Source of the DNA: a plasmid | Sequence record: NZ_CP015284.1 | Strand: one strand, 5' to 3' | DNA length: 64,000 nucleotides | Shown here: in pieces, positions 1 to 64,000 of the stretch | Numbering within the stretch: position 1 is the first letter of the stretch | How the letters are laid out: every line of letters begins with the position of its first letter | The notes under the pieces: model-generated | What the model was told of the DNA's origin: nothing | What the model saw: only the letters and a program-made list of their open reading frames with translations | Database searches by the model: none | Position numbers and translations under genes: made by a program

Positions 1-60
1 TAATCTCTTTCTTCTTTCTTTTTATTTCGATAATCTCTTTCTTCTTTCTTTTTATACGGA
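1..60. repeat. Two tandem copies of a 30-bp unit (taatctctttcttctttctttttat...), inside the partial CDS above
   Basis: Direct comparison of 1..30 with 31..60: identical except the last 5 nt. Encodes a repeated KKKEERDYRN peptide. Confidence 0.8.
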
Positions 61-1091
61 TAATACTTTTTTAAATCATCAGCTGAAAGATAACGTTCCA
101 TAAATCTACTTTCTTTTTGTATAGTAAAAGTAAATGTACCATCTATTATTTCACCATAAAAATATTCATTTCTTTCTGGCTGAATATAGTTATATTTTTC
201 CGAATATAATTCTATCTTACCTTTTGAATACTTGGCACTTTGTCTAAGTCCGTGATTTCGAGTATCAAAAGCAACCTCATAACATGATCTTAATTCTCTT
301 AAATTCGTATCCTTTATAATATTGAAATAGCGTAAAAACAACTCAGAATCTTCATTTACTATCTCAGTAGTATTTTTATACCCTTCGCCGTCTTGTTCAT
401 ATTTAATGAGGAAATTATTTCGACTATAATACTCCAATAGACATCTCATATTCTCTGGATACATTATTTCCATTTTTGTTTCTACTCGATATTGATTAGG
501 ATGATATTTTTCACATAACGAATCTTGAAATGAAAAACGGTTTGTTCTAATTTCAGTAGTTATGAAATATTGGTCAACTTCCTCATCAGATTGAACTACA
601 ATTTTAGACTCCTTACTTTTTATTTTGTTACTTAGACGAAGCTCTGAAAAATCATAGTATCTCAGCGTCTCATTGACTGCAGCTACACTCTGGTCCAAAA
701 ATTTAAAATCATTCTCTCGTTCTCTATTACCTTGTAAAGTTTGAATAATATAATACTCTCTACAACCTGGAGTATCATCTAATCTAGGTAAATTGTCGTA
801 GTAAAATAAAGCATCATTTGTTTCATATTCTGATAAGAACAAAGCTGCGCAAATTGCAATTATGCAATCTCTCGGTTGATTGGGTTTGGTTTTATTCAGT
901 ATTTTCCTAAACATTTCATAATTTATTCCGACTCTTTGAGCTAATTCTCTCGTCTTTATACCTACTTCTCCATTTATCGTTAATTTATCTTTTGACTTTC
1001 TTTTTATATAATTAATAAAGGTAATATTAGATTCCCTCTTCTTCTCATCCTTTTTTAACACGCTATTAGATTTGTTTTTGTTTTCGTCCAT
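1..1091 (-). CDS. Protein with an N-terminal XRE-family helix-turn-helix domain; partial, its 3' end runs off the window edge (more than 363 aa)
   Basis: Minus-strand ATG at 1091..1089 and an open frame down to position 1 without a stop (not in the ORF track because it lacks a stop). Translation starts MDENKNKSNSVLKKDEKKRESNITFINYIKRKSKDKLTINGEVGIKTRELAQRVGINYEMFRKILNK, an HTH-like segment. Confidence 0.5.
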   Translation of the reverse strand, partial: MDENKNKSNSVLKKDEKKRESNITFINYIKRKSKDKLTINGEVGIKTRELAQRVGINYEMFRKILNKTKPNQPRDCIIAICAALFLSEYETNDALFYYDNLPRLDDTPGCREYYIIQTLQGNRERENDFKFLDQSVAAVNETLRYYDFSELRLSNKIKSKESKIVVQSDEEVDQYFITTEIRTNRFSFQDSLCEKYHPNQYRVETKMEIMYPENMRCLLEYYSRNNFLIKYEQDGEGYKNTTEIVNEDSELFLRYFNIIKDTNLRELRSCYEVAFDTRNHGLRQSAKYSKGKIELYSEKYNYIQPERNEYFYGEIIDGTFTFTIQKESRFMERYLSADDLKKYYPYKKKEERDYRNKKKEERD

Positions 1092-1254
1092 ATACTACCA
1101 CCTCTTTTTTATATAAGTTTATAACAAAAAAGGTAAAACCCAAAGAGAAAACAGGACCAATTAGTCCCATATTCTCTTTAGTTTTACCATTTAACACATC
1201 TTACTATACTAAATATTAATCAATCTATTTTCGAGATAATAACATTATCATATA

Positions 1255-1437
1255 TTATTCCCTCAACTCTTCAAGGACAGTTTCTAAGTCCACTTCTGTC
1301 ACTATTTCTCCGGGTTCCACTTTCTCTCCTGGCAAAACATAATCATGGATCCTGCCATTTCGTCGGACAATACTGATTTTATCGCCCTTGATAAACCCTC
1401 TTTCTATCGCTTCCATTACTTCATCATACGTCATCAT
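1255..1437 (-). CDS. Hypothetical small protein (60 aa)
   Basis: ORF with an AGGAGG RBS (reverse complement of 1442..1447) 6 nt upstream of the ATG. Confidence 0.5.
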   Translation of the reverse strand: MMTYDEVMEAIERGFIKGDKISIVRRNGRIHDYVLPGEKVEPGEIVTEVDLETVLEELRE

Positions 1438-1489
1438 TTTATATACCTCCTATTATCTACAATATATCTATTCGTAAAAAATATCAAAA

Positions 1490-1531
1490 ATTAACAAAAA
1501 AAGCACTTAAAGTTTAAAAACTTTAAGTGCC
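1490..1531 (-). terminator. Rho-independent terminator closing the leftward operon
   Basis: Hairpin gcacttaaagttt-aaaa-actttaagtgc at 1503..1530, preceded on the plus strand by an A-run (a T-run in the minus-strand transcript). It lies just downstream of the stop at 1542. Confidence 0.6.
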
Positions 1532-1541
1532 ATTATTCTTT

Positions 1542-1698
1542 CTATTCCGCAGGCCCTAAGTCAAGATAAAGAATACCTCGTTTAGTGGCATACTGCAGTG
1601 CATATTCATCAGCCTCAAACAAATCTGAAGCTAGAAGGGTCTTCGTAAAGACAGTTTCATCTTTACGCTTAAATGTTGCCGTATATCTATGTTTACTC
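1542..1698 (-). CDS. Hypothetical small protein (52 aa from an internal ATG; the ORF track extends to 1793)
   Basis: Start MSKHRYTATF has a GGAGAAAAA RBS. The longer 83-aa frame overlaps the upstream gene and has no RBS. Confidence 0.45.
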
Positions 1699-1710
1699 AT
1701 TTTTTCTCCT

Positions 1711-2337
1711 TTAATATTCGTACTGACCTTTGACTCCACTATAGAGCCAATACACAGCTTTATCGTAACCTTGCTGAAGGGTAGCGTTAGCATCCTCCAT
1801 TAGGTCTCTCAAAGAATAAAATCCCCTGTAACTGTCTAATGCTGATTCCATCAGACAGAAAAGATATGTTGGCATATCTTTTGTTCCCCAAGCTAGAAGA
1901 TCTAATTGACTTAAATCATCTCTTGCTTCCTTTGGAAAACGACTCGGAAAATTACTTGTCGTAGAATTTCCACATTCCTTGGCACGCTGTAACATAGTTA
2001 GGCGAGTTTCCAACATGTGTATATCAGCCTCTTGAAAAGCTTCTGCATGCTCTGTGGTAATAATCAACTTAGATAGACCGGGATTGATTTCCTCAACTTC
2101 ATAATAAAGTGAAGATTCAAACGGGATCTCAATCGGAGGAAGGTTAGATACTCCCTCTCGATTCAAAACCACGTTCCTAACTGGTCGGCATAGCAAACTT
2201 TGTTGCATATCCACCTTTTTGCTATCGACAATTGATGAAATTCGGTCATTAATTAGGTCTGACGGAAAGCCAGCAATATTACTATTATATTGTTGAACCT
2301 TTTCAATATAGTAGAGACCTTGAGTGATTCCTGTCAT
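1711..2337 (-). CDS. Hypothetical protein (208 aa)
   Basis: ORF with the conserved RBS aaggagaaaaacaATG that is shared by the genes of this operon. Confidence 0.6.
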   Translation of the reverse strand: MTGITQGLYYIEKVQQYNSNIAGFPSDLINDRISSIVDSKKVDMQQSLLCRPVRNVVLNREGVSNLPPIEIPFESSLYYEVEEINPGLSKLIITTEHAEAFQEADIHMLETRLTMLQRAKECGNSTTSNFPSRFPKEARDDLSQLDLLAWGTKDMPTYLFCLMESALDSYRGFYSLRDLMEDANATLQQGYDKAVYWLYSGVKGQYEY

Positions 2338-2351
2338 TGTTTTTCTCCTTC

Positions 2352-2705
2352 TTACGCCATTACAACATTGTCAAGACCAAGCTCTTTGAGCTCCTCTTGT
2401 GTCTCAACGTTACTTTCAGTTGTCTTCAATTTGATGACAACATTCAGTCCCATAGCACGTGCTTGTAACAATGCTGAAGCAAGTGCTGGTTCGGGTTTTC
2501 CCTCAACGAAAAGGGTTTGAACCTTACGCTCCTTCATTTCCAGAATTCTCTTAATATAAAAACAAGAGAGTTCCAAAAATGAATAAGATTGAGCGTTATC
2601 AATCCGAGGGAAAGTTGTAACGCCTTCAAGAAGGTCTTTAGCAAAAAGATCCGCAAAGACCTCTTGAGTTTTTTTGTTTTTGTAGATATAAATCTTTTTT
2701 GTCAT
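2352..2705 (-). CDS. Hypothetical protein (117 aa)
   Basis: ORF with the shared RBS aaggagaaaaaacaATG, tightly packed with its neighbours. Confidence 0.6.
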   Translation of the reverse strand: MTKKIYIYKNKKTQEVFADLFAKDLLEGVTTFPRIDNAQSYSFLELSCFYIKRILEMKERKVQTLFVEGKPEPALASALLQARAMGLNVVIKLKTTESNVETQEELKELGLDNVVMA

Positions 2706-2749
2706 TGTTTTTTCTCCTTTATTTTACAAACTAGATTGTCATAACTTCT

Positions 2750-3301
2750 CTACTTAACAGAGGGAAGCTCCTCAACACGACTTAAGAAAGAAAGCAACTC
2801 CTTGCGTGTGTTGATGTCTTCAACATCTTCTGTTACTGGCGTATCGTAAGTAATATGATACTCACCATTATCCCAGCTCTTAAAGACAGAAGACTGGCAG
2901 AACTCAATCTGATCATCTTCTACCTGATAGACCAGGTTAGCCATATAGCCATTACCAAAGTAATAGCGATGGAATACAACCTTACGATTGTTTCCCAAAC
3001 GCACCAAAACTTCTGGATTTTGGCGTTTATATTGGGTTGGTTTAATGAAGAACCCAAATTGTGACCTTAAACTAGTCATCTTTAAGTCTTTCATTGCCAC
3101 CAACGCCTCATCACAAGAAATAGGCATTAACCCACTTTGTTCTAACAAGGTATTGATAGCAACCATTCCATCCTTCTTGATAAAAAGATGGCTATTCCCA
3201 GTTTCGTTCAAAAACTGATGCAAGGTCATTCCTGAGAATGAACCATTAACCTCTAACAGTTTTTTTCCTAGTAAAAGTGTTGTTGGTACAAATGTTGTCA
3301 T
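2750..3301 (-). CDS. Hypothetical protein (183 aa from ATG 3301; the ORF track gives a GTG at 3424)
   Basis: The internal ATG (MTTFVPTT...) is preceded by ggaggagaaaaacaATG. The upstream extension overlaps a hairpin and the small ORF 3418..3597. Confidence 0.6.
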   Translation of the reverse strand: MTTFVPTTLLLGKKLLEVNGSFSGMTLHQFLNETGNSHLFIKKDGMVAINTLLEQSGLMPISCDEALVAMKDLKMTSLRSQFGFFIKPTQYKRQNPEVLVRLGNNRKVVFHRYYFGNGYMANLVYQVEDDQIEFCQSSVFKSWDNGEYHITYDTPVTEDVEDINTRKELLSFLSRVEELPSVK

Positions 3302-3321
3302 TGTTTTTCTCCTCCATAGAA

Positions 3322-3361
3322 AAAGAGGAAGGTGTAGCCTAGGGCTACTACCTTCCTCTTT
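3322..3361 (-). terminator. Intergenic hairpin plus T-run placed directly in front of the next RBS (attenuator-like); an inverted copy lies at 42114..42153
   Basis: aaagaggaaggtgtagcctagggctactaccttcctcttt is a near-perfect 15-bp stem followed in the transcript by a T-run. The about 100-bp segment 3302..3400 matches the reverse complement of 42065..42175. Confidence 0.6.
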
Positions 3362-3417
3362 CTCTTCTATGTACGATATACGATGTATATTGTACGGTGT
3401 AATGTGTTTTTTGTGGC

Positions 3418-3597
3418 TCACCACTGCATCTCATCAAGTTCACTTGGGGTTAACTTACGGCCCAAATTTTGCTCAACACGCGCAGCCCAGACAAGATTAC
3501 CATTCTTGATCATTTCAATCTCCTCTGGTGTCTTGTATGGTTTATCCGGTAAGCCTAGCGACCTCCAATCCTCTTTGAATCGTTCAACTATTCTCAT
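3418..3597 (-). CDS. Hypothetical small protein (59 aa, MRIVERFKEDWRSLGLPDKPYKTPEEIEMIKNGNLVWAARVEQNLGRKLTPSELDEMQW)
   Basis: Own translation of the reverse complement. Just below the 60-aa track cutoff. Fills the gap between flanking genes. Confidence 0.45.
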   Translation of the reverse strand: MRIVERFKEDWRSLGLPDKPYKTPEEIEMIKNGNLVWAARVEQNLGRKLTPSELDEMQW

Positions 3598-3599
3598 GG

Positions 3600-4043
3600 T
3601 TAGTCTACTCCTCCCTTCAAAAAACGGTCAATGAGTCCCTTAGATGCTGCTGTATTAAAAATCACTCGGTTAGTGTTTCCAATACGACTGCCTCCGTACC
3701 GACTAACATAAAAGTCTCGAAGAGCTGTCTTTGAAATCAGCATCATAAACCCCTCAAAGCCACGATTGAAAGCGTCTTGTGCTACATAAGCAAGCAAGAC
3801 ACCTGCAATCCCTTGGTTTCTCTTATCCATTCGCACCTCCAGCTTATGGATAAAATTGTAATAATCAGTAGGCTCAGGAGTGAACTCAATCATACCAGAA
3901 ACCTCACCTTGAATTACAAAACCACTGGTAATTGCATTGGGAGAACTTATGGCCGTCCAATCAAACTCAAAGCCCTCTGATGTCAAATCAGAAAGTGTCG
4001 AGATATCCTCTTGACTGAAATCCCAAAAGAAGGTCTCTTTCAT
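3600..4043 (-). CDS. GNAT-family N-acetyltransferase
   Basis: Acetyl-CoA-binding-like segment RNQGIAGVLLAYVAQDAFNRGFEGFMML. Start taken at MKETFF with a GGAGAGG RBS; the alternative start at 4076 has a weaker RBS. Confidence 0.7.
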   Translation of the reverse strand: MKETFFWDFSQEDISTLSDLTSEGFEFDWTAISSPNAITSGFVIQGEVSGMIEFTPEPTDYYNFIHKLEVRMDKRNQGIAGVLLAYVAQDAFNRGFEGFMMLISKTALRDFYVSRYGGSRIGNTNRVIFNTAASKGLIDRFLKGGVD

Positions 4044-4095
4044 TTCAATTTTCCTCTCCAGTATCTTTTTGTTCACTTTATTATAACACCTTTCT

Positions 4096-4587
4096 TCAGA
4101 CTGTGATACTTGTTGCTAGAGCTAGCTCTTGATCATAGACTCCCTCTAACTCTTTCAAATAAGACTCGGAATAATCTCCAAGGTCTTCATCTGTTAAGAG
4201 TTCAGTGGTTATCCCTTTACCTGGGACATTGCAAGTCATAACGGTTGCTTTATAAATAAAGTTCACACCAGACTCTGCATCTACAGAATCAAAAGTGGCA
4301 GACATTGGGATATCGCTAAGAGTGCTATCTTGCTTTAAGATGTCAGTCAAAAAGCTATCGATATTCTCTCGAATATTCCAGTTCCCACAAGCTGTAAAAG
4401 GAAGTGTCACTGAGACAAGTCCTTCTTCAGTTGTGATACAATCTGCTTTTCTTGGATGACCTTTTAGAGTCGTTGGGGTCCAAGCTTTTTCATTGATTAC
4501 TCTATGAGTAGCCACAAGCACCTCTATATCCGTTAATGTTGGTGCGGAAATAGTTACCTTGCCAAAGGCATGAGAAATATTCCCCAT
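4096..4587 (-). CDS. Hypothetical protein (163 aa)
   Basis: ORF. The internal ATG MGNISHAFG is preceded by ggagaggagaaaac. Confidence 0.6.
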   Translation of the reverse strand: MGNISHAFGKVTISAPTLTDIEVLVATHRVINEKAWTPTTLKGHPRKADCITTEEGLVSVTLPFTACGNWNIRENIDSFLTDILKQDSTLSDIPMSATFDSVDAESGVNFIYKATVMTCNVPGKGITTELLTDEDLGDYSESYLKELEGVYDQELALATSITV

Positions 4588-4601
4588 AGTTTTCTCCTCT
4601 C

Positions 4602-5258
4602 CTAGAAACAACGCATTCTTCCGTTATCTCTGAAAGAATAGTAATTATCCTTCGTTACGATAACATGGTCTAAGACCTCCATTTCAAAGAGCTTTGCAGC
4701 ATCCTCAAGGGCCTCAGTAACATTAATATCATTACTGGAAGGATACACGTTTCCAGAGGGATGGTTATGAGCTACCAGCACGTAGCGAGCTAAATTCTTC
4801 ACTGCATAGTGAAAAATCTCTCTTGGGCACGCCATACTACGATGAACACTACCGATGAAAACTACTCGCTCCTCGATAACGTTACAATGCACATCCAAGT
4901 ACCACACTACAAGATGCTCTTGTTTCTTTTGCCCATAGGCTTTTTGGATACTTTGAGCAAAATATCCAGTCCCAGTGACACAAGTTGGCTTTTCTTCCTC
5001 ACCTTCTGAACGTTTGAAAAGTTCAAGCATTGAAAGAAAGGCAATAGCATCTCTCTGAGTTAAACCATAATATTTTAACTCCTCGATACTTAACTCACAG
5101 ACCTTCTTAAAGACCTTCTTAGAATCTCCTTGCAATTCAGAATACAAGGCATCGACCTTTTCTGAAGGTATCCAGTGACTGAAAACCCTTTTGAATAGCT
5201 CTTTATCACCAAAGTCTTTAGGATGTCTTACTTGTCTCCTAGTAATTGTTTCTGTCAT
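4602..5258 (-). CDS. RadC-like JAB/MPN domain protein
   Basis: Motif HNHPSGNVYPSSNDINVTEA (the HxHPSG...S..D signature of RadC/JAB) near the C-terminus. Confidence 0.8.
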   Translation of the reverse strand: MTETITRRQVRHPKDFGDKELFKRVFSHWIPSEKVDALYSELQGDSKKVFKKVCELSIEELKYYGLTQRDAIAFLSMLELFKRSEGEEEKPTCVTGTGYFAQSIQKAYGQKKQEHLVVWYLDVHCNVIEERVVFIGSVHRSMACPREIFHYAVKNLARYVLVAHNHPSGNVYPSSNDINVTEALEDAAKLFEMEVLDHVIVTKDNYYSFRDNGRMRCF

Positions 5259-5277
5259 TATTTTTCTCCTTTACCTG

Positions 5278-5454
5278 TTAAACCACAAGCCATTCAGCCT
5301 GCAGTTGCATAGCGACTGCTACTGTTGTTGTTACTTTAAAGAGTAAACGTTCTTGTTTATCCCTTGCAACTATAACAGCAGCACTCCCCTTATAGATAAC
5401 CGAAATGGTACTTTCTCGAGGAAGTGTTTCTAGTAGGATACATATTCTGTCCAT
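5278..5454 (-). CDS. Hypothetical small protein (58 aa, MDRICILLETLPRESTISVIYKGSAAVIVARDKQERLLFK...)
   Basis: Own translation. Strong RBS ggaggtagttATG. Fills an otherwise empty 200-bp gap. Confidence 0.4.
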   Translation of the reverse strand: MDRICILLETLPRESTISVIYKGSAAVIVARDKQERLLFKVTTTVAVAMQLQAEWLVV

Positions 5455-5463
5455 AACTACCTC

Positions 5464-5772
5464 CTAGGCTGGTGCTACTACCCACATGGAGCGGATAGCT
5501 TGCACCTTTCGATTCGTCTCTGCACGGTCTAAGCGACAATCGCTATCAAACTTAGTACCGTAGACATCTTCGTATACCTCTCGCATACGTTTGCCCAGGT
5601 CCTCAATATGAGACAATTGTGCTTTCGAAGCACGCGCATTAAGGTTAGCTATATAGCGATTATAGACTTTTCTAAAAATCGCATTCAGTCTGGCATTATC
5701 TTCAAGATACCACTTCAGTGAGTAGCTTTTATAATGCTCTTTTAACCACTTTGCTTTTTCAGTTTTTGTCAT
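5464..5772 (-). CDS. Hypothetical protein (102 aa)
   Basis: ORF with RBS gaggagaaaaacaATG. Confidence 0.6.
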   Translation of the reverse strand: MTKTEKAKWLKEHYKSYSLKWYLEDNARLNAIFRKVYNRYIANLNARASKAQLSHIEDLGKRMREVYEDVYGTKFDSDCRLDRAETNRKVQAIRSMWVVAPA

Positions 5773-5786
5773 TGTTTTTCTCCTCT

Positions 5787-5814
5787 AAAAAAATGGCCTT
5801 AGGACCATTTTTTC
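5787..5814 (-). terminator. Intergenic hairpin flanked by A- and T-runs (member of a recurring hairpin family)
   Basis: aaaaaaatggccttaggaccattttttc lies between the gene ending at 5833 and the gene starting at 5772. Confidence 0.5.
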
Positions 5815-5832
5815 TTTTGTTGTTGCTATTAT

Positions 5833-6177
5833 TTAAGCAAGTTCAAGTTCGTGAAGGATCTCTTCAAAGTAAAGTCTACGTTTAATACGAGATGAAAATA
5901 AATCTACAAATTCCTTGTAGTATCGAATATCTTCATTCGTATAAGACTTACAGGGATTGGCATCATCATACACGATTAGCCATGCCCGTTTTCCTGGTAC
6001 CATTTCACTCATAGAGTTGACCCCACGTTTATCCAATGCTTCTAGTCCAGTGAGTGAAATATACCCTAGATGAACATTATGTCCTTCATTTTTTAAAAGA
6101 GTATTAACCTTAGCCATACATTTAGTATGTTTCTTTGGCTTATTCACTCCATCTACAAAACATAATACATTTATCAT
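5833..6177 (-). CDS. Hypothetical protein (114 aa from MINVLCFV)
   Basis: ORF. The internal ATG is preceded by ggaggag. Confidence 0.55.
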   Translation of the reverse strand: MINVLCFVDGVNKPKKHTKCMAKVNTLLKNEGHNVHLGYISLTGLEALDKRGVNSMSEMVPGKRAWLIVYDDANPCKSYTNEDIRYYKEFVDLFSSRIKRRLYFEEILHELELA

Positions 6178-6194
6178 TTTTTTCTCCTCCTTTC

Positions 6195-6437
6195 TCAACT
6201 ACGAAATAGATGCTGAATCCCTTCTACAAAGAGAATCGGGATCAGAAATACTATTGCTACAACCAACTTAAAAATTAATTTATTTCGAAGTAAGTTACAC
6301 AAGATAACGTAGCAAAGTATAGCCACGAATCCGATGAACAACCACTCTGGGAGTATTTGATTAAAGAATTCATACCATACTTCTTGCTGTTGAGCATAAG
6401 TCATGTTCGTATTGAAAAGTTCAAAGATATGTTCCAT
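6195..6437 (-). CDS. Small integral membrane protein (80 aa)
   Basis: Two hydrophobic helices (LFIGFVAILCYVILCNLL and LVVAIVFLIPILFV). RBS aaggagaaaaa. Confidence 0.55.
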   Translation of the reverse strand: MEHIFELFNTNMTYAQQQEVWYEFFNQILPEWLFIGFVAILCYVILCNLLRNKLIFKLVVAIVFLIPILFVEGIQHLFRS

Positions 6438-6452
6438 TTTTTCTCCTTAATA

Positions 6453-6479
6453 TAAAAAGTGGTCTTTTGACCACTTTAT
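6453..6479 (-). terminator. Intergenic hairpin of the aaaaagtggtc-tttt-gaccactttatt family
   Basis: Perfect 6-bp stem flanked by A- and T-runs, between the ERF gene stop (6482) and the next start (6437). Confidence 0.5.
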
Positions 6480-6481
6480 TC

Positions 6482-7492
6482 CTACTGTTGTTGTGCCTGC
6501 TGACGTTGTTTAGAAACAAAATCAGACAAAGCTTTTAGTTGAACTGTCAATCCTTGACTTTCACCTAGTTCAGACCACTCAAGCAACTGGCTTTCTGTGG
6601 CCCCAAGAGACATTGCTGCTTCTTCACCACGAGCAACCATTTGAATCAGTTGATCATCGTTACAAGCAGCTTTTATCCCTTTTGGCTCTGGAGTAGCTGT
6701 TTCACTCTTTTGAGAAGGGACTTCAGCTTCACTAGTTACTTGCGATACACTATCACTTGCAACTTTGTTAGCTGATGTCACCTCACTTAGTGATGTCTGT
6801 TCACTACTACTCAAAGAAGTAGCAAGCGACGCTGACTTGGCTGTCTTTCCATAGCGAGCACCTGTTGGCTTGCGAGGTGTTTTCGCTTGAGCATTTGACT
6901 GATAATTATGGTTACTATCATAGTTACCAGTCTGTTGAGCTGATTGCGAATGATATGGCACATTGTCCATATCTAATTCCTCGCTATCAGCCTCAATACC
7001 CAGCAAGGTTTTCACCTCGTAGCGTCTCAGATAGGTTACTTGAGCTCCTAGGTTCTTAATGTCATTGACATTATAGAATACCGGAACCGACTCAATGTCG
7101 TAAGAGACACCACTTTCATGAAGTATTGTCGTCACAACTTTGACTCCGTTAGCATTACCAAACGGAATATGTTTGGTTTGCTGAGTCAAAGTTAAACCAT
7201 ACTTATTGAGTGCTGGACGTACAGCCGCTAGGATGTCGGATAACGGTGCGAACTTAAAGTCAACGTTCTTAAACGTGACTCTACTTGTCGCAGTTACCGA
7301 CTCAAACTCAGCTTGAGCCTTGGCCAAGGCCTCAAACAATGGAGCCATAACTTCCGGCTCTTGTTTAGAATGGTCTTTTTTAGCTTGTTCAGCCTTTTGC
7401 CATTCTAATTGCATTTCCGCCTTAGCTAAAGCTACTTTAGCCTCTACAAGTTCAGCTAGCATGTTTGTGTTATTTACCATAGTTTCAGTCAT
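6482..7492 (-). CDS. ERF-family single-strand annealing protein (phage-type recombinase)
   Basis: N-terminal LAKAQAEFESV...VDFKF...YAPLSDILAAVRPALNKYGL pattern typical of Erf proteins, and a low-complexity S/T/Q-rich C-terminus. Genomic context with SSB and an exonuclease. Confidence 0.6.
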   Translation of the reverse strand: MTETMVNNTNMLAELVEAKVALAKAEMQLEWQKAEQAKKDHSKQEPEVMAPLFEALAKAQAEFESVTATSRVTFKNVDFKFAPLSDILAAVRPALNKYGLTLTQQTKHIPFGNANGVKVVTTILHESGVSYDIESVPVFYNVNDIKNLGAQVTYLRRYEVKTLLGIEADSEELDMDNVPYHSQSAQQTGNYDSNHNYQSNAQAKTPRKPTGARYGKTAKSASLATSLSSSEQTSLSEVTSANKVASDSVSQVTSEAEVPSQKSETATPEPKGIKAACNDDQLIQMVARGEEAAMSLGATESQLLEWSELGESQGLTVQLKALSDFVSKQRQQAQQQ

Positions 7493-7511
7493 TTGTTTTC
7501 TCCTTAATCAT

Positions 7512-7538
7512 AAAAAGTGGCCTTGAGACCACTTTATT
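7512..7538 (-). terminator. Intergenic hairpin of the same family (aaaaagtggccttgagaccactttatt)
   Basis: Stem-loop with flanking A- and T-runs between the exonuclease and ERF genes. Confidence 0.5.
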
Positions 7539-7547
7539 TCCTATTTA

Positions 7548-8396
7548 TTATTGTTGTAAAAATTCTGCCACTGTTTTTGCTGTTACTAACGACTTATTCG
7601 TTAAACAGTAATCACAGTGCCCACATCCTTCGACAGCCTTATGTGCCAAAGCATCTTTAAGTGCTTCAACATTTCCATAGAAGAGGTCTCTCCCCATTTC
7701 AATGATAGTATCATCGATCAGAATTAACTCCTTATCTGGAACAGGTTCTTTTGAAACCGCCATAATATAAGGTGTAAATTCATAACCGTAGGTTTGCTTC
7801 AGCAACTCCTGATATACGTACATTTGTAGCGTATACTGATATTCTACTATGTTATAGAGAAGAGATTTCGTATAACGATGAAGTGTCGTCGAATATTTTT
7901 CCGACTGAAGACTCTCCATCGTCTTCAAGTCAACGAAATAGCCTCCTGAAAGATTCAGACTATCAATTTTGCACTTGAAGGGAATCCCTTCTAACGTACC
8001 AGTGATAATCCGTTCTTTCTCCACCATCTCATCATCTGTACCATGATACAAACGATTAAAAAGCTCCTCTTTTTCTAAAGCAGCAATCATTTTATCTGCT
8101 TGTTTGAAAGAGGCTTTTACCTGGCCAGCGGTTTTCCCTCGTTGACTAATTATCTTATCTCGATTCCTTTCCAAAAAAGCTTCATGAGCTTCTCTAGTCT
8201 CAAAATAAGAATGGACATAATTACCAACAAGTAGGCTTTCTGTCTCTGCCTTCTCAGGCAAAAAGCCCAAGTCAACAACTTCCTGCCTTAAGGGACATTT
8301 AATGTACTCCTTCAGACGAGAAGTGGACATATAATACCTATCTTGGTAGTAATTATCCTCTGTCAATGGAGGAAGTATCTCTACGTCTTTTATCAT
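7548..8396 (-). CDS. PD-(D/E)XK nuclease with Cas4/AddB-like Fe-S cysteines (recombination exonuclease)
   Basis: GYFVDLKT (D..K core), an N-terminal Cys (IKCPLRQ) plus C-terminal CGHCDYC. Start taken at MIKDVEIL with a GGAAGGAGAA RBS. Confidence 0.7.
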   Translation of the reverse strand: MIKDVEILPPLTEDNYYQDRYYMSTSRLKEYIKCPLRQEVVDLGFLPEKAETESLLVGNYVHSYFETREAHEAFLERNRDKIISQRGKTAGQVKASFKQADKMIAALEKEELFNRLYHGTDDEMVEKERIITGTLEGIPFKCKIDSLNLSGGYFVDLKTMESLQSEKYSTTLHRYTKSLLYNIVEYQYTLQMYVYQELLKQTYGYEFTPYIMAVSKEPVPDKELILIDDTIIEMGRDLFYGNVEALKDALAHKAVEGCGHCDYCLTNKSLVTAKTVAEFLQQ

Positions 8397-8472
8397 TCTT
8401 TCTCCTTCCAAAACAAAAAGAGCTCAGTATGACTGAACTCTCTACTTTCTTCTTAAAACCTTGAACTATGTA

Positions 8473-16594: not shown

Positions 16595-17863
16595 CTATCT
16601 ATAAACAATCAAGAAATAATCATCAAAAGGGAGTTTTATTTTTTCTGGTAGAACTTCTTTTGGGAATACAATGATCATATGTTCATACTCTATTGAGAAT
16701 TCTTCATAGAGACTAGTTAAGTGAGGAATCAAGTCATCTTTGATATATGCCATAGGTACCATAGGGTACTCTTTCAATTCCCAAGAGTCTGTTTCAACAA
16801 CAGCTGATAACTGGAATTTATCATCATCCAAAGGTTCTGATATCTCCTTTACAAGATAATCTATTTTCTGCAGTTCAGAAAAATCATAAGCCTCGCAATC
16901 ACACCAATCTTTATAATTTGAAAACATTTTTTCTTGAATGATTTCGACAATAACCTCAGAAGCATTTGTTGTTGTTTGACTGAATAAAGAAATATTTTTA
17001 CGCTTTAACATGTCATGTCCAGTTACACCATCAACCTCGACCTCATTTACATATTCAAAAAAGTTCATTAAACGTTTAGATACTTGCGTATTATCTTTAC
17101 GGCTATTCTCGAAAACGAAAAATAAACTAGAATTTTCAAATGCTGGTTCTTCTGCATAACCAAATATTTTAGAAAGTAGAATTGTTTGACGTTCTGTTGC
17201 TCGGTCATACTCAATAAAAAAAGGGTTATCGTTCACAAATACAACAGCATCAGGAACCATTAAAAGATTAACCCGACTAATGGGAAATACGACTTGTATG
17301 TTTAGGTCATAAACAGACTTGTCTTGGTTTTTTAAAAAAAGCTTGTTTAAGATTTTAGCAACTAATCGTCTGGTCTCTAGATCATGAATATTTACGGTTT
17401 GAGGTTTCCCTCCTAGAAGATTATTACTGACAATGCTATATACTGACCTATCATATTCAGTCGTTGTTGTTAGCAACCGTATTTTATCAATCCCCTTAAT
17501 CATAGTAAGTAACCAGGTACTAAAACCTTTGTTCAGATAATATATTTTTCTCTTACCGCTTCTAGCATCCGAACAAGCTGAAATAGGATGATTCACCTTC
17601 CCAACAAGACGATAAAACCATGAATTAGGGGTTTTGGATTTACGAGTTACTGCAGTATAAATGAGGTCTATGATTTCCTTATCAAAATAACCAAACCTTA
17701 GTAAATGATAAAAGATGATAAGCTCCTCTTCTGAAAACGATAGTGAGGTATTTTGATTTTTTGAAACAAAGTAAGTAGCTATTTTATTTCTCTGAGTGTA
17801 ATGAATTTTATTTTTTTTATTTGAAATAAGTGAGGTAAAATCTCTATTTTTTATATCTTGCAT
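16595..17863 (-). CDS. Hypothetical protein (422 aa), possibly DNA-binding (winged-helix-like N-terminus)
   Basis: ORF. No catalytic motif recognised. Confidence 0.5.
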   Translation of the reverse strand: MQDIKNRDFTSLISNKKNKIHYTQRNKIATYFVSKNQNTSLSFSEEELIIFYHLLRFGYFDKEIIDLIYTAVTRKSKTPNSWFYRLVGKVNHPISACSDARSGKRKIYYLNKGFSTWLLTMIKGIDKIRLLTTTTEYDRSVYSIVSNNLLGGKPQTVNIHDLETRRLVAKILNKLFLKNQDKSVYDLNIQVVFPISRVNLLMVPDAVVFVNDNPFFIEYDRATERQTILLSKIFGYAEEPAFENSSLFFVFENSRKDNTQVSKRLMNFFEYVNEVEVDGVTGHDMLKRKNISLFSQTTTNASEVIVEIIQEKMFSNYKDWCDCEAYDFSELQKIDYLVKEISEPLDDDKFQLSAVVETDSWELKEYPMVPMAYIKDDLIPHLTSLYEEFSIEYEHMIIVFPKEVLPEKIKLPFDDYFLIVYR

Positions 17864-18402
17864 TTTGTAGTCCTAAAATAGTCAATCAATAGGGTATATA
17901 GTCTGGTCTTTTTTCGAAGAGTACAGATATTATTTTTTAAGTCATGCTTAGCCTTTAATATAGACCTGCTCAAGCATTCCTTTGTACCCGTAAAATGCTG
18001 ATTGATACTTTCATCTCCTCTCATTCATAACGTCGTAGTTTATTTTTATGACGATAATCCGTAAAATAATGGTTTATTCTAGGTATATAGTAGCCACTAT
18101 TTACTCATTTATGATTTACGAGTTTCTAATATTAGTCGTCAACCCTATAAATACAGTAAACTCTTAGACTTTTCTTCTCTGTAATCTTTCATTCATAAAA
18201 TCTGGTTATTACATAACACTCGTAACAACCGGTTTTATGGGGTTCTAAGCACTTAATAACTACTATTAGGATTCATTTATAATGGGTCGCTATAGTGTTC
18301 AGTATACCCTAGAATAGATTATTTTCAAGGGAGTGACATGGGTTGACTTTTAATATTCTTACTCTATACTATTAGATATAATTAATAATTAAGGAGCAAA
18401 TT

Positions 18403-18711
18403 ATGGCAGGAAAAAATAAAAAAACTGAATCAGATTTTATTAAGGAACTTGAAGCCTTAGAACAACAAAAAAGAGAAGCTACAGAGCAACTTAAAGCCTA
18501 TCAAAAATCACAAACTGATAAACTAGGTCAGCTCTATTTCGAATTGAAAAAACTAGAAAATCCAGATTTATCTATTGATGATTTAGTTGTTGAAACACAA
18601 AACAAGGTTAAAGAGGTAAAGAAAGAAATTAAGAGTAAAAAAGCAGCAGAAAAAGCAAGAAAGGAGGCTGAGAAGACTAATAAAGAAACATATAATGACT
18701 CTCAAAATTAG
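18403..18711 (+). CDS. Small lysine-rich coiled-coil protein (102 aa)
   Basis: RBS taaggagcaaattATG. It is the only plus-strand gene in the core. Confidence 0.55.
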   Translation: MAGKNKKTESDFIKELEALEQQKREATEQLKAYQKSQTDKLGQLYFELKKLENPDLSIDDLVVETQNKVKEVKKEIKSKKAAEKARKEAEKTNKETYNDSQN

Positions 18712-18715
18712 AACA

Positions 18716-18742
18716 AAAGCAACGGAAATCCGTTGCTTTTTA
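18716..18742. terminator. Bidirectional rho-independent terminator
   Basis: aaagcaacggaaatccgttgcttttt lies between convergent gene ends (18711 plus, 18749 minus). Confidence 0.65.
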
Positions 18743-18748
18743 TGTTAT

Positions 18749-21700
18749 CTAAAAACCTTCTTCTTCATCAATATCCATTTGTTCTACATTACTTTTTAAA
18801 GTTTTAGTTGCTTTCTCACGAGCTACACGAGATAGCTCTTGAGGTAATTCGAACTCTTGATTAGGTGCTTGAATATTTTGAGTATCAACTGTTTCAGGTG
18901 TAGATGATGGAGCTAGGATCACTCTTTGAGTGATTTCTTTATCCTTCAACTCAACGATATCATTTTTACTTTTTACAGTTTGTTTATCTTCAACAACTGG
19001 AGGGATTTCAGAGATATCGACCTCCACTTTTTGCTCAGTGTCCTCTGTCACCTCTTCTCTAATTGAAGTGTTTTCTCTATGTTCTGTCATACTTTCGTTG
19101 ACTAAGATTGTTCTTTTAACTGATGGGGAATCATCTTTTTTACCAACTGTATCATTTACATTACTATCAACATTTGGCACCTTAACATCCATGATTGCTT
19201 GCCATTCTTCGTCAGTAAAATCACTTTCATAGAGGTGGCTTTCAGACTCTTTTTGAGCATAATATTCTATCACTTCTGCTCTCCAAATTTTATAGGCTTT
19301 TGCAATTTCCGGTTCTTCCTCTCCAAGACCATAAACCCTATTGAAAGGTGTATGTGAGACGAAAGAGTCCTTCGAAATATCCATTTCAAAATGCGGAGAT
19401 GTTGTCAAATAAATCATATTTGAGACTTCATCATCACTGACGATAACACCACCAACTTGGAATTTCTCTAGGTTATTTGCATCTCTAGCAGTGAAGTTAT
19501 CTTCTTCTACTACTTCCTCTGAAGTCGCACTGGAGTTACCTTGATTCCCTGCTAAGAGGTCATCGTTTGCTGCACGTTTGGTTTCTTTAAGAGCGTAATG
19601 TTTCCCTCCTGAACGAAGATTAATAAACTCTACAACCTTTGTTGAGGTTTGTTGGAAGGTAAAGGCATTACGATAAGACATCTTGATTGCATCAGCCCCA
19701 GATTCGCCAATAGAATCCCTAATTTGCTCGTCATGTTGATAAGCATGCATAACTGGAACATGGAACTTACGAGACTCATCTAGGAAGTTACTATCATTAC
19801 CTGGCATCAAATAACCATTCTTTTCATCTTCATAAAAAGCAAAGAATGGAGACTTATCTGGGAGACGTCTTTGAGCAGCATTTTGCATAACTAATGTTAC
19901 CATCTGTGCTACCATTCGAGACTTTTCTTTACCAAGAACACCTTTAGCAGAATTGACCAAAATCATCCCACCCGTTTTCAAAACTATGTCCAAATCCTTG
20001 GTGCTTTGAGAGAAAAATACACGACGGATTTCTGGTGAAGATGATAGGTCATCAATGACTGCTTTTAGACCAGATACGTTAGCATCAAAAGTATAATAAT
20101 ATTCTTCTGTGTACGAATTTAATTGATGAGCATTGATGAAATAATCATAAGAGCTTTGGAGGTTTTCAAGTTTATTCCTTTCATCATTAAATGTGTTAAT
20201 AGCTTCATGAACATTCTCTGGTCTAAGGATAGTATCAAAGAGTTGTTCGTGCTCACGATTGTACTCTGATTCCTCTAACCACTTTTCTTTTTCCTGCTTT
20301 AAGAACTCTTCATGCTTATTCAACGTTTCTTCAAAAAGCCTTTTCTTTCGATTAAGTAATTGTTCAAAAACGGCAATATAGGCTTCAATCCAATCACTAG
20401 AACGTAACATATTTGAGAATTCCGTTAGTGTTGGAGACTTACCTTTTAACATATAGTTGATTGGTGCATCTGGGATCAACGCTACCTCTTTAATGACAGT
20501 AATGATATTATCAGTAAGTTGTCCTTCTTGGTTTAGGAAGAAAGAAGAGCCAGTCCCAGTTGGGTCACTAAATCGTTTAAATAAGTCTCGAACCGCCCCT
20601 TTAACCTGTGTAGTATCTCCATCTAAAATATTAATTGCACCAGTTCCTGGGTTAGTAGGATCTAGAGTCCAAATCATTTCGTCGGGGAAGCCCATCTTAT
20701 GAGCGTACTTAACAATTGTGCCATACATTGAACCCGATGGTTCGGTCATATAAATACCATTTGTAAGCTCTGCAGCATAACCATTGTTATACCACTGTTC
20801 CAATAATTCACGTCTTTTTTTCTTCCGTTCAAACTCTGTGCTAAAGAATTCTTCTTCCAGTTCTTCATCTACTTTCATCAAATACTTACGATAGGATAGT
20901 AGATAATATTTCATATTTTCCATATCCTGTAGCATTGCTGGAATCAGAATCGTTGCCGATTTACCAGTACCAATCAAACCAAAGATAATGGTGTGATAAG
21001 TCCTCTCGTTAGCATGTAAAATCACTTGCTCTCCAGTTTTAGAGTTAAGCCCCATAACCAAATTCGCTTGACCTTTTTCATCTTGATTATGAACGATATT
21101 ACTTAATACACTGTCTTGGAAATAACGTCCACCAAGCCATTGCTCTACAAGTTTCTCGTAGGTTTTTTCAGCAATCCCAGTCGCATAGCTATTATAAAAA
21201 ATAAGACCAATTGCTCCAATCGGAGTTAACAATAACAAACTGTTGAACCAGTCAGCTCCTATTAAGGGTTTTAGGGTATGATAACTTAATACAATACCTG
21301 TCTGACTTCCATTTGGTATTGACCAGGGCATATATTTGAGATAATTATCTGCTACATCATACATACGATTGATGAGGGATAAGATAAAATTATTGATTGT
21401 TAGTACATATAAGCCAGAAGATATAAGTACTGCTGCTAGTGCTGCTCTTATAGCATACTTACCAATAATCTTCTTTCGTTCTGCTCGTTTTAAGGTATCA
21501 TATTTTTCAAATAGCACGAAAATTTGACGACTTGTAACATTACTGTGCCATACACCAATGTATAAAACTAAAGCCATATTAACGAACAAAAATATAAATA
21601 AAGATATAAATACCCAATTAGGAAAACGCCATCTGAAGATAAACATAATAATATTGAAAGCAAATAATCCAAAAGATATATGATATACCCAATCGATATA

Positions 21701-21787
21701 TTTTCGCCAACAATACAGCAAGATATCTATTGTTCGCTTACCATTTGTATAATAACGATTAAAAAATAATTTCAAGATCTTCCGCAT
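18749..21787 (-). CDS. Type IV coupling protein (VirD4/TraG-like ATPase), 1012 aa
   Basis: N-terminal TM helices, then Walker A IIFGLIGTGKSATILIP and a large ATPase body, plus a long acidic C-terminal extension. Confidence 0.8.
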   Translation of the reverse strand: MRKILKLFFNRYYTNGKRTIDILLYCWRKYIDWVYHISFGLFAFNIIMFIFRWRFPNWVFISLFIFLFVNMALVLYIGVWHSNVTSRQIFVLFEKYDTLKRAERKKIIGKYAIRAALAAVLISSGLYVLTINNFILSLINRMYDVADNYLKYMPWSIPNGSQTGIVLSYHTLKPLIGADWFNSLLLLTPIGAIGLIFYNSYATGIAEKTYEKLVEQWLGGRYFQDSVLSNIVHNQDEKGQANLVMGLNSKTGEQVILHANERTYHTIIFGLIGTGKSATILIPAMLQDMENMKYYLLSYRKYLMKVDEELEEEFFSTEFERKKKRRELLEQWYNNGYAAELTNGIYMTEPSGSMYGTIVKYAHKMGFPDEMIWTLDPTNPGTGAINILDGDTTQVKGAVRDLFKRFSDPTGTGSSFFLNQEGQLTDNIITVIKEVALIPDAPINYMLKGKSPTLTEFSNMLRSSDWIEAYIAVFEQLLNRKKRLFEETLNKHEEFLKQEKEKWLEESEYNREHEQLFDTILRPENVHEAINTFNDERNKLENLQSSYDYFINAHQLNSYTEEYYYTFDANVSGLKAVIDDLSSSPEIRRVFFSQSTKDLDIVLKTGGMILVNSAKGVLGKEKSRMVAQMVTLVMQNAAQRRLPDKSPFFAFYEDEKNGYLMPGNDSNFLDESRKFHVPVMHAYQHDEQIRDSIGESGADAIKMSYRNAFTFQQTSTKVVEFINLRSGGKHYALKETKRAANDDLLAGNQGNSSATSEEVVEEDNFTARDANNLEKFQVGGVIVSDDEVSNMIYLTTSPHFEMDISKDSFVSHTPFNRVYGLGEEEPEIAKAYKIWRAEVIEYYAQKESESHLYESDFTDEEWQAIMDVKVPNVDSNVNDTVGKKDDSPSVKRTILVNESMTEHRENTSIREEVTEDTEQKVEVDISEIPPVVEDKQTVKSKNDIVELKDKEITQRVILAPSSTPETVDTQNIQAPNQEFELPQELSRVAREKATKTLKSNVEQMDIDEEEGF

Positions 21788-21798
21788 AAAGCACCTCT

Positions 21799-22287
21799 CT
21801 AGTAAGCAAACATTCTTTTCAAGAATTCCATAAATACAACAATAGCAATCGGACTTATTACTCCAAGTCTAATGAATAGATTTCGTCGAGGTAAGCTTGT
21901 TGTTTTCTTACCTTCTGTAATCAACCATTGATAGTGATATATGTATCCTTGTATGAAACCATATGCAGGTAATATCCCAACCGCTAGAATTTCTATTAGG
22001 GTAAAGACTTCTACGAAACTAATCATAGAGAAATCACCACTATGTGTGCCTCCCTTTGATATCATTGCGAGTCCATAGATGATGAAAATAGGGATAAATG
22101 TAACGATATATAAGAATAAAATTGATTTTAAGGCAAAATTTACTCCCATGATTTGTTTCTCTGGATTATTGATAGATTTAGCATAACTCCACCTACCGAT
22201 ACCGATGAAGACCAAGGTAATAGGTAAGACATACCGAATAAAGACTATCAGATAATAGACAATAGCATTGATATTGTGATGATTCAT
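21799..22287 (-). CDS. Integral membrane protein (162 aa)
   Basis: Multiple hydrophobic helices. Confidence 0.55.
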   Translation of the reverse strand: MNHHNINAIVYYLIVFIRYVLPITLVFIGIGRWSYAKSINNPEKQIMGVNFALKSILFLYIVTFIPIFIIYGLAMISKGGTHSGDFSMISFVEVFTLIEILAVGILPAYGFIQGYIYHYQWLITEGKKTTSLPRRNLFIRLGVISPIAIVVFMEFLKRMFAY

Positions 22288-22361
22288 GTTCCCTCCTTGT
22301 TAAATTTTTCTGATCCGAACGTAAACAAAAAGTTCCCATTTCAGAGGGAACTATATGCAAC

Positions 22362-23693
22362 TCAACTAGTGAAAAATGTTGATAAGATTTTACTGTTCAC
22401 ACGATTTGGATAGAAACTATTGAAACGTGATTTGATACGAAACAGACATTTTTTCTCTTCCGTATTCTGTGAATTACTGCTCACTTCTTCAGTTTTTTTA
22501 GCCACTCGACGCCCCCTGCTATTTGCGTCTACCCAGCGATAATGAGCATCTAGTATGACAACTGAAATTTCATCTCCTTGCTTAAAAGGAACCCGATTTA
22601 AAGAACCCGAGTCCTTCATTTTAATTTTGATTCCTGGAAAGTCAACCAACTCTACAGTATGTAGACTTTGTGGATCAAAACTGATAAATCGCACTTTAAA
22701 CAATCGTCCTATGACTTTCTTATCATCAATCATCTCAATCAAAGCATCTTGAGGTGCTTCTTCGAGAACTTTCATATCTCCCTCGATACGAATATAGTCA
22801 TGGATAATGTGACGTTCTCTTTGATTTGGACTTGGTTTTTGGGTATTGGCCCCAGTAATTTTAAATTCCACCCTATCAAAGACTGATACTACTTCGTCTA
22901 GGTTAACAAATGAAGAATCACACTCATAACTTACCCTATGTTTTGGAATGAATACCGTTTGTAATTTTTTGGTCATTACCATGATACCTGCATTGCTACC
23001 ATTGTTAATAACGGCTGATACAATACCTTCATGAGTACGCTCTAAGATATTTTTTCTATCTCGATTACGTGAAGAGTTATCTTTACTCTTTTCAATTTGC
23101 TGAAGAAGTTGATAATTAGTTAACCACTCAGCTAACTCAATACTACCTTCAACAACATAGTTTGATGGGTTATTGATTGTGAGTTTATAATTGTCAATAG
23201 TTTGGATATGGATTTCAGTTAATTTACAAGGAAAAATCCGTCCAACCATTTTAAAGAAATCTTTTGGCTGACGGAAGCCAGATTCAGTTTGTTTAATATA
23301 AACAGCTGTTCCAGCAAGTTCTCCATTTTGGATACGTCCTACTAACATATCACAAAAAGCTACACCTTCACCGATAGGACGACCATTTCTATTTCTAGGA
23401 ATAAATGGCTGTGTTTCAAGCACATTTTCTACCACAACAGATACAACCTTATTAGTTGCTTGTTCTAGCAAATACTCATCTTCAGTATTTCCAAGATCAA
23501 TATATGGGAGTGTATAGTTTCGAATGATATCTGAGACTTCTTCTGGGACACATTCAATTTCTGGTTGCTCAAACCATTGGTCTTGTTCATCTTTCCTATC
23601 TGCAACAACCAATGTTTTAAATTTTTGCTCCCCTAAACTAGCATAATGGACGTTTTCATAACCGTCCTCTCTTATAAGTTTAAGTGCTTTCAT
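22362..23693 (-). CDS. Hypothetical protein (about 444 aa from MKALKLIRED), possible OB-fold nucleic-acid-binding protein
   Basis: The internal ATG is preceded by aaaggagaaaaatATG. No catalytic motif recognised. Confidence 0.5.
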   Translation of the reverse strand: MKALKLIREDGYENVHYASLGEQKFKTLVVADRKDEQDQWFEQPEIECVPEEVSDIIRNYTLPYIDLGNTEDEYLLEQATNKVVSVVVENVLETQPFIPRNRNGRPIGEGVAFCDMLVGRIQNGELAGTAVYIKQTESGFRQPKDFFKMVGRIFPCKLTEIHIQTIDNYKLTINNPSNYVVEGSIELAEWLTNYQLLQQIEKSKDNSSRNRDRKNILERTHEGIVSAVINNGSNAGIMVMTKKLQTVFIPKHRVSYECDSSFVNLDEVVSVFDRVEFKITGANTQKPSPNQRERHIIHDYIRIEGDMKVLEEAPQDALIEMIDDKKVIGRLFKVRFISFDPQSLHTVELVDFPGIKIKMKDSGSLNRVPFKQGDEISVVILDAHYRWVDANSRGRRVAKKTEEVSSNSQNTEEKKCLFRIKSRFNSFYPNRVNSKILSTFFTS

Positions 23694-23780
23694 ATTTTTC
23701 TCCTTTAATGTCTTTTTTGACATTAAAAGCATAACAAAAAAGGTCACTACCTGTAAGATAGTGACCCCCCTTGACTTTTG

Positions 23781-24020
23781 TTAATTCATTGCGATAAGAA
23801 GCCCGACACACAACACTACAATTGGTGTAATTAAGGCGAAAATTGAAAAAATCTTCTTGGCGATACCGATGACAACGTATAATAAACTCGCTAATGTAAG
23901 TAATAGAACCAAGATCATAAACATAATTCTCACCCTTTCTACTAGCTCTTTATTAATTATTATATAGATTTTTGTTATCAATGCAAGTCTAGGGCAACCA
24001 AAATATTTAGGCAACTTCAA
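23781..24020 (-). CDS. Small membrane protein (79 aa)
   Basis: Two hydrophobic helices. Confidence 0.45.
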   Translation of the reverse strand: MKLPKYFGCPRLALITKIYIIINKELVERVRIMFMILVLLLTLASLLYVVIGIAKKIFSIFALITPIVVLCVGLLIAMN

Positions 24021-24209
24021 AAAATTTCATTGTGTGCTTCTGCATGATACCCACGTTTAATTGCGATTACGTCGATATCCTTTCCAAATATATATTTCTC
24101 AGTTTCCTTAACATCAAAAAAGTCCCCAGAAGAATATCACTTCTGAGAACTTTCTCATCAGTCTTAATGTGGAATAATTCTTGAAGTTGAGTTAATCCGT
24201 CACTAATAA

Positions 24210-27200
24210 CTAGTTTTTTATATTTTTCTTTCTCTTATTTGAGATTATTCCAAAATGAGCCGTTGCTAAAGCAATAATACCTGCCCACTCAAAGCCATAA
24301 CCATATTCACTACTTGTATTTGGTAAATAACCTTTAGTTCTTATGGTTGTTTCTTTTGATGAAAGAGGTTCTGAAGACGATTGATTCATCACTACTGGCT
24401 CTAACTTAGTATTTATCACAGTAGAAACCCCTTGATGCTCTTTCGTAATACTATTACGTTCGATTCTATTAACCTCAATTAGTGCAACATCTGAAATTTG
24501 AGATACCTGTTTTGTGCCTCGATAAACTTTCTTAGATTGCGGTTCAATACGTGATAATTCTTTTTCTGTACTTGACTGCAACTCACCATTTACATAGATA
24601 TCTGTGATTTCTACCAAAACTTGCCCGTCTACTGCTGCTATTTCTCGAACTTTGCCTACATCTAGACTTGCATCATCAACGTATTCAATCTTATCTGTCT
24701 TAAGAACTCGACTTTCTTGACGAACCTTAGTTTCAATAATAGCCTCTGGTTTATTATGCTCTATTGGTGCAACATCGGGAACTTGTGATACCTGTTTTGT
24801 GCCTCGATAAACTTTCTTAGATTGCGGTTCAATACGTGATAATTCTTTTTCTGTACTTGACTGCAACTCACCATTTACATAGATATCTGTGATTTCTACC
24901 AAAACTTGCCCATCTACTGCCGCAACTTCTCGAATTTTACCTGCATCAAGACTTGTATCATTAACGTATTCAACCTTATCAGTCTTAAGAACTCGACTTT
25001 CTTGACGAACCTTGGTTTCAATAATAGCCTCTGGTTTATTTTGCTCTATAGGCGCAACATCTGGAACTTGGGATACTTGTTTTGTTCCTCGATAAACCTT
25101 CTTAGCTTGCGGTTCAATACGTGATAATTCTTTTTCAGTACTTGACTGTAATTTACCATCTACATAGATGTCTGTGATTTCTACCAAAACTTGTCCGTTT
25201 ATTGCTGCAACTTCTCTAACTTTGCCTGCATCAAGACTTGCATCATCAACGTATTCTACTTTATCTGTTGTGATGACACGACTCTCCTGACGAGTTTTAA
25301 CTTGTCTAGCTAGGGCCCACTTAGCCCATAAGGTTTTATCTCCAACTGAATTAAAGAGAGTACTGTCTATCTTATTTCCAATAAAATCTGGATTATCATA
25401 CCACCCTTCAAAAACATAACCACTACGAGTTGGACTGACCAAAGGAACTTCAACGTCGGTTTGGTATGTTGAAGGTAAGTCACGAGTAACACTGCCACCA
25501 CCTAAATTGTAATTAAGGGAATAAGTATGAGGTACCAATTTAAAGTCAATCCCCGTTTGAACAGGCGCTACAGGAAGCCAATCAGATTCAGATGAAATGT
25601 ACCCCTCTTTAGAAACCTTGACTTTCCAAAGGCCTTCAGGAACATCCCAAGCAAATTCCCCATTTACACTTGTTAAAACTGGGTTAAGTTGAGAATAGTC
25701 ATCAGCATTCCAAACTTCCTCATTTCCATTAGCGTCCTTATAGTAAACTGTAACTTGGGCACCAGATAGAGCTTTACTTGTTACGCTATTTATAATTGTT
25801 CCAGATGGATCAATAACATAATTTGGCGATTCAGGAAGAGTTAAAAGATAGTTTTTAACTTCAACAAGATCAGTAATTAAAGGATAATTACCACTATCAC
25901 TAAAACGTGATTTGGAAGAACGGTAACCTCGATCTAAAGTATAAAAGAACGACGTTAGATTATGAACTGAAACGTCTGGATTATTAATAGTCTTCTTGTA
26001 TGGTACTTTAACATCATTTGTCATCTGTCCCATTGTTGCGAAACTATTATCCCTGTCTATTTTATCAACCAAATAACGTGTAAATATTTTGCCTTTTTCT
26101 ATCGCTCTGTAGAAACTTTCTTGTTGATTGTTAAAACCTGGACCAGTAAAATTAACAACTCTTCGTAATTTACCTTCAATATCAGCTAAGTTATCATCTT
26201 CTAAAATCCGGTCTCCTGCATTAATTGCTTGATAACCTCCTAAAGAATGCCCTGTGATATAAATATTTTCAATATTTGGATAGTTTAACTTAACTTCTTC
26301 CATAATTTTATTAATCTGATACTTCGCTGCCCTTTCTTGAGGACTATTCCCCCCAGGAATTTTTATATTCCCCAAACCAGCTTCATTATCAATACCCAAA
26401 AGGTCAAATTTATTTGGTTTATTTGGCTTTTCATCGCTTCCCCTAAAAGCAACAATGATGTTTTCTTTATTTTTATCAATAAAATATGAAACTGTGGAAT
26501 GATATTCACCAGGAGAAGGATTATTGCCCGCTATCTCAGGCTCTTTAAAAGCATTTTCTAGTTGCTTAACAAATATCCAATTAGAGAATAAGCTTCTGTC
26601 TGTAGACTCAAGGTTTAAATCATAGAATTGATGTTTCGGTTTGTTATCTGATTTTAACTCATCAAAATTAAACTGTGATACTCCTGTTTCCCCATTTTCA
26701 GGTAATAGTTTCTCTAACTCTTTTGGAGAGAGGTAAGCTAAACCTGAGAAAATCAACAAATCCCTATCAGACACATCCCAACTATTCTTATGTTTATCGG
26801 CAATTATAGGATTATACTTACTGATTACTTTCTTATCCGTTTCCTTTACTTTATCCGAATCAATTAGACCATCTCCATCACTATCTCGACTGTTAAGCGT
26901 TTCAACTTTGATGATAAAATCTTTTGGAATGAAATCATCTCTTATACCATTTACATCGAAAAAGCCTTTGTATTTGAATAAATGAGGATTAGACTGTCTA
27001 CTTAAATGAATAAATCCATTTTTATTATTTCGAGATGTTTTTATAGAAACTCCAGAAACATTTTTATCATTCTCCAACTCCACTTCAAATTCAAACTTTT
27101 CTCCTGGTCGGAAAATTACATTATTATTTGGTTTACCATCAGTTAAATCAAACGATTGTCCATGATGTTTCATAATAAATGATTTTAGACGTGGGGCAGA

Positions 27201-30200
27201 TGATTGATATAATATAGTCTTTCTTTTAGCAATTATGTTATCCCGTGAAATTTCTGAAATAACGGTTAAGAAGATTTTTCTTAAAGAGTTTTCATCACTC
27301 GATAATTTTGAAACATCTACTGGAACTACTGCACTATAACTGCCATCCTCTTTAGAGAGTGTTTCCAGGATTCTTTCAGATGAATCCTTAACAAATAATT
27401 TTATTTTGGTATTTGGCTTAGTCTTCCCAGATACTGTTAACGAATTACTAGATATATAATCATTAACATTTATAGTCAAATACGGCATTTCTTCATTAAT
27501 ATGACCTAGAAGCTCAGCTCTTTGAATACCATTTTCCTTATAACGAATTTGTGCGACAATATCTAAATAGGTTAATTCTTCCGCTGTTGTTTTAACATTA
27601 AAGTCAAAAGTTCCTTTTAATGAATTTATGTCCTTCAATGTTAAAACATTTTTATTATTTCCTGAAATCGTACCTTTTTTTACAATAGGGTTTGCTGAAT
27701 TAAAACTTATCTTATCATCTGGTAGTGTGATAACAATCTCTGTATCTGAGATGTTACGCCCTGCTGTGTTTAATTCGTATTCTAAACGAAGCGAAAGGTC
27801 TCCAGAAAATTTTAGATTCTGAGATGTTGTTAGTAAATGAGCTTTTGTCACAATACTATCGTTGTAGTGCTTGTAATCATCTCCTACTGCTACTGTCTTA
27901 AAACCATTAGCTTTCAAATAAGTATCGGCATAAGAACCAACTACAACATGGAATGTTACCTTATCCTTGTTTGCAATAAGGTTATCTCCAATATTTGTAA
28001 CACCTGCAGGAATATAAACATTTTCCAATCCTTCCATATTAACAAAAGCATTTGTATCAATACTCTCAACTTTATCTGGAATAACTAGTTGTTTCATCCC
28101 TTTGTTTCCTTCAAAAAGATAACCTTTTAATGCTTTTAACTCAGAAGGTAGCTTTATACTCTTTAAATTAGGATTAAATCGGAATGCTCCATCTCCAATC
28201 TCACTGACAGTATCTGGAATATCATAATAACCTATATCCGTTGATTCAAATGCACGTGAATCAATTTTTGTTAAACCAACAGGTAGAATAACATCTTTAA
28301 AACCTTCTTGTGGGCCGTCAAAACTTATAGCTATAGACTTATTATTTCGGAATGCATATTTACCAATTTCCTTAATCCCTGAAGGTACGATAAAGGTTGT
28401 CAAACCTGTGTTTTCAAACATACCATCAGGTATACGGATACCCTCAATTTTATTACGCAATTCATTCAATTTCTTACTGCCTGCAAAGGCTCTATCTGCT
28501 GTTGTTAATTTTTCAGGAATATTAACACTATTTAAAGTGTTAATATTTCCAAAAGCGTACTCCCCTAACGTTTCTACAGTATCTGGTAAAGTTAAGAACG
28601 TAAGACTAGTTCCATCAAAAGCGTGAGACCCAATCTCGGTAAGATTAATATTGTCTTTAAATGTCACTGATTTTATAGGTGTTACACCCTTAAAAAGATA
28701 ATCTGATACCTTGCTAACGCCACCTTCAAAATTAACAAAGATACTCTCAGGTCTTTGTTTAGATATTTCATCACCATAATAATTTTGATAGGTAAACGGT
28801 GATATTGTGTTAACATCATAATATCTATCAAGTTCTATATTTGACTTGATTTTTACAACTCTAAGCTTACTACTATTTCCAAAAGCTGACCTTCCTAAAT
28901 ATTGTAAAGAAGCCGGTAGCTCTATCACCTTCAACTGATTACCAACAAAAGCTGACGAAGCAATTCGTTGGATTCCTTCTGATAAAATCAAGTCAGATAA
29001 TTTAGTATTGTAAAAAGCACCAGAATTAATTTCCTCAATATTACTTGGAACTTCTAATTTAGTCAGTCCTGTATTAGCAAAAGCATTCTCAGAAATAGCT
29101 CTCAACTGTTTGGGAAAGATCACTTCTTTGAGTGAATGGTTATTTTCAAAGGCTCCCCTACCCAAATAAGTCAAACTATCAGGTAGTTTAACATGTTTCA
29201 AATTTGTATTCGCGAATGCTCTTTCATCAATGGTTTCCAAAGCATTATTTAAAACAATTTCACTTAAATAATCGTTTTGAGCAAAGGCATAATTTTCTAT
29301 TGTTTTAATTGTAGAAGGCAGGGTAAATGTTTTAATCCCAATATTACTTAAAAGAGCTGCTGGAATTTTTTCACGACCATCTTCAATGATTACATTTTCA
29401 AGTTTCTTACTGTTTGAAAAAGCATTATAACCACTTTCAAGACTCAAAGGGATATTTACTGAGACTAAGGTAGCAATTTCCCCAAAAGCTTCATTTTCCA
29501 GTGTCTTTATTTTAGATGGTAGAACAACAGTTGTTAGTTGTGTACCTGAAAACGCATTTTGTCCTATTGATATTAAGTTATTTGGTAACGTAATACTTTT
29601 CAAAGGAGTATCAGCAAAAGCAATCCCTCCAATACTTGACACTGATTCAGGAATTGTGATCTTAGCTATATTTGTCTTATAGAAAGTCTTATTTGAGATT
29701 TCTTTTAAATTTGCAGGCAAAGTAACCTTATCTAGAGTTTCAACAGAATCAAATGCTCCGTAACCAATCTTTTCAACACTATCTGGAATAGTAATTTCTT
29801 TAAGCTTGGTATTTGCAAAAGCAAAATCCTGAATTTCAGATAATGATGGCGGTAAGTTAATCGTAGTTAAATCAGAATTAGCAAATGCCGCAGAGTCAAT
29901 CTTTGTAACACTGCTTGGTAAATCAATCTTATTAATACCAGTTCCACTGAACAATTCACTGATAATTTCTGAGATTCCATCTTCAAAAGTTACAGTTTTT
30001 AGATTCTTAGCTCCTGAAAAGATACCCTCTCCCCATGCTACGTTACTCCATGGAGAATCATAAATGTAACTGGTAGTACTAGAATAACTAGAAATTGATT
30101 TAAGAGATTTTGGAATATGTACTGACTCTAGTGATTCAATACTAAACGCATGATTACCAATAGTCTCAACTTGACTCGGAAGCACAACTTTTTTTAATTT

Positions 30201-32714
30201 AGTACCACTGAAAGCATATCGACCAATTGTCTTCAGATTAGCTGGTAAATCAATAGAAGTCAGACCAGTGTTGTAGAAGGCTTCATTTCCAATACTAGTC
30301 ACATTTTCTGGTATAGAAATGTCAGCTAAGCCTTTCAAATCATAGAATGCTCCATCTCCTATTTTTTCAAGACTTTTTGGTAATACTACCGATTTAATGG
30401 ACGTTCCAGAAAATGCACTGAGACTGGAATAAAAAGCTCCTCTTATTTCTTTTAAACCTTCTGAGAAAGTTATCTTACTTAATTCAGAATTATCAACAAA
30501 GGCAGTTCCAAGAACTTCCAAATGACTCGGAAGGGTAACTTCTTTTAAGTTATTATTTGAGAACGCATTATCACCTAATGTCTTTAACTGAGTAGGCAAA
30601 GTAACTGCTGATAGTTTGTTATACGAAAATGCTTCTTCAGCTATTTCCTCTAAGCCTGAAGGAAGAGTTACTGACTCTAAGTTAGAATTCTTGAAAGCTG
30701 CTCTTCCAATCTTCTTCAGGGTACTTGGAAATACAACTGATTTCAACAACTTGTTATTAGCAAAGGCATAATCACCTATTTCTTCCACACCCTCTGATAA
30801 AACAATTTTTTCAACTTGAGTACTGTCTAAAATACCTTTTGGAATTGTTTTCATCGAAGCAGGGAATACAATTTCTTTTAGCCCAGTATTTGAAAACGCT
30901 CCTTCCCCAATAGTTTTAAGAGTTGATGGTAAAGTAATCTTTGTTAATTGTTTATTACTAGAAAAAGCATCTTTCCCAATTTCTTCTACTCCTTCTGGTA
31001 CGACAAATTCTGTAATACCAGTATCTGCTAGAAAACCATCAACAATTTTTCTAACCCCTGATTTAAGGTTTATTGTAACTAAATTTTTACTAGCACTAAA
31101 AGCATTTTGTCCTGTAACTAAATTACTTCCTACATCAATTGAAATCAATGTTGCAATATCTCCAAAGGCATGATCTCCAATATATTCTACAGCTAATGGG
31201 AAAAGAACAGCCTTAAGACTCGTACCTTCGAAAGCATTTGCTCCAATTTCTTTCATAGTTGATGGAAAATTGATATTCATAATCCCTTTTTGATTATAAA
31301 ACATCCTAGCTGGGATTTTTGTTACCCCCTCTTCAATCACAACCGTCGTTAACGGACTGGAATAAAATGGAGCACCCCAATAATCCCAACCATTATTGAT
31401 ATTAGAGGTCACTGTAACTTCCTTTAACGTACCAATATCTGAAAATGCATTGATGCCTAAATAGTTTAATTTTCTCGGAAGATAGATTGCAGATAAGTGT
31501 GTTCCTCTAAAAGCCCAATGTCCTATTCCAGTTAATTCTTTAGGTAATTCAATAGATGTCAAACCGGAATGTTCAAAAGCACCTGTTCCAATATTTGTAA
31601 TACCACTCGGTAAATTAATATGGGTAAGACTTGGAGTATCAGAAAAGACATACCTAGAAATCTCAGTCAAAGTTTCAGGAAGTTCAACAACTGATAATTT
31701 GCTATCACCTGAAAAAGCACCTTCTTCAATCTGTCTAACTCCATCTAACAAATTAATCTTTTCTAAAGATTTATTATTAGAAAAAGCATAGCTCCCAATA
31801 GTCTTGACACTAGAGGGTAAGACTATCTCTTCTAAACCAGTGTTATTAAGAATACCTGAAGGAATTGTGACAATACCATCTTCAAAAATCACTTTCTTAA
31901 GATTAACATCTCCAGAAAAGGCATGACTAGCAGTTTCAACAGATTTTGGTATAGTTACTTCTGTCAAAGTCTTTATATTAGCAAAAGCATTCTCACCAAT
32001 ATACGTTAAACTTGATGGCAATTCTATTTTGGATAGCGATGTCCCCTCAAAAGCTGATATTCCTATACTTTTTAGAGTACTTGGTAAAATTACTTCCTTT
32101 AATTTCGAATTATTTTTAAAAGCATTATTATCTATAACAGTCATACCTTCTGGAATTTCAATACGTGAAGCACCACTGGCATTTAACTCTTCAAAATAAT
32201 CTAATCGCTTTCTATTTTCTTCCTCAACTGTTTTTTCTACTCTACTATCCGAAGAATTAGTTAGAACTGATGCTCTGTCGTCACCTATTGAATTGTCTAA
32301 GGTTCTATTTGCATCTTCTTTAGAAGTAATCTTATCTACAGAACTATTATTATTTGCTACTAGAGCGGTAACATCTTCTGAGGGTGATGATGTACCAGTC
32401 TCCGGATTTACCTGTTCGGACACAGAAAAATTTGTTTTATGTTCTTCAGTGTCTATAGCCTTCTCTGAAGATGTTACTTCACTATTTGTATTAGAAGAGT
32501 TTTCAATAGAATGCGGTAACACGACATCACTATACCCGGATGTTACTGTTTCAGTTACCGTACTGTTTTCAGTGATTGTAGGTACGTTATTTGAAGCCTC
32601 ATCTGCAAACACAACTGAATTCCCAAATACCATGCAGGCACCAACTAAAACCGTCCCAGCAACAGTTACCCATTGACCTGTTCTGCGTTTTCTTAGTTTT
32701 AAAACTTCTTTCAT
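24210..32714 (-). CDS. Giant cell-surface protein (2834 aa): KxYKxGKxW-type signal peptide, BspA-type leucine-rich repeats, class-3 lipase domain, three G5 repeats, LPxTG-like (LPNTS) anchor
   Basis: N-terminus MKEVLKLRKRRTGQWVTVAGTVLVGA. Dozens of IG..AF....L..V.LP repeats. Lipase serine motif ITGHSLGGYQA. Three 95-aa units containing YVDDASLDAGKVREVAA..GQVLVEITDIYV.G (G5-like). C-terminus LPNTSSEYGYGFEWAGIIALATAHFGIISNKRKKNIKN. Confidence 0.85.
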   Translation of the reverse strand: MKEVLKLRKRRTGQWVTVAGTVLVGACMVFGNSVVFADEASNNVPTITENSTVTETVTSGYSDVVLPHSIENSSNTNSEVTSSEKAIDTEEHKTNFSVSEQVNPETGTSSPSEDVTALVANNNSSVDKITSKEDANRTLDNSIGDDRASVLTNSSDSRVEKTVEEENRKRLDYFEELNASGASRIEIPEGMTVIDNNAFKNNSKLKEVILPSTLKSIGISAFEGTSLSKIELPSSLTYIGENAFANIKTLTEVTIPKSVETASHAFSGDVNLKKVIFEDGIVTIPSGILNNTGLEEIVLPSSVKTIGSYAFSNNKSLEKINLLDGVRQIEEGAFSGDSKLSVVELPETLTEISRYVFSDTPSLTHINLPSGITNIGTGAFEHSGLTSIELPKELTGIGHWAFRGTHLSAIYLPRKLNYLGINAFSDIGTLKEVTVTSNINNGWDYWGAPFYSSPLTTVVIEEGVTKIPARMFYNQKGIMNINFPSTMKEIGANAFEGTSLKAVLFPLAVEYIGDHAFGDIATLISIDVGSNLVTGQNAFSASKNLVTINLKSGVRKIVDGFLADTGITEFVVPEGVEEIGKDAFSSNKQLTKITLPSTLKTIGEGAFSNTGLKEIVFPASMKTIPKGILDSTQVEKIVLSEGVEEIGDYAFANNKLLKSVVFPSTLKKIGRAAFKNSNLESVTLPSGLEEIAEEAFSYNKLSAVTLPTQLKTLGDNAFSNNNLKEVTLPSHLEVLGTAFVDNSELSKITFSEGLKEIRGAFYSSLSAFSGTSIKSVVLPKSLEKIGDGAFYDLKGLADISIPENVTSIGNEAFYNTGLTSIDLPANLKTIGRYAFSGTKLKKVVLPSQVETIGNHAFSIESLESVHIPKSLKSISSYSSTTSYIYDSPWSNVAWGEGIFSGAKNLKTVTFEDGISEIISELFSGTGINKIDLPSSVTKIDSAAFANSDLTTINLPPSLSEIQDFAFANTKLKEITIPDSVEKIGYGAFDSVETLDKVTLPANLKEISNKTFYKTNIAKITIPESVSSIGGIAFADTPLKSITLPNNLISIGQNAFSGTQLTTVVLPSKIKTLENEAFGEIATLVSVNIPLSLESGYNAFSNSKKLENVIIEDGREKIPAALLSNIGIKTFTLPSTIKTIENYAFAQNDYLSEIVLNNALETIDERAFANTNLKHVKLPDSLTYLGRGAFENNHSLKEVIFPKQLRAISENAFANTGLTKLEVPSNIEEINSGAFYNTKLSDLILSEGIQRIASSAFVGNQLKVIELPASLQYLGRSAFGNSSKLRVVKIKSNIELDRYYDVNTISPFTYQNYYGDEISKQRPESIFVNFEGGVSKVSDYLFKGVTPIKSVTFKDNINLTEIGSHAFDGTSLTFLTLPDTVETLGEYAFGNINTLNSVNIPEKLTTADRAFAGSKKLNELRNKIEGIRIPDGMFENTGLTTFIVPSGIKEIGKYAFRNNKSIAISFDGPQEGFKDVILPVGLTKIDSRAFESTDIGYYDIPDTVSEIGDGAFRFNPNLKSIKLPSELKALKGYLFEGNKGMKQLVIPDKVESIDTNAFVNMEGLENVYIPAGVTNIGDNLIANKDKVTFHVVVGSYADTYLKANGFKTVAVGDDYKHYNDSIVTKAHLLTTSQNLKFSGDLSLRLEYELNTAGRNISDTEIVITLPDDKISFNSANPIVKKGTISGNNKNVLTLKDINSLKGTFDFNVKTTAEELTYLDIVAQIRYKENGIQRAELLGHINEEMPYLTINVNDYISSNSLTVSGKTKPNTKIKLFVKDSSERILETLSKEDGSYSAVVPVDVSKLSSDENSLRKIFLTVISEISRDNIIAKRKTILYQSSAPRLKSFIMKHHGQSFDLTDGKPNNNVIFRPGEKFEFEVELENDKNVSGVSIKTSRNNKNGFIHLSRQSNPHLFKYKGFFDVNGIRDDFIPKDFIIKVETLNSRDSDGDGLIDSDKVKETDKKVISKYNPIIADKHKNSWDVSDRDLLIFSGLAYLSPKELEKLLPENGETGVSQFNFDELKSDNKPKHQFYDLNLESTDRSLFSNWIFVKQLENAFKEPEIAGNNPSPGEYHSTVSYFIDKNKENIIVAFRGSDEKPNKPNKFDLLGIDNEAGLGNIKIPGGNSPQERAAKYQINKIMEEVKLNYPNIENIYITGHSLGGYQAINAGDRILEDDNLADIEGKLRRVVNFTGPGFNNQQESFYRAIEKGKIFTRYLVDKIDRDNSFATMGQMTNDVKVPYKKTINNPDVSVHNLTSFFYTLDRGYRSSKSRFSDSGNYPLITDLVEVKNYLLTLPESPNYVIDPSGTIINSVTSKALSGAQVTVYYKDANGNEEVWNADDYSQLNPVLTSVNGEFAWDVPEGLWKVKVSKEGYISSESDWLPVAPVQTGIDFKLVPHTYSLNYNLGGGSVTRDLPSTYQTDVEVPLVSPTRSGYVFEGWYDNPDFIGNKIDSTLFNSVGDKTLWAKWALARQVKTRQESRVITTDKVEYVDDASLDAGKVREVAAINGQVLVEITDIYVDGKLQSSTEKELSRIEPQAKKVYRGTKQVSQVPDVAPIEQNKPEAIIETKVRQESRVLKTDKVEYVNDTSLDAGKIREVAAVDGQVLVEITDIYVNGELQSSTEKELSRIEPQSKKVYRGTKQVSQVPDVAPIEHNKPEAIIETKVRQESRVLKTDKIEYVDDASLDVGKVREIAAVDGQVLVEITDIYVNGELQSSTEKELSRIEPQSKKVYRGTKQVSQISDVALIEVNRIERNSITKEHQGVSTVINTKLEPVVMNQSSSEPLSSKETTIRTKGYLPNTSSEYGYGFEWAGIIALATAHFGIISNKRKKNIKN
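24497..25350. repeat. Three near-identical tandem 285-bp repeats inside the giant gene (they encode the G5-like units)
   Basis: The unit gatacctgttttgtgcctcgataaactttcttagattgcggttcaatacgtgataattc... recurs at about 24497, 24783 and 25068 with few differences. Confidence 0.8.
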
Positions 32715-33307
32715 TCAAATATCTCCTATTGTAATAATATCCTTCAAGCTGCTCTTTGACTGTTCTTTTGATTATCAAATTGTTTTATTATTCTTCATAA
32801 AATCTGTCTTAATACTCCTCTCCAGAAAAATCAGTGCTATACAAAGTAATGATTAAATCATTTGTCAAAAAAAACTATTCGAATTTGGACCACAACAATA
32901 ATTATAATATGTATTAAATTACTGAAATAATGGTCACTATAACAAATAGATACTTATATCCAACAAAGACACGAATATCGGATGATAATTAATATTTGTC
33001 ATCACCTAAACTAATGCTTATACTTTGAAGTAGAACGTAACTAAATTGTTCTTCAACCTCTCACTACTAACAAATAAAATCAATCCATTTTTTGAAAGGT
33101 CGTAAAATTATGAAATATCTACATATAGCATCTACAAATTACACTGTATGTCTGAAATAATCTGATAATTTACACCTCTTTAGTATTTTAACATAATCCT
33201 ACTCTTTAAAATGAAGATTTCCATGAAAATTTTGTTTTTAGTAAGCGTTTACATTTCTTTTATCTATACATTTTAATGGTTTCTCATTATTTTTTTGAAT
33301 ATTAGGC

Positions 33308-33347
33308 AAAAAAAAGACAAACATTAGAAATTATGTTTGTCTTTTTT
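33308..33347 (-). terminator. Rho-independent terminator after the nuclease gene
   Basis: aaaaagacaaacattagaaattatgtttgtcttttttag. Confidence 0.65.
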
Positions 33348-33408
33348 AGTTAATGTCCAAACGCTTACGCTGATTCTTATTGTAGCATAAAACATTCTAT
33401 AGTCAATG

Positions 33409-34314
33409 TTAGTAATTACTTGTGGCTGTACCGTCTAAGTAGTTAATATTAGCATTCTTTGAAACGTTCTGAAGTGTGACCGAACTCACATTTCCATCAC
33501 TTGTTGCTAATCCTTCTTCTGATAGTTCAACTCCATACTGTGAACCATTTTCATCAAAGGACGTCCAGTAAAGCGTTACAGTTCTTGGAATTAGCTCATT
33601 GCCAGTATAGTTTGCAACAACACAATAATCTAAGTACATATTTGGGTTTTTCTTCAACCATTTGGCTAGTGCATTTTCGTAGTATAGCATACCGTTAGGA
33701 TTATTAGTATCCGTTTTACTATCAGACATCGTTCCTGCATTCAAATAGCGTGTCATAGGTACTAGATTTTTGATTTCAGAATTCAATCCAGAAAACTGAT
33801 AACCAATAAGATGGCCACGATTCATCAGATATGCTTTTTTAACTTTTCCAGACTCATCTTCGTACTTGAAACGATAGTTATGCCAACCGACTGGATCAAC
33901 ATTAATTTTACTTTCCCTATCATCTTGTGGTTTATCCGAATACTTTAGTCTGATGTGCCCATATGTTGCTCTACCAAGACTATCCAAATCTCCATTGACC
34001 ATTAGCTTATGGTTTTCAAAAGGCAATGGACTATAGTTAAAAGCATCAGACTTTCCACCACTTGTTTTAGAAGAACTGTTTCCTGTTTCCGAAGATTCTG
34101 ACTTGGGAATAAATTTCCCAAATAATTTTCCGACATCACTTGAATTGGCATGCTCTCCTTTACTAATAACATTAAAGCCACTAGATAAAATACCAGGTAC
34201 ATTAATTCCTTGGGACATACCATATCCAGCTATACAAAACATAACAACAATAGCTATCGGTATCCAAATCAGACTGCCAAGACAACCTCTTTTTTCATTG
34301 TTTTTTCTAAGCAT
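33409..34314 (-). CDS. Membrane-anchored DNA/RNA non-specific endonuclease (beta-beta-alpha-Me, DRGH-type)
   Basis: N-terminal TM helix WIPIAIVVMFCIAGYG. Catalytic-loop-like NRGHLIGYQFSGLN. Confidence 0.75.
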   Translation of the reverse strand: MLRKNNEKRGCLGSLIWIPIAIVVMFCIAGYGMSQGINVPGILSSGFNVISKGEHANSSDVGKLFGKFIPKSESSETGNSSSKTSGGKSDAFNYSPLPFENHKLMVNGDLDSLGRATYGHIRLKYSDKPQDDRESKINVDPVGWHNYRFKYEDESGKVKKAYLMNRGHLIGYQFSGLNSEIKNLVPMTRYLNAGTMSDSKTDTNNPNGMLYYENALAKWLKKNPNMYLDYCVVANYTGNELIPRTVTLYWTSFDENGSQYGVELSEEGLATSDGNVSSVTLQNVSKNANINYLDGTATSNY

Positions 34315-34432
34315 AAGACCTCCTTAATTCTCTATAAATTCATTATAGACTTAGGAGTCACTATTCGTAACCCAGTGACATAAAAAAGACCTTAAGTGGC
34401 CTTTTGACTAATCTGGAGATAAGTTCATACTA

Positions 34433-35416
34433 TCAATCAATAAATCTTATAAGGTGATTCTTATCTAAACTATATCCTTGTATTTCAGCAACTTTCTTAA
34501 TATCACCTGTCTCTTTATAAACAATAGAGGCGTGGCTGTCTTTTAAAATGCTAGGAGTTATTACCTTACCATAAGCATGTCCAATGTTCTTTGCCAAATG
34601 ACCTATTGTATTTCTCCCCATAGGCTTTTTCAACATGGTTAAAAATAATGACGGTATAGAAGGGTCTAAGTCCCAGCGTCCACGTCGTTCCTTAACAAAT
34701 GGAGCTATGTAAGGAATTGTGAAAGGAAGAAAACGGATAAATTGTTTCTCATTGTTCCTAACAACCCAAATTCCTTTTTTACGCATATCAATATCCCTAA
34801 CTGTCAAGTTAACAACTTCTTGTGTACTTGCTCCAGTACCAATTATGATTGCAAATATAGCAATATTTCGCTCTTTCTCGTTTTCCCAATTATCAGCCTT
34901 TTTCTGAGTTGGTAGAGTTGTAACATAACTGTTTGCCATGAAATCAAGTAGACCTTCTAGCTCTTGCTGCGTATACAAAATAGTATTCTTCTTTGATTCC
35001 GAATATATAATGTTATGGTAACTCTCTTTATAAACAATCTTCCATTCATCAAAAACGTTACGATAAAATAAAGGCATACCTCTCTCAACTGTAAAAGAGG
35101 TATTCGTAAGGAAACTCCAAAAAGCTGCTAAAGTATAGAGTATGAATCTTTTCCCTACTGGTTTCAGACGTAAATTTGCCAAATAATTTTGAACAAATTC
35201 TCGTGGTAATTTTTCTAAGTCTGTCAATGATAGGGAGGCACCCTCTTTATCAATCGTAATTGCATAGCTATTTAAAAATTTCTGGATCACTGACAAACGT
35301 TCAACCATTTTGGGAGAAGGCTCTTCGACATCTACTTGAAGGTAAGATATATACTCATCTATAATATCTGGTAATTGCCTTCTGAGTGCTAGATATTTAT
35401 CTTTCTGTTTTGACAT
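34433..35416 (-). CDS. Tyrosine recombinase (XerC/D-like size, 327 aa)
   Basis: C-terminal R...H..R..Y architecture (IGHLAKNIGHAYGKV...HASIVYKETGD...IQGYS). Confidence 0.75.
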   Translation of the reverse strand: MSKQKDKYLALRRQLPDIIDEYISYLQVDVEEPSPKMVERLSVIQKFLNSYAITIDKEGASLSLTDLEKLPREFVQNYLANLRLKPVGKRFILYTLAAFWSFLTNTSFTVERGMPLFYRNVFDEWKIVYKESYHNIIYSESKKNTILYTQQELEGLLDFMANSYVTTLPTQKKADNWENEKERNIAIFAIIIGTGASTQEVVNLTVRDIDMRKKGIWVVRNNEKQFIRFLPFTIPYIAPFVKERRGRWDLDPSIPSLFLTMLKKPMGRNTIGHLAKNIGHAYGKVITPSILKDSHASIVYKETGDIKKVAEIQGYSLDKNHLIRFID

Positions 35417-35607
35417 AATTCTCCTCCTCTCAATAATGATAGCAATTAACTACAGGTTTACCACTACTTATTTTTAAACCTATTATATCATACAAGATTG
35501 CATGTTGATTTTAGATTTAACTAGTATAAAAAATCTCTAAAACAAAATAGCGATACATCGTGTATCGCTATTATATATATAATCTATCTACAAAAATACA
35601 TCTGAAG

Positions 35608-37071
35608 TTATACTTTAAAATAATCAAGTATCTCAGTCAAGAGTTGTTCTCTTGTCTCTTCAAAGTGGCTATCAGACAGTGACTCTAAACCTTTATCTTT
35701 AAGTTCCCACAGCTTCTCTTGCAACAGTTTCTCTGCTAAATGTTTAATATCCGCCTTGTTATCTTCGTCAGGCGTCTTTGAGAGTTCTATTTTAATTGCT
35801 GATTTAACTGCTACTACTACTAGTCCTAAACGGTCTTTTTCATCCGTTCCATTTTCATAGTTTGGCTCAGACCAGTCTGGAACATTTGAAGGACGATTAT
35901 CCTTATTAGTTGGATGACTATCTCTCAAATCTGAAAGTTTTGTGTACCCTGCTACTTCCCATTTATTGAGCAACGTTCTTGTCCAACCGAAAGTACGGTT
36001 TGCATCACTTCCTGTTCTTTCCAACGCCTCAATAACTAGTTCATGGTCCATTGTTTCAAGCCAACGTTTGAGTTGATTTTTATTATTGTAGTTGTCAGCC
36101 TTGCTCCCTTTAGGAAAAACAGTGTAGAATTTCTCCATCACGATAGCCATCTTACGTTTGAAGTCTAACTCCTTCTTCTTCTCAAAGGTAATGACTTTAT
36201 CGTTTGTTGCAACAATACGTCTCAAATCGTCATCGAACGGTTTAAACCTAAATATATAGTGGGTAATTGATTTTCCTTTTTTGATTCGCTCTACTGTCAA
36301 ATCTTGTATTACAGGAAGGCCATGCTCATCAACTAATAGCGTATTGATTTCATCCATTGCTTGCTGCAGCTTAGTACCTTTCGAACGAAGTAAACTTGGA
36401 CTATCCAAGATCAAAACTTCTTGCTCTAGTTCTTCAGCTGTATCTTTTACAAAACCTGTTTTACGCCAGTCTGCTAGATGTCTAAATAATCGTTTAGAAT
36501 ACTTACTCTTCAATAGGTTATGGTAGTCACGTCCATACTGAATGTACTTAGCTTTTTTACCCCACTCTGGGTTGTTAAAAAGGTCTTTAACTGTACGCCT
36601 GACCGCTACTTTTACTTTTGTTCCATCTTCTGTAGTTACTTCATCATATTCAGTATATTCCGCATCAGACAGGTGGATTTTAATGAGTTTGTTTTCGTGG
36701 TCTACTCTAAAGGTCTTGAACAGTGGGATGGAGGTGTAAGAGACAACCTTACCATCGACAACCTTTTCGGGATGTCGATATACAATTTTAGTCATTCTTT
36801 CCTCTAGTTCCTCAACTGTAGTTTCAAATCGCTTACCAGTCCTAGGAACAATTTTTTGTTCCCTAGAACTGTAAAATGTATTTCCTGCTAGCATTGCCAG
36901 ACTCGAATAAGAAAATATTGCTGCTTCGTTTTCATCATAAACATCTCGCAACTCACCAAATATAGAGTAAATCATATTTTCTTGAAGAGGAGAAAGGTCG
37001 CCAAGTTGGAACATTTGGGTAAACTTATTATCATATTTGATGATTTCTCTGAACTCTCTATTCTCTACCAA
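35608..37071 (-). CDS. Plasmid-type replication initiator with a C-terminal DnaD-like domain (TTG start)
   Basis: C-terminal segment MDHELVIEALERTGSDANRTFGWTRTLLNKWEVAGYTKLSDL resembles DnaD/initiator helper domains. Iterons lie immediately upstream. Confidence 0.65.
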   Translation of the reverse strand: MVENREFREIIKYDNKFTQMFQLGDLSPLQENMIYSIFGELRDVYDENEAAIFSYSSLAMLAGNTFYSSREQKIVPRTGKRFETTVEELEERMTKIVYRHPEKVVDGKVVSYTSIPLFKTFRVDHENKLIKIHLSDAEYTEYDEVTTEDGTKVKVAVRRTVKDLFNNPEWGKKAKYIQYGRDYHNLLKSKYSKRLFRHLADWRKTGFVKDTAEELEQEVLILDSPSLLRSKGTKLQQAMDEINTLLVDEHGLPVIQDLTVERIKKGKSITHYIFRFKPFDDDLRRIVATNDKVITFEKKKELDFKRKMAIVMEKFYTVFPKGSKADNYNNKNQLKRWLETMDHELVIEALERTGSDANRTFGWTRTLLNKWEVAGYTKLSDLRDSHPTNKDNRPSNVPDWSEPNYENGTDEKDRLGLVVVAVKSAIKIELSKTPDEDNKADIKHLAEKLLQEKLWELKDKGLESLSDSHFEETREQLLTEILDYFKV

Positions 37072-37249
37072 ACGCTTCTACCTCTCTTAGTTCATTCATC
37101 ATACATTTTGGTTGTATTTTAAATAAAAGTAATTATTTTACTACAAGCTAATTACTTACTGCAATATGTGACAGGGTATAAAAATATTAATTTACAACCC
37201 TTTTGTATGATATTATATCATTAATATTCTGATTTTCATAGTATTTTTT

Positions 37250-37490
37250 AAAATTTACAACCATTTTGTAGGATATACCTGCAATTTTATATGACACACA
37301 TGCATTTTTGTAGACTTAACATACAACTTTATAGGATATACATACCGTTTTGTAGGATACGCCTACAATTTTATATGACATACATACATTTTTGTAGACT
37401 TAACATACAACTTTGTGTGACTTTCATGCAAAGTTATATGATATACCTACCAATTTGTAGGATATACATACAATTTTATATGATAAAGGT
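37250..37490. repeat. Iteron-like direct repeats upstream of the initiator gene (candidate origin)
   Basis: Two about 67-bp direct repeats (ttttgtaggatatacctgcaattttatatgacacacatgcatttttgtagacttaacatacaacttt and a near copy), a third partial copy, and about 22-bp sub-repeats. Confidence 0.7.
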
Positions 37491-37733
37491 AGGCTTAGCT
37501 CAGTAATAGCAAGGGGTTCAGGAGTTCTACTACTTAAACTATAATTAACTACTTAGTTACTATTATTAACCACTTAATACTACTTAATACTATTTAAACT
37601 ATTATTACTAAATGTTCTTAATCATAATTGAAACCATAAAATAAAAAAAATTCTTTAAAAAAGATACAACTCATATAAAGAATAAAAAGTGTAGAAATAC
37701 CTACACTTTTGTATGATATAACATAAAGTTTTC

Positions 37734-38258
37734 CTACTTAAAGCTCATCTCAGTTTCTACTAATGTGTTAAACAACTCCTTTTGTTCTGGATCTAGAAGT
37801 TGGTACACATGGTCTAACATTTCAGTGAATAGCTTATCAGAACCACCGCGTTTAGGATAATTGCCATTTTCTCCTTTAAGGTCTTTTTTGTTTAAAACAG
37901 CTCTTAATGCAGAAAAACGTGACATTGATAATTGTGTCATATTGAGATTTGCACGTGATTTTTCTTCCACTGTTTTAGCTGGTTCCAGTTTTGTAGGAAG
38001 TTTATTTTTTTCTTTTTTCTGAGTGACATCGTTTACTTTTTTAGGGGCAACAGCAGCTTTTTTTGGTTCTACACTTTCTTCAGTTAGATAAGCAATATCA
38101 TGCTTTTCCTTAAGTTTATCAATTACTACTTCTTCAATTTCTTTCCCTTTAAAAAAGCGTTCAAATAATTCTTTAGCTGCTGTTCGGTCATTTGATTCAA
38201 CAGCCGTTAAAAGGTTATTAAAATTTCTTTGTTGGATTGTATTAAGCTTTTTCGCCAT
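37734..38258 (-). CDS. Small partition partner protein (ParB/ParG-like, type Ib), 174 aa from MAKKLN
   Basis: Overlaps the parA stop by 17 nt. RBS tggagaacacaATG. Confidence 0.5.
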   Translation of the reverse strand: MAKKLNTIQQRNFNNLLTAVESNDRTAAKELFERFFKGKEIEEVVIDKLKEKHDIAYLTEESVEPKKAAVAPKKVNDVTQKKEKNKLPTKLEPAKTVEEKSRANLNMTQLSMSRFSALRAVLNKKDLKGENGNYPKRGGSDKLFTEMLDHVYQLLDPEQKELFNTLVETEMSFK

Positions 38259-39072
38259 TGTGTTCTCCAATCGTCTTAATTAGTTCTTTCATAACATTTG
38301 TGATTTGTTTTTTAGGGATGCTATAGCCACTATTTCTGAAAACATTTGCTTGATTAGCAATCATATCTTTGTATTGTTTATTATTAAACAAGTATTGGTC
38401 AAAAACCTTGGTATTATGCTCTTCAGCAATTTCTTCAAGAGTTGCTACTGCTTCTCTTGCTTTGATTTGTTTAATTGATTTTTTACCAAAGCCTGGCCCT
38501 TTATCAACCTGAGTTATAACGATTCCAGCTATAACAATATCAATTCCAAAGAAAGAGAACCCTTCTTGAACAGCTTCAATATCTTCGATTGTATCTTTTA
38601 CACCTTCAATACCAAACTTATCAGGTGTTGTAGGAATAAGAACGAAAACTTTCGAATTTGTAAAAAGAGAACTTGTTGTAGAAACACCAAAAAAAGGAGG
38701 TGTATCAAAAAGTACAAAATCGTAATAGTCATTGATATCTTGTACAACATTTCTTAAACGAAAATCTCTATCTTTTAGTCCTGATGCTTCACTCTCCCAG
38801 TTTTTCATAAGCTTACTTCCAGGAAGCAAATCATAACCGTCAACTGGCACAATGGCATCAGCTACTTCTACTTCTTTTTTTAGTACATCATAAATTCCTT
38901 TATGTTCTTCTTCGTTTACTCCTGCCGCTGTAGTAAGATTGCATTGACCATCAAGATCTCCTGCACAAGTTTTATAGCCAGCGTCTCCTAGAGCTTGAGC
39001 CAGTAATACAGTTAAAGTTGTTTTTGAGGCTCCTCCTTTCTCGTCCATCATTATGACTGTATTTGCAACCAT
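38242..39072 (-). CDS. parA: ParA/Soj-family partition ATPase
   Basis: Deviant Walker A MMDEKGGASKTT. Start taken at ATG 39072 with an aaaggag RBS. Confidence 0.85.
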   Translation of the reverse strand: MVANTVIMMDEKGGASKTTLTVLLAQALGDAGYKTCAGDLDGQCNLTTAAGVNEEEHKGIYDVLKKEVEVADAIVPVDGYDLLPGSKLMKNWESEASGLKDRDFRLRNVVQDINDYYDFVLFDTPPFFGVSTTSSLFTNSKVFVLIPTTPDKFGIEGVKDTIEDIEAVQEGFSFFGIDIVIAGIVITQVDKGPGFGKKSIKQIKAREAVATLEEIAEEHNTKVFDQYLFNNKQYKDMIANQANVFRNSGYSIPKKQITNVMKELIKTIGEHNGEKA

Positions 39073-39099
39073 AGAAACTCCTTTCAATCCATTATGTAC

Positions 39100-40050
39100 G
39101 ATACACTATGTATAACAAAACGATACATATTATTAACTATTTAAAGTATACCATATAGAAATCTAATAGCAAGTATTATGTAAGATATATCGTAAATAAT
39201 ACAATATACACTATGTATAGCTTATAATGGATTATTGATAATAAGCGTGTTACGCATTAGCTAATACATAGTGTATCGTTTACAATATACTATTTAAAAA
39301 GAAAGCATATGACATATCAAAACTAGACAAGAATAAAACACGATACATTATATAAAATAAACGATGTATCTTATAGATATATAAGATACATATGGTAATG
39401 ATAGATAGGATATATTACTATATTCAAGTTTCCTTCAAGCATTACACATTACACTATACATAACATCACTATATATAGTGTAGTGTAAAAAAGAAATTGC
39501 ACTTTTTTAGTGTACTATAGACGATGTAATATATATCGTTAAATGATATATTGCTAAGTATTATATAGTATACCTTTCATACACTCCTTTATTATAATAA
39601 AGGAGAATATTTTTATTACAACACGATACATAATACATTATGTAGTGTGAATAATATATAGCTTTTGTATTTATCGTATATAGTAGGTAATATACGATAC
39701 ATTATTATAGTGTACTATAGACGATGTAAGATATATTGTTAAATAATGTATTGCTAGGTATTATATCGTATATCTTTCATCCATTCCCTTAATATACTAA
39801 ATAAGAATAGTTGTATTATAATACGTTACACGATACATTATGTAATGTGAATATTGTATAGTACTATCTGTTATCGTATATAATAGATAATATAAGATAT
39901 ATATTGTACGATACATTAAAGAACTATATATGATTATGTTCTTATTGGGTTATAAGTTATATTTAAAATTAGTATAAATGTTGTTCTATGTTGTTTACGA
40001 TACAAGATACATAGTTTAACAATGTATCTTGTATTCCTTTATGATGTTTG
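39100..40050. repeat. AT-rich repeat array directly upstream of parA: two tandem about 190-bp units (39510..39690, 39700..39880) and at least 8 copies of ACGATACAT/ATGTATCGT. Candidate centromere/operator.
   Basis: Repeats read directly from the sequence. The same 9-mer also occurs next to the two attenuator hairpins (3372..3396, 42091..42108). Confidence 0.55.
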
Positions 40051-40224
40051 ACACTTCGCTTATTACGATTGGCGAACTATACATAATGTGTTGTAAACAT
40101 ATAGATTATGTATAGTATATAATGTAATGAAAAATAGTATATATAGTTATAATTTCGAATAACGATAAACTTGTAATGTTAGTAGCTCTTTGCTATACTA
40201 AAGTCATAAATAATTATATTTATA

Positions 40225-40739
40225 TTTTCACCACCTCAAATGGTGAACCTTTGGTCACGTGACTAAAGAAAAGAGAAGCATGGAGGAGGATATGTCATTA
40301 CTGGTTCTGTCCCAGCAATAGGCATACCATGTTTTATAATGGGTTAAAAGGGAGCGTACTCGCTTTTAGCTATCAGTTAAGTCATCAGACAGAAGAAGAG
40401 GCTTAACGCTTATAACAGGTACGAGAAATTGCTTTTCTGACTTTGAAAGGCTACAACAAACGTTATTAGCAACTAAGCATAACGAGAAGTTTATCCTATG
40501 GTTTGCCATAGGCACGCGCAACCTTGTTTTTTGAGACAAGGCTTGCCGGCTTCTTTGTTATGCTTTTTTTGTTTTGAGTTTGGGTAGACAGACAAAAAAG
40601 GGAGGCGACATCTCGATGATTAGAGGTGAGGAACAGGTGTTCCCAACTCTAACTTGTCGGCATACGGAGGAAGGGCTACGAATCAGTATTCGAGGCTTTC
40701 CAAGGTCACTTTACAACAACAATTTTTAAGGAGAAAAAA
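40225..40739 (+). promoter_or_regulatory. About 515-bp structured leader upstream of the rightward operon (inverted partner of 9618..10135)
   Basis: See the partner leader. Contains the palindrome ggtcacgtgacta and the uORF ATGTCATTACTGGTTCTGTCCCAGCAATAG preceded by ggaggagg. Confidence 0.6.
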
Positions 40740-42065
40740 ATGACAAAATTAATCACTATTGGAAATCAAGAGTTAATTCGTGTTGGGCGAGATTACCCTT
40801 GTCCTATTTGTGGGAAACCAGATTGGTGTTTGTTGTTCGCAGATCAATCTAAAGCAGTTTGTGCAAGAAAAATTGACCCAGACAAACCACAATTTGGTAG
40901 TGCTGGGACAATTTATGAATTGGACCCTAAAAAAGCGAAAGAGGTGACTTTTGAACCAAGTTGGAAAAGTCAGCCTTTGGCAAGTATCTCAACACTTCAC
41001 AAGGTAAATTCTCTTGTGATTGATGTGTTAGGATTGACTAAGGAACATGTCGAGCACTTAACAAGTGCGGAACGAGGTCTTTCTGTTGAGACCATTGCAC
41101 TGCGTGGTTACGCTTCATCAACAAAGCAAACACGTCAGAAGCAGGTTGATACAACAGTATCTCATCCAGCAACTATTTGGGAAAAGCTCTTTGTTGCTAA
41201 TGGGCTTCCTAAAGATGCATGGCGTGGAGTGCCTGGCTTCTACTGGAATGAAAACGCAAAATGTCCTATTTTTGAATCAAAAGATGGAATTCTAATTCCA
41301 TGTCGCAATTCTTGGGGACAAATTGTAGGTTTTCAAGTACGTCTTGATAACGTTAGTTATCAAGCCAAAGTAAACGAAGCCTTTCAAGAGGGACGAAATG
41401 CACGTACTGCTAAGGTCTTCCAAAATGACGACGGAAGTTTCGATTGGTATGTGTTTGCTAAAGGTTCATCACACGAACTAGCAAGTGGGACAACTAAGGA
41501 AACTAGTGTTAAACTTCGTTCTGGACTTGAGTTGACATTTAAAAAAGGGCAAAAATATGTCTTTGTTTCGTCAGCATATAAACCAGAAGGAACGAGTGCT
41601 AAGTCCTTTCCCCATTTTGCTTATTCTGATGAAGTCTTAGAACAAGCACGCTTTTCTGAAGAAGGTAAGGCAAAAGTCAATCTTATGAGTAAGGTTGATA
41701 ACCTTCTAGTTACTGAAGGTCTGCTTAAAGGAGATATCACCGCGTCAGTTGCGAAAAACACTCGTCTTTCTCAATTGGGGAATATCTGTGTTATCTCTAT
41801 GGCAGGAGTAGCAGCATGGCGTCCTATCTCGGACTTTATCGGAAAGACTGAACTCAAAAAGGTTAAACCAATTTATCTTGCATTTGACCAAGACTTTGAG
41901 GATAATGACTCGGTATTTGAACGCATGTATGACATGGTTCAAGATCTAGTTACTAAGCAGTCTTGTACGGTTCGTGCTCTAATCTGGCCTCGCGAAAAGG
42001 GAATTGATGATTTCCTTTTGAAAGCATCCCCAGAAGAAAAGATTAAGTTTAAAACTTATCAATGA
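40740..42065 (+). CDS. DNA primase (zinc-finger plus Toprim, plasmid/phage type)
   Basis: N-terminal CPICGKPDWC..C zinc-ribbon-like segment. C-terminal LLVTEGLLKGD (Toprim Glu) and AFDQDFEDND (DxD). Confidence 0.7.
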   Translation: MTKLITIGNQELIRVGRDYPCPICGKPDWCLLFADQSKAVCARKIDPDKPQFGSAGTIYELDPKKAKEVTFEPSWKSQPLASISTLHKVNSLVIDVLGLTKEHVEHLTSAERGLSVETIALRGYASSTKQTRQKQVDTTVSHPATIWEKLFVANGLPKDAWRGVPGFYWNENAKCPIFESKDGILIPCRNSWGQIVGFQVRLDNVSYQAKVNEAFQEGRNARTAKVFQNDDGSFDWYVFAKGSSHELASGTTKETSVKLRSGLELTFKKGQKYVFVSSAYKPEGTSAKSFPHFAYSDEVLEQARFSEEGKAKVNLMSKVDNLLVTEGLLKGDITASVAKNTRLSQLGNICVISMAGVAAWRPISDFIGKTELKKVKPIYLAFDQDFEDNDSVFERMYDMVQDLVTKQSCTVRALIWPREKGIDDFLLKASPEEKIKFKTYQ

Positions 42066-42113
42066 TATAACGCAATATATAGTATGATATACATCGTATA
42101 TCGTACATATAAG

Positions 42114-42153
42114 AGAAAGAGGAAGGTAGTAACCCTAGGCTACACCTTCCTCT
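42114..42153 (+). terminator. Hairpin plus T-run attenuator immediately before the RBS of the next gene (inverted copy of 3322..3361)
   Basis: aaagaggaaggtagtaaccctaggctacaccttcctctttttctatggaggagaaaaacaATG. Confidence 0.6.
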
Positions 42154-42175
42154 TTTTCTATGGAGGAGAAAAACA

Positions 42176-43639
42176 ATGACAAATTTACTAACAGCAGCAC
42201 AAAAAACTGCTAAAAAAGTCACTTTTCCCAAGATAAAAGAGACTGATAAAGCTGCAGATATCGTGAGAAAGTTTTGTACTTACTATGCGAATATTCGTAG
42301 ATATCAATGTCAGGAACTTTTATCTCAAGAAGTCGGAGCACTAGCAGTAGAGGTATTTGGACAGGATAATGTTTACACAGCCTATAAAGTCAAAGACATC
42401 ATGGCTGATATCGAAACCATTGGCTATGATCAAGCTCATTTTTCGAATCAACTAAAAAGACTGTTCGAGGGCTTGAGCTTGAGGGATGAAGAAAATCAAG
42501 AACACCTTTTCGGTGAACAGATTCTTCTCACATTAGATGGAAGTAGATTACCTGCTACTAAAACTGCAGAAGACACCAAACGCACTTTGTATCTTCTCAT
42601 TGTCGACGATTCAAAGGTTAGAGTACCTTTGAAGAAAAACCTAAGTTTTTGGAGAGAGAGAAATTCACAAACAAGGTATGGACTAGTATCTTTTAGCTTT
42701 CTTGAATTGATGTCTATCCATAGTGAAGGTATCTACAAGGAATGTAGTTATTATGGAAATATCCAAAAGATAGCTAACGTTCTAAAAAGAGAGTATGAAG
42801 ATGCTCTTGCAGCTAACCTAAATGCACAATATGTTAATCAGTCAACTAAGACGATAGCCAGTGTGCGTGAGGATAAAATCTTTCAAGATCATGAAATGAA
42901 CAGTAATACGTCATTTCTTGATTTAGGGTTTTCGAAAGTTGAAGTGGATACCGAGCGTTATCGAGGTAGTGATTTTGACAAGGAGAAATTCAAGGTTCTA
43001 GAGAACGAATGGGAGAAGTTGTGTAATCACTTACCTCATTCTACTGTAGAACCCGAACTCAAATTCCGGAAGCTAGGAAAACATAAAGCAAGCGGACTTT
43101 ATGTGCCAGGGTTAAATATCATGGCAGTTGATGTAAGAGATTCCTCATCCTTCATCCATGAGTATGGTCATTATTTAGACTATACGTATGATAAAGCTGG
43201 AATCATTAGTTCTACGTCTCATAGCTTTAAAGATATTCGTTATATCTACAAGGCTAGCTTGCTGAAACTTATTCAAATAGCTGAGGAAAGCAGAACGGAC
43301 TTAGCTCAAGCTGTTCATATTAAGAAGAAGTTGGATTATTATTTGACACCGACTGAAGTGTTTGCACGTGGCTTTGAATGGTGGGTTTTTGAAACTTATA
43401 CCAAAGATTCAGAACTGCTATCTGATGAAGCTACTTACTATACTCGATTAGAGTATAGGGCTTTGAGGCAATGTCGACACCTTTTGTTTGCATTTTTTGA
43501 CACGTTCTTTGAGAACTATCGTGCAATGCAACCTATTTATAAGGTTGAGAAGGAGCCAAAAACACTAGTAGCTTGTCGAAAGCCACTTGAAGATAAACCA
43601 ACAACTGAAGGAGAACAGTTAAGCTTGTTTGAGTTCTGA
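42176..43639 (+). CDS. Zincin-like (HExxH) protein with a C-terminal beta-clamp-binding-like motif
   Basis: IHEYGHYLDY followed by a downstream Glu (TEVFARGFEWW). C-terminus ...EGEQLSLFEF (QLSLF). Confidence 0.55.
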   Translation: MTNLLTAAQKTAKKVTFPKIKETDKAADIVRKFCTYYANIRRYQCQELLSQEVGALAVEVFGQDNVYTAYKVKDIMADIETIGYDQAHFSNQLKRLFEGLSLRDEENQEHLFGEQILLTLDGSRLPATKTAEDTKRTLYLLIVDDSKVRVPLKKNLSFWRERNSQTRYGLVSFSFLELMSIHSEGIYKECSYYGNIQKIANVLKREYEDALAANLNAQYVNQSTKTIASVREDKIFQDHEMNSNTSFLDLGFSKVEVDTERYRGSDFDKEKFKVLENEWEKLCNHLPHSTVEPELKFRKLGKHKASGLYVPGLNIMAVDVRDSSSFIHEYGHYLDYTYDKAGIISSTSHSFKDIRYIYKASLLKLIQIAEESRTDLAQAVHIKKKLDYYLTPTEVFARGFEWWVFETYTKDSELLSDEATYYTRLEYRALRQCRHLLFAFFDTFFENYRAMQPIYKVEKEPKTLVACRKPLEDKPTTEGEQLSLFEF

Positions 43640-43652
43640 GAGGAGAAAAACA

Positions 43653-44033
43653 ATGACTGAAATGACGGTCAAAAAGTATTTGGAACCTTATTACACTTTA
43701 GATAGAGTGGCATTAGGTTCAATACTAGAAACAGCTAGGAAAGAATTAGATAGACCTCTATCTCTTCAAGATGTTGCAAATAGAATTGGGGTTTTTAAAG
43801 GAACTGTCAATAATTATGAAAAAGGACGGTCTATTCCTAAAGAACCACAATTTTCGATGCTTTGTAAACTGTATAAAATTGATAAGGTTGACCTTATCAA
43901 TAAAACTACAATTCTTGATAGAGATAAGGTTCTTTCCAAACGTTACGAATTGTTGAGTACGATTCGTGAATTGCAGAAAGAAGCTGCAGAGTTAAAGCTG
44001 TTACTAGAAACTGAAAAAGGAGAAAAACAATGA
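43653..44033 (+). CDS. XRE-family HTH transcriptional regulator (126 aa from MTEMTV)
   Basis: LSLQDVANRIGVFKGTVNNYEKGRSIP helix-turn-helix. RBS gaggagaaaaacaATG. Confidence 0.65.
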   Translation: MTEMTVKKYLEPYYTLDRVALGSILETARKELDRPLSLQDVANRIGVFKGTVNNYEKGRSIPKEPQFSMLCKLYKIDKVDLINKTTILDRDKVLSKRYELLSTIRELQKEAAELKLLLETEKGEKQ

Positions 44034-44812
44034 TTGTAAACAATATTTTAAAAGAAGCTATCGATAATAATATCCAAGATATTACCTTCTTCCCACATGG
44101 TGAAGATTACGAGGTAGCATTTAGAACTGCTGATGTTAAACAGGTCCATGACTTCATTTCATCAGAAGATGCGGATGCTCTATTTGGTCATATTAAATTT
44201 ATAGCTGAAATGGACTTAACAGAAAAACGTTGTAGTCAGGTAAGAACTTGTGACTATGAGTTGGACGATGGTAGAGTTATTACCATTAGGATATCGACGA
44301 TAGTTAATTTTCAAGGACTAGAAACGATGTCTATCCGACTTATTCATGTGAATGAACGACGAATTTCTTTGAGTGAGTTTGATAGTAGTTGTATGGAAGA
44401 AGTGCTTAAACAAGTACGCATTCCAGGCTTACATGTCATTACTGGTCCTGTAGGTGTCGGCAAAACGACTTTAGCTTACTCGTTACTTGCTGAAGCTTTT
44501 AAAGAAGGTAAAGTAATGACAATTGAAAGACATGTCGAGATAAAAGATGTATCTTTTTGCCAGCTACAAGTCAATAAGGCTAACGGTATGGAACTGGAAA
44601 AGCTCGTGACTTTTGTATTACGCTTCAACCCTGACGTCTTGTTCATTGGTGAAGCTAATACACAAGAAGAAGTAGAAGCAGTACTTAAGGCTGTTTCTGC
44701 AGGATTAAGTGTCGTTACAACAGTTCATAAAGATGGCTTTTCAATCCCACATGATGTTTTAGAAATGAAACAAGGAAAAGATGGGAAACGAAATGTAGCT
44801 TTGATTAAATAG
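44030..44812 (+). CDS. Small PilT/VirB11/GspE-like P-loop ATPase (260 aa)
   Basis: Walker A ITGPVGVGKTTL. RFNPDVLFIGEANTQEE (Asp box / Walker B region) and SVVTTVHKDG (His box). Confidence 0.6.
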   Translation: MIVNNILKEAIDNNIQDITFFPHGEDYEVAFRTADVKQVHDFISSEDADALFGHIKFIAEMDLTEKRCSQVRTCDYELDDGRVITIRISTIVNFQGLETMSIRLIHVNERRISLSEFDSSCMEEVLKQVRIPGLHVITGPVGVGKTTLAYSLLAEAFKEGKVMTIERHVEIKDVSFCQLQVNKANGMELEKLVTFVLRFNPDVLFIGEANTQEEVEAVLKAVSAGLSVVTTVHKDGFSIPHDVLEMKQGKDGKRNVALIK

Positions 44813-44824
44813 AGGAGAAAAACA

Positions 44825-45286
44825 ATGACGATGGAAATTAATGATTTTGACCGCTTCATGGCAGTAAGCCATTTTGATGATGAAATGGCGGAAGCTCACA
44901 CACCGACTGAGGATGCTATTCATAATTGGGTAGTTGATAATCAAGAGGATGATGAGCTGATTGCTGGGATTCTCAAACATCTTGATCGTACGATTAAGGA
45001 TGCTATGGCTTACTGCATCAGAAAAGCCAGTAAATCTGACTATAGAGAGGGTCAGGGTGCTATGGTTGATGATGCCACAGTCTTTTCTTGGGTTAAAGAG
45101 TATTTTACCGCTGAAAAGGTTGAGACTAAACCAGTTGTAGGTAAAATGACTACTGGTAGTAAGAAATCAACCAAGCAACCAACGAAGAAGCCAAAAAAGA
45201 AAAAACCAACTAAGAAAACTCCTGAAAAGGATGAGAAACAGTTAGATCTTTTTTCGGATTTATCTATTGAAGAAGGCGAATTTTAA
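44825..45286 (+). CDS. Hypothetical protein with an acidic N-terminus, a K-rich tail and a terminal QLDLF motif
   Basis: C-terminus KKSTKQPTKKPKKKKPTKKTPEKDEKQLDLFSDLSIEEGEF. Confidence 0.55.
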   Translation: MTMEINDFDRFMAVSHFDDEMAEAHTPTEDAIHNWVVDNQEDDELIAGILKHLDRTIKDAMAYCIRKASKSDYREGQGAMVDDATVFSWVKEYFTAEKVETKPVVGKMTTGSKKSTKQPTKKPKKKKPTKKTPEKDEKQLDLFSDLSIEEGEF

Positions 45287-45308
45287 CAACAATAAATAGA
45301 AAAATGGT

Positions 45309-45335
45309 CCTAGGGCCATTTTTTATTAATTAAGG
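45309..45335 (+). terminator. Intergenic hairpin of the recurring family (aaaaatggtcctagggccatttttt)
   Basis: Stem-loop plus T-run, followed directly by the next RBS. Confidence 0.55.
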
Positions 45336-45345
45336 AGAAAAAACA

Positions 45346-46893
45346 ATGACAAAAGCAGAGAATATTCAAGAAATCGTAGATAATCGTTTAAAAGTTCCTA
45401 ACGGATTTTTCAAATGGGCGAAGAATGATTTTCCTATCTATGAATGGTCAAATAAGTCTAAGACAATTATCTCTTCCGACCGAAAAAAATTCTCGGAAAA
45501 GGTTACAAAACGTTTATCACTTAACAGCCGTTTAACCTTTGTAGGTGATACTTTTTACTATGTCTGGATGGGAGTCACAAAGAAACGTATTGAAATGCAG
45601 ATGTATTCTGTGACTCAATCCTTCGAAAAAGGAAAAGAAAAGTTCAAAGTCAGACTTTACAACTTTTATCAGCTTGCCAACAATAAGATTGTTAAAGCAC
45701 ACCGGGATCCATTTCTTTCAGCCCAAAAAGGTAAAGATATCTATAGAAGTGGATTCCAAAATCAGAGGAATGCTCTCTTTTTTGGTTCTGGTGCATTTAG
45801 TGTCTATACGCTTTATGGGGATATGGAAAGTCTTATTCAGAAATTACAAACAAAGTCTGAGTTGAGATATTTAGATTTTGGACAAGTGATTAAAGATAAT
45901 TTTGAGATAAGCTTAGTACTACCTCATCTCTATAAATATAGAGAACGCATTGAATTCGCTCAAAAAATCAAGGCGCGTGGAATCGTCAAAGACTTGGTGG
46001 GGTCTACTTTTTATAGGTCTTATTACTCATCTAGTCTAGGACATGGTCATGCAAATATGGGTAAGGTTACCATGAACTTTCTTAAAAGGAATAAACCGTT
46101 TCTAAAAAATACGGATATGAATGTTGAAAAGGCATTTTTTGAGGAAGATTTGCGTAAACGATATGGTCGAACTTTCAAGGGGTTATACGAGTTGCTTCCA
46201 AACGCTATGATTTCTGACAAGAAGCCACTAATTAAGCGTTTGGAAAGTATCTTACCATCCACTGTGAAACCAATTCGTTTTATTAACTGGATGATGAAAA
46301 ACAATATCTCCCTTCGTGATTATGAGGACTATCAAGAAATGGTAGAAGCTCTGGGAATTCCATTTGATGGAGATTATGTAGTTATCCCAAAAAATTGGGA
46401 AAACAAACATACAGAGATCGTAGAAAATTATTCAACTTTTCTCGAGAATCAACAAGCACGTGGTACATATTTACGTGTAACTAATGCTGTCAGAGATTTG
46501 AGAGCAGAGAAACAACGCCTTGAGGACGAAAAGAAAGAGGCGAAGTTGAGGGTTGAAACAGCTAAACGTTTGACAAACATGATGAAGGCTCAGACCGCAT
46601 TTGACAAGTATGCTTTTATCTTTCCTAAAGACGAAAGTGAAATTGTCAAAGAAGGCAAAACCCTACATCATTGTGTTGGAAGTTATGCAAAAAAACACTT
46701 TGTATACGGAACTTCTATTATTGTCTTTGTTCGTGATAAAGAACACAGAGAAACCCCTCTCTATACTCTTGAATTGAAGAACAATAGGATTATTCAACTG
46801 AAAGGAGAAAGGAACAAATCCGCAGATGAAGAGGCAAAGAAAGAAGCAGAACTATTTTTAGCCCATTGTGGAAAGCTTAACATTCAGTTTTAG
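45346..46893 (+). CDS. Hypothetical protein (515 aa); conserved C-terminal HHCVGSYAKKHFVYG block (PcfJ-like resemblance, tentative)
   Basis: ORF with RBS aaggagaaaaaacaATG. Confidence 0.5.
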   Translation: MTKAENIQEIVDNRLKVPNGFFKWAKNDFPIYEWSNKSKTIISSDRKKFSEKVTKRLSLNSRLTFVGDTFYYVWMGVTKKRIEMQMYSVTQSFEKGKEKFKVRLYNFYQLANNKIVKAHRDPFLSAQKGKDIYRSGFQNQRNALFFGSGAFSVYTLYGDMESLIQKLQTKSELRYLDFGQVIKDNFEISLVLPHLYKYRERIEFAQKIKARGIVKDLVGSTFYRSYYSSSLGHGHANMGKVTMNFLKRNKPFLKNTDMNVEKAFFEEDLRKRYGRTFKGLYELLPNAMISDKKPLIKRLESILPSTVKPIRFINWMMKNNISLRDYEDYQEMVEALGIPFDGDYVVIPKNWENKHTEIVENYSTFLENQQARGTYLRVTNAVRDLRAEKQRLEDEKKEAKLRVETAKRLTNMMKAQTAFDKYAFIFPKDESEIVKEGKTLHHCVGSYAKKHFVYGTSIIVFVRDKEHRETPLYTLELKNNRIIQLKGERNKSADEEAKKEAELFLAHCGKLNIQF

Positions 46894-47009
46894 ATAAGAG
46901 GAGAAAAATAGAATCGTCAATAGGTTATTAGTCAATCTCGAATTTTCTGTGCTATACTAAAGAAAACATTAGATGTATTCTCTAGTAAAATGCTGGGAGG
47001 ACAATAGTT

Positions 47010-47357
47010 ATGAAATTGACTATTATTATATATAACAACAAAAGGATGGTTGGGAAATACCTAGTTGATACGGTTAGTGAGACTATAGAAACGTTTGTAA
47101 GAAAAGATGATTATCTGTTAAATACAGAATTCACTTATGAACGGATGGTAGACTTTCTAAAAGGGCGTCAAATTGATTTTGGTCGAAAAAATCGAAAAGA
47201 GCTTTTAGGCTATACTTATAAAGCTCCAGATGTCTGGCATGAAATTGCCATGACACACGGTTTTGATACCGATGATTTTTATTGGGTATCAATACCAGAA
47301 CTCAACGATGAACCGTTTGTTTTAGAAGACCATCATCCTAACTTAGGAAGACGATAA
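47010..47357 (+). CDS. Hypothetical protein (115 aa)
   Basis: RBS gggaggacaatagttATG. Extended -10 TGCTATACT upstream at about 46948. Confidence 0.55.
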   Translation: MKLTIIIYNNKRMVGKYLVDTVSETIETFVRKDDYLLNTEFTYERMVDFLKGRQIDFGRKNRKELLGYTYKAPDVWHEIAMTHGFDTDDFYWVSIPELNDEPFVLEDHHPNLGRR

Positions 47358-47378
47358 ACAATTATTTTAACGAAAAAG

Positions 47379-47410
47379 AAAGACTTGGTATTGTACCAGG
47401 TCTTTTTTTG
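47379..47410 (+). terminator. Hairpin plus T-run immediately before the RBS of the methylase-helicase gene
   Basis: aaagacttggtattgtaccaggtctttttttg. Confidence 0.6.
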
Positions 47411-47431
47411 TTTTAAGGAGAAAGAACAACA

Positions 47432-50400
47432 ATGGAAGAACAAAAAAATAATACTAAAACAATGACTAAAGCAGAAAAGGTTCAAGCTAACCTTTCTGCT
47501 ATTAAACTTGTGAAAGCACTCGAAGCAGATAACCGTCTAGCTGATAGTGCCGAACAAGAAATTCTCTCTAACTATGTTGGTTGGGGAGGACTTGCTAACG
47601 ATTTCTTTGATAGTAAGATTAATCGTTTTGCAAAAGAACGTGATGAGCTAAAAAGTCTTGTCACTAAAGAAGAATATCGTGCGATGGAAATGAGCTCCTT
47701 GACGGCTTACTACACAAGTCCAGAGATTGCTACTGCAATGTGGGATAAGATTGTAGAAAGTGGTTTTAAAGGAGGTAATATTCTTGATCCATCAATGGGT
47801 ACTGGTATCTTCTTTGAAACAATGCCAGAGGACATCAAGAAGAATTCTACACTTTATGGAATTGAACTTGATACCATTACTGGTGCTATTGCTAAACACC
47901 TTCATCAAGATGCTACTGTTTTAGTCCAAGGATTTGAAACAGTAAACTTTGAAGGGACCCCATTTGACTTGGTCATTACGAATGTTCCATTTGCGGATGT
48001 TCGCATTGTCGATAAGGCTTATGATAATAAACCTTATCGTATTCATGATTACTTCTTTAAGAAAGCTATCGATTTGGTACCCTATCATGGGATGGTTGCT
48101 GCTATCACTTCAACTGGTACTGCAGATAAGAGTGCTGGTTCAATTCTGCCAGAACTCCGTCGTAGCGGAACTCAGTTTTTAGGTGGTGTCCGCTTACCAA
48201 ATACTGCTTTTAAAGATGCTGGAACACGAGTGGTAACAGATATCCTATTTTTCCAAAAAGGAGCTTTTATCCCTGTTCCCGATAATAATATCGACTTTTG
48301 GTCTTCAGATAGAAATAAACTCCCCTTTGATAAACGTGTCTCACTCAATCCCTATTTCTTCCAGGATGCTATTTGTAAAAATCCTTGTGTCCTAGGTGAT
48401 TATCAGGTACGTAATTTCAATGGTGGAACACTGGATCTTGTGGTAGATAGCTCTTTTGACTTAGCTTCAGAGCTTCAAGAAGCACTATCAAAAGTAACAG
48501 TGCCTTTCGAAGTAGAGAGACTAGAACCTCGTGATATTATCCTTAAAGAAGAAGTGAATCATCTTGACCAAGGCTTACTTACTTCACTTGATATTCGATT
48601 GAATGAGTATGCTTGTGATAAAAATGGGCGTGTCTATTATCGTGATAACACGTCTATCCGTCCTAGCTCACGCGCAGCTGAAATGATTTTTTATCAAGAC
48701 GAACAAGGACAGTTCGTAAAATACGATGATAAATACAAAGAAGAAGCCATTTTAGACTTTGAAGCAGCAGTAGAAGCAGACCCTAATATTGTTACAAATA
48801 CATGGGTAAGTCAAACACCTTCTAAAGCAGCTAAAAGTAAAGGGCTTTACAAAGGTATTTATTTCTATGAAACACCCCTTACGGATACAGAAAACAAGCG
48901 TATCCGTGGCATGGTTGCTATCAAAAATGCTTATCAAGCCATTATTGATATTCAAATGACGACAGACTATGATGAAGGGAAATTCAAACAACTGCTTGCA
49001 ACACTTAATCAAGCCTACGATACTTTCAAGAAGAAGTATGGTTATATCAATCAAGCGGTGAATGCTCGCCTCTTTGACCGAGATGACCGTTATCCTCTTA
49101 TCGCTAGTCTTGAATTAGAGGAGTTGGACGAGAATGACAGCTCAAAGGTAGTCTTTGTGAAGTCAGATGCTTTTAAAAAGCCAACTATTCGTCCTAAAAA
49201 ACACCTCCATCAAGTGATGTCAGCAGTAGAAGCTTTGAATGTGTCGCTTTCAGAAGGTCGTGGCGTTGATTTGAACCTCATGAGTTCTGTCTATCCAGAT
49301 GTTTCAGAAGATATGATGATTTCAGAACTAGGTGAGACAGTGATGATTGATGTGGAACGCTATATTGATGATAAGACTGTACACTATGTTACTAAGGATA
49401 AATTCCTTTCCGGTGATGTTCTTGCTAAACGTGATTGCATTAACTCTCTCATTGAAGACGGAGATACACAAGCGGATTGGGAACGATATTTGGAATTGAT
49501 TTTATCTGTTGTACCAGAACCAGTTGTCTTATCTGATATTGATTTCAGCATTGGTTCTAGCTGGATTCCTAGTAACGTCGTTTCTCAATGGGTGTTTAGT
49601 GAATTGTTGGATGAAAAGGTTGGTCTCCATTCTGAAGAAGCTAAATCACTATTAGTGACATCCAGAATCGGACGAGGTTTCAACGAACGCTTGTTAAACT
49701 GCTATATGAGTCGTCAATCTAACCTTCGTTTAGGTCTACGTGATGAGTACAATAAAAGCTACTCACACGCAACAGATATTGTGGCTCACTTGCTTACAAG
49801 TAATCAACCAACAATCATGCGTAACTTTGGTACGACTGAAAATCCTGTACGTAAGGTTGATGAAGTGGCAACAGCAAACCTACGTGAGTGTGAGCGTGTT
49901 CTACAAGAAAGCTTTAAGAACTTTATTCATGAAAACCCAACAGTTCAAGAAGTGATTGAGGATACCTACAATGAAGTCTTTAATCGCTATGTGACACGTC
50001 AATATGATGGAAGTCTCTTGGAATTTGATGGGTTGGCTAAAGGAGTAGAGCTTCGCCCTCACCAAAAAAATGCGGTACAACGTATTCTTGAAGAGAGACG
50101 TGCACTACTTGCTCACGAAGTGGGTACTGGTAAGACACTAACCATGATTTCTGCAGCTTTCAAGATGAAAGAACTAGGGCTTATTCATAAACCATTGTTT
50201 GTGGTTCCATCTAGTCTAACAGCACAATTTGGTCAAGAAATTATGCGTTTCTACCCTACCAAGAAAGTGTTTGTTACGACTGAGCAGGACTTTGAAAAGT
50301 CACGTCGTCGCTTGTTCGTTTCTCGTATTCTAACGAGCGACTATGATGGTATTGTGATTGGGCATTCTCAATTTGAGAAAGTTCGTGTCTCACAAGAACG

Positions 50401-52948
50401 TGAACAAGCCTTTATTTCGGAAAAGATTGATGAGCTTGATGAGATCATTAGTTACGCAAAAGCTAATGATGACAAAATCACTTTTAAGCAAGCACAATCT
50501 ATGCGTAGAAGTCTTGAGGCAAGCTTAGAAACGTTGCTTGAAAACAAGACTGGTATTGATGAGTTTATCAACTTTGAAAGCCTTGGTATTGATATGCTCT
50601 TTGTTGATGAAGCCCACGGGTACAAGAATGTCCGTCCTATGACACGTTTGGGGAACGTTGCTGGTATTACCAACCGTACCTCAAAAAAGAATATGGATAT
50701 GGAAATGAAGGTGCGCGTGCTTCAAGAAGAGCATGATACACGTCACGTTGTCTTTGCGACTGGAACACCAGTTTCCAACTCTATTAGCGAAATGTATACG
50801 ATGATGAATTATCTTCAACCAGATGTCATGGAACATTTTGGTGTCAGTTTCTTTGATGCTTGGGTTGGTGCGTTTGGGATTGTTGAGAATAGTCTTGAGC
50901 TTAACCCTACTGGAGACAAGTATATTTCACGTAAACGCTTTGCTAAATTTATGAATCTCCCTGAGCTGATGGCGATTTACCGTCAGACTGCAGATATCCA
51001 AATGACTGAAGACCTTAATCTTCCAGTTCCTATGGTAGAAAAGGTAGCGGTTGAAAGTCAGTTGACGGATAACCAAAAAGTTTATTTGGATGAGCTTGTA
51101 GAACGCTCAGACCGAGTTAAAAATGGGAGTGTAGATCCTAGTGAAGATAACATGCTTAAAATCACTAGTGAAGCCAGAAAGTTGGCTTTAGATATGCGTT
51201 TGCTTGATGCAGAGCTCTATGTAAGAGCTGATGCAGACAAACTTATGCAAGTGGTTGAGCGAGTGGATAAGATTTATCACATGGAAGCTAAGCATAAAGG
51301 GACACAGATGATTTTCTCTGACCTTGGAACTCCTAATGGCAAAGGTTTCTCTGTTTATCAAGAGTTGAAAGATTTGCTTGTTGAACGTGGGATTCCAGAA
51401 GAAGAGATTGCTTTTATTCACGATGCTGCTAACAAAAAGGCTAAGCTCCAACTTCAACGTCAAATGAATGCTGGTGAGATTCGTATTCTCATGGCCTCAA
51501 CGGAAAAAGGGGGAACCGGTCTTAACGTACAACGTCGTATGAAAGCTGTTCATCACCTCGATGTGCCTTGGAAACCGTCTGATATTATCCAACGTAATGG
51601 ACGTTTGGTTCGTCAAGGAAATATCTATCGTAAGGTAAATATTTTCCACTATATCACTAAAGGAAGCTTTGATAACTACCTTTGGCAGATTCAAGAAACA
51701 AAGCTTCGTTATATTACTCAAATCATGACCAGTCGTACACCGATGCGAGCTTCAGAGGATATTGACGAGCAAACACTCTCAGCCTCTGAATTTAAAGCTA
51801 TTGCGACAGGTAATCCATATCTTAAACTTAAGATGGAACTTGATAACGAATTTGAGTTGTTGTCTAATCGTCGTAAGGCTTGGAAACGTGATATTGCTTT
51901 GTCTCAAAAACGTATTAAGCAGGCCCTTAAAGATAAGGCAATTTACGAGAAGAAACTTTCTCTATTAGTCCAGGATAAAGAGCTTGCAGAAAAGACAAGA
52001 CCTTGGAAAGAAGTGGTTGAAAAAGAAGATGGTAAGAAATATGAGGTTGAGCATAACCCATTTGTTATGACATTTGAACCAGATGGATACGAAGCAACTA
52101 AGAAAGATGTTGCAGGGAATCAACTGAACTATGCTATGCAGATGAATGTTGCCGCTGATCCACTCCATATGAAAATGACAACCCTTGCTCATTATCGTGG
52201 TTTTGTCCTTCGTGCGTTGGAACAAAAATCACCTTGGCAACCAGAACGCATGCTTGACTTGCATATTATTGGTCAAAATAGCTATGCTGTTCGTCTAGAC
52301 TTTGCGAGTGGTATTGGGACTATCCAGCGTATCAACAATGTTATTGATGGTATGGATAAACAAGCCAAACTCTTACAGGAAAACATTGAACGTTGTTCAG
52401 AAACTATTAAGCGAGGAGAAGCTGCAGATGTTTTTGCAGACCAAGCTCGTCTTGACTATGTATCAGCAAAACGTGCCATTGTTAATCCTCTTATCGAAGT
52501 AGAGGACGAGTCTAAGAAGCCTACTGTAGAACAAATTGAAGAAGCAATCAATGCTTTTGACTTGCGTTATAAGGCAGACCATCCAGAAATGGATGAGGAC
52601 TCAGATGTAAAAGTTAGCTCAATCACTGAGGAATATAGTACTAGCTATGATCCTGATGAAGAAAGCGAACTTGTTGAAGCTATCGATGAGTCAGTAGATG
52701 AAGCAGAAACTGCCTTCGAGGAAGAAGAAGTAGTTGCTAAAGAAACCGTTGAAGAAACGACTCATGTTGTTGTTTCACAAGAAGTTCTTGATATGGCTGA
52801 TGACTTCCTAGAAAGTATTTCTGAACTCTTTGGAATGACTGAAGAACATAATGATAATGTTGCTACAGAAGTAGTTTCTGAAACCTCTGTTAATGAGGTA
52901 GAAAAAGTAGAAGTTTACGAAGAAATTTCACTATTTGACTTTGTTTAA
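47432..52948 (+). CDS. N6-adenine DNA methyltransferase fused to an SNF2-family helicase (1838 aa), the conjugative-element anti-restriction type
   Basis: MTase motif [13 protein letters not shown]. Helicase motif [14 protein letters not shown], motif [14 protein letters not shown], motifs [19 protein letters not shown]...[11 protein letters not shown]. Acidic C-terminal tail. Confidence 0.85.
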
Positions 52949-53057
52949 AATGCGAAGGGTATTGTTAGTATCACTTTTGCAGCATAAAAACACCCTATTT
53001 TTGAACTGCACCCCAAAAGTTAGACAGAAAAAATCTAACTTTTGAGGTGTTTTTATT

Positions 53058-53594
53058 ATGAAATTAACTTATGAGGACAAGATTCAGATATATATACTGA
53101 GAAAACAGGGGAGAAGCTTCAAAGAGCTTTCAAAAAGATTTGGTGTGGATGTTTCTGGACTAAAATATATGGTGAGGTTGATTGAACGTTACGGAATAGA
53201 AATCGTCAAAAAAGGGAAGAATCGTTACTATTCTCCCGAATTAAAGGAAGAAATAATTAATAACGTTCTGCTTAAAGGTCGTTCACTAAGAAGTGTATCT
53301 TTAGATTATGCTCTACCCAATCCTTCTCTGTTGAAAAATTGGATAGCACAATACAAGAAAAATGGGTATACTATTGTTGAAAAAACAAGAGAGAGAGTAC
53401 CTAAAATGGGACGTAAACGTAAGAAAACTTGGGAAGAAATGACAGAACTAGAGCGACTCCAAGAGGAGAATGAACGCCTACGTACCGAGGTGGCCTACCT
53501 AAAAAAGTTAAAAGAGCTAGAAGACAGGGACGAAGCCATACAGCGAGAAAGGCAGAGACAATTAGAAAAATGGTTTCAGGAGGATTTCGACTAG
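53058..53594 (+). CDS. IS3-family transposase OrfA (HTH plus leucine zipper)
   Basis: Coiled-coil C-terminus [22 protein letters not shown]. OrfB begins in the -1 frame 25 nt before the stop. Confidence 0.85.
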
Positions 53595-54409
53595 ATTTAC
53601 TTCTTGAAACGGCTGGTTTAGCTCGCTCAACTTACTACTATCAGTTGAAACAACTAGATGGATTTGACAAAGATAAAGAGCTTAAAGCTGAAATTCAATC
53701 AATTTATTGTGAGCATAAAGGAAATTACGGCTATCGTCGAATGACTCTTGAATTGAGAAATCGTGGCTTCATGGTAAATCATAAGAAAGTGCAACGTCTG
53801 ATGAAGGTTCTTGGTTTAAGTGCTCGAATTCGTCGTAAACGTAAGTATTCTTCATATCAAGGAGAGGTTGGTAAGAAAGCAGAGAATCTCATTCAACGCC
53901 AGTTTGAAGCATCAAAACCAATGGAAAAGTGCTACACAGATGTGACAGAGTTTGCCATTCCAAATAGCACACAGAAATTGTATTTATCGCCTGTTTTAGA
54001 TGGCTTTAACAGCGAAATTATTGCCTATAATCTCTCAACTTCACCAAACTTAAAACAAGTGAAAGCTATGTTAGACCAGGCCTTCACAGAGGAGCATTAC
54101 GAAAATACAATTCTCCATAGTGACCACGGTTGGCAATCCCAACATCAGTATTATCATCAATTTTTAGAGGATAAAGGGATCCAACCGTCCATGTCACGTA
54201 AGGGAAATAGTCCAGACAATGGTATGATGGAGTCCTTCTTTGGCATTCTTAAGTCTGAGATGTTTTATGGTTATGAGAAGACGTTTCACTCACTTGAGCA
54301 ATTGGAACAAGCTATTGTAGACTATATTGATTATTACAACAACAAACGAATTAAGGTAAAATTAAAAGGACTCAGTCCTGTGCAATACAGAACTAAATCC
54401 TTTGGATAA
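53570..54409 (+). CDS. IS3-family transposase OrfB (DDE/rve integrase core)
   Basis: [13 protein letters not shown]...[24 protein letters not shown]...[13 protein letters not shown]. Confidence 0.85.
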
Positions 54410-54493
54410 ATTAAATGTCTAACTTTTTGGAGTCAGTACAAAATAGGGTGTTTTAAATGAAGACAACGACGTTTTTATGATAATATTATATTT

Positions 54494-54937
54494 ATGAAGT
54501 TACATCTTTTTAAAACACGTATAAATAATATTCTACTCTCAGAAACAATAAAATATCTTTTTTTTGGTGTATTGGCAACCATAGTGTATTTTATAACAAG
54601 GACTATTACATATTTAATATTTGATTCTGCTATATTTTCTTCAGTGATAGCAAGCATTATATCAATCCTCTTTGCATTTTTTACAAACGATATTTTTGTA
54701 TTTAATCAATCTTCACAAAAGCGTATAAAAAGACTTATAAAATTTTTTATAGCACGACTTTTTACTCTACTCTTAGATATGTTCTTTGCTTGGTTTCTTG
54801 TAGATAAATATCCTAATATTTTAGGTGTTCTAGTTAAACATAATATACAAATTGTTAATATTTTAGAATCTTTTATATCACAATTTTTTATTATTGTACT
54901 AAATTACATTATAAGTAAATTTTTGATTTTTAAGTGA
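54494..54937 (+). CDS. GtrA-like small membrane protein
   Basis: Four hydrophobic helices. N-terminal ...KYLFFGVLATIVYF GtrA-like pattern. No clear RBS. Confidence 0.45.
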   Translation: MKLHLFKTRINNILLSETIKYLFFGVLATIVYFITRTITYLIFDSAIFSSVIASIISILFAFFTNDIFVFNQSSQKRIKRLIKFFIARLFTLLLDMFFAWFLVDKYPNILGVLVKHNIQIVNILESFISQFFIIVLNYIISKFLIFK

Positions 54938-55028
54938 AATGTCTCGCACGACAGCTCTCTGCAGGAGTTCCTCGGAAGGAGCGTTTATCGTTTTGATGTG
55001 GCAAAGCTAAGTCAAAACAGAATAAACG

Positions 55029-55265
55029 TTACTCTTTTGGAAATAGCTTACAAAGTTGTTCGATAGCTGAAAACATGGATTTGGCTGTTCTGTCTGGTAT
55101 CTTGAAAGCTAAGTAAAAGCGCGTTTTTCGCTCTAGGAAGGTCGCTAAACAGCCCTTGCTTTTGCCTCTGGAAGACACCACAGTATCGAGCTCCCAGTGA
55201 TCAAAGGTCTCACGATTCCTGACCTCTCTAGATGTTAGCTTTTCGTCACCCACTACAGTTGACAA
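55029..55265 (-). pseudogene. IS30-family transposase fragment
   Basis: ETFDHWELDTVVSSRGKSKGCLATFLERKTRFYLAFKIPDRTAKSM matches the HxEGDTV...G core of IS30 transposases. Only 78 aa remain. Confidence 0.6.
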
Positions 55266-55296
55266 AGAACCTTATATCTCATCTTATGTAAAACCA

Positions 55297-55335
55297 AAAG
55301 TCCCCCTTGGTAGTCAAACCAAGGGGGACTTTTTC
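55297..55335. terminator. Strong bidirectional rho-independent terminator
   Basis: aaagtcccccttggtagtcaaaccaagggggactttttc. Confidence 0.7.
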
Positions 55336-55453
55336 GAGGAAAATATAAGATTGATATTCTCCAACGCTCTTAAGAGCAATTCTATTTTCTATAAGTATTC
55401 TAGTATATTTAGATACATATGTCAACAGAAAAATATAATTTATTTAGCTTTAT

Positions 55454-56548
55454 TTAAAAATGATATTTTGAGTCCATAAAAATAAATTTTTTCCAGTCTT
55501 TTAAATTTGGATTCCCCATTCGTGTCAATAAACGAGTATTCAAGTCAAAATCAGGTGATTTGAAATGTTTATTGTTTCTATAAATAATTGAATTGATATG
55601 TTTTTTTAATGGTTTAGTACTTTCAAAATAATTGACAATCTGTAAAGTGTCAAATAAAGATAGGGCTGAAGGAGGTGTACCTGTTTCAGATGGTGTTAAA
55701 TTAAATAATGAAACCAAGCTCGCATTTAACTTAATATATTTTGGAGATTGGTAGCGATATACTAATGAACCGTGGGCACAAAAATTTCGAAGTGATTTAA
55801 TAATATCAAACATATTTAAAAATTCATTTCGATAAAATAATGGCATATTAAAGTCTTTCATTACCTTATTTAGTACGCTAGGATCTAAGTAATGTAGTAG
55901 ACAGATTACCTCTCCTAAGGTCATTGTTTCAACTGCGACCCAAAAAGGTACTGCAACGTGAGGATGATAGGTATAATTTGGAGCTTGGCCTGTACGAAAA
56001 GTTGTCTGACCGCTTTGGCTGGTATAACGTGAATCTGTATAAAACTGATAGTCAATGTGGTCGTTTTCGTTGATTAATTTTGTAAGATAAAAAGGTTTAA
56101 AAAGGATAAAATTATCAAATTCGTCATAGATCCTTTTGTTTTGGTAATTTACAAAGGGATAGTTGTTAGCAAATTGACTATTTCTTGGGTCTATATAATT
56201 TGATTTTAAGGTATAGTTCATAGTGTCACTTATTGTTAGACAATAAGTTTGTGTGAAATGGTGAGCTACTGAATTTTTTAACTTTGATTCAATATTATCT
56301 AAAATCTCCAGAATTGTAGTCGCCAATTTTTTATTAAATTTATAAATTGTAATAAAGTCATCTAATGTAACTTTATTGAATCGTTTGGGATTTCTACTAG
56401 AGAGTAAAAGGTTTTCAATTCCATTAAATAAATTAAAGTAATTATATTTTATTAGGGCATCATCAAGTTCTTTATCTTCAAAATACAATTTTCTTTCATG
56501 TAATTTTTGTTTTAAAGAATGACGCCCTTCGCTTTGTTTAATAGCCAT
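55454..56548 (-). CDS. Abortive-infection protein of the Abi_2 (AbiD/AbiF-like) family
   Basis: 364 aa. LRNFCAHGSLVYRY (the RN..AH.. motif of Abi_2). Isolated gene between IS remnants. Confidence 0.6.
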   Translation of the reverse strand: MAIKQSEGRHSLKQKLHERKLYFEDKELDDALIKYNYFNLFNGIENLLLSSRNPKRFNKVTLDDFITIYKFNKKLATTILEILDNIESKLKNSVAHHFTQTYCLTISDTMNYTLKSNYIDPRNSQFANNYPFVNYQNKRIYDEFDNFILFKPFYLTKLINENDHIDYQFYTDSRYTSQSGQTTFRTGQAPNYTYHPHVAVPFWVAVETMTLGEVICLLHYLDPSVLNKVMKDFNMPLFYRNEFLNMFDIIKSLRNFCAHGSLVYRYQSPKYIKLNASLVSLFNLTPSETGTPPSALSLFDTLQIVNYFESTKPLKKHINSIIYRNNKHFKSPDFDLNTRLLTRMGNPNLKDWKKFIFMDSKYHF

Positions 56549-56654
56549 GTGTTACTCCATATCCATAATATCTTGTCTTTAAGTATATCATATTTTAATA
56601 TTTTTTTATCACAATTCATCATGTAGTGATACTGTCCATAATTTTGTGTAAACA

Positions 56655-56740
56655 CTCAAGTAGAGTTTGTACTGACCTCAAAAAGTTAGACATTTAATTT
56701 ATCCAAAGGATTTAGTTCTGTATTGCACAGGACTGAGTCC
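56655..56740 (-). mobile_element. Right-end fragment of a second IS3 copy (IRR plus the last 13 codons of orfB)
   Basis: Reverse complement of tactgacctcaaaaagttagaca matches the IS3 IRR. Encodes ...[13 protein letters not shown]. Confidence 0.7.
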
Positions 56741-58371
56741 TTTTCTACAATTTGTCAAGTATATCAAGGTATTTGATGAAAAATAGTTTGAGTTCCATAT
56801 GTCAAACGAAGGAAATTGTCTTTTTTTTTTTGAGCTAAAGTTTAGTGTAAAAAGTGTACACAAAACCAACACCTTACCTAGTGATTTTTTTGATAAGGTG
56901 TTACAATAATATGGCATAAACAATTTTACCGATTTTGGGTAGAAGTATAATCGTAAAGTTTGTTATGCGTTATGAGGTAATACATTGTTCTGATGAGACG
57001 ATGTATAGAGGCAATCGTGTGTGGTTTGGTTGAAGTCACTTGCGATTGTCTTTTTCGTTTATCATAGAAGTCTGCGATATGACAAGGATTGCTGTGACTA
57101 GCTGAACCTATGTTATGAATGCACTTAAAGAGAATCTTTCTAGCATAGGGATTCCCACGTTTGGTGATATGTTCCTTGGCTAGAAAGTCCCCAGATTCAT
57201 AGTGTCTGAGGTCAATGCCGATAAAAGCATTGATTTGATTGGCAGAGTGAAATCGACGAATGTCACCAAGTTCACCAATAATGCTTGTCGCTGTAGTTTC
57301 AGCTATTCCAGGAATAGAGAGAAGAATCTCGTATTCTGGCAAAGGTTGAGCCAATGTTACCATCTCCTCTAAAACACTTTTTCTATATTCAGAAAGCCTA
57401 AGTAACTCCCCTGCATAGTATTTGACCTCTTCCATCATTGGAGAGGTTTTCTTGACCGCACAATAAGACTGATTAGCTAGTTTTGTAAGCTTATCTACTA
57501 AGTAAGTCACACGTTTTTCAGAGATGCGTTTTGATGTAGACTGACGGATGATAGCTCTTAATGTGGCGTCATCCAACTCCAGTACAAAACTATTACATGG
57601 AAAAGTTATGACCAAGTTCCAATATTGTTCCCCAGTTGGTGCCGACAAGATGTTTTCCAATTCAGGAAAAGTGACCTGTAAAACCTTGTGTAGACGGTTT
57701 TTAGCGCAGACAATATCTTCAGTAAGATTCTGATAGAAACGGCTAAGGTCTCGTAATTCTTGATAAAGCGCTTCTTGGACATAGCTTGGTTTACGATTGA
57801 GGATGAACTGAGACGCAGCTAGTTTTTCAGCGTCAATCTTATCAGTTTTACGTACTCGTAAGCTATCTAGTTGTTTTTTGGAGTCTAAGGGACTGAGGCG
57901 TGTATAAGCGTAACTATTATCCTCAAAGAAGGCCTGAAGACGACGAGAATAGACACCAGTCGCCTCGAAGACAATCTCTGGCTGGTGAACAGTCTTCAAG
58001 TCTCCAAGTAGTCGATTAAATCCGATGGCATCATTGGGTATGGTATAGCCATGTACTTTCTCTCCATTGATCAAGATGGCTACTTCTGAACTTGCTTTAC
58101 TCACGTCAATCCCAAAAACTACTCGCATTATATTACCTCTTTGTCTTGAATGATTCCTTGCTTTAGTGATGTCATTTTCAATACTCGACGTTTTTCGTCC
58201 CACATACTTTGATAACATTCTTCCTAAAACAGGTGTCTTGCCAGTTTTAGTTACGACGTCTAGCGCCAAAGGACTCATCGACTTAACAAGACACCTCTAC
58301 TTTAACATAACGAAAAAAAGTAGTGAGTACTTTCTCCCGTCGGAGATTTTCTCACTACTAATCTTAGTATG
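56741..58371 (-). mobile_element. IS110-family element inserted into the IS3 remnant
   Basis: Boundaries inferred from where the IS3 orfB reading frame is broken (KVKLK | GLSPVQYR). About 1.63 kb, no terminal IRs, as is typical for IS110. Confidence 0.6.
56926..58128 (-). CDS. IS110-family (DEDD) transposase
   Basis: N-terminus MRVVFGIDVSKASSEVAIL and C-terminal LLSIPGIAETTATSIIGELGD. ATG at 58128 preceded by GAGG. Confidence 0.85.
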   Translation of the reverse strand: MRVVFGIDVSKASSEVAILINGEKVHGYTIPNDAIGFNRLLGDLKTVHQPEIVFEATGVYSRRLQAFFEDNSYAYTRLSPLDSKKQLDSLRVRKTDKIDAEKLAASQFILNRKPSYVQEALYQELRDLSRFYQNLTEDIVCAKNRLHKVLQVTFPELENILSAPTGEQYWNLVITFPCNSFVLELDDATLRAIIRQSTSKRISEKRVTYLVDKLTKLANQSYCAVKKTSPMMEEVKYYAGELLRLSEYRKSVLEEMVTLAQPLPEYEILLSIPGIAETTATSIIGELGDIRRFHSANQINAFIGIDLRHYESGDFLAKEHITKRGNPYARKILFKCIHNIGSASHSNPCHIADFYDKRKRQSQVTSTKPHTIASIHRLIRTMYYLITHNKLYDYTSTQNR

Positions 58372-58700
58372 TTTTAATTTTACCTTAATTCGTTTGTTGT
58401 TGTAATAATCAATATAGTCTACAATAGCTTGTTCCAATTGCTCAAGTGAGTGAAACGTCTTCTCATAACCATAAAACATCTCAGACTTAAGAATGCCAAA
58501 GAAGGACTCCATCATACCATTGTCTGGACTATTTCCCTTACGTGACATGGACGGTTGAATCCCTTTATCCTCTAAAAATTGATGATAATACTGATGTTGG
58601 GATTGCCAACCGTGGTCACTATGGAGAATTGTATTTTCGTAATGCTCCTCTGTGAAGGCCTGGTCTAACATAGCTTTCACTTGTTCTAAGTTTGGTGAAG
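58297..58700 (-). pseudogene. 5'-truncated IS3 orfB fragment (codons about 170 to 270), with an adjacent small plus-oriented piece of the same orfB at about 58725..58770
   Basis: [38 protein letters not shown]... is identical in protein sequence to the intact copy. Plus-oriented gagcataaaggaaattatggctatcgccgaata matches orfB codons about 40 to 55. Confidence 0.7.
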
Positions 58701-59138
58701 TTGAGAGATTATAGGCGAAATTCAGGAAAATTATTATGAGCATAAAGGAAATTATGGCTATCGCCGAATAGTGGACCATCTAGAATACAACAAACGATAG
58801 ACTTTTGGTGGACATCAATTCCACAACAAGTTTCAATCATAACTTCCATTACAAAAACCTCCTGTTAACTATTGAACAATAGAACAAGAGGCTACTAGTA
58901 ATTTTATTTTCATGCTCAAGGCATATTCGAGTTATCTCATGACTCTTGTTCATCCAGTTTTTGTTACAGGCTAGGCAAAGCCCTATTAAAAACTACGGAT
59001 TTGTATTGTTCACCTTCATTATAAGCCGAACTTTCTTTTCTGTCATGAGTTAGCAGGCTAATCCTGCTTAGAGTTTTTGTTGCACTTCATTTTACAACAG
59101 GGTGAAAAGTTTTCTTCATGTATTTGTCGAAATTCTAA

Positions 59139-59166
59139 ATTGAATAATCGTGAATAAATGTTATAA
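59139..59166 (+). promoter_or_regulatory. Candidate sigma-A promoter for the protease-lanKC operon
   Basis: ttgaat, then about 17 nt, then tgttataat (extended -10), about 40 nt upstream of the RBS. Confidence 0.45.
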
Positions 59167-59204
59167 TACAGACGAGTAAGCGATTTCTTTAGACGGAGGA
59201 AAGT

Positions 59205-59885
59205 ATGGTCGAAAAAATTCGGATGTACATCGGAGTTCTTTCTTATAAAAAGGAAGGCCGAGAGGGACAAAAGGGAACAGGTTGTATTTTTAGTTATAAA
59301 GGGAAATGGTTCTTAGCAACTGCAGCACATTGCGTTTATGATATAGATGAAGATAAATTTTACACCGATTTTAAATTTACTCAGCCAAATAGTGGAAAGG
59401 AATATATACTTGGTGATGTTTACTTACATAAATTTTGGTCGAGTTTATATGCCCCAGAGTATGATATTGCTTTTTTTAATATTTATTGTGATGATAATTT
59501 TTTTAATTTGGATAGGACTTATTTAACACCTTATTTTGAAATTTCAAATGATAACAAATTTACAATTGCTGGTTTTCCTGGAAAGATACTTAGAAATAAA
59601 TTATATATAAAGAGGGATAACAACGGGATTAGCGATAGAATGTATTCGTCGAGTTTAATAGGAATAAGGACCTGTAAAAAAGAGGGAATGTCGGGAGGAC
59701 CTTTAATATGTCAAAATGAAGATAGTTTGAGTATAGTTGGTACTATTAGTTTGTCTTTTGTATCTGAAAAAGGGATTTTATGGTGTGCTCCATGGAATAA
59801 AGACTTCAAGGCTATTCTTGAGTTTCTGACAAGTGATAAACAAGCGGAGCCAGACTTTATGGAAATGTATAATTGGAAAATATAG
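59205..59885 (+). CDS. Trypsin-like (S1 family) serine protease, cytoplasmic
   Basis: His LATAAHCV, Asp EYDIAFF, Ser KEGMSGGPL. No signal peptide. RBS gacggaggaaagtATG. Confidence 0.7.
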   Translation: MVEKIRMYIGVLSYKKEGREGQKGTGCIFSYKGKWFLATAAHCVYDIDEDKFYTDFKFTQPNSGKEYILGDVYLHKFWSSLYAPEYDIAFFNIYCDDNFFNLDRTYLTPYFEISNDNKFTIAGFPGKILRNKLYIKRDNNGISDRMYSSSLIGIRTCKKEGMSGGPLICQNEDSLSIVGTISLSFVSEKGILWCAPWNKDFKAILEFLTSDKQAEPDFMEMYNWKI

Positions 59886-59900
59886 AAATGGAGGATAACA

Positions 59901-62465
59901 ATGGATGTAAGGTATGAAATGTATTTAGCCCCCAATAATAAATTTTACAAACGAGCAGGAGCAACCAACAAAAAGAAAACTATGCTTTATGTAAAAGATT
60001 TACCAGAGGGATGGTATTCAAAAATTGGTAAGGAGAAGCACTGGCATTATTGTGGTCCAATTGGTGTTCCTATCCCACCACAAGGTTGGAAGATTCACAT
60101 CAGTTCTACATTAGACAATGCTCAAAAAACACTTGATATCGTATCAAAAATACTAATCTCTAGAAACACTCATTTTAAATTTGTAATGAGTTCATGGGAT
60201 TTATTTGTGAAAAATTCAAAATATGGTGATAGAAGCGCTTCGGGAAAATTTATTACAATTTATCCGGCGACGATTTATTTGTTTTTTACTTTACTTGATG
60301 AATTGGATAAAGCACTTTCTGGATTAGAAAATGGGGCTTATATATTAAATGATAATCGTTGGTTCTTTGGAAATGTATACTTTAGATACGGTGGTTTCTT
60401 AGAAATGCATACTCAAGAGGGAGAAGATGGTATAATTAATGAGTACGGAGAAATTATACCAGATCAACGAATTCCTGGATATGTTGTTCCTTCTTTTGTG
60501 GAAATACCTGAGAAATTAAAAGCGATGGAGTTGGAAAAAGAAAATAAGTCTTTAGATGCTAGTAAATTAGATGATTATAATATATCTGAAGCAATGCATT
60601 TTAGTAATGGAGGTGGAGTTTATAAAGCAACTAACGTATCTTCTGGAGAAAATGTAATAATAAAGGAGGGAAGGCCGGAGGCAGGTCTGGACAGTACAGG
60701 AAAAGATGGTTTTAAAAGGCTATCAATTGAATTTGAAACATTGTCTAAATTGGCAGATGTTGATGAAGTTGTTGATGTTTATGAATATTTTAAAGCGTGG
60801 GAAAATGTTTATTTAGTTGAAGAAGTGGTAAATGGGATTCCTCTCCAATCTTGGATTGCTCAAAATTATCCATTTGGTGGATCAGAGGATAAAAAGAAAA
60901 GCTATCTTCGTAAGACGTTGGATATTACAGAAAAAATAAAAACTGGTTTACAAAAGATACACGATAAAGATGTTGGAATAGGTGATTTATCACCATCTAA
61001 TATTTTAATTAACAATGATACACTCGAAATCAAGTTTATAGATTTCGAAACTGCGGGAGTTGCTGATGCTAAATATTCACCAAGTTTAGCCACTCCGGGT
61101 TTTGTTTCAAAGTATTCTAAAACAAGGAAACAATCTGATTGGTTTAGTTTTTATAGGATTGTATATTCTATGTTAGCACCAATTGCTCCAATTCAAGATA
61201 TCGAAATTAAAAATGAACAAAAAATAGATAAGTGGATTTTAATGACATTTGGTAGCGAGGCATATAATTACGTTAATAACTTAAAAAAACTTCTTCCTCT
61301 ATCTAAGCGTATGTATTACTCAGATGTTCAAGAAAACAGATTGGATTATGATTTAGATAATTTAACTTCAAAAGTTCGTCTAGGAATAATATCTCATTTA
61401 CAACCTAGTAAGAAGCAATTGATTCCGGGAGACATAAGGCAATTTGAATACTCAGGTGGTATGTATAATGTTTTAACTGGTGGTTTTGGGGTAATAATGT
61501 CACTTGTTAGAACTGGGGAAATTTCACAATCTATTAAAGAATGGGCAATTAGATATTCAAAGGAAAAGTATTTGGCGGAGTTAGATTCGGGACTATTTTC
61601 TGGAAAATCAGGAATTGCTTGTATATTATTTGAATTAGGAGAAATCCAACGCTCTAAGGAAATAATTGGCTCAATTACTATTCCAAATGAAGCTTCAGAT
61701 ATTTCTCTAATGACAGGTCTATCTGGGATAGGACTTGCACTTTTATCATTTTATACTTCATTAAATGAACATTCATATTTAGAAAAGGCTACCAAAGCTG
61801 CTAATGAGATAAAAAATATCTTTAGTAAAAATACTGAAATCTATTCAAAAGATCCAGATTTTTTTCCTAAAGGTCTATTTGATGGATGGAGTGGAGCTGT
61901 GATGTTTTTCGGTGCATTATATACAGTCACAAAAAATAAAGAGTGGCTTGATTTTGCAGAGAAAATGATGAGTAGAGAATTAGAAAGTTGTGTTTTAGAT
62001 GATGATGGAATTCTTCATATTGAAGATGAGCAAAGACTACTTCCCTATTTAGCGGGAGGAGGAGTGGGTGTAGCAGTCGCTCTACTTTCTCTTGCTAAGA
62101 AAACAAATAAAGAATTTTACTTTAAAAAATTTGAACAGACTCTTCCATTAGCCTCAACTGTTTGTTGTTATAATAGTGGTCTATTTAGAGGATATGCTGG
62201 TTTTTTACTTTTTGTTTCCTTTTTAGAACAAGAGTATGGTATAATAAATAGAGAGAAAACGCTGACATTACTGAGTACAATTCAATTGTATGCAGTAACA
62301 ACGACAGGGCAGGAAGTAATGTTTCCTGGAGACTATGGCTACAGATTGTCAGGTGATTTATTTTCTGGTTCTTCAGGTGTACTTATTGCTCTAGAAGCAA
62401 TGAGAGGGAAGAGTTGGAAAAACTGGATTCCATTGATTTCTGAAACGATGGATGTGTTATTGTGA
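59901..62465 (+). CDS. Class III lanthipeptide synthetase (LanKC: lyase, Ser/Thr kinase and Zn-free LanC-like cyclase)
   Basis: Kinase catalytic loop HDKDVGIGDLSPSNILI and IDFETAG (DFG-like). C-terminal repeated Gly motifs (SGKSGIACIL, GWSGAVMF, GLFRGYAGFL, SGSSGVLIAL). No CHG zinc ligands. Confidence 0.75.
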   Translation: MDVRYEMYLAPNNKFYKRAGATNKKKTMLYVKDLPEGWYSKIGKEKHWHYCGPIGVPIPPQGWKIHISSTLDNAQKTLDIVSKILISRNTHFKFVMSSWDLFVKNSKYGDRSASGKFITIYPATIYLFFTLLDELDKALSGLENGAYILNDNRWFFGNVYFRYGGFLEMHTQEGEDGIINEYGEIIPDQRIPGYVVPSFVEIPEKLKAMELEKENKSLDASKLDDYNISEAMHFSNGGGVYKATNVSSGENVIIKEGRPEAGLDSTGKDGFKRLSIEFETLSKLADVDEVVDVYEYFKAWENVYLVEEVVNGIPLQSWIAQNYPFGGSEDKKKSYLRKTLDITEKIKTGLQKIHDKDVGIGDLSPSNILINNDTLEIKFIDFETAGVADAKYSPSLATPGFVSKYSKTRKQSDWFSFYRIVYSMLAPIAPIQDIEIKNEQKIDKWILMTFGSEAYNYVNNLKKLLPLSKRMYYSDVQENRLDYDLDNLTSKVRLGIISHLQPSKKQLIPGDIRQFEYSGGMYNVLTGGFGVIMSLVRTGEISQSIKEWAIRYSKEKYLAELDSGLFSGKSGIACILFELGEIQRSKEIIGSITIPNEASDISLMTGLSGIGLALLSFYTSLNEHSYLEKATKAANEIKNIFSKNTEIYSKDPDFFPKGLFDGWSGAVMFFGALYTVTKNKEWLDFAEKMMSRELESCVLDDDGILHIEDEQRLLPYLAGGGVGVAVALLSLAKKTNKEFYFKKFEQTLPLASTVCCYNSGLFRGYAGFLLFVSFLEQEYGIINREKTLTLLSTIQLYAVTTTGQEVMFPGDYGYRLSGDLFSGSSGVLIALEAMRGKSWKNWIPLISETMDVLL

Positions 62466-62502
62466 TTGAGTTTTTATTAAGATATTATATTTTATATAAT
62501 CC

Positions 62503-63552
62503 CAATTTGTAAAATTAAGCTAGACAGAAAAAGCCATCTATGTTAGGCTCAGATAAACACCACATTTGTCTGAAAGGAACTAACATAAATGACCTATACT
62601 CATCTTATCACAAACGAGCTTGTAATGATAGAGGCTTACTATCAAGAAGACATAAAAGTTTCAGATATTGTGACTTCACTTGGCAGATCAAAACAGACAA
62701 TCTACAATGTCATCAACTATCTGAAAGAGGGGCACTCTGCTTATGATTACTATAACCGATATAAAATCAATAAGAAACGCTGTGGCAGGAATAAAACCAG
62801 TCTTACGCAATCAGAAAAAGATTTTATCCAAACTCATTTAGAACAAAATTGGAGCCTTGATGTCATTAAAGGAACTTATCCAGATAGGGTTGCTTGTTCT
62901 ATGAGAACTCTCTATCGACTAGCAGACCATGGTATTCTAAAGAAAGAGGATCTCCCTTGGAAAGGCAAAAGAAAACCAAATGGTCATAGCGAAAAACGAG
63001 GAAAACAAGCGTTGCGCAGAGATTTAAGTGAGAGAGCAGACAGTCATCCTAATTTTAAGACGGGATTCGGTCATCTAGAAGGGGATACAATTGTGGGAGA
63101 AAAACACAAAAGTGCAGTCATTACCTTAGTAGAATGCTTCTCAAAAGCCATCATCACACTGAAAATCAATGGATGGAAAGCAAGTGATATTGAGGCCTCC
63201 ATCAATCAATGGTTGTCTCAAGTTCCCAGTCATCTCTTTAAGTCGATAACTTTTGATTGTGGGAAAGAATTTTCTAATTGGAAATCTATTTCGAATGCAC
63301 ATGACATTGATATTTTCTTTGCGGATCCAGGATGTCCTGGTCAAAGAGGTCTCAATGAACATTCTAATGGCTTATTAAGACGAAATGGATTACCGAAACA
63401 GATGGTTTTTACTAATATTTCTCAAAAATATTTATCAGCTATAGCTGATAAAAGAAATAGAATTTCTAGGAAATCATTGAATTATCAATCACCATACCAA
63501 GTTTTTCTGAGTTACTTGAAAAGTCTAACTTAATTTAACAATTTAGGAATAT
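62503..63552 (+). mobile_element. IS30-family insertion sequence (boundaries approximate)
   Basis: Imperfect terminal IRs aatttgtaaaatta (left) and taatttaacaattt (right) around the transposase gene. Confidence 0.6.
62589..63533 (+). CDS. IS30-family transposase (314 aa)
   Basis: GFGHLEGDTIVG...TFDCGKEF...LNEHSNGLLRR DDE region. Confidence 0.85.
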   Translation: MTYTHLITNELVMIEAYYQEDIKVSDIVTSLGRSKQTIYNVINYLKEGHSAYDYYNRYKINKKRCGRNKTSLTQSEKDFIQTHLEQNWSLDVIKGTYPDRVACSMRTLYRLADHGILKKEDLPWKGKRKPNGHSEKRGKQALRRDLSERADSHPNFKTGFGHLEGDTIVGEKHKSAVITLVECFSKAIITLKINGWKASDIEASINQWLSQVPSHLFKSITFDCGKEFSNWKSISNAHDIDIFFADPGCPGQRGLNEHSNGLLRRNGLPKQMVFTNISQKYLSAIADKRNRISRKSLNYQSPYQVFLSYLKSLT

Positions 63553-63634
63553 AGGGTATTATTAAGTGAAATCAATTTTTTTACAATAGATTCATACAGA
63601 GTCACTTATTCTTAAATAATGAAGGAGAACAGAA

Positions 63635-63754
63635 ATGAAAAATATCTTATCTTTACAACAACTTAAAGTAAAAGAAAATACTAAATTGATGGCTAAATCA
63701 TCAAAAAGCATAAACTGTAAAAATAGTAGCCATGCTAGCTGGTTTGTTTGCTAG
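63635..63754 (+). CDS. Class III lanthipeptide precursor peptide 1 (39 aa)
   Basis: Own translation MKNILSLQQLKVKENTKLMAKSSKSINCKNSSHASWFVC. Leader ILSLQQL resembles the class III ILELQ motif. Core has SKSINC plus SHASWFVC (SxxSxxxC). RBS gaaggagaacagaaATG. Confidence 0.6.
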   Translation: MKNILSLQQLKVKENTKLMAKSSKSINCKNSSHASWFVC

Positions 63755-63810
63755 TCTCTAAAATTAAAATTACTTTTCATTTTTTATCTTAGTTTTATAG
63801 GAGGAATCAA

Positions 63811-63921
63811 ATGAAGAAAATACTATCTTTACAGCAATTAAAAAAAACAGAAAGAGCTAAAACGAAATCTAGTATGAGTTTGAACTGTCAAATGAGTAGT
63901 AATAATAGCTGGTTTTTCTGC
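63811..63921 (+). CDS. Class III lanthipeptide precursor peptide 2 (36 aa)
   Basis: Own translation MKKILSLQQLKKTERAKTKSSMSLNCQMSSNSWFFC. Same leader and SxxSxxC plus SxxSxxxC architecture. RBS taggaggaatcaaATG. Confidence 0.6.
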
Positions 63922-63957
63922 TAAAAAAGTATTTTAAATGTTTACCTAATAATACCC

Positions 63958-63990
63958 TAACTAGCCTTGAAAGTTTTTCAAGGCTAGTTG
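63958..63990 (+). terminator. Hairpin after the precursor genes
   Basis: ctagccttgaaagtttttcaaggctag (coordinates approximate). Confidence 0.45.
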
Positions 63991-64000
63991 CATAGTGAGA

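Follow-up and report, generated by a model that had tools for sequence, protein, structure and literature searches.

A conserved intergenic hairpin cassette that most likely throttles distal genes in both divergent operons of a Streptococcus salivarius-type megaplasmid

Results

Two divergent operons around the replication and partition region

The window, which is the whole 64-kb stretch of DNA analysed here, is part of a Streptococcus salivarius-type megaplasmid of the family of pSsal-YU10 and pSsal-NU10 that was typed as non-mobilizable. Its identity to related megaplasmids is 85-87% across positions 2300-4500 and 93-95% across 41300-43000. The rep/par region is flanked by divergent operons that carry phage-like recombination genes and genes of anti-defence type. 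The left arm encodes SSB, a DUF3799/PD-(D/E)XK nuclease, ERF, a RadC-like protein and a GNAT acetyltransferase, followed by the first copy of the intergenic module described below (copy 1) and then by unknown genes. The right arm encodes a DUF3854 protein and, beyond the second module (copy 2), an LPD1 protein, an HTH protein of 134 aa (43629-44033), an ATPase and an ORF of 1838 aa (47432-52948); the corresponding right-arm positions of relatives are annotated with an AcrIIA9-family gene and PcfJ, and those of distant plasmids with an SNF2-related protein. The features to which we refer are the following:

3299..3315, minus strand: copy 1 SD GGAGGAG (3309-3315) and ATG (3299-3301) of the 183-aa gene at 2750-3301
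3316..3324, minus strand: copy 1 U-run, sense TTTTTCTAT, directly 3' of the GC-rich core stem
3318..3365, minus strand: copy 1 hairpin of 22 bp with one bulged A and the loop CUA; core 3325-3358; -34.7 kcal/mol, rank 1 in the window
3368..3389, minus strand: copy 1 box, sense TATACATCGTATATCGTACATA, found by motif scan; 20 of 22 bases match 39093-39114
9618..10172, minus strand: left-arm promoter TGCTATACTAAAG (10160-10172) with a leader of ~530 nt, heading the operon with copy 1
37734..38258, minus strand: 174-aa protein downstream of parA, candidate ParB-like partner
38242..39072, minus strand: parA, 276 aa, with AAA_31/CbiA ParA-type ATPase domains
39093..39114, minus strand: parA-proximal box TATACATAGTGTATCGTACATA, immediately upstream of the parA RBS (ATG at 39072), behind the extended -10-like TGTTATACA
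39098..40116, no strand assigned: AT-rich array upstream of parA, with 6 exact copies of ACGATACAT and 19 at ≤1 mismatch
40191..40739, plus strand: right-arm promoter TGCTATACTAAAG (40191-40203) with a leader of ~530 nt, heading the operon with copy 2
42088..42109, plus strand: copy 2 box TATACATCGTATATCGTACATA; a preceding TGA yields the extended -10-like TGATATACA, like TGTTATACA of parA
42112..42159, plus strand: copy 2 hairpin; core 42119-42152, with one A.C mismatch relative to copy 1; -28.0 kcal/mol, rank 5
42153..42178, plus strand: copy 2 U-run (42153-42161), SD GGAGGAG (42162-42168) and ATG (42176-42178) of the 487-aa LPD1-type gene (42176-43639)

The two arm promoters have an identical extended -10, and their leaders are 91% identical between the arms, which accounts for the other inverted repeats of the window. 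Within each leader (9618-10200, minus strand; 40160-40739, plus strand) a long-range stem formed by AGCATAACGAGAAG and CTTCTTTGTTATGCT is followed by a T-run in an attenuator-like arrangement. Rfam returned no match for the arm leaders; in distant plasmids the same place is taken by a leader of similar length, in which nhmmer found no similarity to those of the window. A comparable leader attenuator of 456 nt is present in pLS20 (PMC13401043). A third exact TGCTATACTAAAG occurs at 46950-46962 (plus strand), in a 116-nt gap before a 115-aa gene at 47010, and is probably an internal right-arm promoter. The left arm also contains a near-consensus extended -10 promoter, ATCACA-16-TGTTATAAT, at 4076-4107 (minus strand), upstream of the GNAT gene and ~700 nt upstream of copy 1. 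Strong extended -10 promoters are thus located upstream of the modules, at 10160-10172, 40191-40203 and 4076-4088, and not within them. Elsewhere in the window, an inverted repeat of 345 nt (54023-54367 and 58372-58716; 99% identity) flanks ~4 kb and looks like the ends of an IS or transposon, and a further repeat of 79 nt links 54364-54442 with 56666-56744.

An inverted pair of modules with terminator anatomy

An initial annotation of this DNA had pointed to an inverted pair of about 100 bp at 3302..3400 and 42065..42175. The pair is real: within the 64-kb window, 3277-3408 and 42069-42200 are 88% complementary over 132 nt, with a core of 96 nt (3295-3390 and 42087-42182) at 97.9% identity, and the module occurs at these two places only. 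Copy 1 has its sense on the minus strand and copy 2 on the plus strand, the copies being inverted because their host operons are divergent. Read on the sense strand, both follow the same order, namely the stop codon of the upstream gene, the box TATACATCGTATATCGTACATA, the hairpin, the U-run, GGAGGAG, 7 nt and ATGAC. Few intergenic gaps of the arms are as large as those that hold them (116 and 110 nt).

The 34-nt hairpin core GAGGAAGGTAGTAGCCCTAGGCTACACCTTCCTC was found at 3325-3358 (minus strand) and, with one mismatch, at 42119-42152 (plus strand), where 0 matches were expected by chance. Its 5' arm, AGAGAAAGAGGAAGGU(A)GUAGCC, is joined through the loop CUA to the 3' arm GGCUACACCUUCCUCUUUUUCU, after which the leftover bases of the U-run, AU, follow. 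The annotated 15-bp stem describes the core well (GAGGAAGG.../...CCTTCCTC, with one bulge and a 3-nt loop), but pairing of the A-tract (AGAGAAA in copy 1) with the U-tract lengthens the full stem to 22 bp. The RNA of a 131-nt module folds at -42 kcal/mol (z = -6.7 to -7.9), and when 60-nt folds were slid along both strands of the whole 64 kb, the copy 1 hairpin was the most stable of all; copy 2 ranked only fifth because of its one A.C mismatch. The T-run and the RBS that had been reported behind the hairpin are present on the sense strand as TTTTTCTAT followed by GGAGGAG and ATGAC. Taken together, the GC-rich stem-loop with its short loop and the U-rich tract 3' of the stem have the anatomy of a Rho-independent terminator set directly before an RBS, in agreement with the initial annotation. 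A simple terminator scan did not flag the module hairpins, since the T-run pairs with the upstream A-tract and is, under the rule for the start of the T-run, counted into the stem.

The U-run ends 4 nt before the SD, effectively adjacent to it, so that no promoter fits between the hairpin and the downstream gene. Every mRNA of the downstream gene has therefore traversed the hairpin. The RBS that the two copies had been noted to share is indeed present in both, but it is not specific to the module: the 16-nt block GGAGAAAAACAATGAC, in which the first two codons are contained, was matched 12 times, always at a gene start in one of the two arms (for example 2333-2348, 5768-5783, 43642-43657 and 44814-44829), compared to 0.08 expected. 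The 183-aa gene behind copy 1 (2750-3301) has no Pfam family. In the relative NZ_MN480763.1, the RefSeq start of the gene at 124331-124999 lies upstream of the module and yields a 222-aa product that reads through the hairpin. The SD and ATG after the hairpin, which give 183 aa in the window, are more likely the true start of the gene behind this module.

Long stems are not confined to the modules, since other terminators of the window have stems of 16-18 bp with A/U tracts. After the 1838-aa gene, a 17-bp terminator hairpin at 53006-53057 (plus strand) even holds the SD of the next gene (GAGGTG; ATG at 53058) in its 3' arm. A terminator set against the next gene start is thus in the house style of this plasmid.

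Two diverged paralogs conserved across relatives

The module was present at two places in all eight related PLSDB plasmids, and an exact-pattern scan recovered it from at least 118 contigs of metagenomes as well as from 4 genome contigs. Searching a phage database with the module gave no match, and a loose pattern scan of IMG/VR returned 36 unrelated sequences with no homologue among them. In several of these unrelated contigs a terminator stands directly before an RBS, which suggests that the arrangement is not unusual.

Comparison of the variants resolved two diverged paralog types. Type A lies behind a 59-aa ORF and has the apical stem GUAGCC/GGCUAC and the tail UCUUUUUCUAUGGAGGAG; type B lies before the LPD1 gene and has the apical stem AGCU/AGCU, the tail UUUUUGCUAUUAAGGAG and a longer box region that ends in CATAGTGTATCGTACATAGTACATAT. 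The conserved state is therefore one of two diverged paralogs that have stem arms, box, U-run and RBS in common. In the window, copy 2 consists of a type A core between type B flanks (ACGCAATA... upstream, MTNLLT... downstream), and the same hybrid was found in 3 metagenome contigs. Type B flanks around a type A core indicate a gene conversion of ~96 nt in this lineage and, judged from these sequences, the near-identity of the window copies is the product of that conversion between older paralogous modules. The near-identical duplication in both arms that the initial annotation had emphasized thus holds for the window as a recent conversion state of this lineage, but not as a conserved property.

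The genes around the modules are less constant. The gene behind type A varies by plasmid, with three variants of 177-197 aa or a 117-aa gene at the same RBS-ATGAC junction, and in some relatives that lack the 183-aa gene the module is fused to the next RBS block, as expected for recombination between blocks. A GTP pyrophosphokinase gene lies between the DUF3854 and LPD1 genes in 8 of 8 PLSDB relatives, directly upstream of type B in the two that were examined in detail. The window is without this small alarmone synthetase-like gene, the junction falling at 42065/42066 (the gene of the relative occupies 2313-2885 of the extracted stretch). In most relatives, the gene upstream of type B is already followed by a weak hairpin with U7. 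Distant plasmids, whose LPD1 protein is 38% identical, have a hairpin with U6 directly before the RBS of the LPD1 gene that is unrelated in sequence and has a stem of 12 bp. Across these plasmids the position and kind of signal before the LPD1 gene are conserved, whereas the sequence is not.

All 14 distinct variants folded as hairpins of 19-23 bp (-21 to -35 kcal/mol), and each carries a U-tract, UUUUUCUAU in type A and UUUUGCUAUU or UUUUUUCUAU in type B. In an alignment of the 14, standard pairs filled 95.7% of cells, compared to 51-60% with slid partners. Three stem pairs are altered on both sides, including one that goes from C-G to U-A between the paralog types and one that goes from G-C through A.C to A-U within type A; this covariation evidence is modest, because 16 of 22 stem pairs are invariant and the outer ~14 pairs were fixed by the pattern used to collect the relatives. 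The sense RNA was more stable than the antisense RNA in 13 of 14 variants (mean difference 3.5 kcal/mol) owing to G.U pairs, which favours a role in the sense RNA over a role at the DNA level.

A box common to the modules and the parA region

The initial annotation had tied the modules to the partition region through the 9-mer ACGATACAT, and on this point it needs revision. The 9-mer is absent from both copies, even at 1 mismatch, its nearest counterparts there (ACGATATAC and ACGATGTAT) differing by 2. In the array upstream of parA, where at least eight occurrences had been claimed, 6 are exact and the claim holds only if a mismatch is allowed (19 at ≤1 mismatch); this array also contains a tandem duplication of 200 bp at 83% identity (39500-39661 and 39700-39861). 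The link itself stands in another form, as a box like that of the parA promoter region that lies just upstream of the hairpin in the same orientation.

The box common to modules and par region spans 16-22 nt. Its 16-nt version TAGTGTATCGTACATA is exact at 39093-39108 (minus strand), and each module differs from it by 2 mismatches; at ≤3 mismatches TAGTGTATCGTACATA has 7 matches in all, namely the two modules, the parA-proximal site and array sites, compared to 0.5 expected. The parA-proximal site is kept in pSsal-YU10, where the type B module and the parA-proximal box CATAGTGTATCGTACATA agree exactly across 18 nt. The orientation of the box relative to the downstream gene is identical at the modules and at parA, and conservation of the box region equals or exceeds that of the coding DNA beside it. 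The copy 1 box comprises a -10-like TATACA and two ATCGTA repeats, 7 nt apart, inside the imperfect palindrome GTACaATATAC-ATC-GTATATcGTAC. In every variant, as at parA, the box is preceded at 0-3 nt by a -10-like hexamer (TATACA, TATAAA or TATAGT). A TGn extension is seen in window copy 2 (TGATATACA) and in the commonest type A variant (TGCTATAAA), and is not conserved among the variants.

These features agree with a type Ib ParB/centromere operator in two respects: a repeat array lies beside a ParA ATPase gene, and the module carries a repeat of the par region, which is the box and not the exact 9-mer. The 174-aa candidate partner of ParA has no Pfam or PHROG match and close homologues only, and its AlphaFold model (pLDDT 40) is too poor to use. 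Upstream of rep, at 37260-37480 (minus strand), three iteron-like repeats of the type TTGTA(T/G)G(T/C)(A/G)TATCCTACAAAA are spaced ~85-105 nt apart; they carry the variant GTATATCCTACA three times, which differs from the par/module box by one base (CC for CG). Since a box variant also lies upstream of rep, sequence alone does not single out the binding protein. In the distant plasmid NZ_CP135592.1, no convincing motif common to parA and the module position was found. We take the box for a probable binding site of a DNA-binding protein of the plasmid, to which a weak internal promoter like that of parA may be added; it could serve as operator, as promoter or in both roles.

A proposed terminator within the operon and its alternatives

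The module is most likely a ~100-base intergenic cassette, one per divergent operon, that throttles expression of the genes behind it. We give about even odds to the best of the readings considered here, an intrinsic terminator between cistrons that works as a polarity point beside a par-operator-like box; in its simplest form this terminator would be partial. The long-stem Rho-independent terminator would be the main working part and would act on the sense RNA. A share of transcripts would end after the proximal genes, which would thereby gain a stable protective 3' hairpin, and expression of the distal genes, which are often variable, would be lowered relative to the proximal ones. The box upstream of the hairpin, of the same family as the operator-like site of parA, would be a candidate site for a plasmid DNA-binding protein. 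Termination itself, its efficiency and the binding of a protein to the box are what we infer from the sequence.

Regulated rather than simply partial read-through at the hairpin, as the initial annotation had envisaged, is possible. Folding of nascent RNA from 4 copies revealed no competing antiterminator structure, the 5' arm being unpaired or inconsistently paired, and blocking the 3' arm of the terminator costs 18-31 kcal/mol. Rfam yielded nothing relevant for the whole window at the gathering score and, at E<1 across 40100-42300, a sole match to mir-583, a spurious one to the polypurine stem. A leader-peptide attenuator was rejected, as the ATG of the only short ORF (in CTATGGAGG) is absent from type B (CTATTAAGG). 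Readings of the module as an oriT, an sso, an ssDNA promoter or a transposon end were dropped in view of the diverged paralogs in most plasmids, the link to gene starts and the favoured sense RNA.

The position of the box raises a difficulty for the terminator reading: were the box a promoter, the hairpin would lie in a 5' leader, which would better fit a regulated attenuator or a small-RNA gene. We regard as rather unlikely the corresponding alternative, in which the box is a parA-like promoter/operator core controlled by a plasmid protein (the 174-aa ParB-like one or a regulator of the HTH type), and read-through of the terminator needs a trans-acting factor. Transcripts would start in the box and reach the terminator 10-35 nt further on, giving by default a terminated RNA of ~55-75 nt; candidates for the factor are an antiterminator of the Q type that loads at the promoter and a system of processive antitermination. 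With a promoter active in the box, the hairpin would stand in a short leader and the module would be a trans-regulated attenuator or the gene of a short terminated RNA. The idea of the initial annotation takes its strongest form here, and it is the box that sustains it. The -10-like hexamer beside the box in all variants, as in TGTTATACA followed by TAGTGTATCGTACATA at parA, argues for such a promoter, as do the TGn extensions of window copy 2 and of the commonest type A variant, the orientation shared with parA and conservation at least equal to that of neighbouring coding DNA. The weak hairpin and U7 that precede type B in most relatives point the same way: they make a second plain terminator seem redundant, and the LPD1 gene, placed after what may be the terminator of the gene before it, would be promoterless unless the module had a promoter. 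However, -10-like hexamers are common by chance in AT-rich DNA, the -35 elements match poorly and the TG extension is not kept from variant to variant. The best promoter match in the window copies, TTATCA-16-TATAGT in copy 2, reaches only 9/12 plus the extended -10-like element, copy 1 gives none, and the type B module of pSsal-YU10 is without a consensus promoter. Nor is there an evident factor, since neither ConAn1 (Pfam pXO2-34, PF17362) nor another antiterminator domain was found in the 20 ORFs scanned across both arms, and the model of the ParB-like protein reaches only pLDDT 40. A more specific proposal, that box and hairpin form a DNA-loaded read-through switch in which the ParB-like or another box-binding factor sets the passage of RNA polymerase, appears very improbable to us.

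The remaining explanations move the function away from termination or remove it. Intercistronic RNase III sites are known from phages T7 and SP82, and the hairpin could mainly be an element of RNA processing or stability, where RNase III cleavage or an exonuclease block splits the proximal from the distal mRNA, so that the upstream fragment is stabilised and the following RBS exposed. The stem of ~22 bp is enough for RNase III and far beyond what termination needs, the terminator stems reported for B. subtilis measuring 9 ± 2 bp (PMC10325885); the hairpin is conserved immediately 5' of a strong SD, and the sense-strand preference fits a role at the RNA level. We nevertheless hold this to be unlikely, somewhat more so than a promoter in the box: the U-run, conserved in both types and in the distant hairpins, belongs to terminators and is not required by RNase III, the 12-bp stems of the distant positional analogues are too short for it, and long stems are the general terminator style of this plasmid. 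The variable gene behind type A, the microhomology offered by the 16-nt RBS/start block at 12 gene starts and the ~96-nt conversion between modules in the window lineage would all fit a DNA-level recombination anchor or mobile regulatory cassette for exchange of the genes behind, with a secondary role in expression. Repeats recombine anyway, without any need for a selected function, and such a cassette would leave the sense-strand G.U bias, the U-run and the sequence-unrelated positional analogues unexplained; with no recombinase-site feature identified, it seems to us highly improbable. That the pair is a chance similarity or the functionless relic of a neutral duplication could be argued from the presence of only two copies in the window and the generic nature of the RBS part. 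The conservation data effectively refute this reading and leave it almost no probability: 0 matches were expected by chance, all relatives and more than 100 metagenome contigs keep both loci, the non-coding box stays constant between variable flanks, and some of the stem changes are compensatory.

Discussion

Strong hairpins with a U-tract inside a long plasmid operon with a long leader, like the modules described here, are known from the conjugation operon of pLS20 (PMC8191782, PMC10325885, PMC8955417). In the long-stem TerR terminator of pLS20, a stem of 15 bp gives resistance to processive antitermination (PMC10325885), and the module stem, with its 15-bp core and up to 22 bp, is equal to it or longer. 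TerR, however, marks the end of an operon, whereas the module hairpin abuts the RBS of the next gene, and the two are unrelated in sequence. ConAn1, encoded at the operon start in the conAn processive antitermination system, was not found in the ORFs scanned here, and the plasmid is typed as non-mobilizable.

Two phage systems offer further parallels. In phage lambda, the terminators tL1 and tR1 stand with nutL and nutR in divergent operons, and Q acts at PR'-qut-tR'; in control of the Q type, a DNA element at the promoter decides on read-through of the nearby terminator. The megaplasmid resembles lambda in having a symmetric pair of cis elements in divergent operons that emanate from a central control region, with a terminator before the distal genes. 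Here, however, the hairpin is the terminator itself and not a boxB-like recruitment hairpin, so that the analogy is one of layout only. T4-type phages carry mobile regulatory cassettes termed PeSL (promoter-early stem-loop), which like the module are short, conserved and recombining, combine a promoter-like sequence with a stem-loop and flank variable genes. They differ in number, with dozens of PeSLs compared to two loci per plasmid, and the module has a putative promoter and a stem-loop with a U-run.

For the box, the nearest comparison is the omega protein of pSM19035/Inc18 plasmids, a ribbon-helix-helix ParB that binds heptad operators (WATCACW) upstream of copS, delta (parA) and omega. 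In both cases a small ParA (276 aa here) lies behind an array of short repeats, and the repeat family recurs elsewhere on the plasmid, which suggests, by analogy, that one protein both binds the centromere and acts as a global regulator. The repeats differ, being of the ACGATACA/TATCGTA type here and WATCACW there, and the additional sites of the megaplasmid lie inside operons before a terminator, not at clear promoters. Overall, control by the cassette is of an ordinary and known kind, an intercistronic terminator with a common operator-like box, in a form specific to this plasmid family.

The megaplasmids of S. salivarius carry the bacteriocin loci of probiotic strains. Were the read-through switch considered above true, the distal anti-defence or establishment genes of both arms would be coupled to the partition or copy-number state of the plasmid, and without the factor each module would yield a short terminated RNA only. 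More generally, the module is useful for correcting annotations, and its common box ties the module points to the control region of parA. It marks where each backbone operon divides, a proximal part lying before it and a distal part behind; the distal part comprises the LPD1-type gene (followed in relatives by the AcrIIA9-family gene) and a variable slot.

Follow-up and report, generated by a model that had tools for sequence, protein, structure and literature searches.

An IS30-Interrupted Class III Lanthipeptide Gene Cluster with a Candidate S1-Family Leader Peptidase on a Megaplasmid-Like Replicon of Streptococcus salivarius

Introduction

Labyrinthopeptins of Actinomadura have, like the peptides described here, an 18-residue core with two consecutive Ser/Ser/Cys labionin motifs, but they are of actinobacterial source, show SxxSxxxC spacing in both motifs, and contain extra cysteines that form a disulfide; to our knowledge, a protease is absent from their cluster. 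Among Firmicutes, the andalusicin cluster of Bacillus thuringiensis (class III-a, synthetase ThurKC) encodes a methyltransferase and many copies of a nearly identical precursor, and its leader is cut by pairs of M16B pitrilysins (PMC8169954, PMC10604976). In the class III-c system of Thermoactinomyces (TherKC), TherA has a single STxSNxC motif (PMC13504147). The other streptococcal class III cluster, PneKC/PneA from Streptococcus pneumoniae (class III-b), has genes for an S9 prolyl oligopeptidase and for an intramembrane metalloprotease (CAAX-family according to PMC7268733) but not for an S1 protease (PMC11330476, PMC7268733). The class III leader peptidases on record are FlaP (S9), AplP (M1), PttP1/P2 and ThurP3/P4 (M16), and AmyP (S8) (PMC10885120); no S1-family enzyme with this function was described in the literature that we found.

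A 64,000-nucleotide stretch of plasmid record NZ_CP015284.1 (hereafter the window) was analysed. It contains a so far uncharacterised class III lanthipeptide gene cluster, interrupted by IS30, whose host is Streptococcus salivarius and whose replicon is megaplasmid-like, with a megaplasmid backbone. RefSeq names already exist for all cluster proteins, so the cluster itself belongs to a known kind. We consider it quite probable that the locus is a cassette of an S1 protease, a LanKC synthetase, and two precursors, in which the dedicated protease likely removes the leader and IS30 lies upstream of the lanA promoter.

Results

All five open reading frames of the cluster were present as originally predicted. 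On the plus strand, an S1 protease gene (59205..59885, 226 aa) and lanKC (59901..62465, 854 aa) are followed by an IS30-family element (62501..63547, 1047 bp), lanA1 (63635..63754, 39 aa), and lanA2 (63811..63924, 37 aa). The window thus holds the 5′ two-thirds of the cassette. The ancestral order (S1 protease, lanKC, lanA-alpha1, lanA-alpha2, ABC exporter, membrane protein, HTH regulator, lipoprotein) is uninterrupted in S. vestibularis-like and S. sanguinis relatives. LanKC identity to the IS-free orthologous cassettes was 77–83%, and these relatives bear out the predicted placing of the protease and lanKC in one operon. It had been noted that no transporter gene occurs before the window ends, which is true; the downstream search suggested at the time located a 573-aa ABC exporter 9 nt past that end, starting at window-equivalent 64009 (in contigs encoding identical LanKC and protease). 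A C39 peptidase domain was not found in the exporter, which aligns only to positions 187–707 of the peptidase-containing bacteriocin ABC model and whose dN/dS between species was 0.10–0.18. This MsbA/MdlB-like half-transporter would export the product. A regulator/membrane-protein/lipoprotein module likewise lies just past the window, and in S. salivarius IS110 and ISL3 sit between it and the exporter. The upstream border is formed by a truncated IS3-family transposase fragment (58297..58779, minus strand; Pfam rve, rve_2, and rve_3) adjoined by an IS110 (56926–58278; DEDD_Tnp_IS110), both of which are context outside the biosynthetic machinery.

For the 854-aa protein, the NCBIfam class III LanKC equivalog NF038151 gave 784 bits (cut-off 575), and the class III assignment made from the sequence was upheld by curated HMM thresholds and by the IS-free relatives. 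The class IV (LanL) model was not matched, giving only 291 where 650 is needed. RamC_N matched with 170 bits, and the two domains that had been proposed for checking, Pkinase and LANC_like, matched with 69 and 47 bits, respectively. The kinase motifs are HDKD at 354, GDLSPSN at 361, and DFE at 381. No CH/CHG zinc-ligand motif was found in the cyclase domain, in agreement with the predicted loss of zinc ligands. Purifying selection between species was evident (dN/dS 0.08–0.16). By analogy with established LanKC enzymology, the protein would bind the leader helix (I/V)L(S/A)LQ, phosphorylate core serines with its kinase domain, and eliminate phosphate with its lyase domain to give dehydroalanines; the zinc-free cyclase domain would then add cysteines, so that two labionin or lanthionine ring systems would follow one another on the 18-residue core SxxSxxC-xxx-SxxSxxxC.

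Both precursors exceeded the cut-off (30 bits) of the class III model NF038159, A1 with 55.6 bits and A2 with 42.6 bits. Their leader-core sequences are MKNILSLQQLKVKENTKLMAK-SSKSINCKNSSHASWFVC for A1 and MKKILSLQQLKKTERAKTK-SSMSLNCQMSSNNSWFFC for A2, and the ILSLQ-type leader and the SxxSxxC and SxxSxxxC motifs predicted for both were found. Ribosome-binding sites precede lanA1 (AGGAG) and lanA2 (AGGAGG). The two small genes had been taken as unannotated, which is not the case, as RefSeq lists them as WP_198166467 and WP_198166468. For the second precursor, the existence and core pattern were right, while its length is 37 rather than 36 aa and its motif reads SNNSWFFC, not SNSWFFC. A1 has orthologues in cassettes of Streptococcus, Bacillus, Priestia, and Staphylococcus, and A2 groups with an SS.SLGC..SSNTSWFFC subtype found in other genera. 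By sequence comparison, A1 and A2 fall as orthologues into two different conserved precursor subtypes (alpha1 and alpha2), and thus the product is probably multi-component. Relatives carry a third subtype (beta), with the core common to all three; in S. salivarius, no beta-type gene was found in the 64-kb window or about 10 kb downstream.

The position of an intact IS30 between synthetase and precursors was correctly predicted, and its limits needed revision (62501–63547 instead of 62503–63552). The empty site of relatives served to set them and also defined a 3-bp AAT target-site duplication (62498..62500 and 63548..63550). In the alignment to the uninterrupted intergenic region of loci L021 and L022, the left junction reads TATATAAT|ATAGGG. 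The transposase (62589–63533) matched NF033563 over the full model (230 bits), and the terminal inverted repeats (62495–62525 and 63523–63553) are 84% complementary. The window holds one copy of the element. All 16 S. salivarius loci sampled have it at this position, and relatives of S. vestibularis-like and S. sanguinis type lack it. In S. salivarius, IS30 has entered the lanKC-lanA1 spacer, with a 3-bp duplication, immediately 5′ of two putative promoter elements. One is a box (TAGGGTATTATTAAGTGAA, 63552..63570, plus strand) upstream of lanA1 that is conserved in L021 and L022 and may be a regulator site that overlaps the −35 region; the other is a candidate −10 element of the native promoter, read directly from the sequence (TACAAT, 63582..63587, plus strand), for which the alignment has TATAGT in L021 and TATAAT in L022. 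The box pairs as an inverted repeat (89% complementary) with a copy downstream of lanA2 (63941..63959, minus strand), which is nearly invariant in three Streptococcus lineages despite dS values of 0.8–1.6. Box and −10 element probably form the lanA promoter. IS30, lying just 5′ of both, probably leaves this promoter attached rather than cutting it off. Because the candidate promoter is intact and downstream of the element, silencing by mere separation from the promoter is less likely than the original prediction implied. As first suggested, the cluster may still be silenced in another way or be transcribed from promoters within the element.

A perfect 14-bp hairpin (63959..63989, plus strand), conserved in L021 and L022, lies between lanA2 and the exporter gene. 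Its predicted RNA fold (−22.2 kcal/mol, z −3.6) was equalled by none of 200 shuffles. It is likely a partial terminator or an mRNA stabiliser, the terminator role being conjectural as no T-run follows. A candidate promoter of the protease-lanKC operon was found at 59140..59167 (plus strand; TTGAAT, 16-nt spacer, TATAAT with TG extension), 38 nt 5′ of the start codon and behind a terminator-like hairpin (59052–59068). A consensus scan gave 10 of 12 matches plus TG, but promoter-like sites are no commoner in this AT-rich DNA than in shuffles, so the site is a candidate only. A GGAGG ribosome-binding site lies 5′ of the protease ATG. Both promoters are putative, and the cluster may be currently expressed.

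The only Pfam matches of the 226-aa protease were Trypsin (26.6 bits, barely past the gathering score of 20.6) and Trypsin_2. The protein carries the motifs TAAHC, YDIAF, and GMSGGP, and its triad H42, D87, and S163 is invariant in 36 diverged relatives. The chymotrypsin (S1) fold was confirmed at the level of the AF2 model (pLDDT 71), for which Foldseek found bacterial S1 proteases at TM 0.66–0.68. Around the specificity pocket, the model is of mediocre quality (pLDDT <50 at 128–134, 146–149, and 185–187), so substrate preference cannot be read from it. No family member has a signal peptide, and a cytoplasmic location is predicted for the protease. The family is small (36 representative clusters at E ≤ 1e-10 among 1.84 billion), and dN/dS between species was 0.16–0.23. 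Its genes lie directly upstream of LanKC in 14 of 14 lineages examined (Streptococcus, Staphylococcus, Bacillus, Priestia, and gut metagenomes). The protease gene is directly 5′ of LanKC in all 13 full-length metagenome loci (protease identity 28–99%) and in loci L024–L027; the same arrangement was seen in RefSeq on plasmids from Priestia, B. thuringiensis, and S. simulans, and in S. epidermidis this slot holds a protease pseudogene. The cassettes of Bacillus, Priestia, Staphylococcus, and several metagenome loci have the beta precursor gene directly between the protease gene and lanKC. Some related LanKC loci, those of Anaerococcus, are without the protease.

Discussion

Comparative genomics strengthens the original view of the S1 protease as a candidate leader peptidase. 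It appears to be a dedicated, co-inherited component of the cassette and most likely removes the leader, which would make the modified precursors its substrate: the exporter is without a C39 domain, and the cassette has no further conserved peptidase. Its presence next to LanKC in every lineage examined makes it a candidate, open to testing, for the missing enzyme of leader removal, and its cytoplasmic site agrees with AplP, the known M1 class III leader peptidase, which is reportedly cytoplasmic. We think it unlikely that the protease has another job in the cassette, such as trimming the C-terminal tail of beta or degrading an intracellularly active peptide for self-protection. The tail of 2–6 residues after the last Cys occurs only in beta peptides, and in the canonical cassette the beta gene adjoins the protease gene; yet in Streptococcus lineages, where this gene is kilobases distant or was not found, purifying selection acts on the protease. 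Against a role in leader removal, family members differ in the residue that precedes the first core Ser (K, A, G, Q, N, or V), no shared cleavage motif was found at the leader-core junction, some related loci do without the protease, and S. epidermidis tolerates a pseudogene. In addition, many class III leaders are cut by peptidases encoded elsewhere (PMC10885120, PMC8960859). Nevertheless, proven M16 leader peptidases fill the same cassette position in sister clades (PMC10604976).

It is possible, though we lean against it, that the S. salivarius copy is a decaying, non-producing remnant persisting through recent megaplasmid spread, in which IS30 cut the link between precursors and synthetase operon, further insertion sequences broke the cassette, and beta was lost. 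Four kinds of insertion sequence lie in or around the cassette (IS3 and IS110 upstream, IS30 inside, and IS110 and ISL3 past the exporter), no beta-type gene was found in the window or about 10 kb downstream, and decay is seen in related loci, where IS3 breaks the L. plantarum cluster and the S. epidermidis protease is a pseudogene. The post-insertion allele differences in S. salivarius (6 synonymous and 11 non-synonymous in the S1, KC, and ABC genes) are compatible with relaxed selection and are too few to show continuing selection. However, all five cassette ORFs, alpha1 and alpha2 among them, are full length in each of 16 S. salivarius loci, the sole truncation being that of the IS30 transposase in one sample, and the index lists 224 blocks of the collection with an identical LanKC. 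Moreover, IS30 lies outside the conserved box and −10 element, and the protease-lanKC operon retains its own promoter-like site and ribosome-binding site. As for function, it seems improbable that the peptides are surface-active or signalling molecules like SapB/AmfS of Streptomyces rather than antibiotics. Several class III products lack antibacterial activity, and both peptides gave sub-threshold matches to PF19402 (19.8 and 18.6 bits; threshold 24.3), as did A1 to NF033212 (17.6 bits, below 25), these being RamS/SapB models. On the other hand, the exporter and the lipoprotein/membrane-protein/regulator trio are of a type usually tied to immunity, the cassette occurs on plasmids that house S. 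salivarius bacteriocin loci (PMC10235938), and the related andalusicin is antibacterial (PMC8169954).

The S1 protease/LanKC/two-precursor cassette, the reading we prefer, has parallels among known systems. The solved structures closest to the synthetase were 9wj0 (540 bits), taken as TherKC from matching motif positions, and ThurKC (8sao, 527 bits). The andalusicin system likewise belongs to class III, comes from Firmicutes, and has a zinc-free cyclase, a VLxLQ-type leader motif, an S(x)2S(x)2C labionin core motif, and an ABC transporter nearby; its clusters carry M16 pitrilysins in place of the S1 protease (PMC10604976, PMC8169954), whereas the S. salivarius-type cassette has a tandem two-motif 18-residue core, at most three precursor subtypes, and no methyltransferase. 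The cyclase motifs LIxGDIRQ and GLxDGWSG, named for class III-c (PMC13504147), are present in the S. salivarius LanKC, but its identity to TherKC, judged by eye from the alignment, falls far short of the >55% that class III-c members reportedly share. PneKC is a distant relative (255 bits), although the PneA system shares the SxxSxxxC motif and a cluster-encoded protease. The job proposed for the S1 protease, leader removal from a LanKC-modified precursor, is that of FlaP, AplP, PttP, ThurP, and AmyP, of which the M16 enzymes and AmyP likewise act in Firmicutes systems (PMC10885120). If this proposal is true, the S1 protease would be a leader peptidase whose fold and catalytic family are unlike those of the known class III enzymes.

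Gene Content and Class of the Cassette

The cassette consisted of five co-directional genes on the + strand, and the ORF list gave their products as proteins of 226, 854, and 314 aa followed by two small ORFs. The first gene (59205-59885, +) encodes an S1 protease matching Pfam Trypsin, and 15 nt after it starts the gene for the 854-aa LanKC (59901-62465, +), recognized by NCBIfam and Pfam models. The gene for the 314-aa IS30 transposase (62589-63533, +; NF033563) comes next, and then lanA1 (63635-63754, +) and lanA2 (63811-63924, +), both detected by NF038159, whose products of 39 and 37 aa are referred to here as A1 and A2. An AGGAG-type ribosome-binding site was found upstream of both small ORFs. 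Identical proteins are recorded for Streptococcus salivarius under the NCBI names class III lanthionine synthetase LanKC, trypsin-like serine peptidase, class III lanthipeptide, and IS30 family transposase. The cluster is a real class III lanthipeptide cluster whose genes were already labelled by standard annotation, and the features that add value are the LanKC-linked S1 protease family, the three-subtype precursors, and the IS30, which in every sampled copy occupied one and the same position next to a lanA promoter that appears intact.

The assignment of the large protein to class III, as claimed in the original prediction, was borne out domain by domain. The lyase domain (residues 32-210) matched PF25816 RamC_N with 170.4 bits against 27, the kinase domain matched PF00069 with 68.9 bits against 31.7, and the LANC_like cyclase domain matched PF05147 with 47.4 bits. 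The expected kinase motifs were present (HDKD at 354, GDLSPSN at 361, and DFE at 381). Cys-Cys-His zinc ligands in the LanC-like domain characterize the class IV LanL enzymes and are absent in class III; no CH or CHG dipeptide occurred across the entire LanKC, the absence of the ligands being judged from these dipeptides. The protein passed the LanKC equivalog of NCBIfam (NF038151) with 784 bits (cut-off 575) and failed that of class IV LanL (291 bits, cut-off 650).

A downstream transporter had been proposed as something to look for, and it was found just outside the window. In contigs with identical LanKC and protease, a 573-aa ABC exporter begins 9 nt past the window end (window-equivalent position 64009). 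Its precomputed Pfam matches were ABC_membrane and ABC_tran only, and its alignment to TIGR01193 (AMS/LanT type; 240 bits, below the cut-off of 524) was confined to profile positions 187-707 of 708, so that the exporter is without a C39 leader-cleaving domain. Beyond the exporter, the S. salivarius contigs carry IS110 and ISL3 transposases and, 3' of these, genes for a membrane protein of the DUF2975 type, a regulator with HTH_26, and a 156-aa product bearing a lipoprotein signal. The order protease-lanKC-A1-A2-ABC was contiguous and free of insertion sequences in a Streptococcus vestibularis-like genome (LanKC 83% identical) and in Streptococcus sanguinis (77%). A trio of regulator, membrane protein, and lipoprotein accompanied the cassette in every genus with differing families (L004 15602-16803; loci L066-L068 and L070): DUF2975, HTH_26, and lipoprotein in Streptococcus, and PadR, DUF1700, and an NDxxF-motif lipoprotein in Bacillus, Priestia, and Staphylococcus. 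These trios look like analogous immunity and regulation modules. Taken as a whole, the original observation was confirmed with cosmetic corrections only, and its interpretation was supported.

An S1 Protease Family Linked to LanKC

The match of the 226-aa protein to PF00089 Trypsin was marginal (26.6 bits against 20.6). Its catalytic triad appears in the order His-Asp-Ser (H42 in TAAHC, D87 in YDIAF, and S163 in GMSGGP), and these three residues were invariant in the close relatives and in 36 diverged relatives. The AlphaFold model (pLDDT 71) was assigned by Foldseek to bacterial S1 proteases with a probability of 1.0, with TM scores of 0.66-0.71 to 3wy8 and 3cp7 and of 0.63-0.66 to 1p3c; the modelled structure corresponds to the double beta-barrel chymotrypsin fold of peptidase family S1. 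The loops round the S1 pocket had pLDDT values below 50, and a reading of substrate specificity from the model was rejected. All family members, about 213-238 aa at full length, lack a signal peptide and a pro-region, and the enzyme is accordingly cytoplasmic.

A word-based homologue search gave only 5 protease clusters; profile searching, run exhaustively over 1.84 billion representative proteins, was needed and returned only 36 clusters at E <= 1e-10. The genomic context of the family was checked wherever it was retrievable. Each of the 13 metagenome loci in which the match was full length, at identities from 99% down to 28%, had a LanKC gene directly 3' of the protease gene; an ABC exporter followed wherever the contig was long enough, and recognizable precursor genes were present in most. 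A protease lineage with 48% identity showed the same protease-LanKC order. On RefSeq plasmids of Priestia aryabhattai, Bacillus thuringiensis israelensis, and Staphylococcus simulans the order was protease, class III lanthipeptide, lanKC, two to four class III lanthipeptides, and ABC transporter. Staphylococcus epidermidis FDAARGOS_913 carries in the same slot a frameshifted pseudogene (L070 1515-2110), the two pieces of which matched the family profile with 80.8 and 81.5 bits; in PLSDB, the gene table lists only a 75-aa hypothetical protein there. No protease was found at the Anaerococcus locus or at a degenerate L. plantarum locus. On the plasmid of Anaerococcus prevotii, a radical-SAM CXXX-repeat peptide maturase lies directly 5' of the class III cluster (L071 73-2259), so that two RiPP systems are neighbours there.

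Based on these associations, we conclude that the protease is a dedicated component of the cassette. Sequence comparison between species places the protease, LanKC, and the exporter under purifying selection, with dN/dS of the protease at 0.16-0.23. By association and exclusion, the protease is most probably the leader peptidase. In the literature searched, removal of class III leaders was attributed to S9, M1, M16, and S8 enzymes, and no S1-family class III leader peptidase was described. The protease matched only Trypsin and Trypsin_2 and no NCBIfam model, and thus falls outside the families of FlaP (S9), AplP (M1), PttP/ThurP (M16), and AmyP (S8); it may act like these enzymes without belonging to their families. 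A Lys-specific, trypsin-like cut following the Lys in front of the core was considered as well: it fits Streptococcus, but across the family this position is occupied by K, A, G, Q, N, or V, and the idea was rejected.

Precursor Peptides and Their Subtypes

Both precursors of the original prediction were upheld by NF038159 (cut-off 30), A1 with 55.6 bits and A2 with 42.6 bits; the correction concerns the second peptide, which has 37 aa and SNNSWFFC as its second motif. ILSLQ occupies residues 4-8 in A1 and A2. The predicted cores are SSKSINCKNSSHASWFVC and SSMSLNCQMSSNNSWFFC, with the motifs SSKSINC and SHASWFVC in A1 and SSMSLNC and SNNSWFFC in A2, from which labionin/lanthionine rings formed by LanKC are predicted. 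In relatives free of the insertion the precursor genes directly adjoin lanKC, and in the window only the IS30 intervenes.

One shared design was found in 31 aligned precursors from all cassettes: a leader motif (I/V)L(S/A)LQ, a linker of about 11-17 residues, and a core of 18 residues, SxxSxxC-xxx-SxxSxxxC. Three subtypes could be distinguished, namely alpha1 (QLKAx-SSxSVxCK.SS.ASWFxC), which includes A1, alpha2 (SSxSLGC.PSSNTSWFFC), which includes A2, and beta (SN[IV]S[VI]xCKKxS[ST]xSxFxCV plus a short tail). The beta and alpha2 peptides of the relatives likewise passed NF038159. Since A1 and A2 belong to different conserved subtypes, they are not recent duplicates, and they may be two components of a multi-peptide system. 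The position of the beta gene varies: Bacillus, Priestia, Staphylococcus, and several metagenome loci have it between the genes for the protease and LanKC, and S. sanguinis and the S. vestibularis-like genome have it a few kb 3' of the exporter, within an inverted partial duplication. In these two relatives (L022 14634-15336, -; L021 16116-16942, -) the duplicated cassette end comprises a C-terminal LanKC remnant of 86 residues, a second alpha1 gene, and the gene for the beta-type precursor. A search of the S. salivarius window and of about 10 kb 3' of it gave no beta gene; the cassette of this species may be a reduced version.

IS30 and the lanA Promoter

The claim that an intact IS30 separates the synthetase from its precursors was right in substance: the transposase is full length (NF033563, 230 bits, positions 1-267 of 267) and the element has inverted repeats of 31 nt with 84% complementarity. 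Its limits had to be moved from 62503-63552 to 62501-63547 (+), after both junctions were aligned to the relatives' empty site (TATATAAT joined to ATAGGG). Against this empty site, a 3-bp AAT target duplication was evident at 62498-62500 and 63548-63550. A DDE transposase of the IS30 type, terminal inverted repeats, and a target duplication within the 2-3-bp range, as characterize the IS30 family, are thus all present. The window contains a single IS30 copy, and in 16 of 16 S. salivarius loci, representing two protein alleles and many human metagenomes, the element occupied the identical site. Between the window and L001, a contig with identical protease and LanKC genes, the transposase genes (62589-63533 and 12689-13633) differed at 18 nucleotides, which could reflect gene conversion among IS copies or the collapse of reads from several IS copies during metagenome assembly.

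The insertion lies immediately 5' of a box, TAGGGTATTwTTAAG (63552-63570), that is kept in all three Streptococcus lineages, and about 35 nt upstream of a -10-like hexamer, TACAAT (63582-63587), at whose position the relatives have TATAGT or TATAAT. We infer that the native lanA promoter lies 3' of the IS30 and is intact. A hybrid promoter, composed of a -35 in the right end of the IS30 (63535-63540) and a -10 at 63557-63562, is also possible, and a promoter-like site of the protease-lanKC operon occurs at 59140-59167. The consensus scan found 22 promoter-like sites versus 22.9 expected in shuffled sequence, and such a scan is thus uninformative in this AT-rich DNA.

The box forms part of a 19-nt inverted repeat, TAGGGTATTATTAAGTGAA and its near-complement (63552-63570 and 63941-63959), which brackets lanA1 and lanA2; 3' of lanA2 follows a perfect 14-bp hairpin (63959-63989; -22.2 kcal/mol, z -3.6). 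The inverted box and the hairpin were nearly invariant between species with a synonymous divergence of 0.8-1.6. In S. sanguinis and the S. vestibularis-like genome the 19-nt repeat is conserved far more strongly than neutral evolution would predict, and the region of inverted box and hairpin is a non-coding element under constraint. The simplest reading of this region is a putative regulator site plus a partial terminator or stabilizer before the exporter gene, and the repeat may be an operator pair for the downstream HTH regulator. Long-range RNA pairing of the two boxes was rejected, the arms in L021, one of the two relatives, differing at two positions without compensation; a protein-binding site is the more likely role of the boxes.

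Simple silencing of the cluster by the IS30 is less likely than the original prediction implied. The rival explanation, that the S. salivarius copy is a decaying remnant, carries substantial weight. The S. salivarius alleles offer only 17 substitutions for gauging selection after the insertion, and the selection on the cassette genes described here is that between species. A more comprehensive reading is put forward tentatively and with somewhat less than even confidence. It holds that small, cytoplasmic S1 proteases that lack a pro-region, a family not described before, would serve as the dedicated leader peptidase of a plasmid-borne class III cassette with a wide distribution in Bacillota (Streptococcus, Staphylococcus, Bacillus, Priestia, and gut Firmicutes); that the products would be multi-component, with up to three subtypes (alpha1, alpha2, and beta) of two tandem labionin-type rings each; and that S. 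salivarius would possess a naturally reduced, alpha1/alpha2-only variant tolerating an IS30 beside the lanA promoter.

Replicon and Surroundings

The rest of the window encodes a Rep3-type initiator (35608-37071), a tyrosine recombinase/integrase, a non-specific endonuclease, DUF3854, a VirB11-like ATPase, PcfK, and PcfJ. Positions 33400-47000 shared 90-93% identity with known megaplasmids of S. salivarius (138-207 kb), and the window is therefore plasmid-borne or plasmid-derived. Megaplasmids of this species carry class I and II salivaricin loci (PMC10235938). At megablast sensitivity, the class III cluster was found in none of the PLSDB plasmid records, and the IS30 alone was matched. Two giant ORFs were present (24210-32714, -, 2834 aa; 47432-52948, +, 1838 aa), the latter of the SNF2/ResIII helicase type according to precomputed Pfam matches of identical contigs. 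Between this SNF2 gene and the protease gene lies an IS-bounded block (53058-58779) with a complete IS3 orfA/orfB (53058-54409), an Abi_2 abortive-infection-like gene (55454-56548, -), an IS110 (56926-58278, -), and a truncated IS3 orfB (58297-58779, -). The block was absent from the S. salivarius alleles L028-L032 and inverted in another allele, L009, which suggests IS3-mediated rearrangement.

Implications and Comparison with Known Systems

No step in class III lanthipeptide production is less understood or more limiting than the removal of the leader, and the known S9, M1, M16, and S8 leader peptidases are clade-specific and often have their genes outside the cluster. A small, soluble, in-cluster protease tied to one LanKC clade in every examined lineage is a directly testable candidate and, if confirmed, a practical maturation tool for such peptides. 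The three subtypes point to a possible multi-component class III lantibiotic; none has been characterized in the literature searched, and this one, if the reading is true, would be the first. The plasmids that carry the cassette come from human commensals as well as from bacteria used in industry or biocontrol (S. salivarius, S. sanguinis, staphylococci, and B. thuringiensis israelensis), and the product of the cassette could play a part in competition within the oral and gut microbiota and be relevant to the design of probiotic strains. A search by species names for class III products of Streptococcus gave only irrelevant oral-microbiome papers. Salivaricin 10 of S. salivarius was rejected as the product, being made by a class II (SrnM) system at another locus.

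Among solved synthetases, the nearest were 9wj0 (540 bits) and ThurKC (527 bits). Because its motif positions agree with the published numbering in the TherKC paper, we identify 9wj0 as TherKC, the representative of class III-c. PneKC of S. pneumoniae and PDB 9ugq ("SalKC") were discarded as close relatives, both being distant at about 255 bits. The andalusicin-like clusters differ from the cassette in several respects. They combine a Thr-rich core bearing a single labionin motif with a methyltransferase and M16 peptidases, whereas the window precursors have two motifs each and no Thr-rich stretch, and neither a methyltransferase nor a pitrilysin was found in the cassette of the S. salivarius contigs and the IS-free relatives. 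A pig-gut bacteriocin paper was set aside as a parallel, the peptide there being of the andalusicin type. M16 enzymes are proven leader peptidases of the andalusicin clade (PMC10604976), and in B. mycoides the cluster of this type carries a pair of pitrilysin (M16) genes in place of an S1 protease gene. Class III-c shares the cyclase motifs GDIRQ and DGWSG with the window LanKC. However, the substrates of classes III-a and III-c contain a single STxSNxC motif, while those of the window LanKC contain two. The core shared by the 31 aligned precursors matches the "tandem labionin" architecture that Grigoreva et al. (PMC8169954) assigned to basal Firmicutes LanKC clades.
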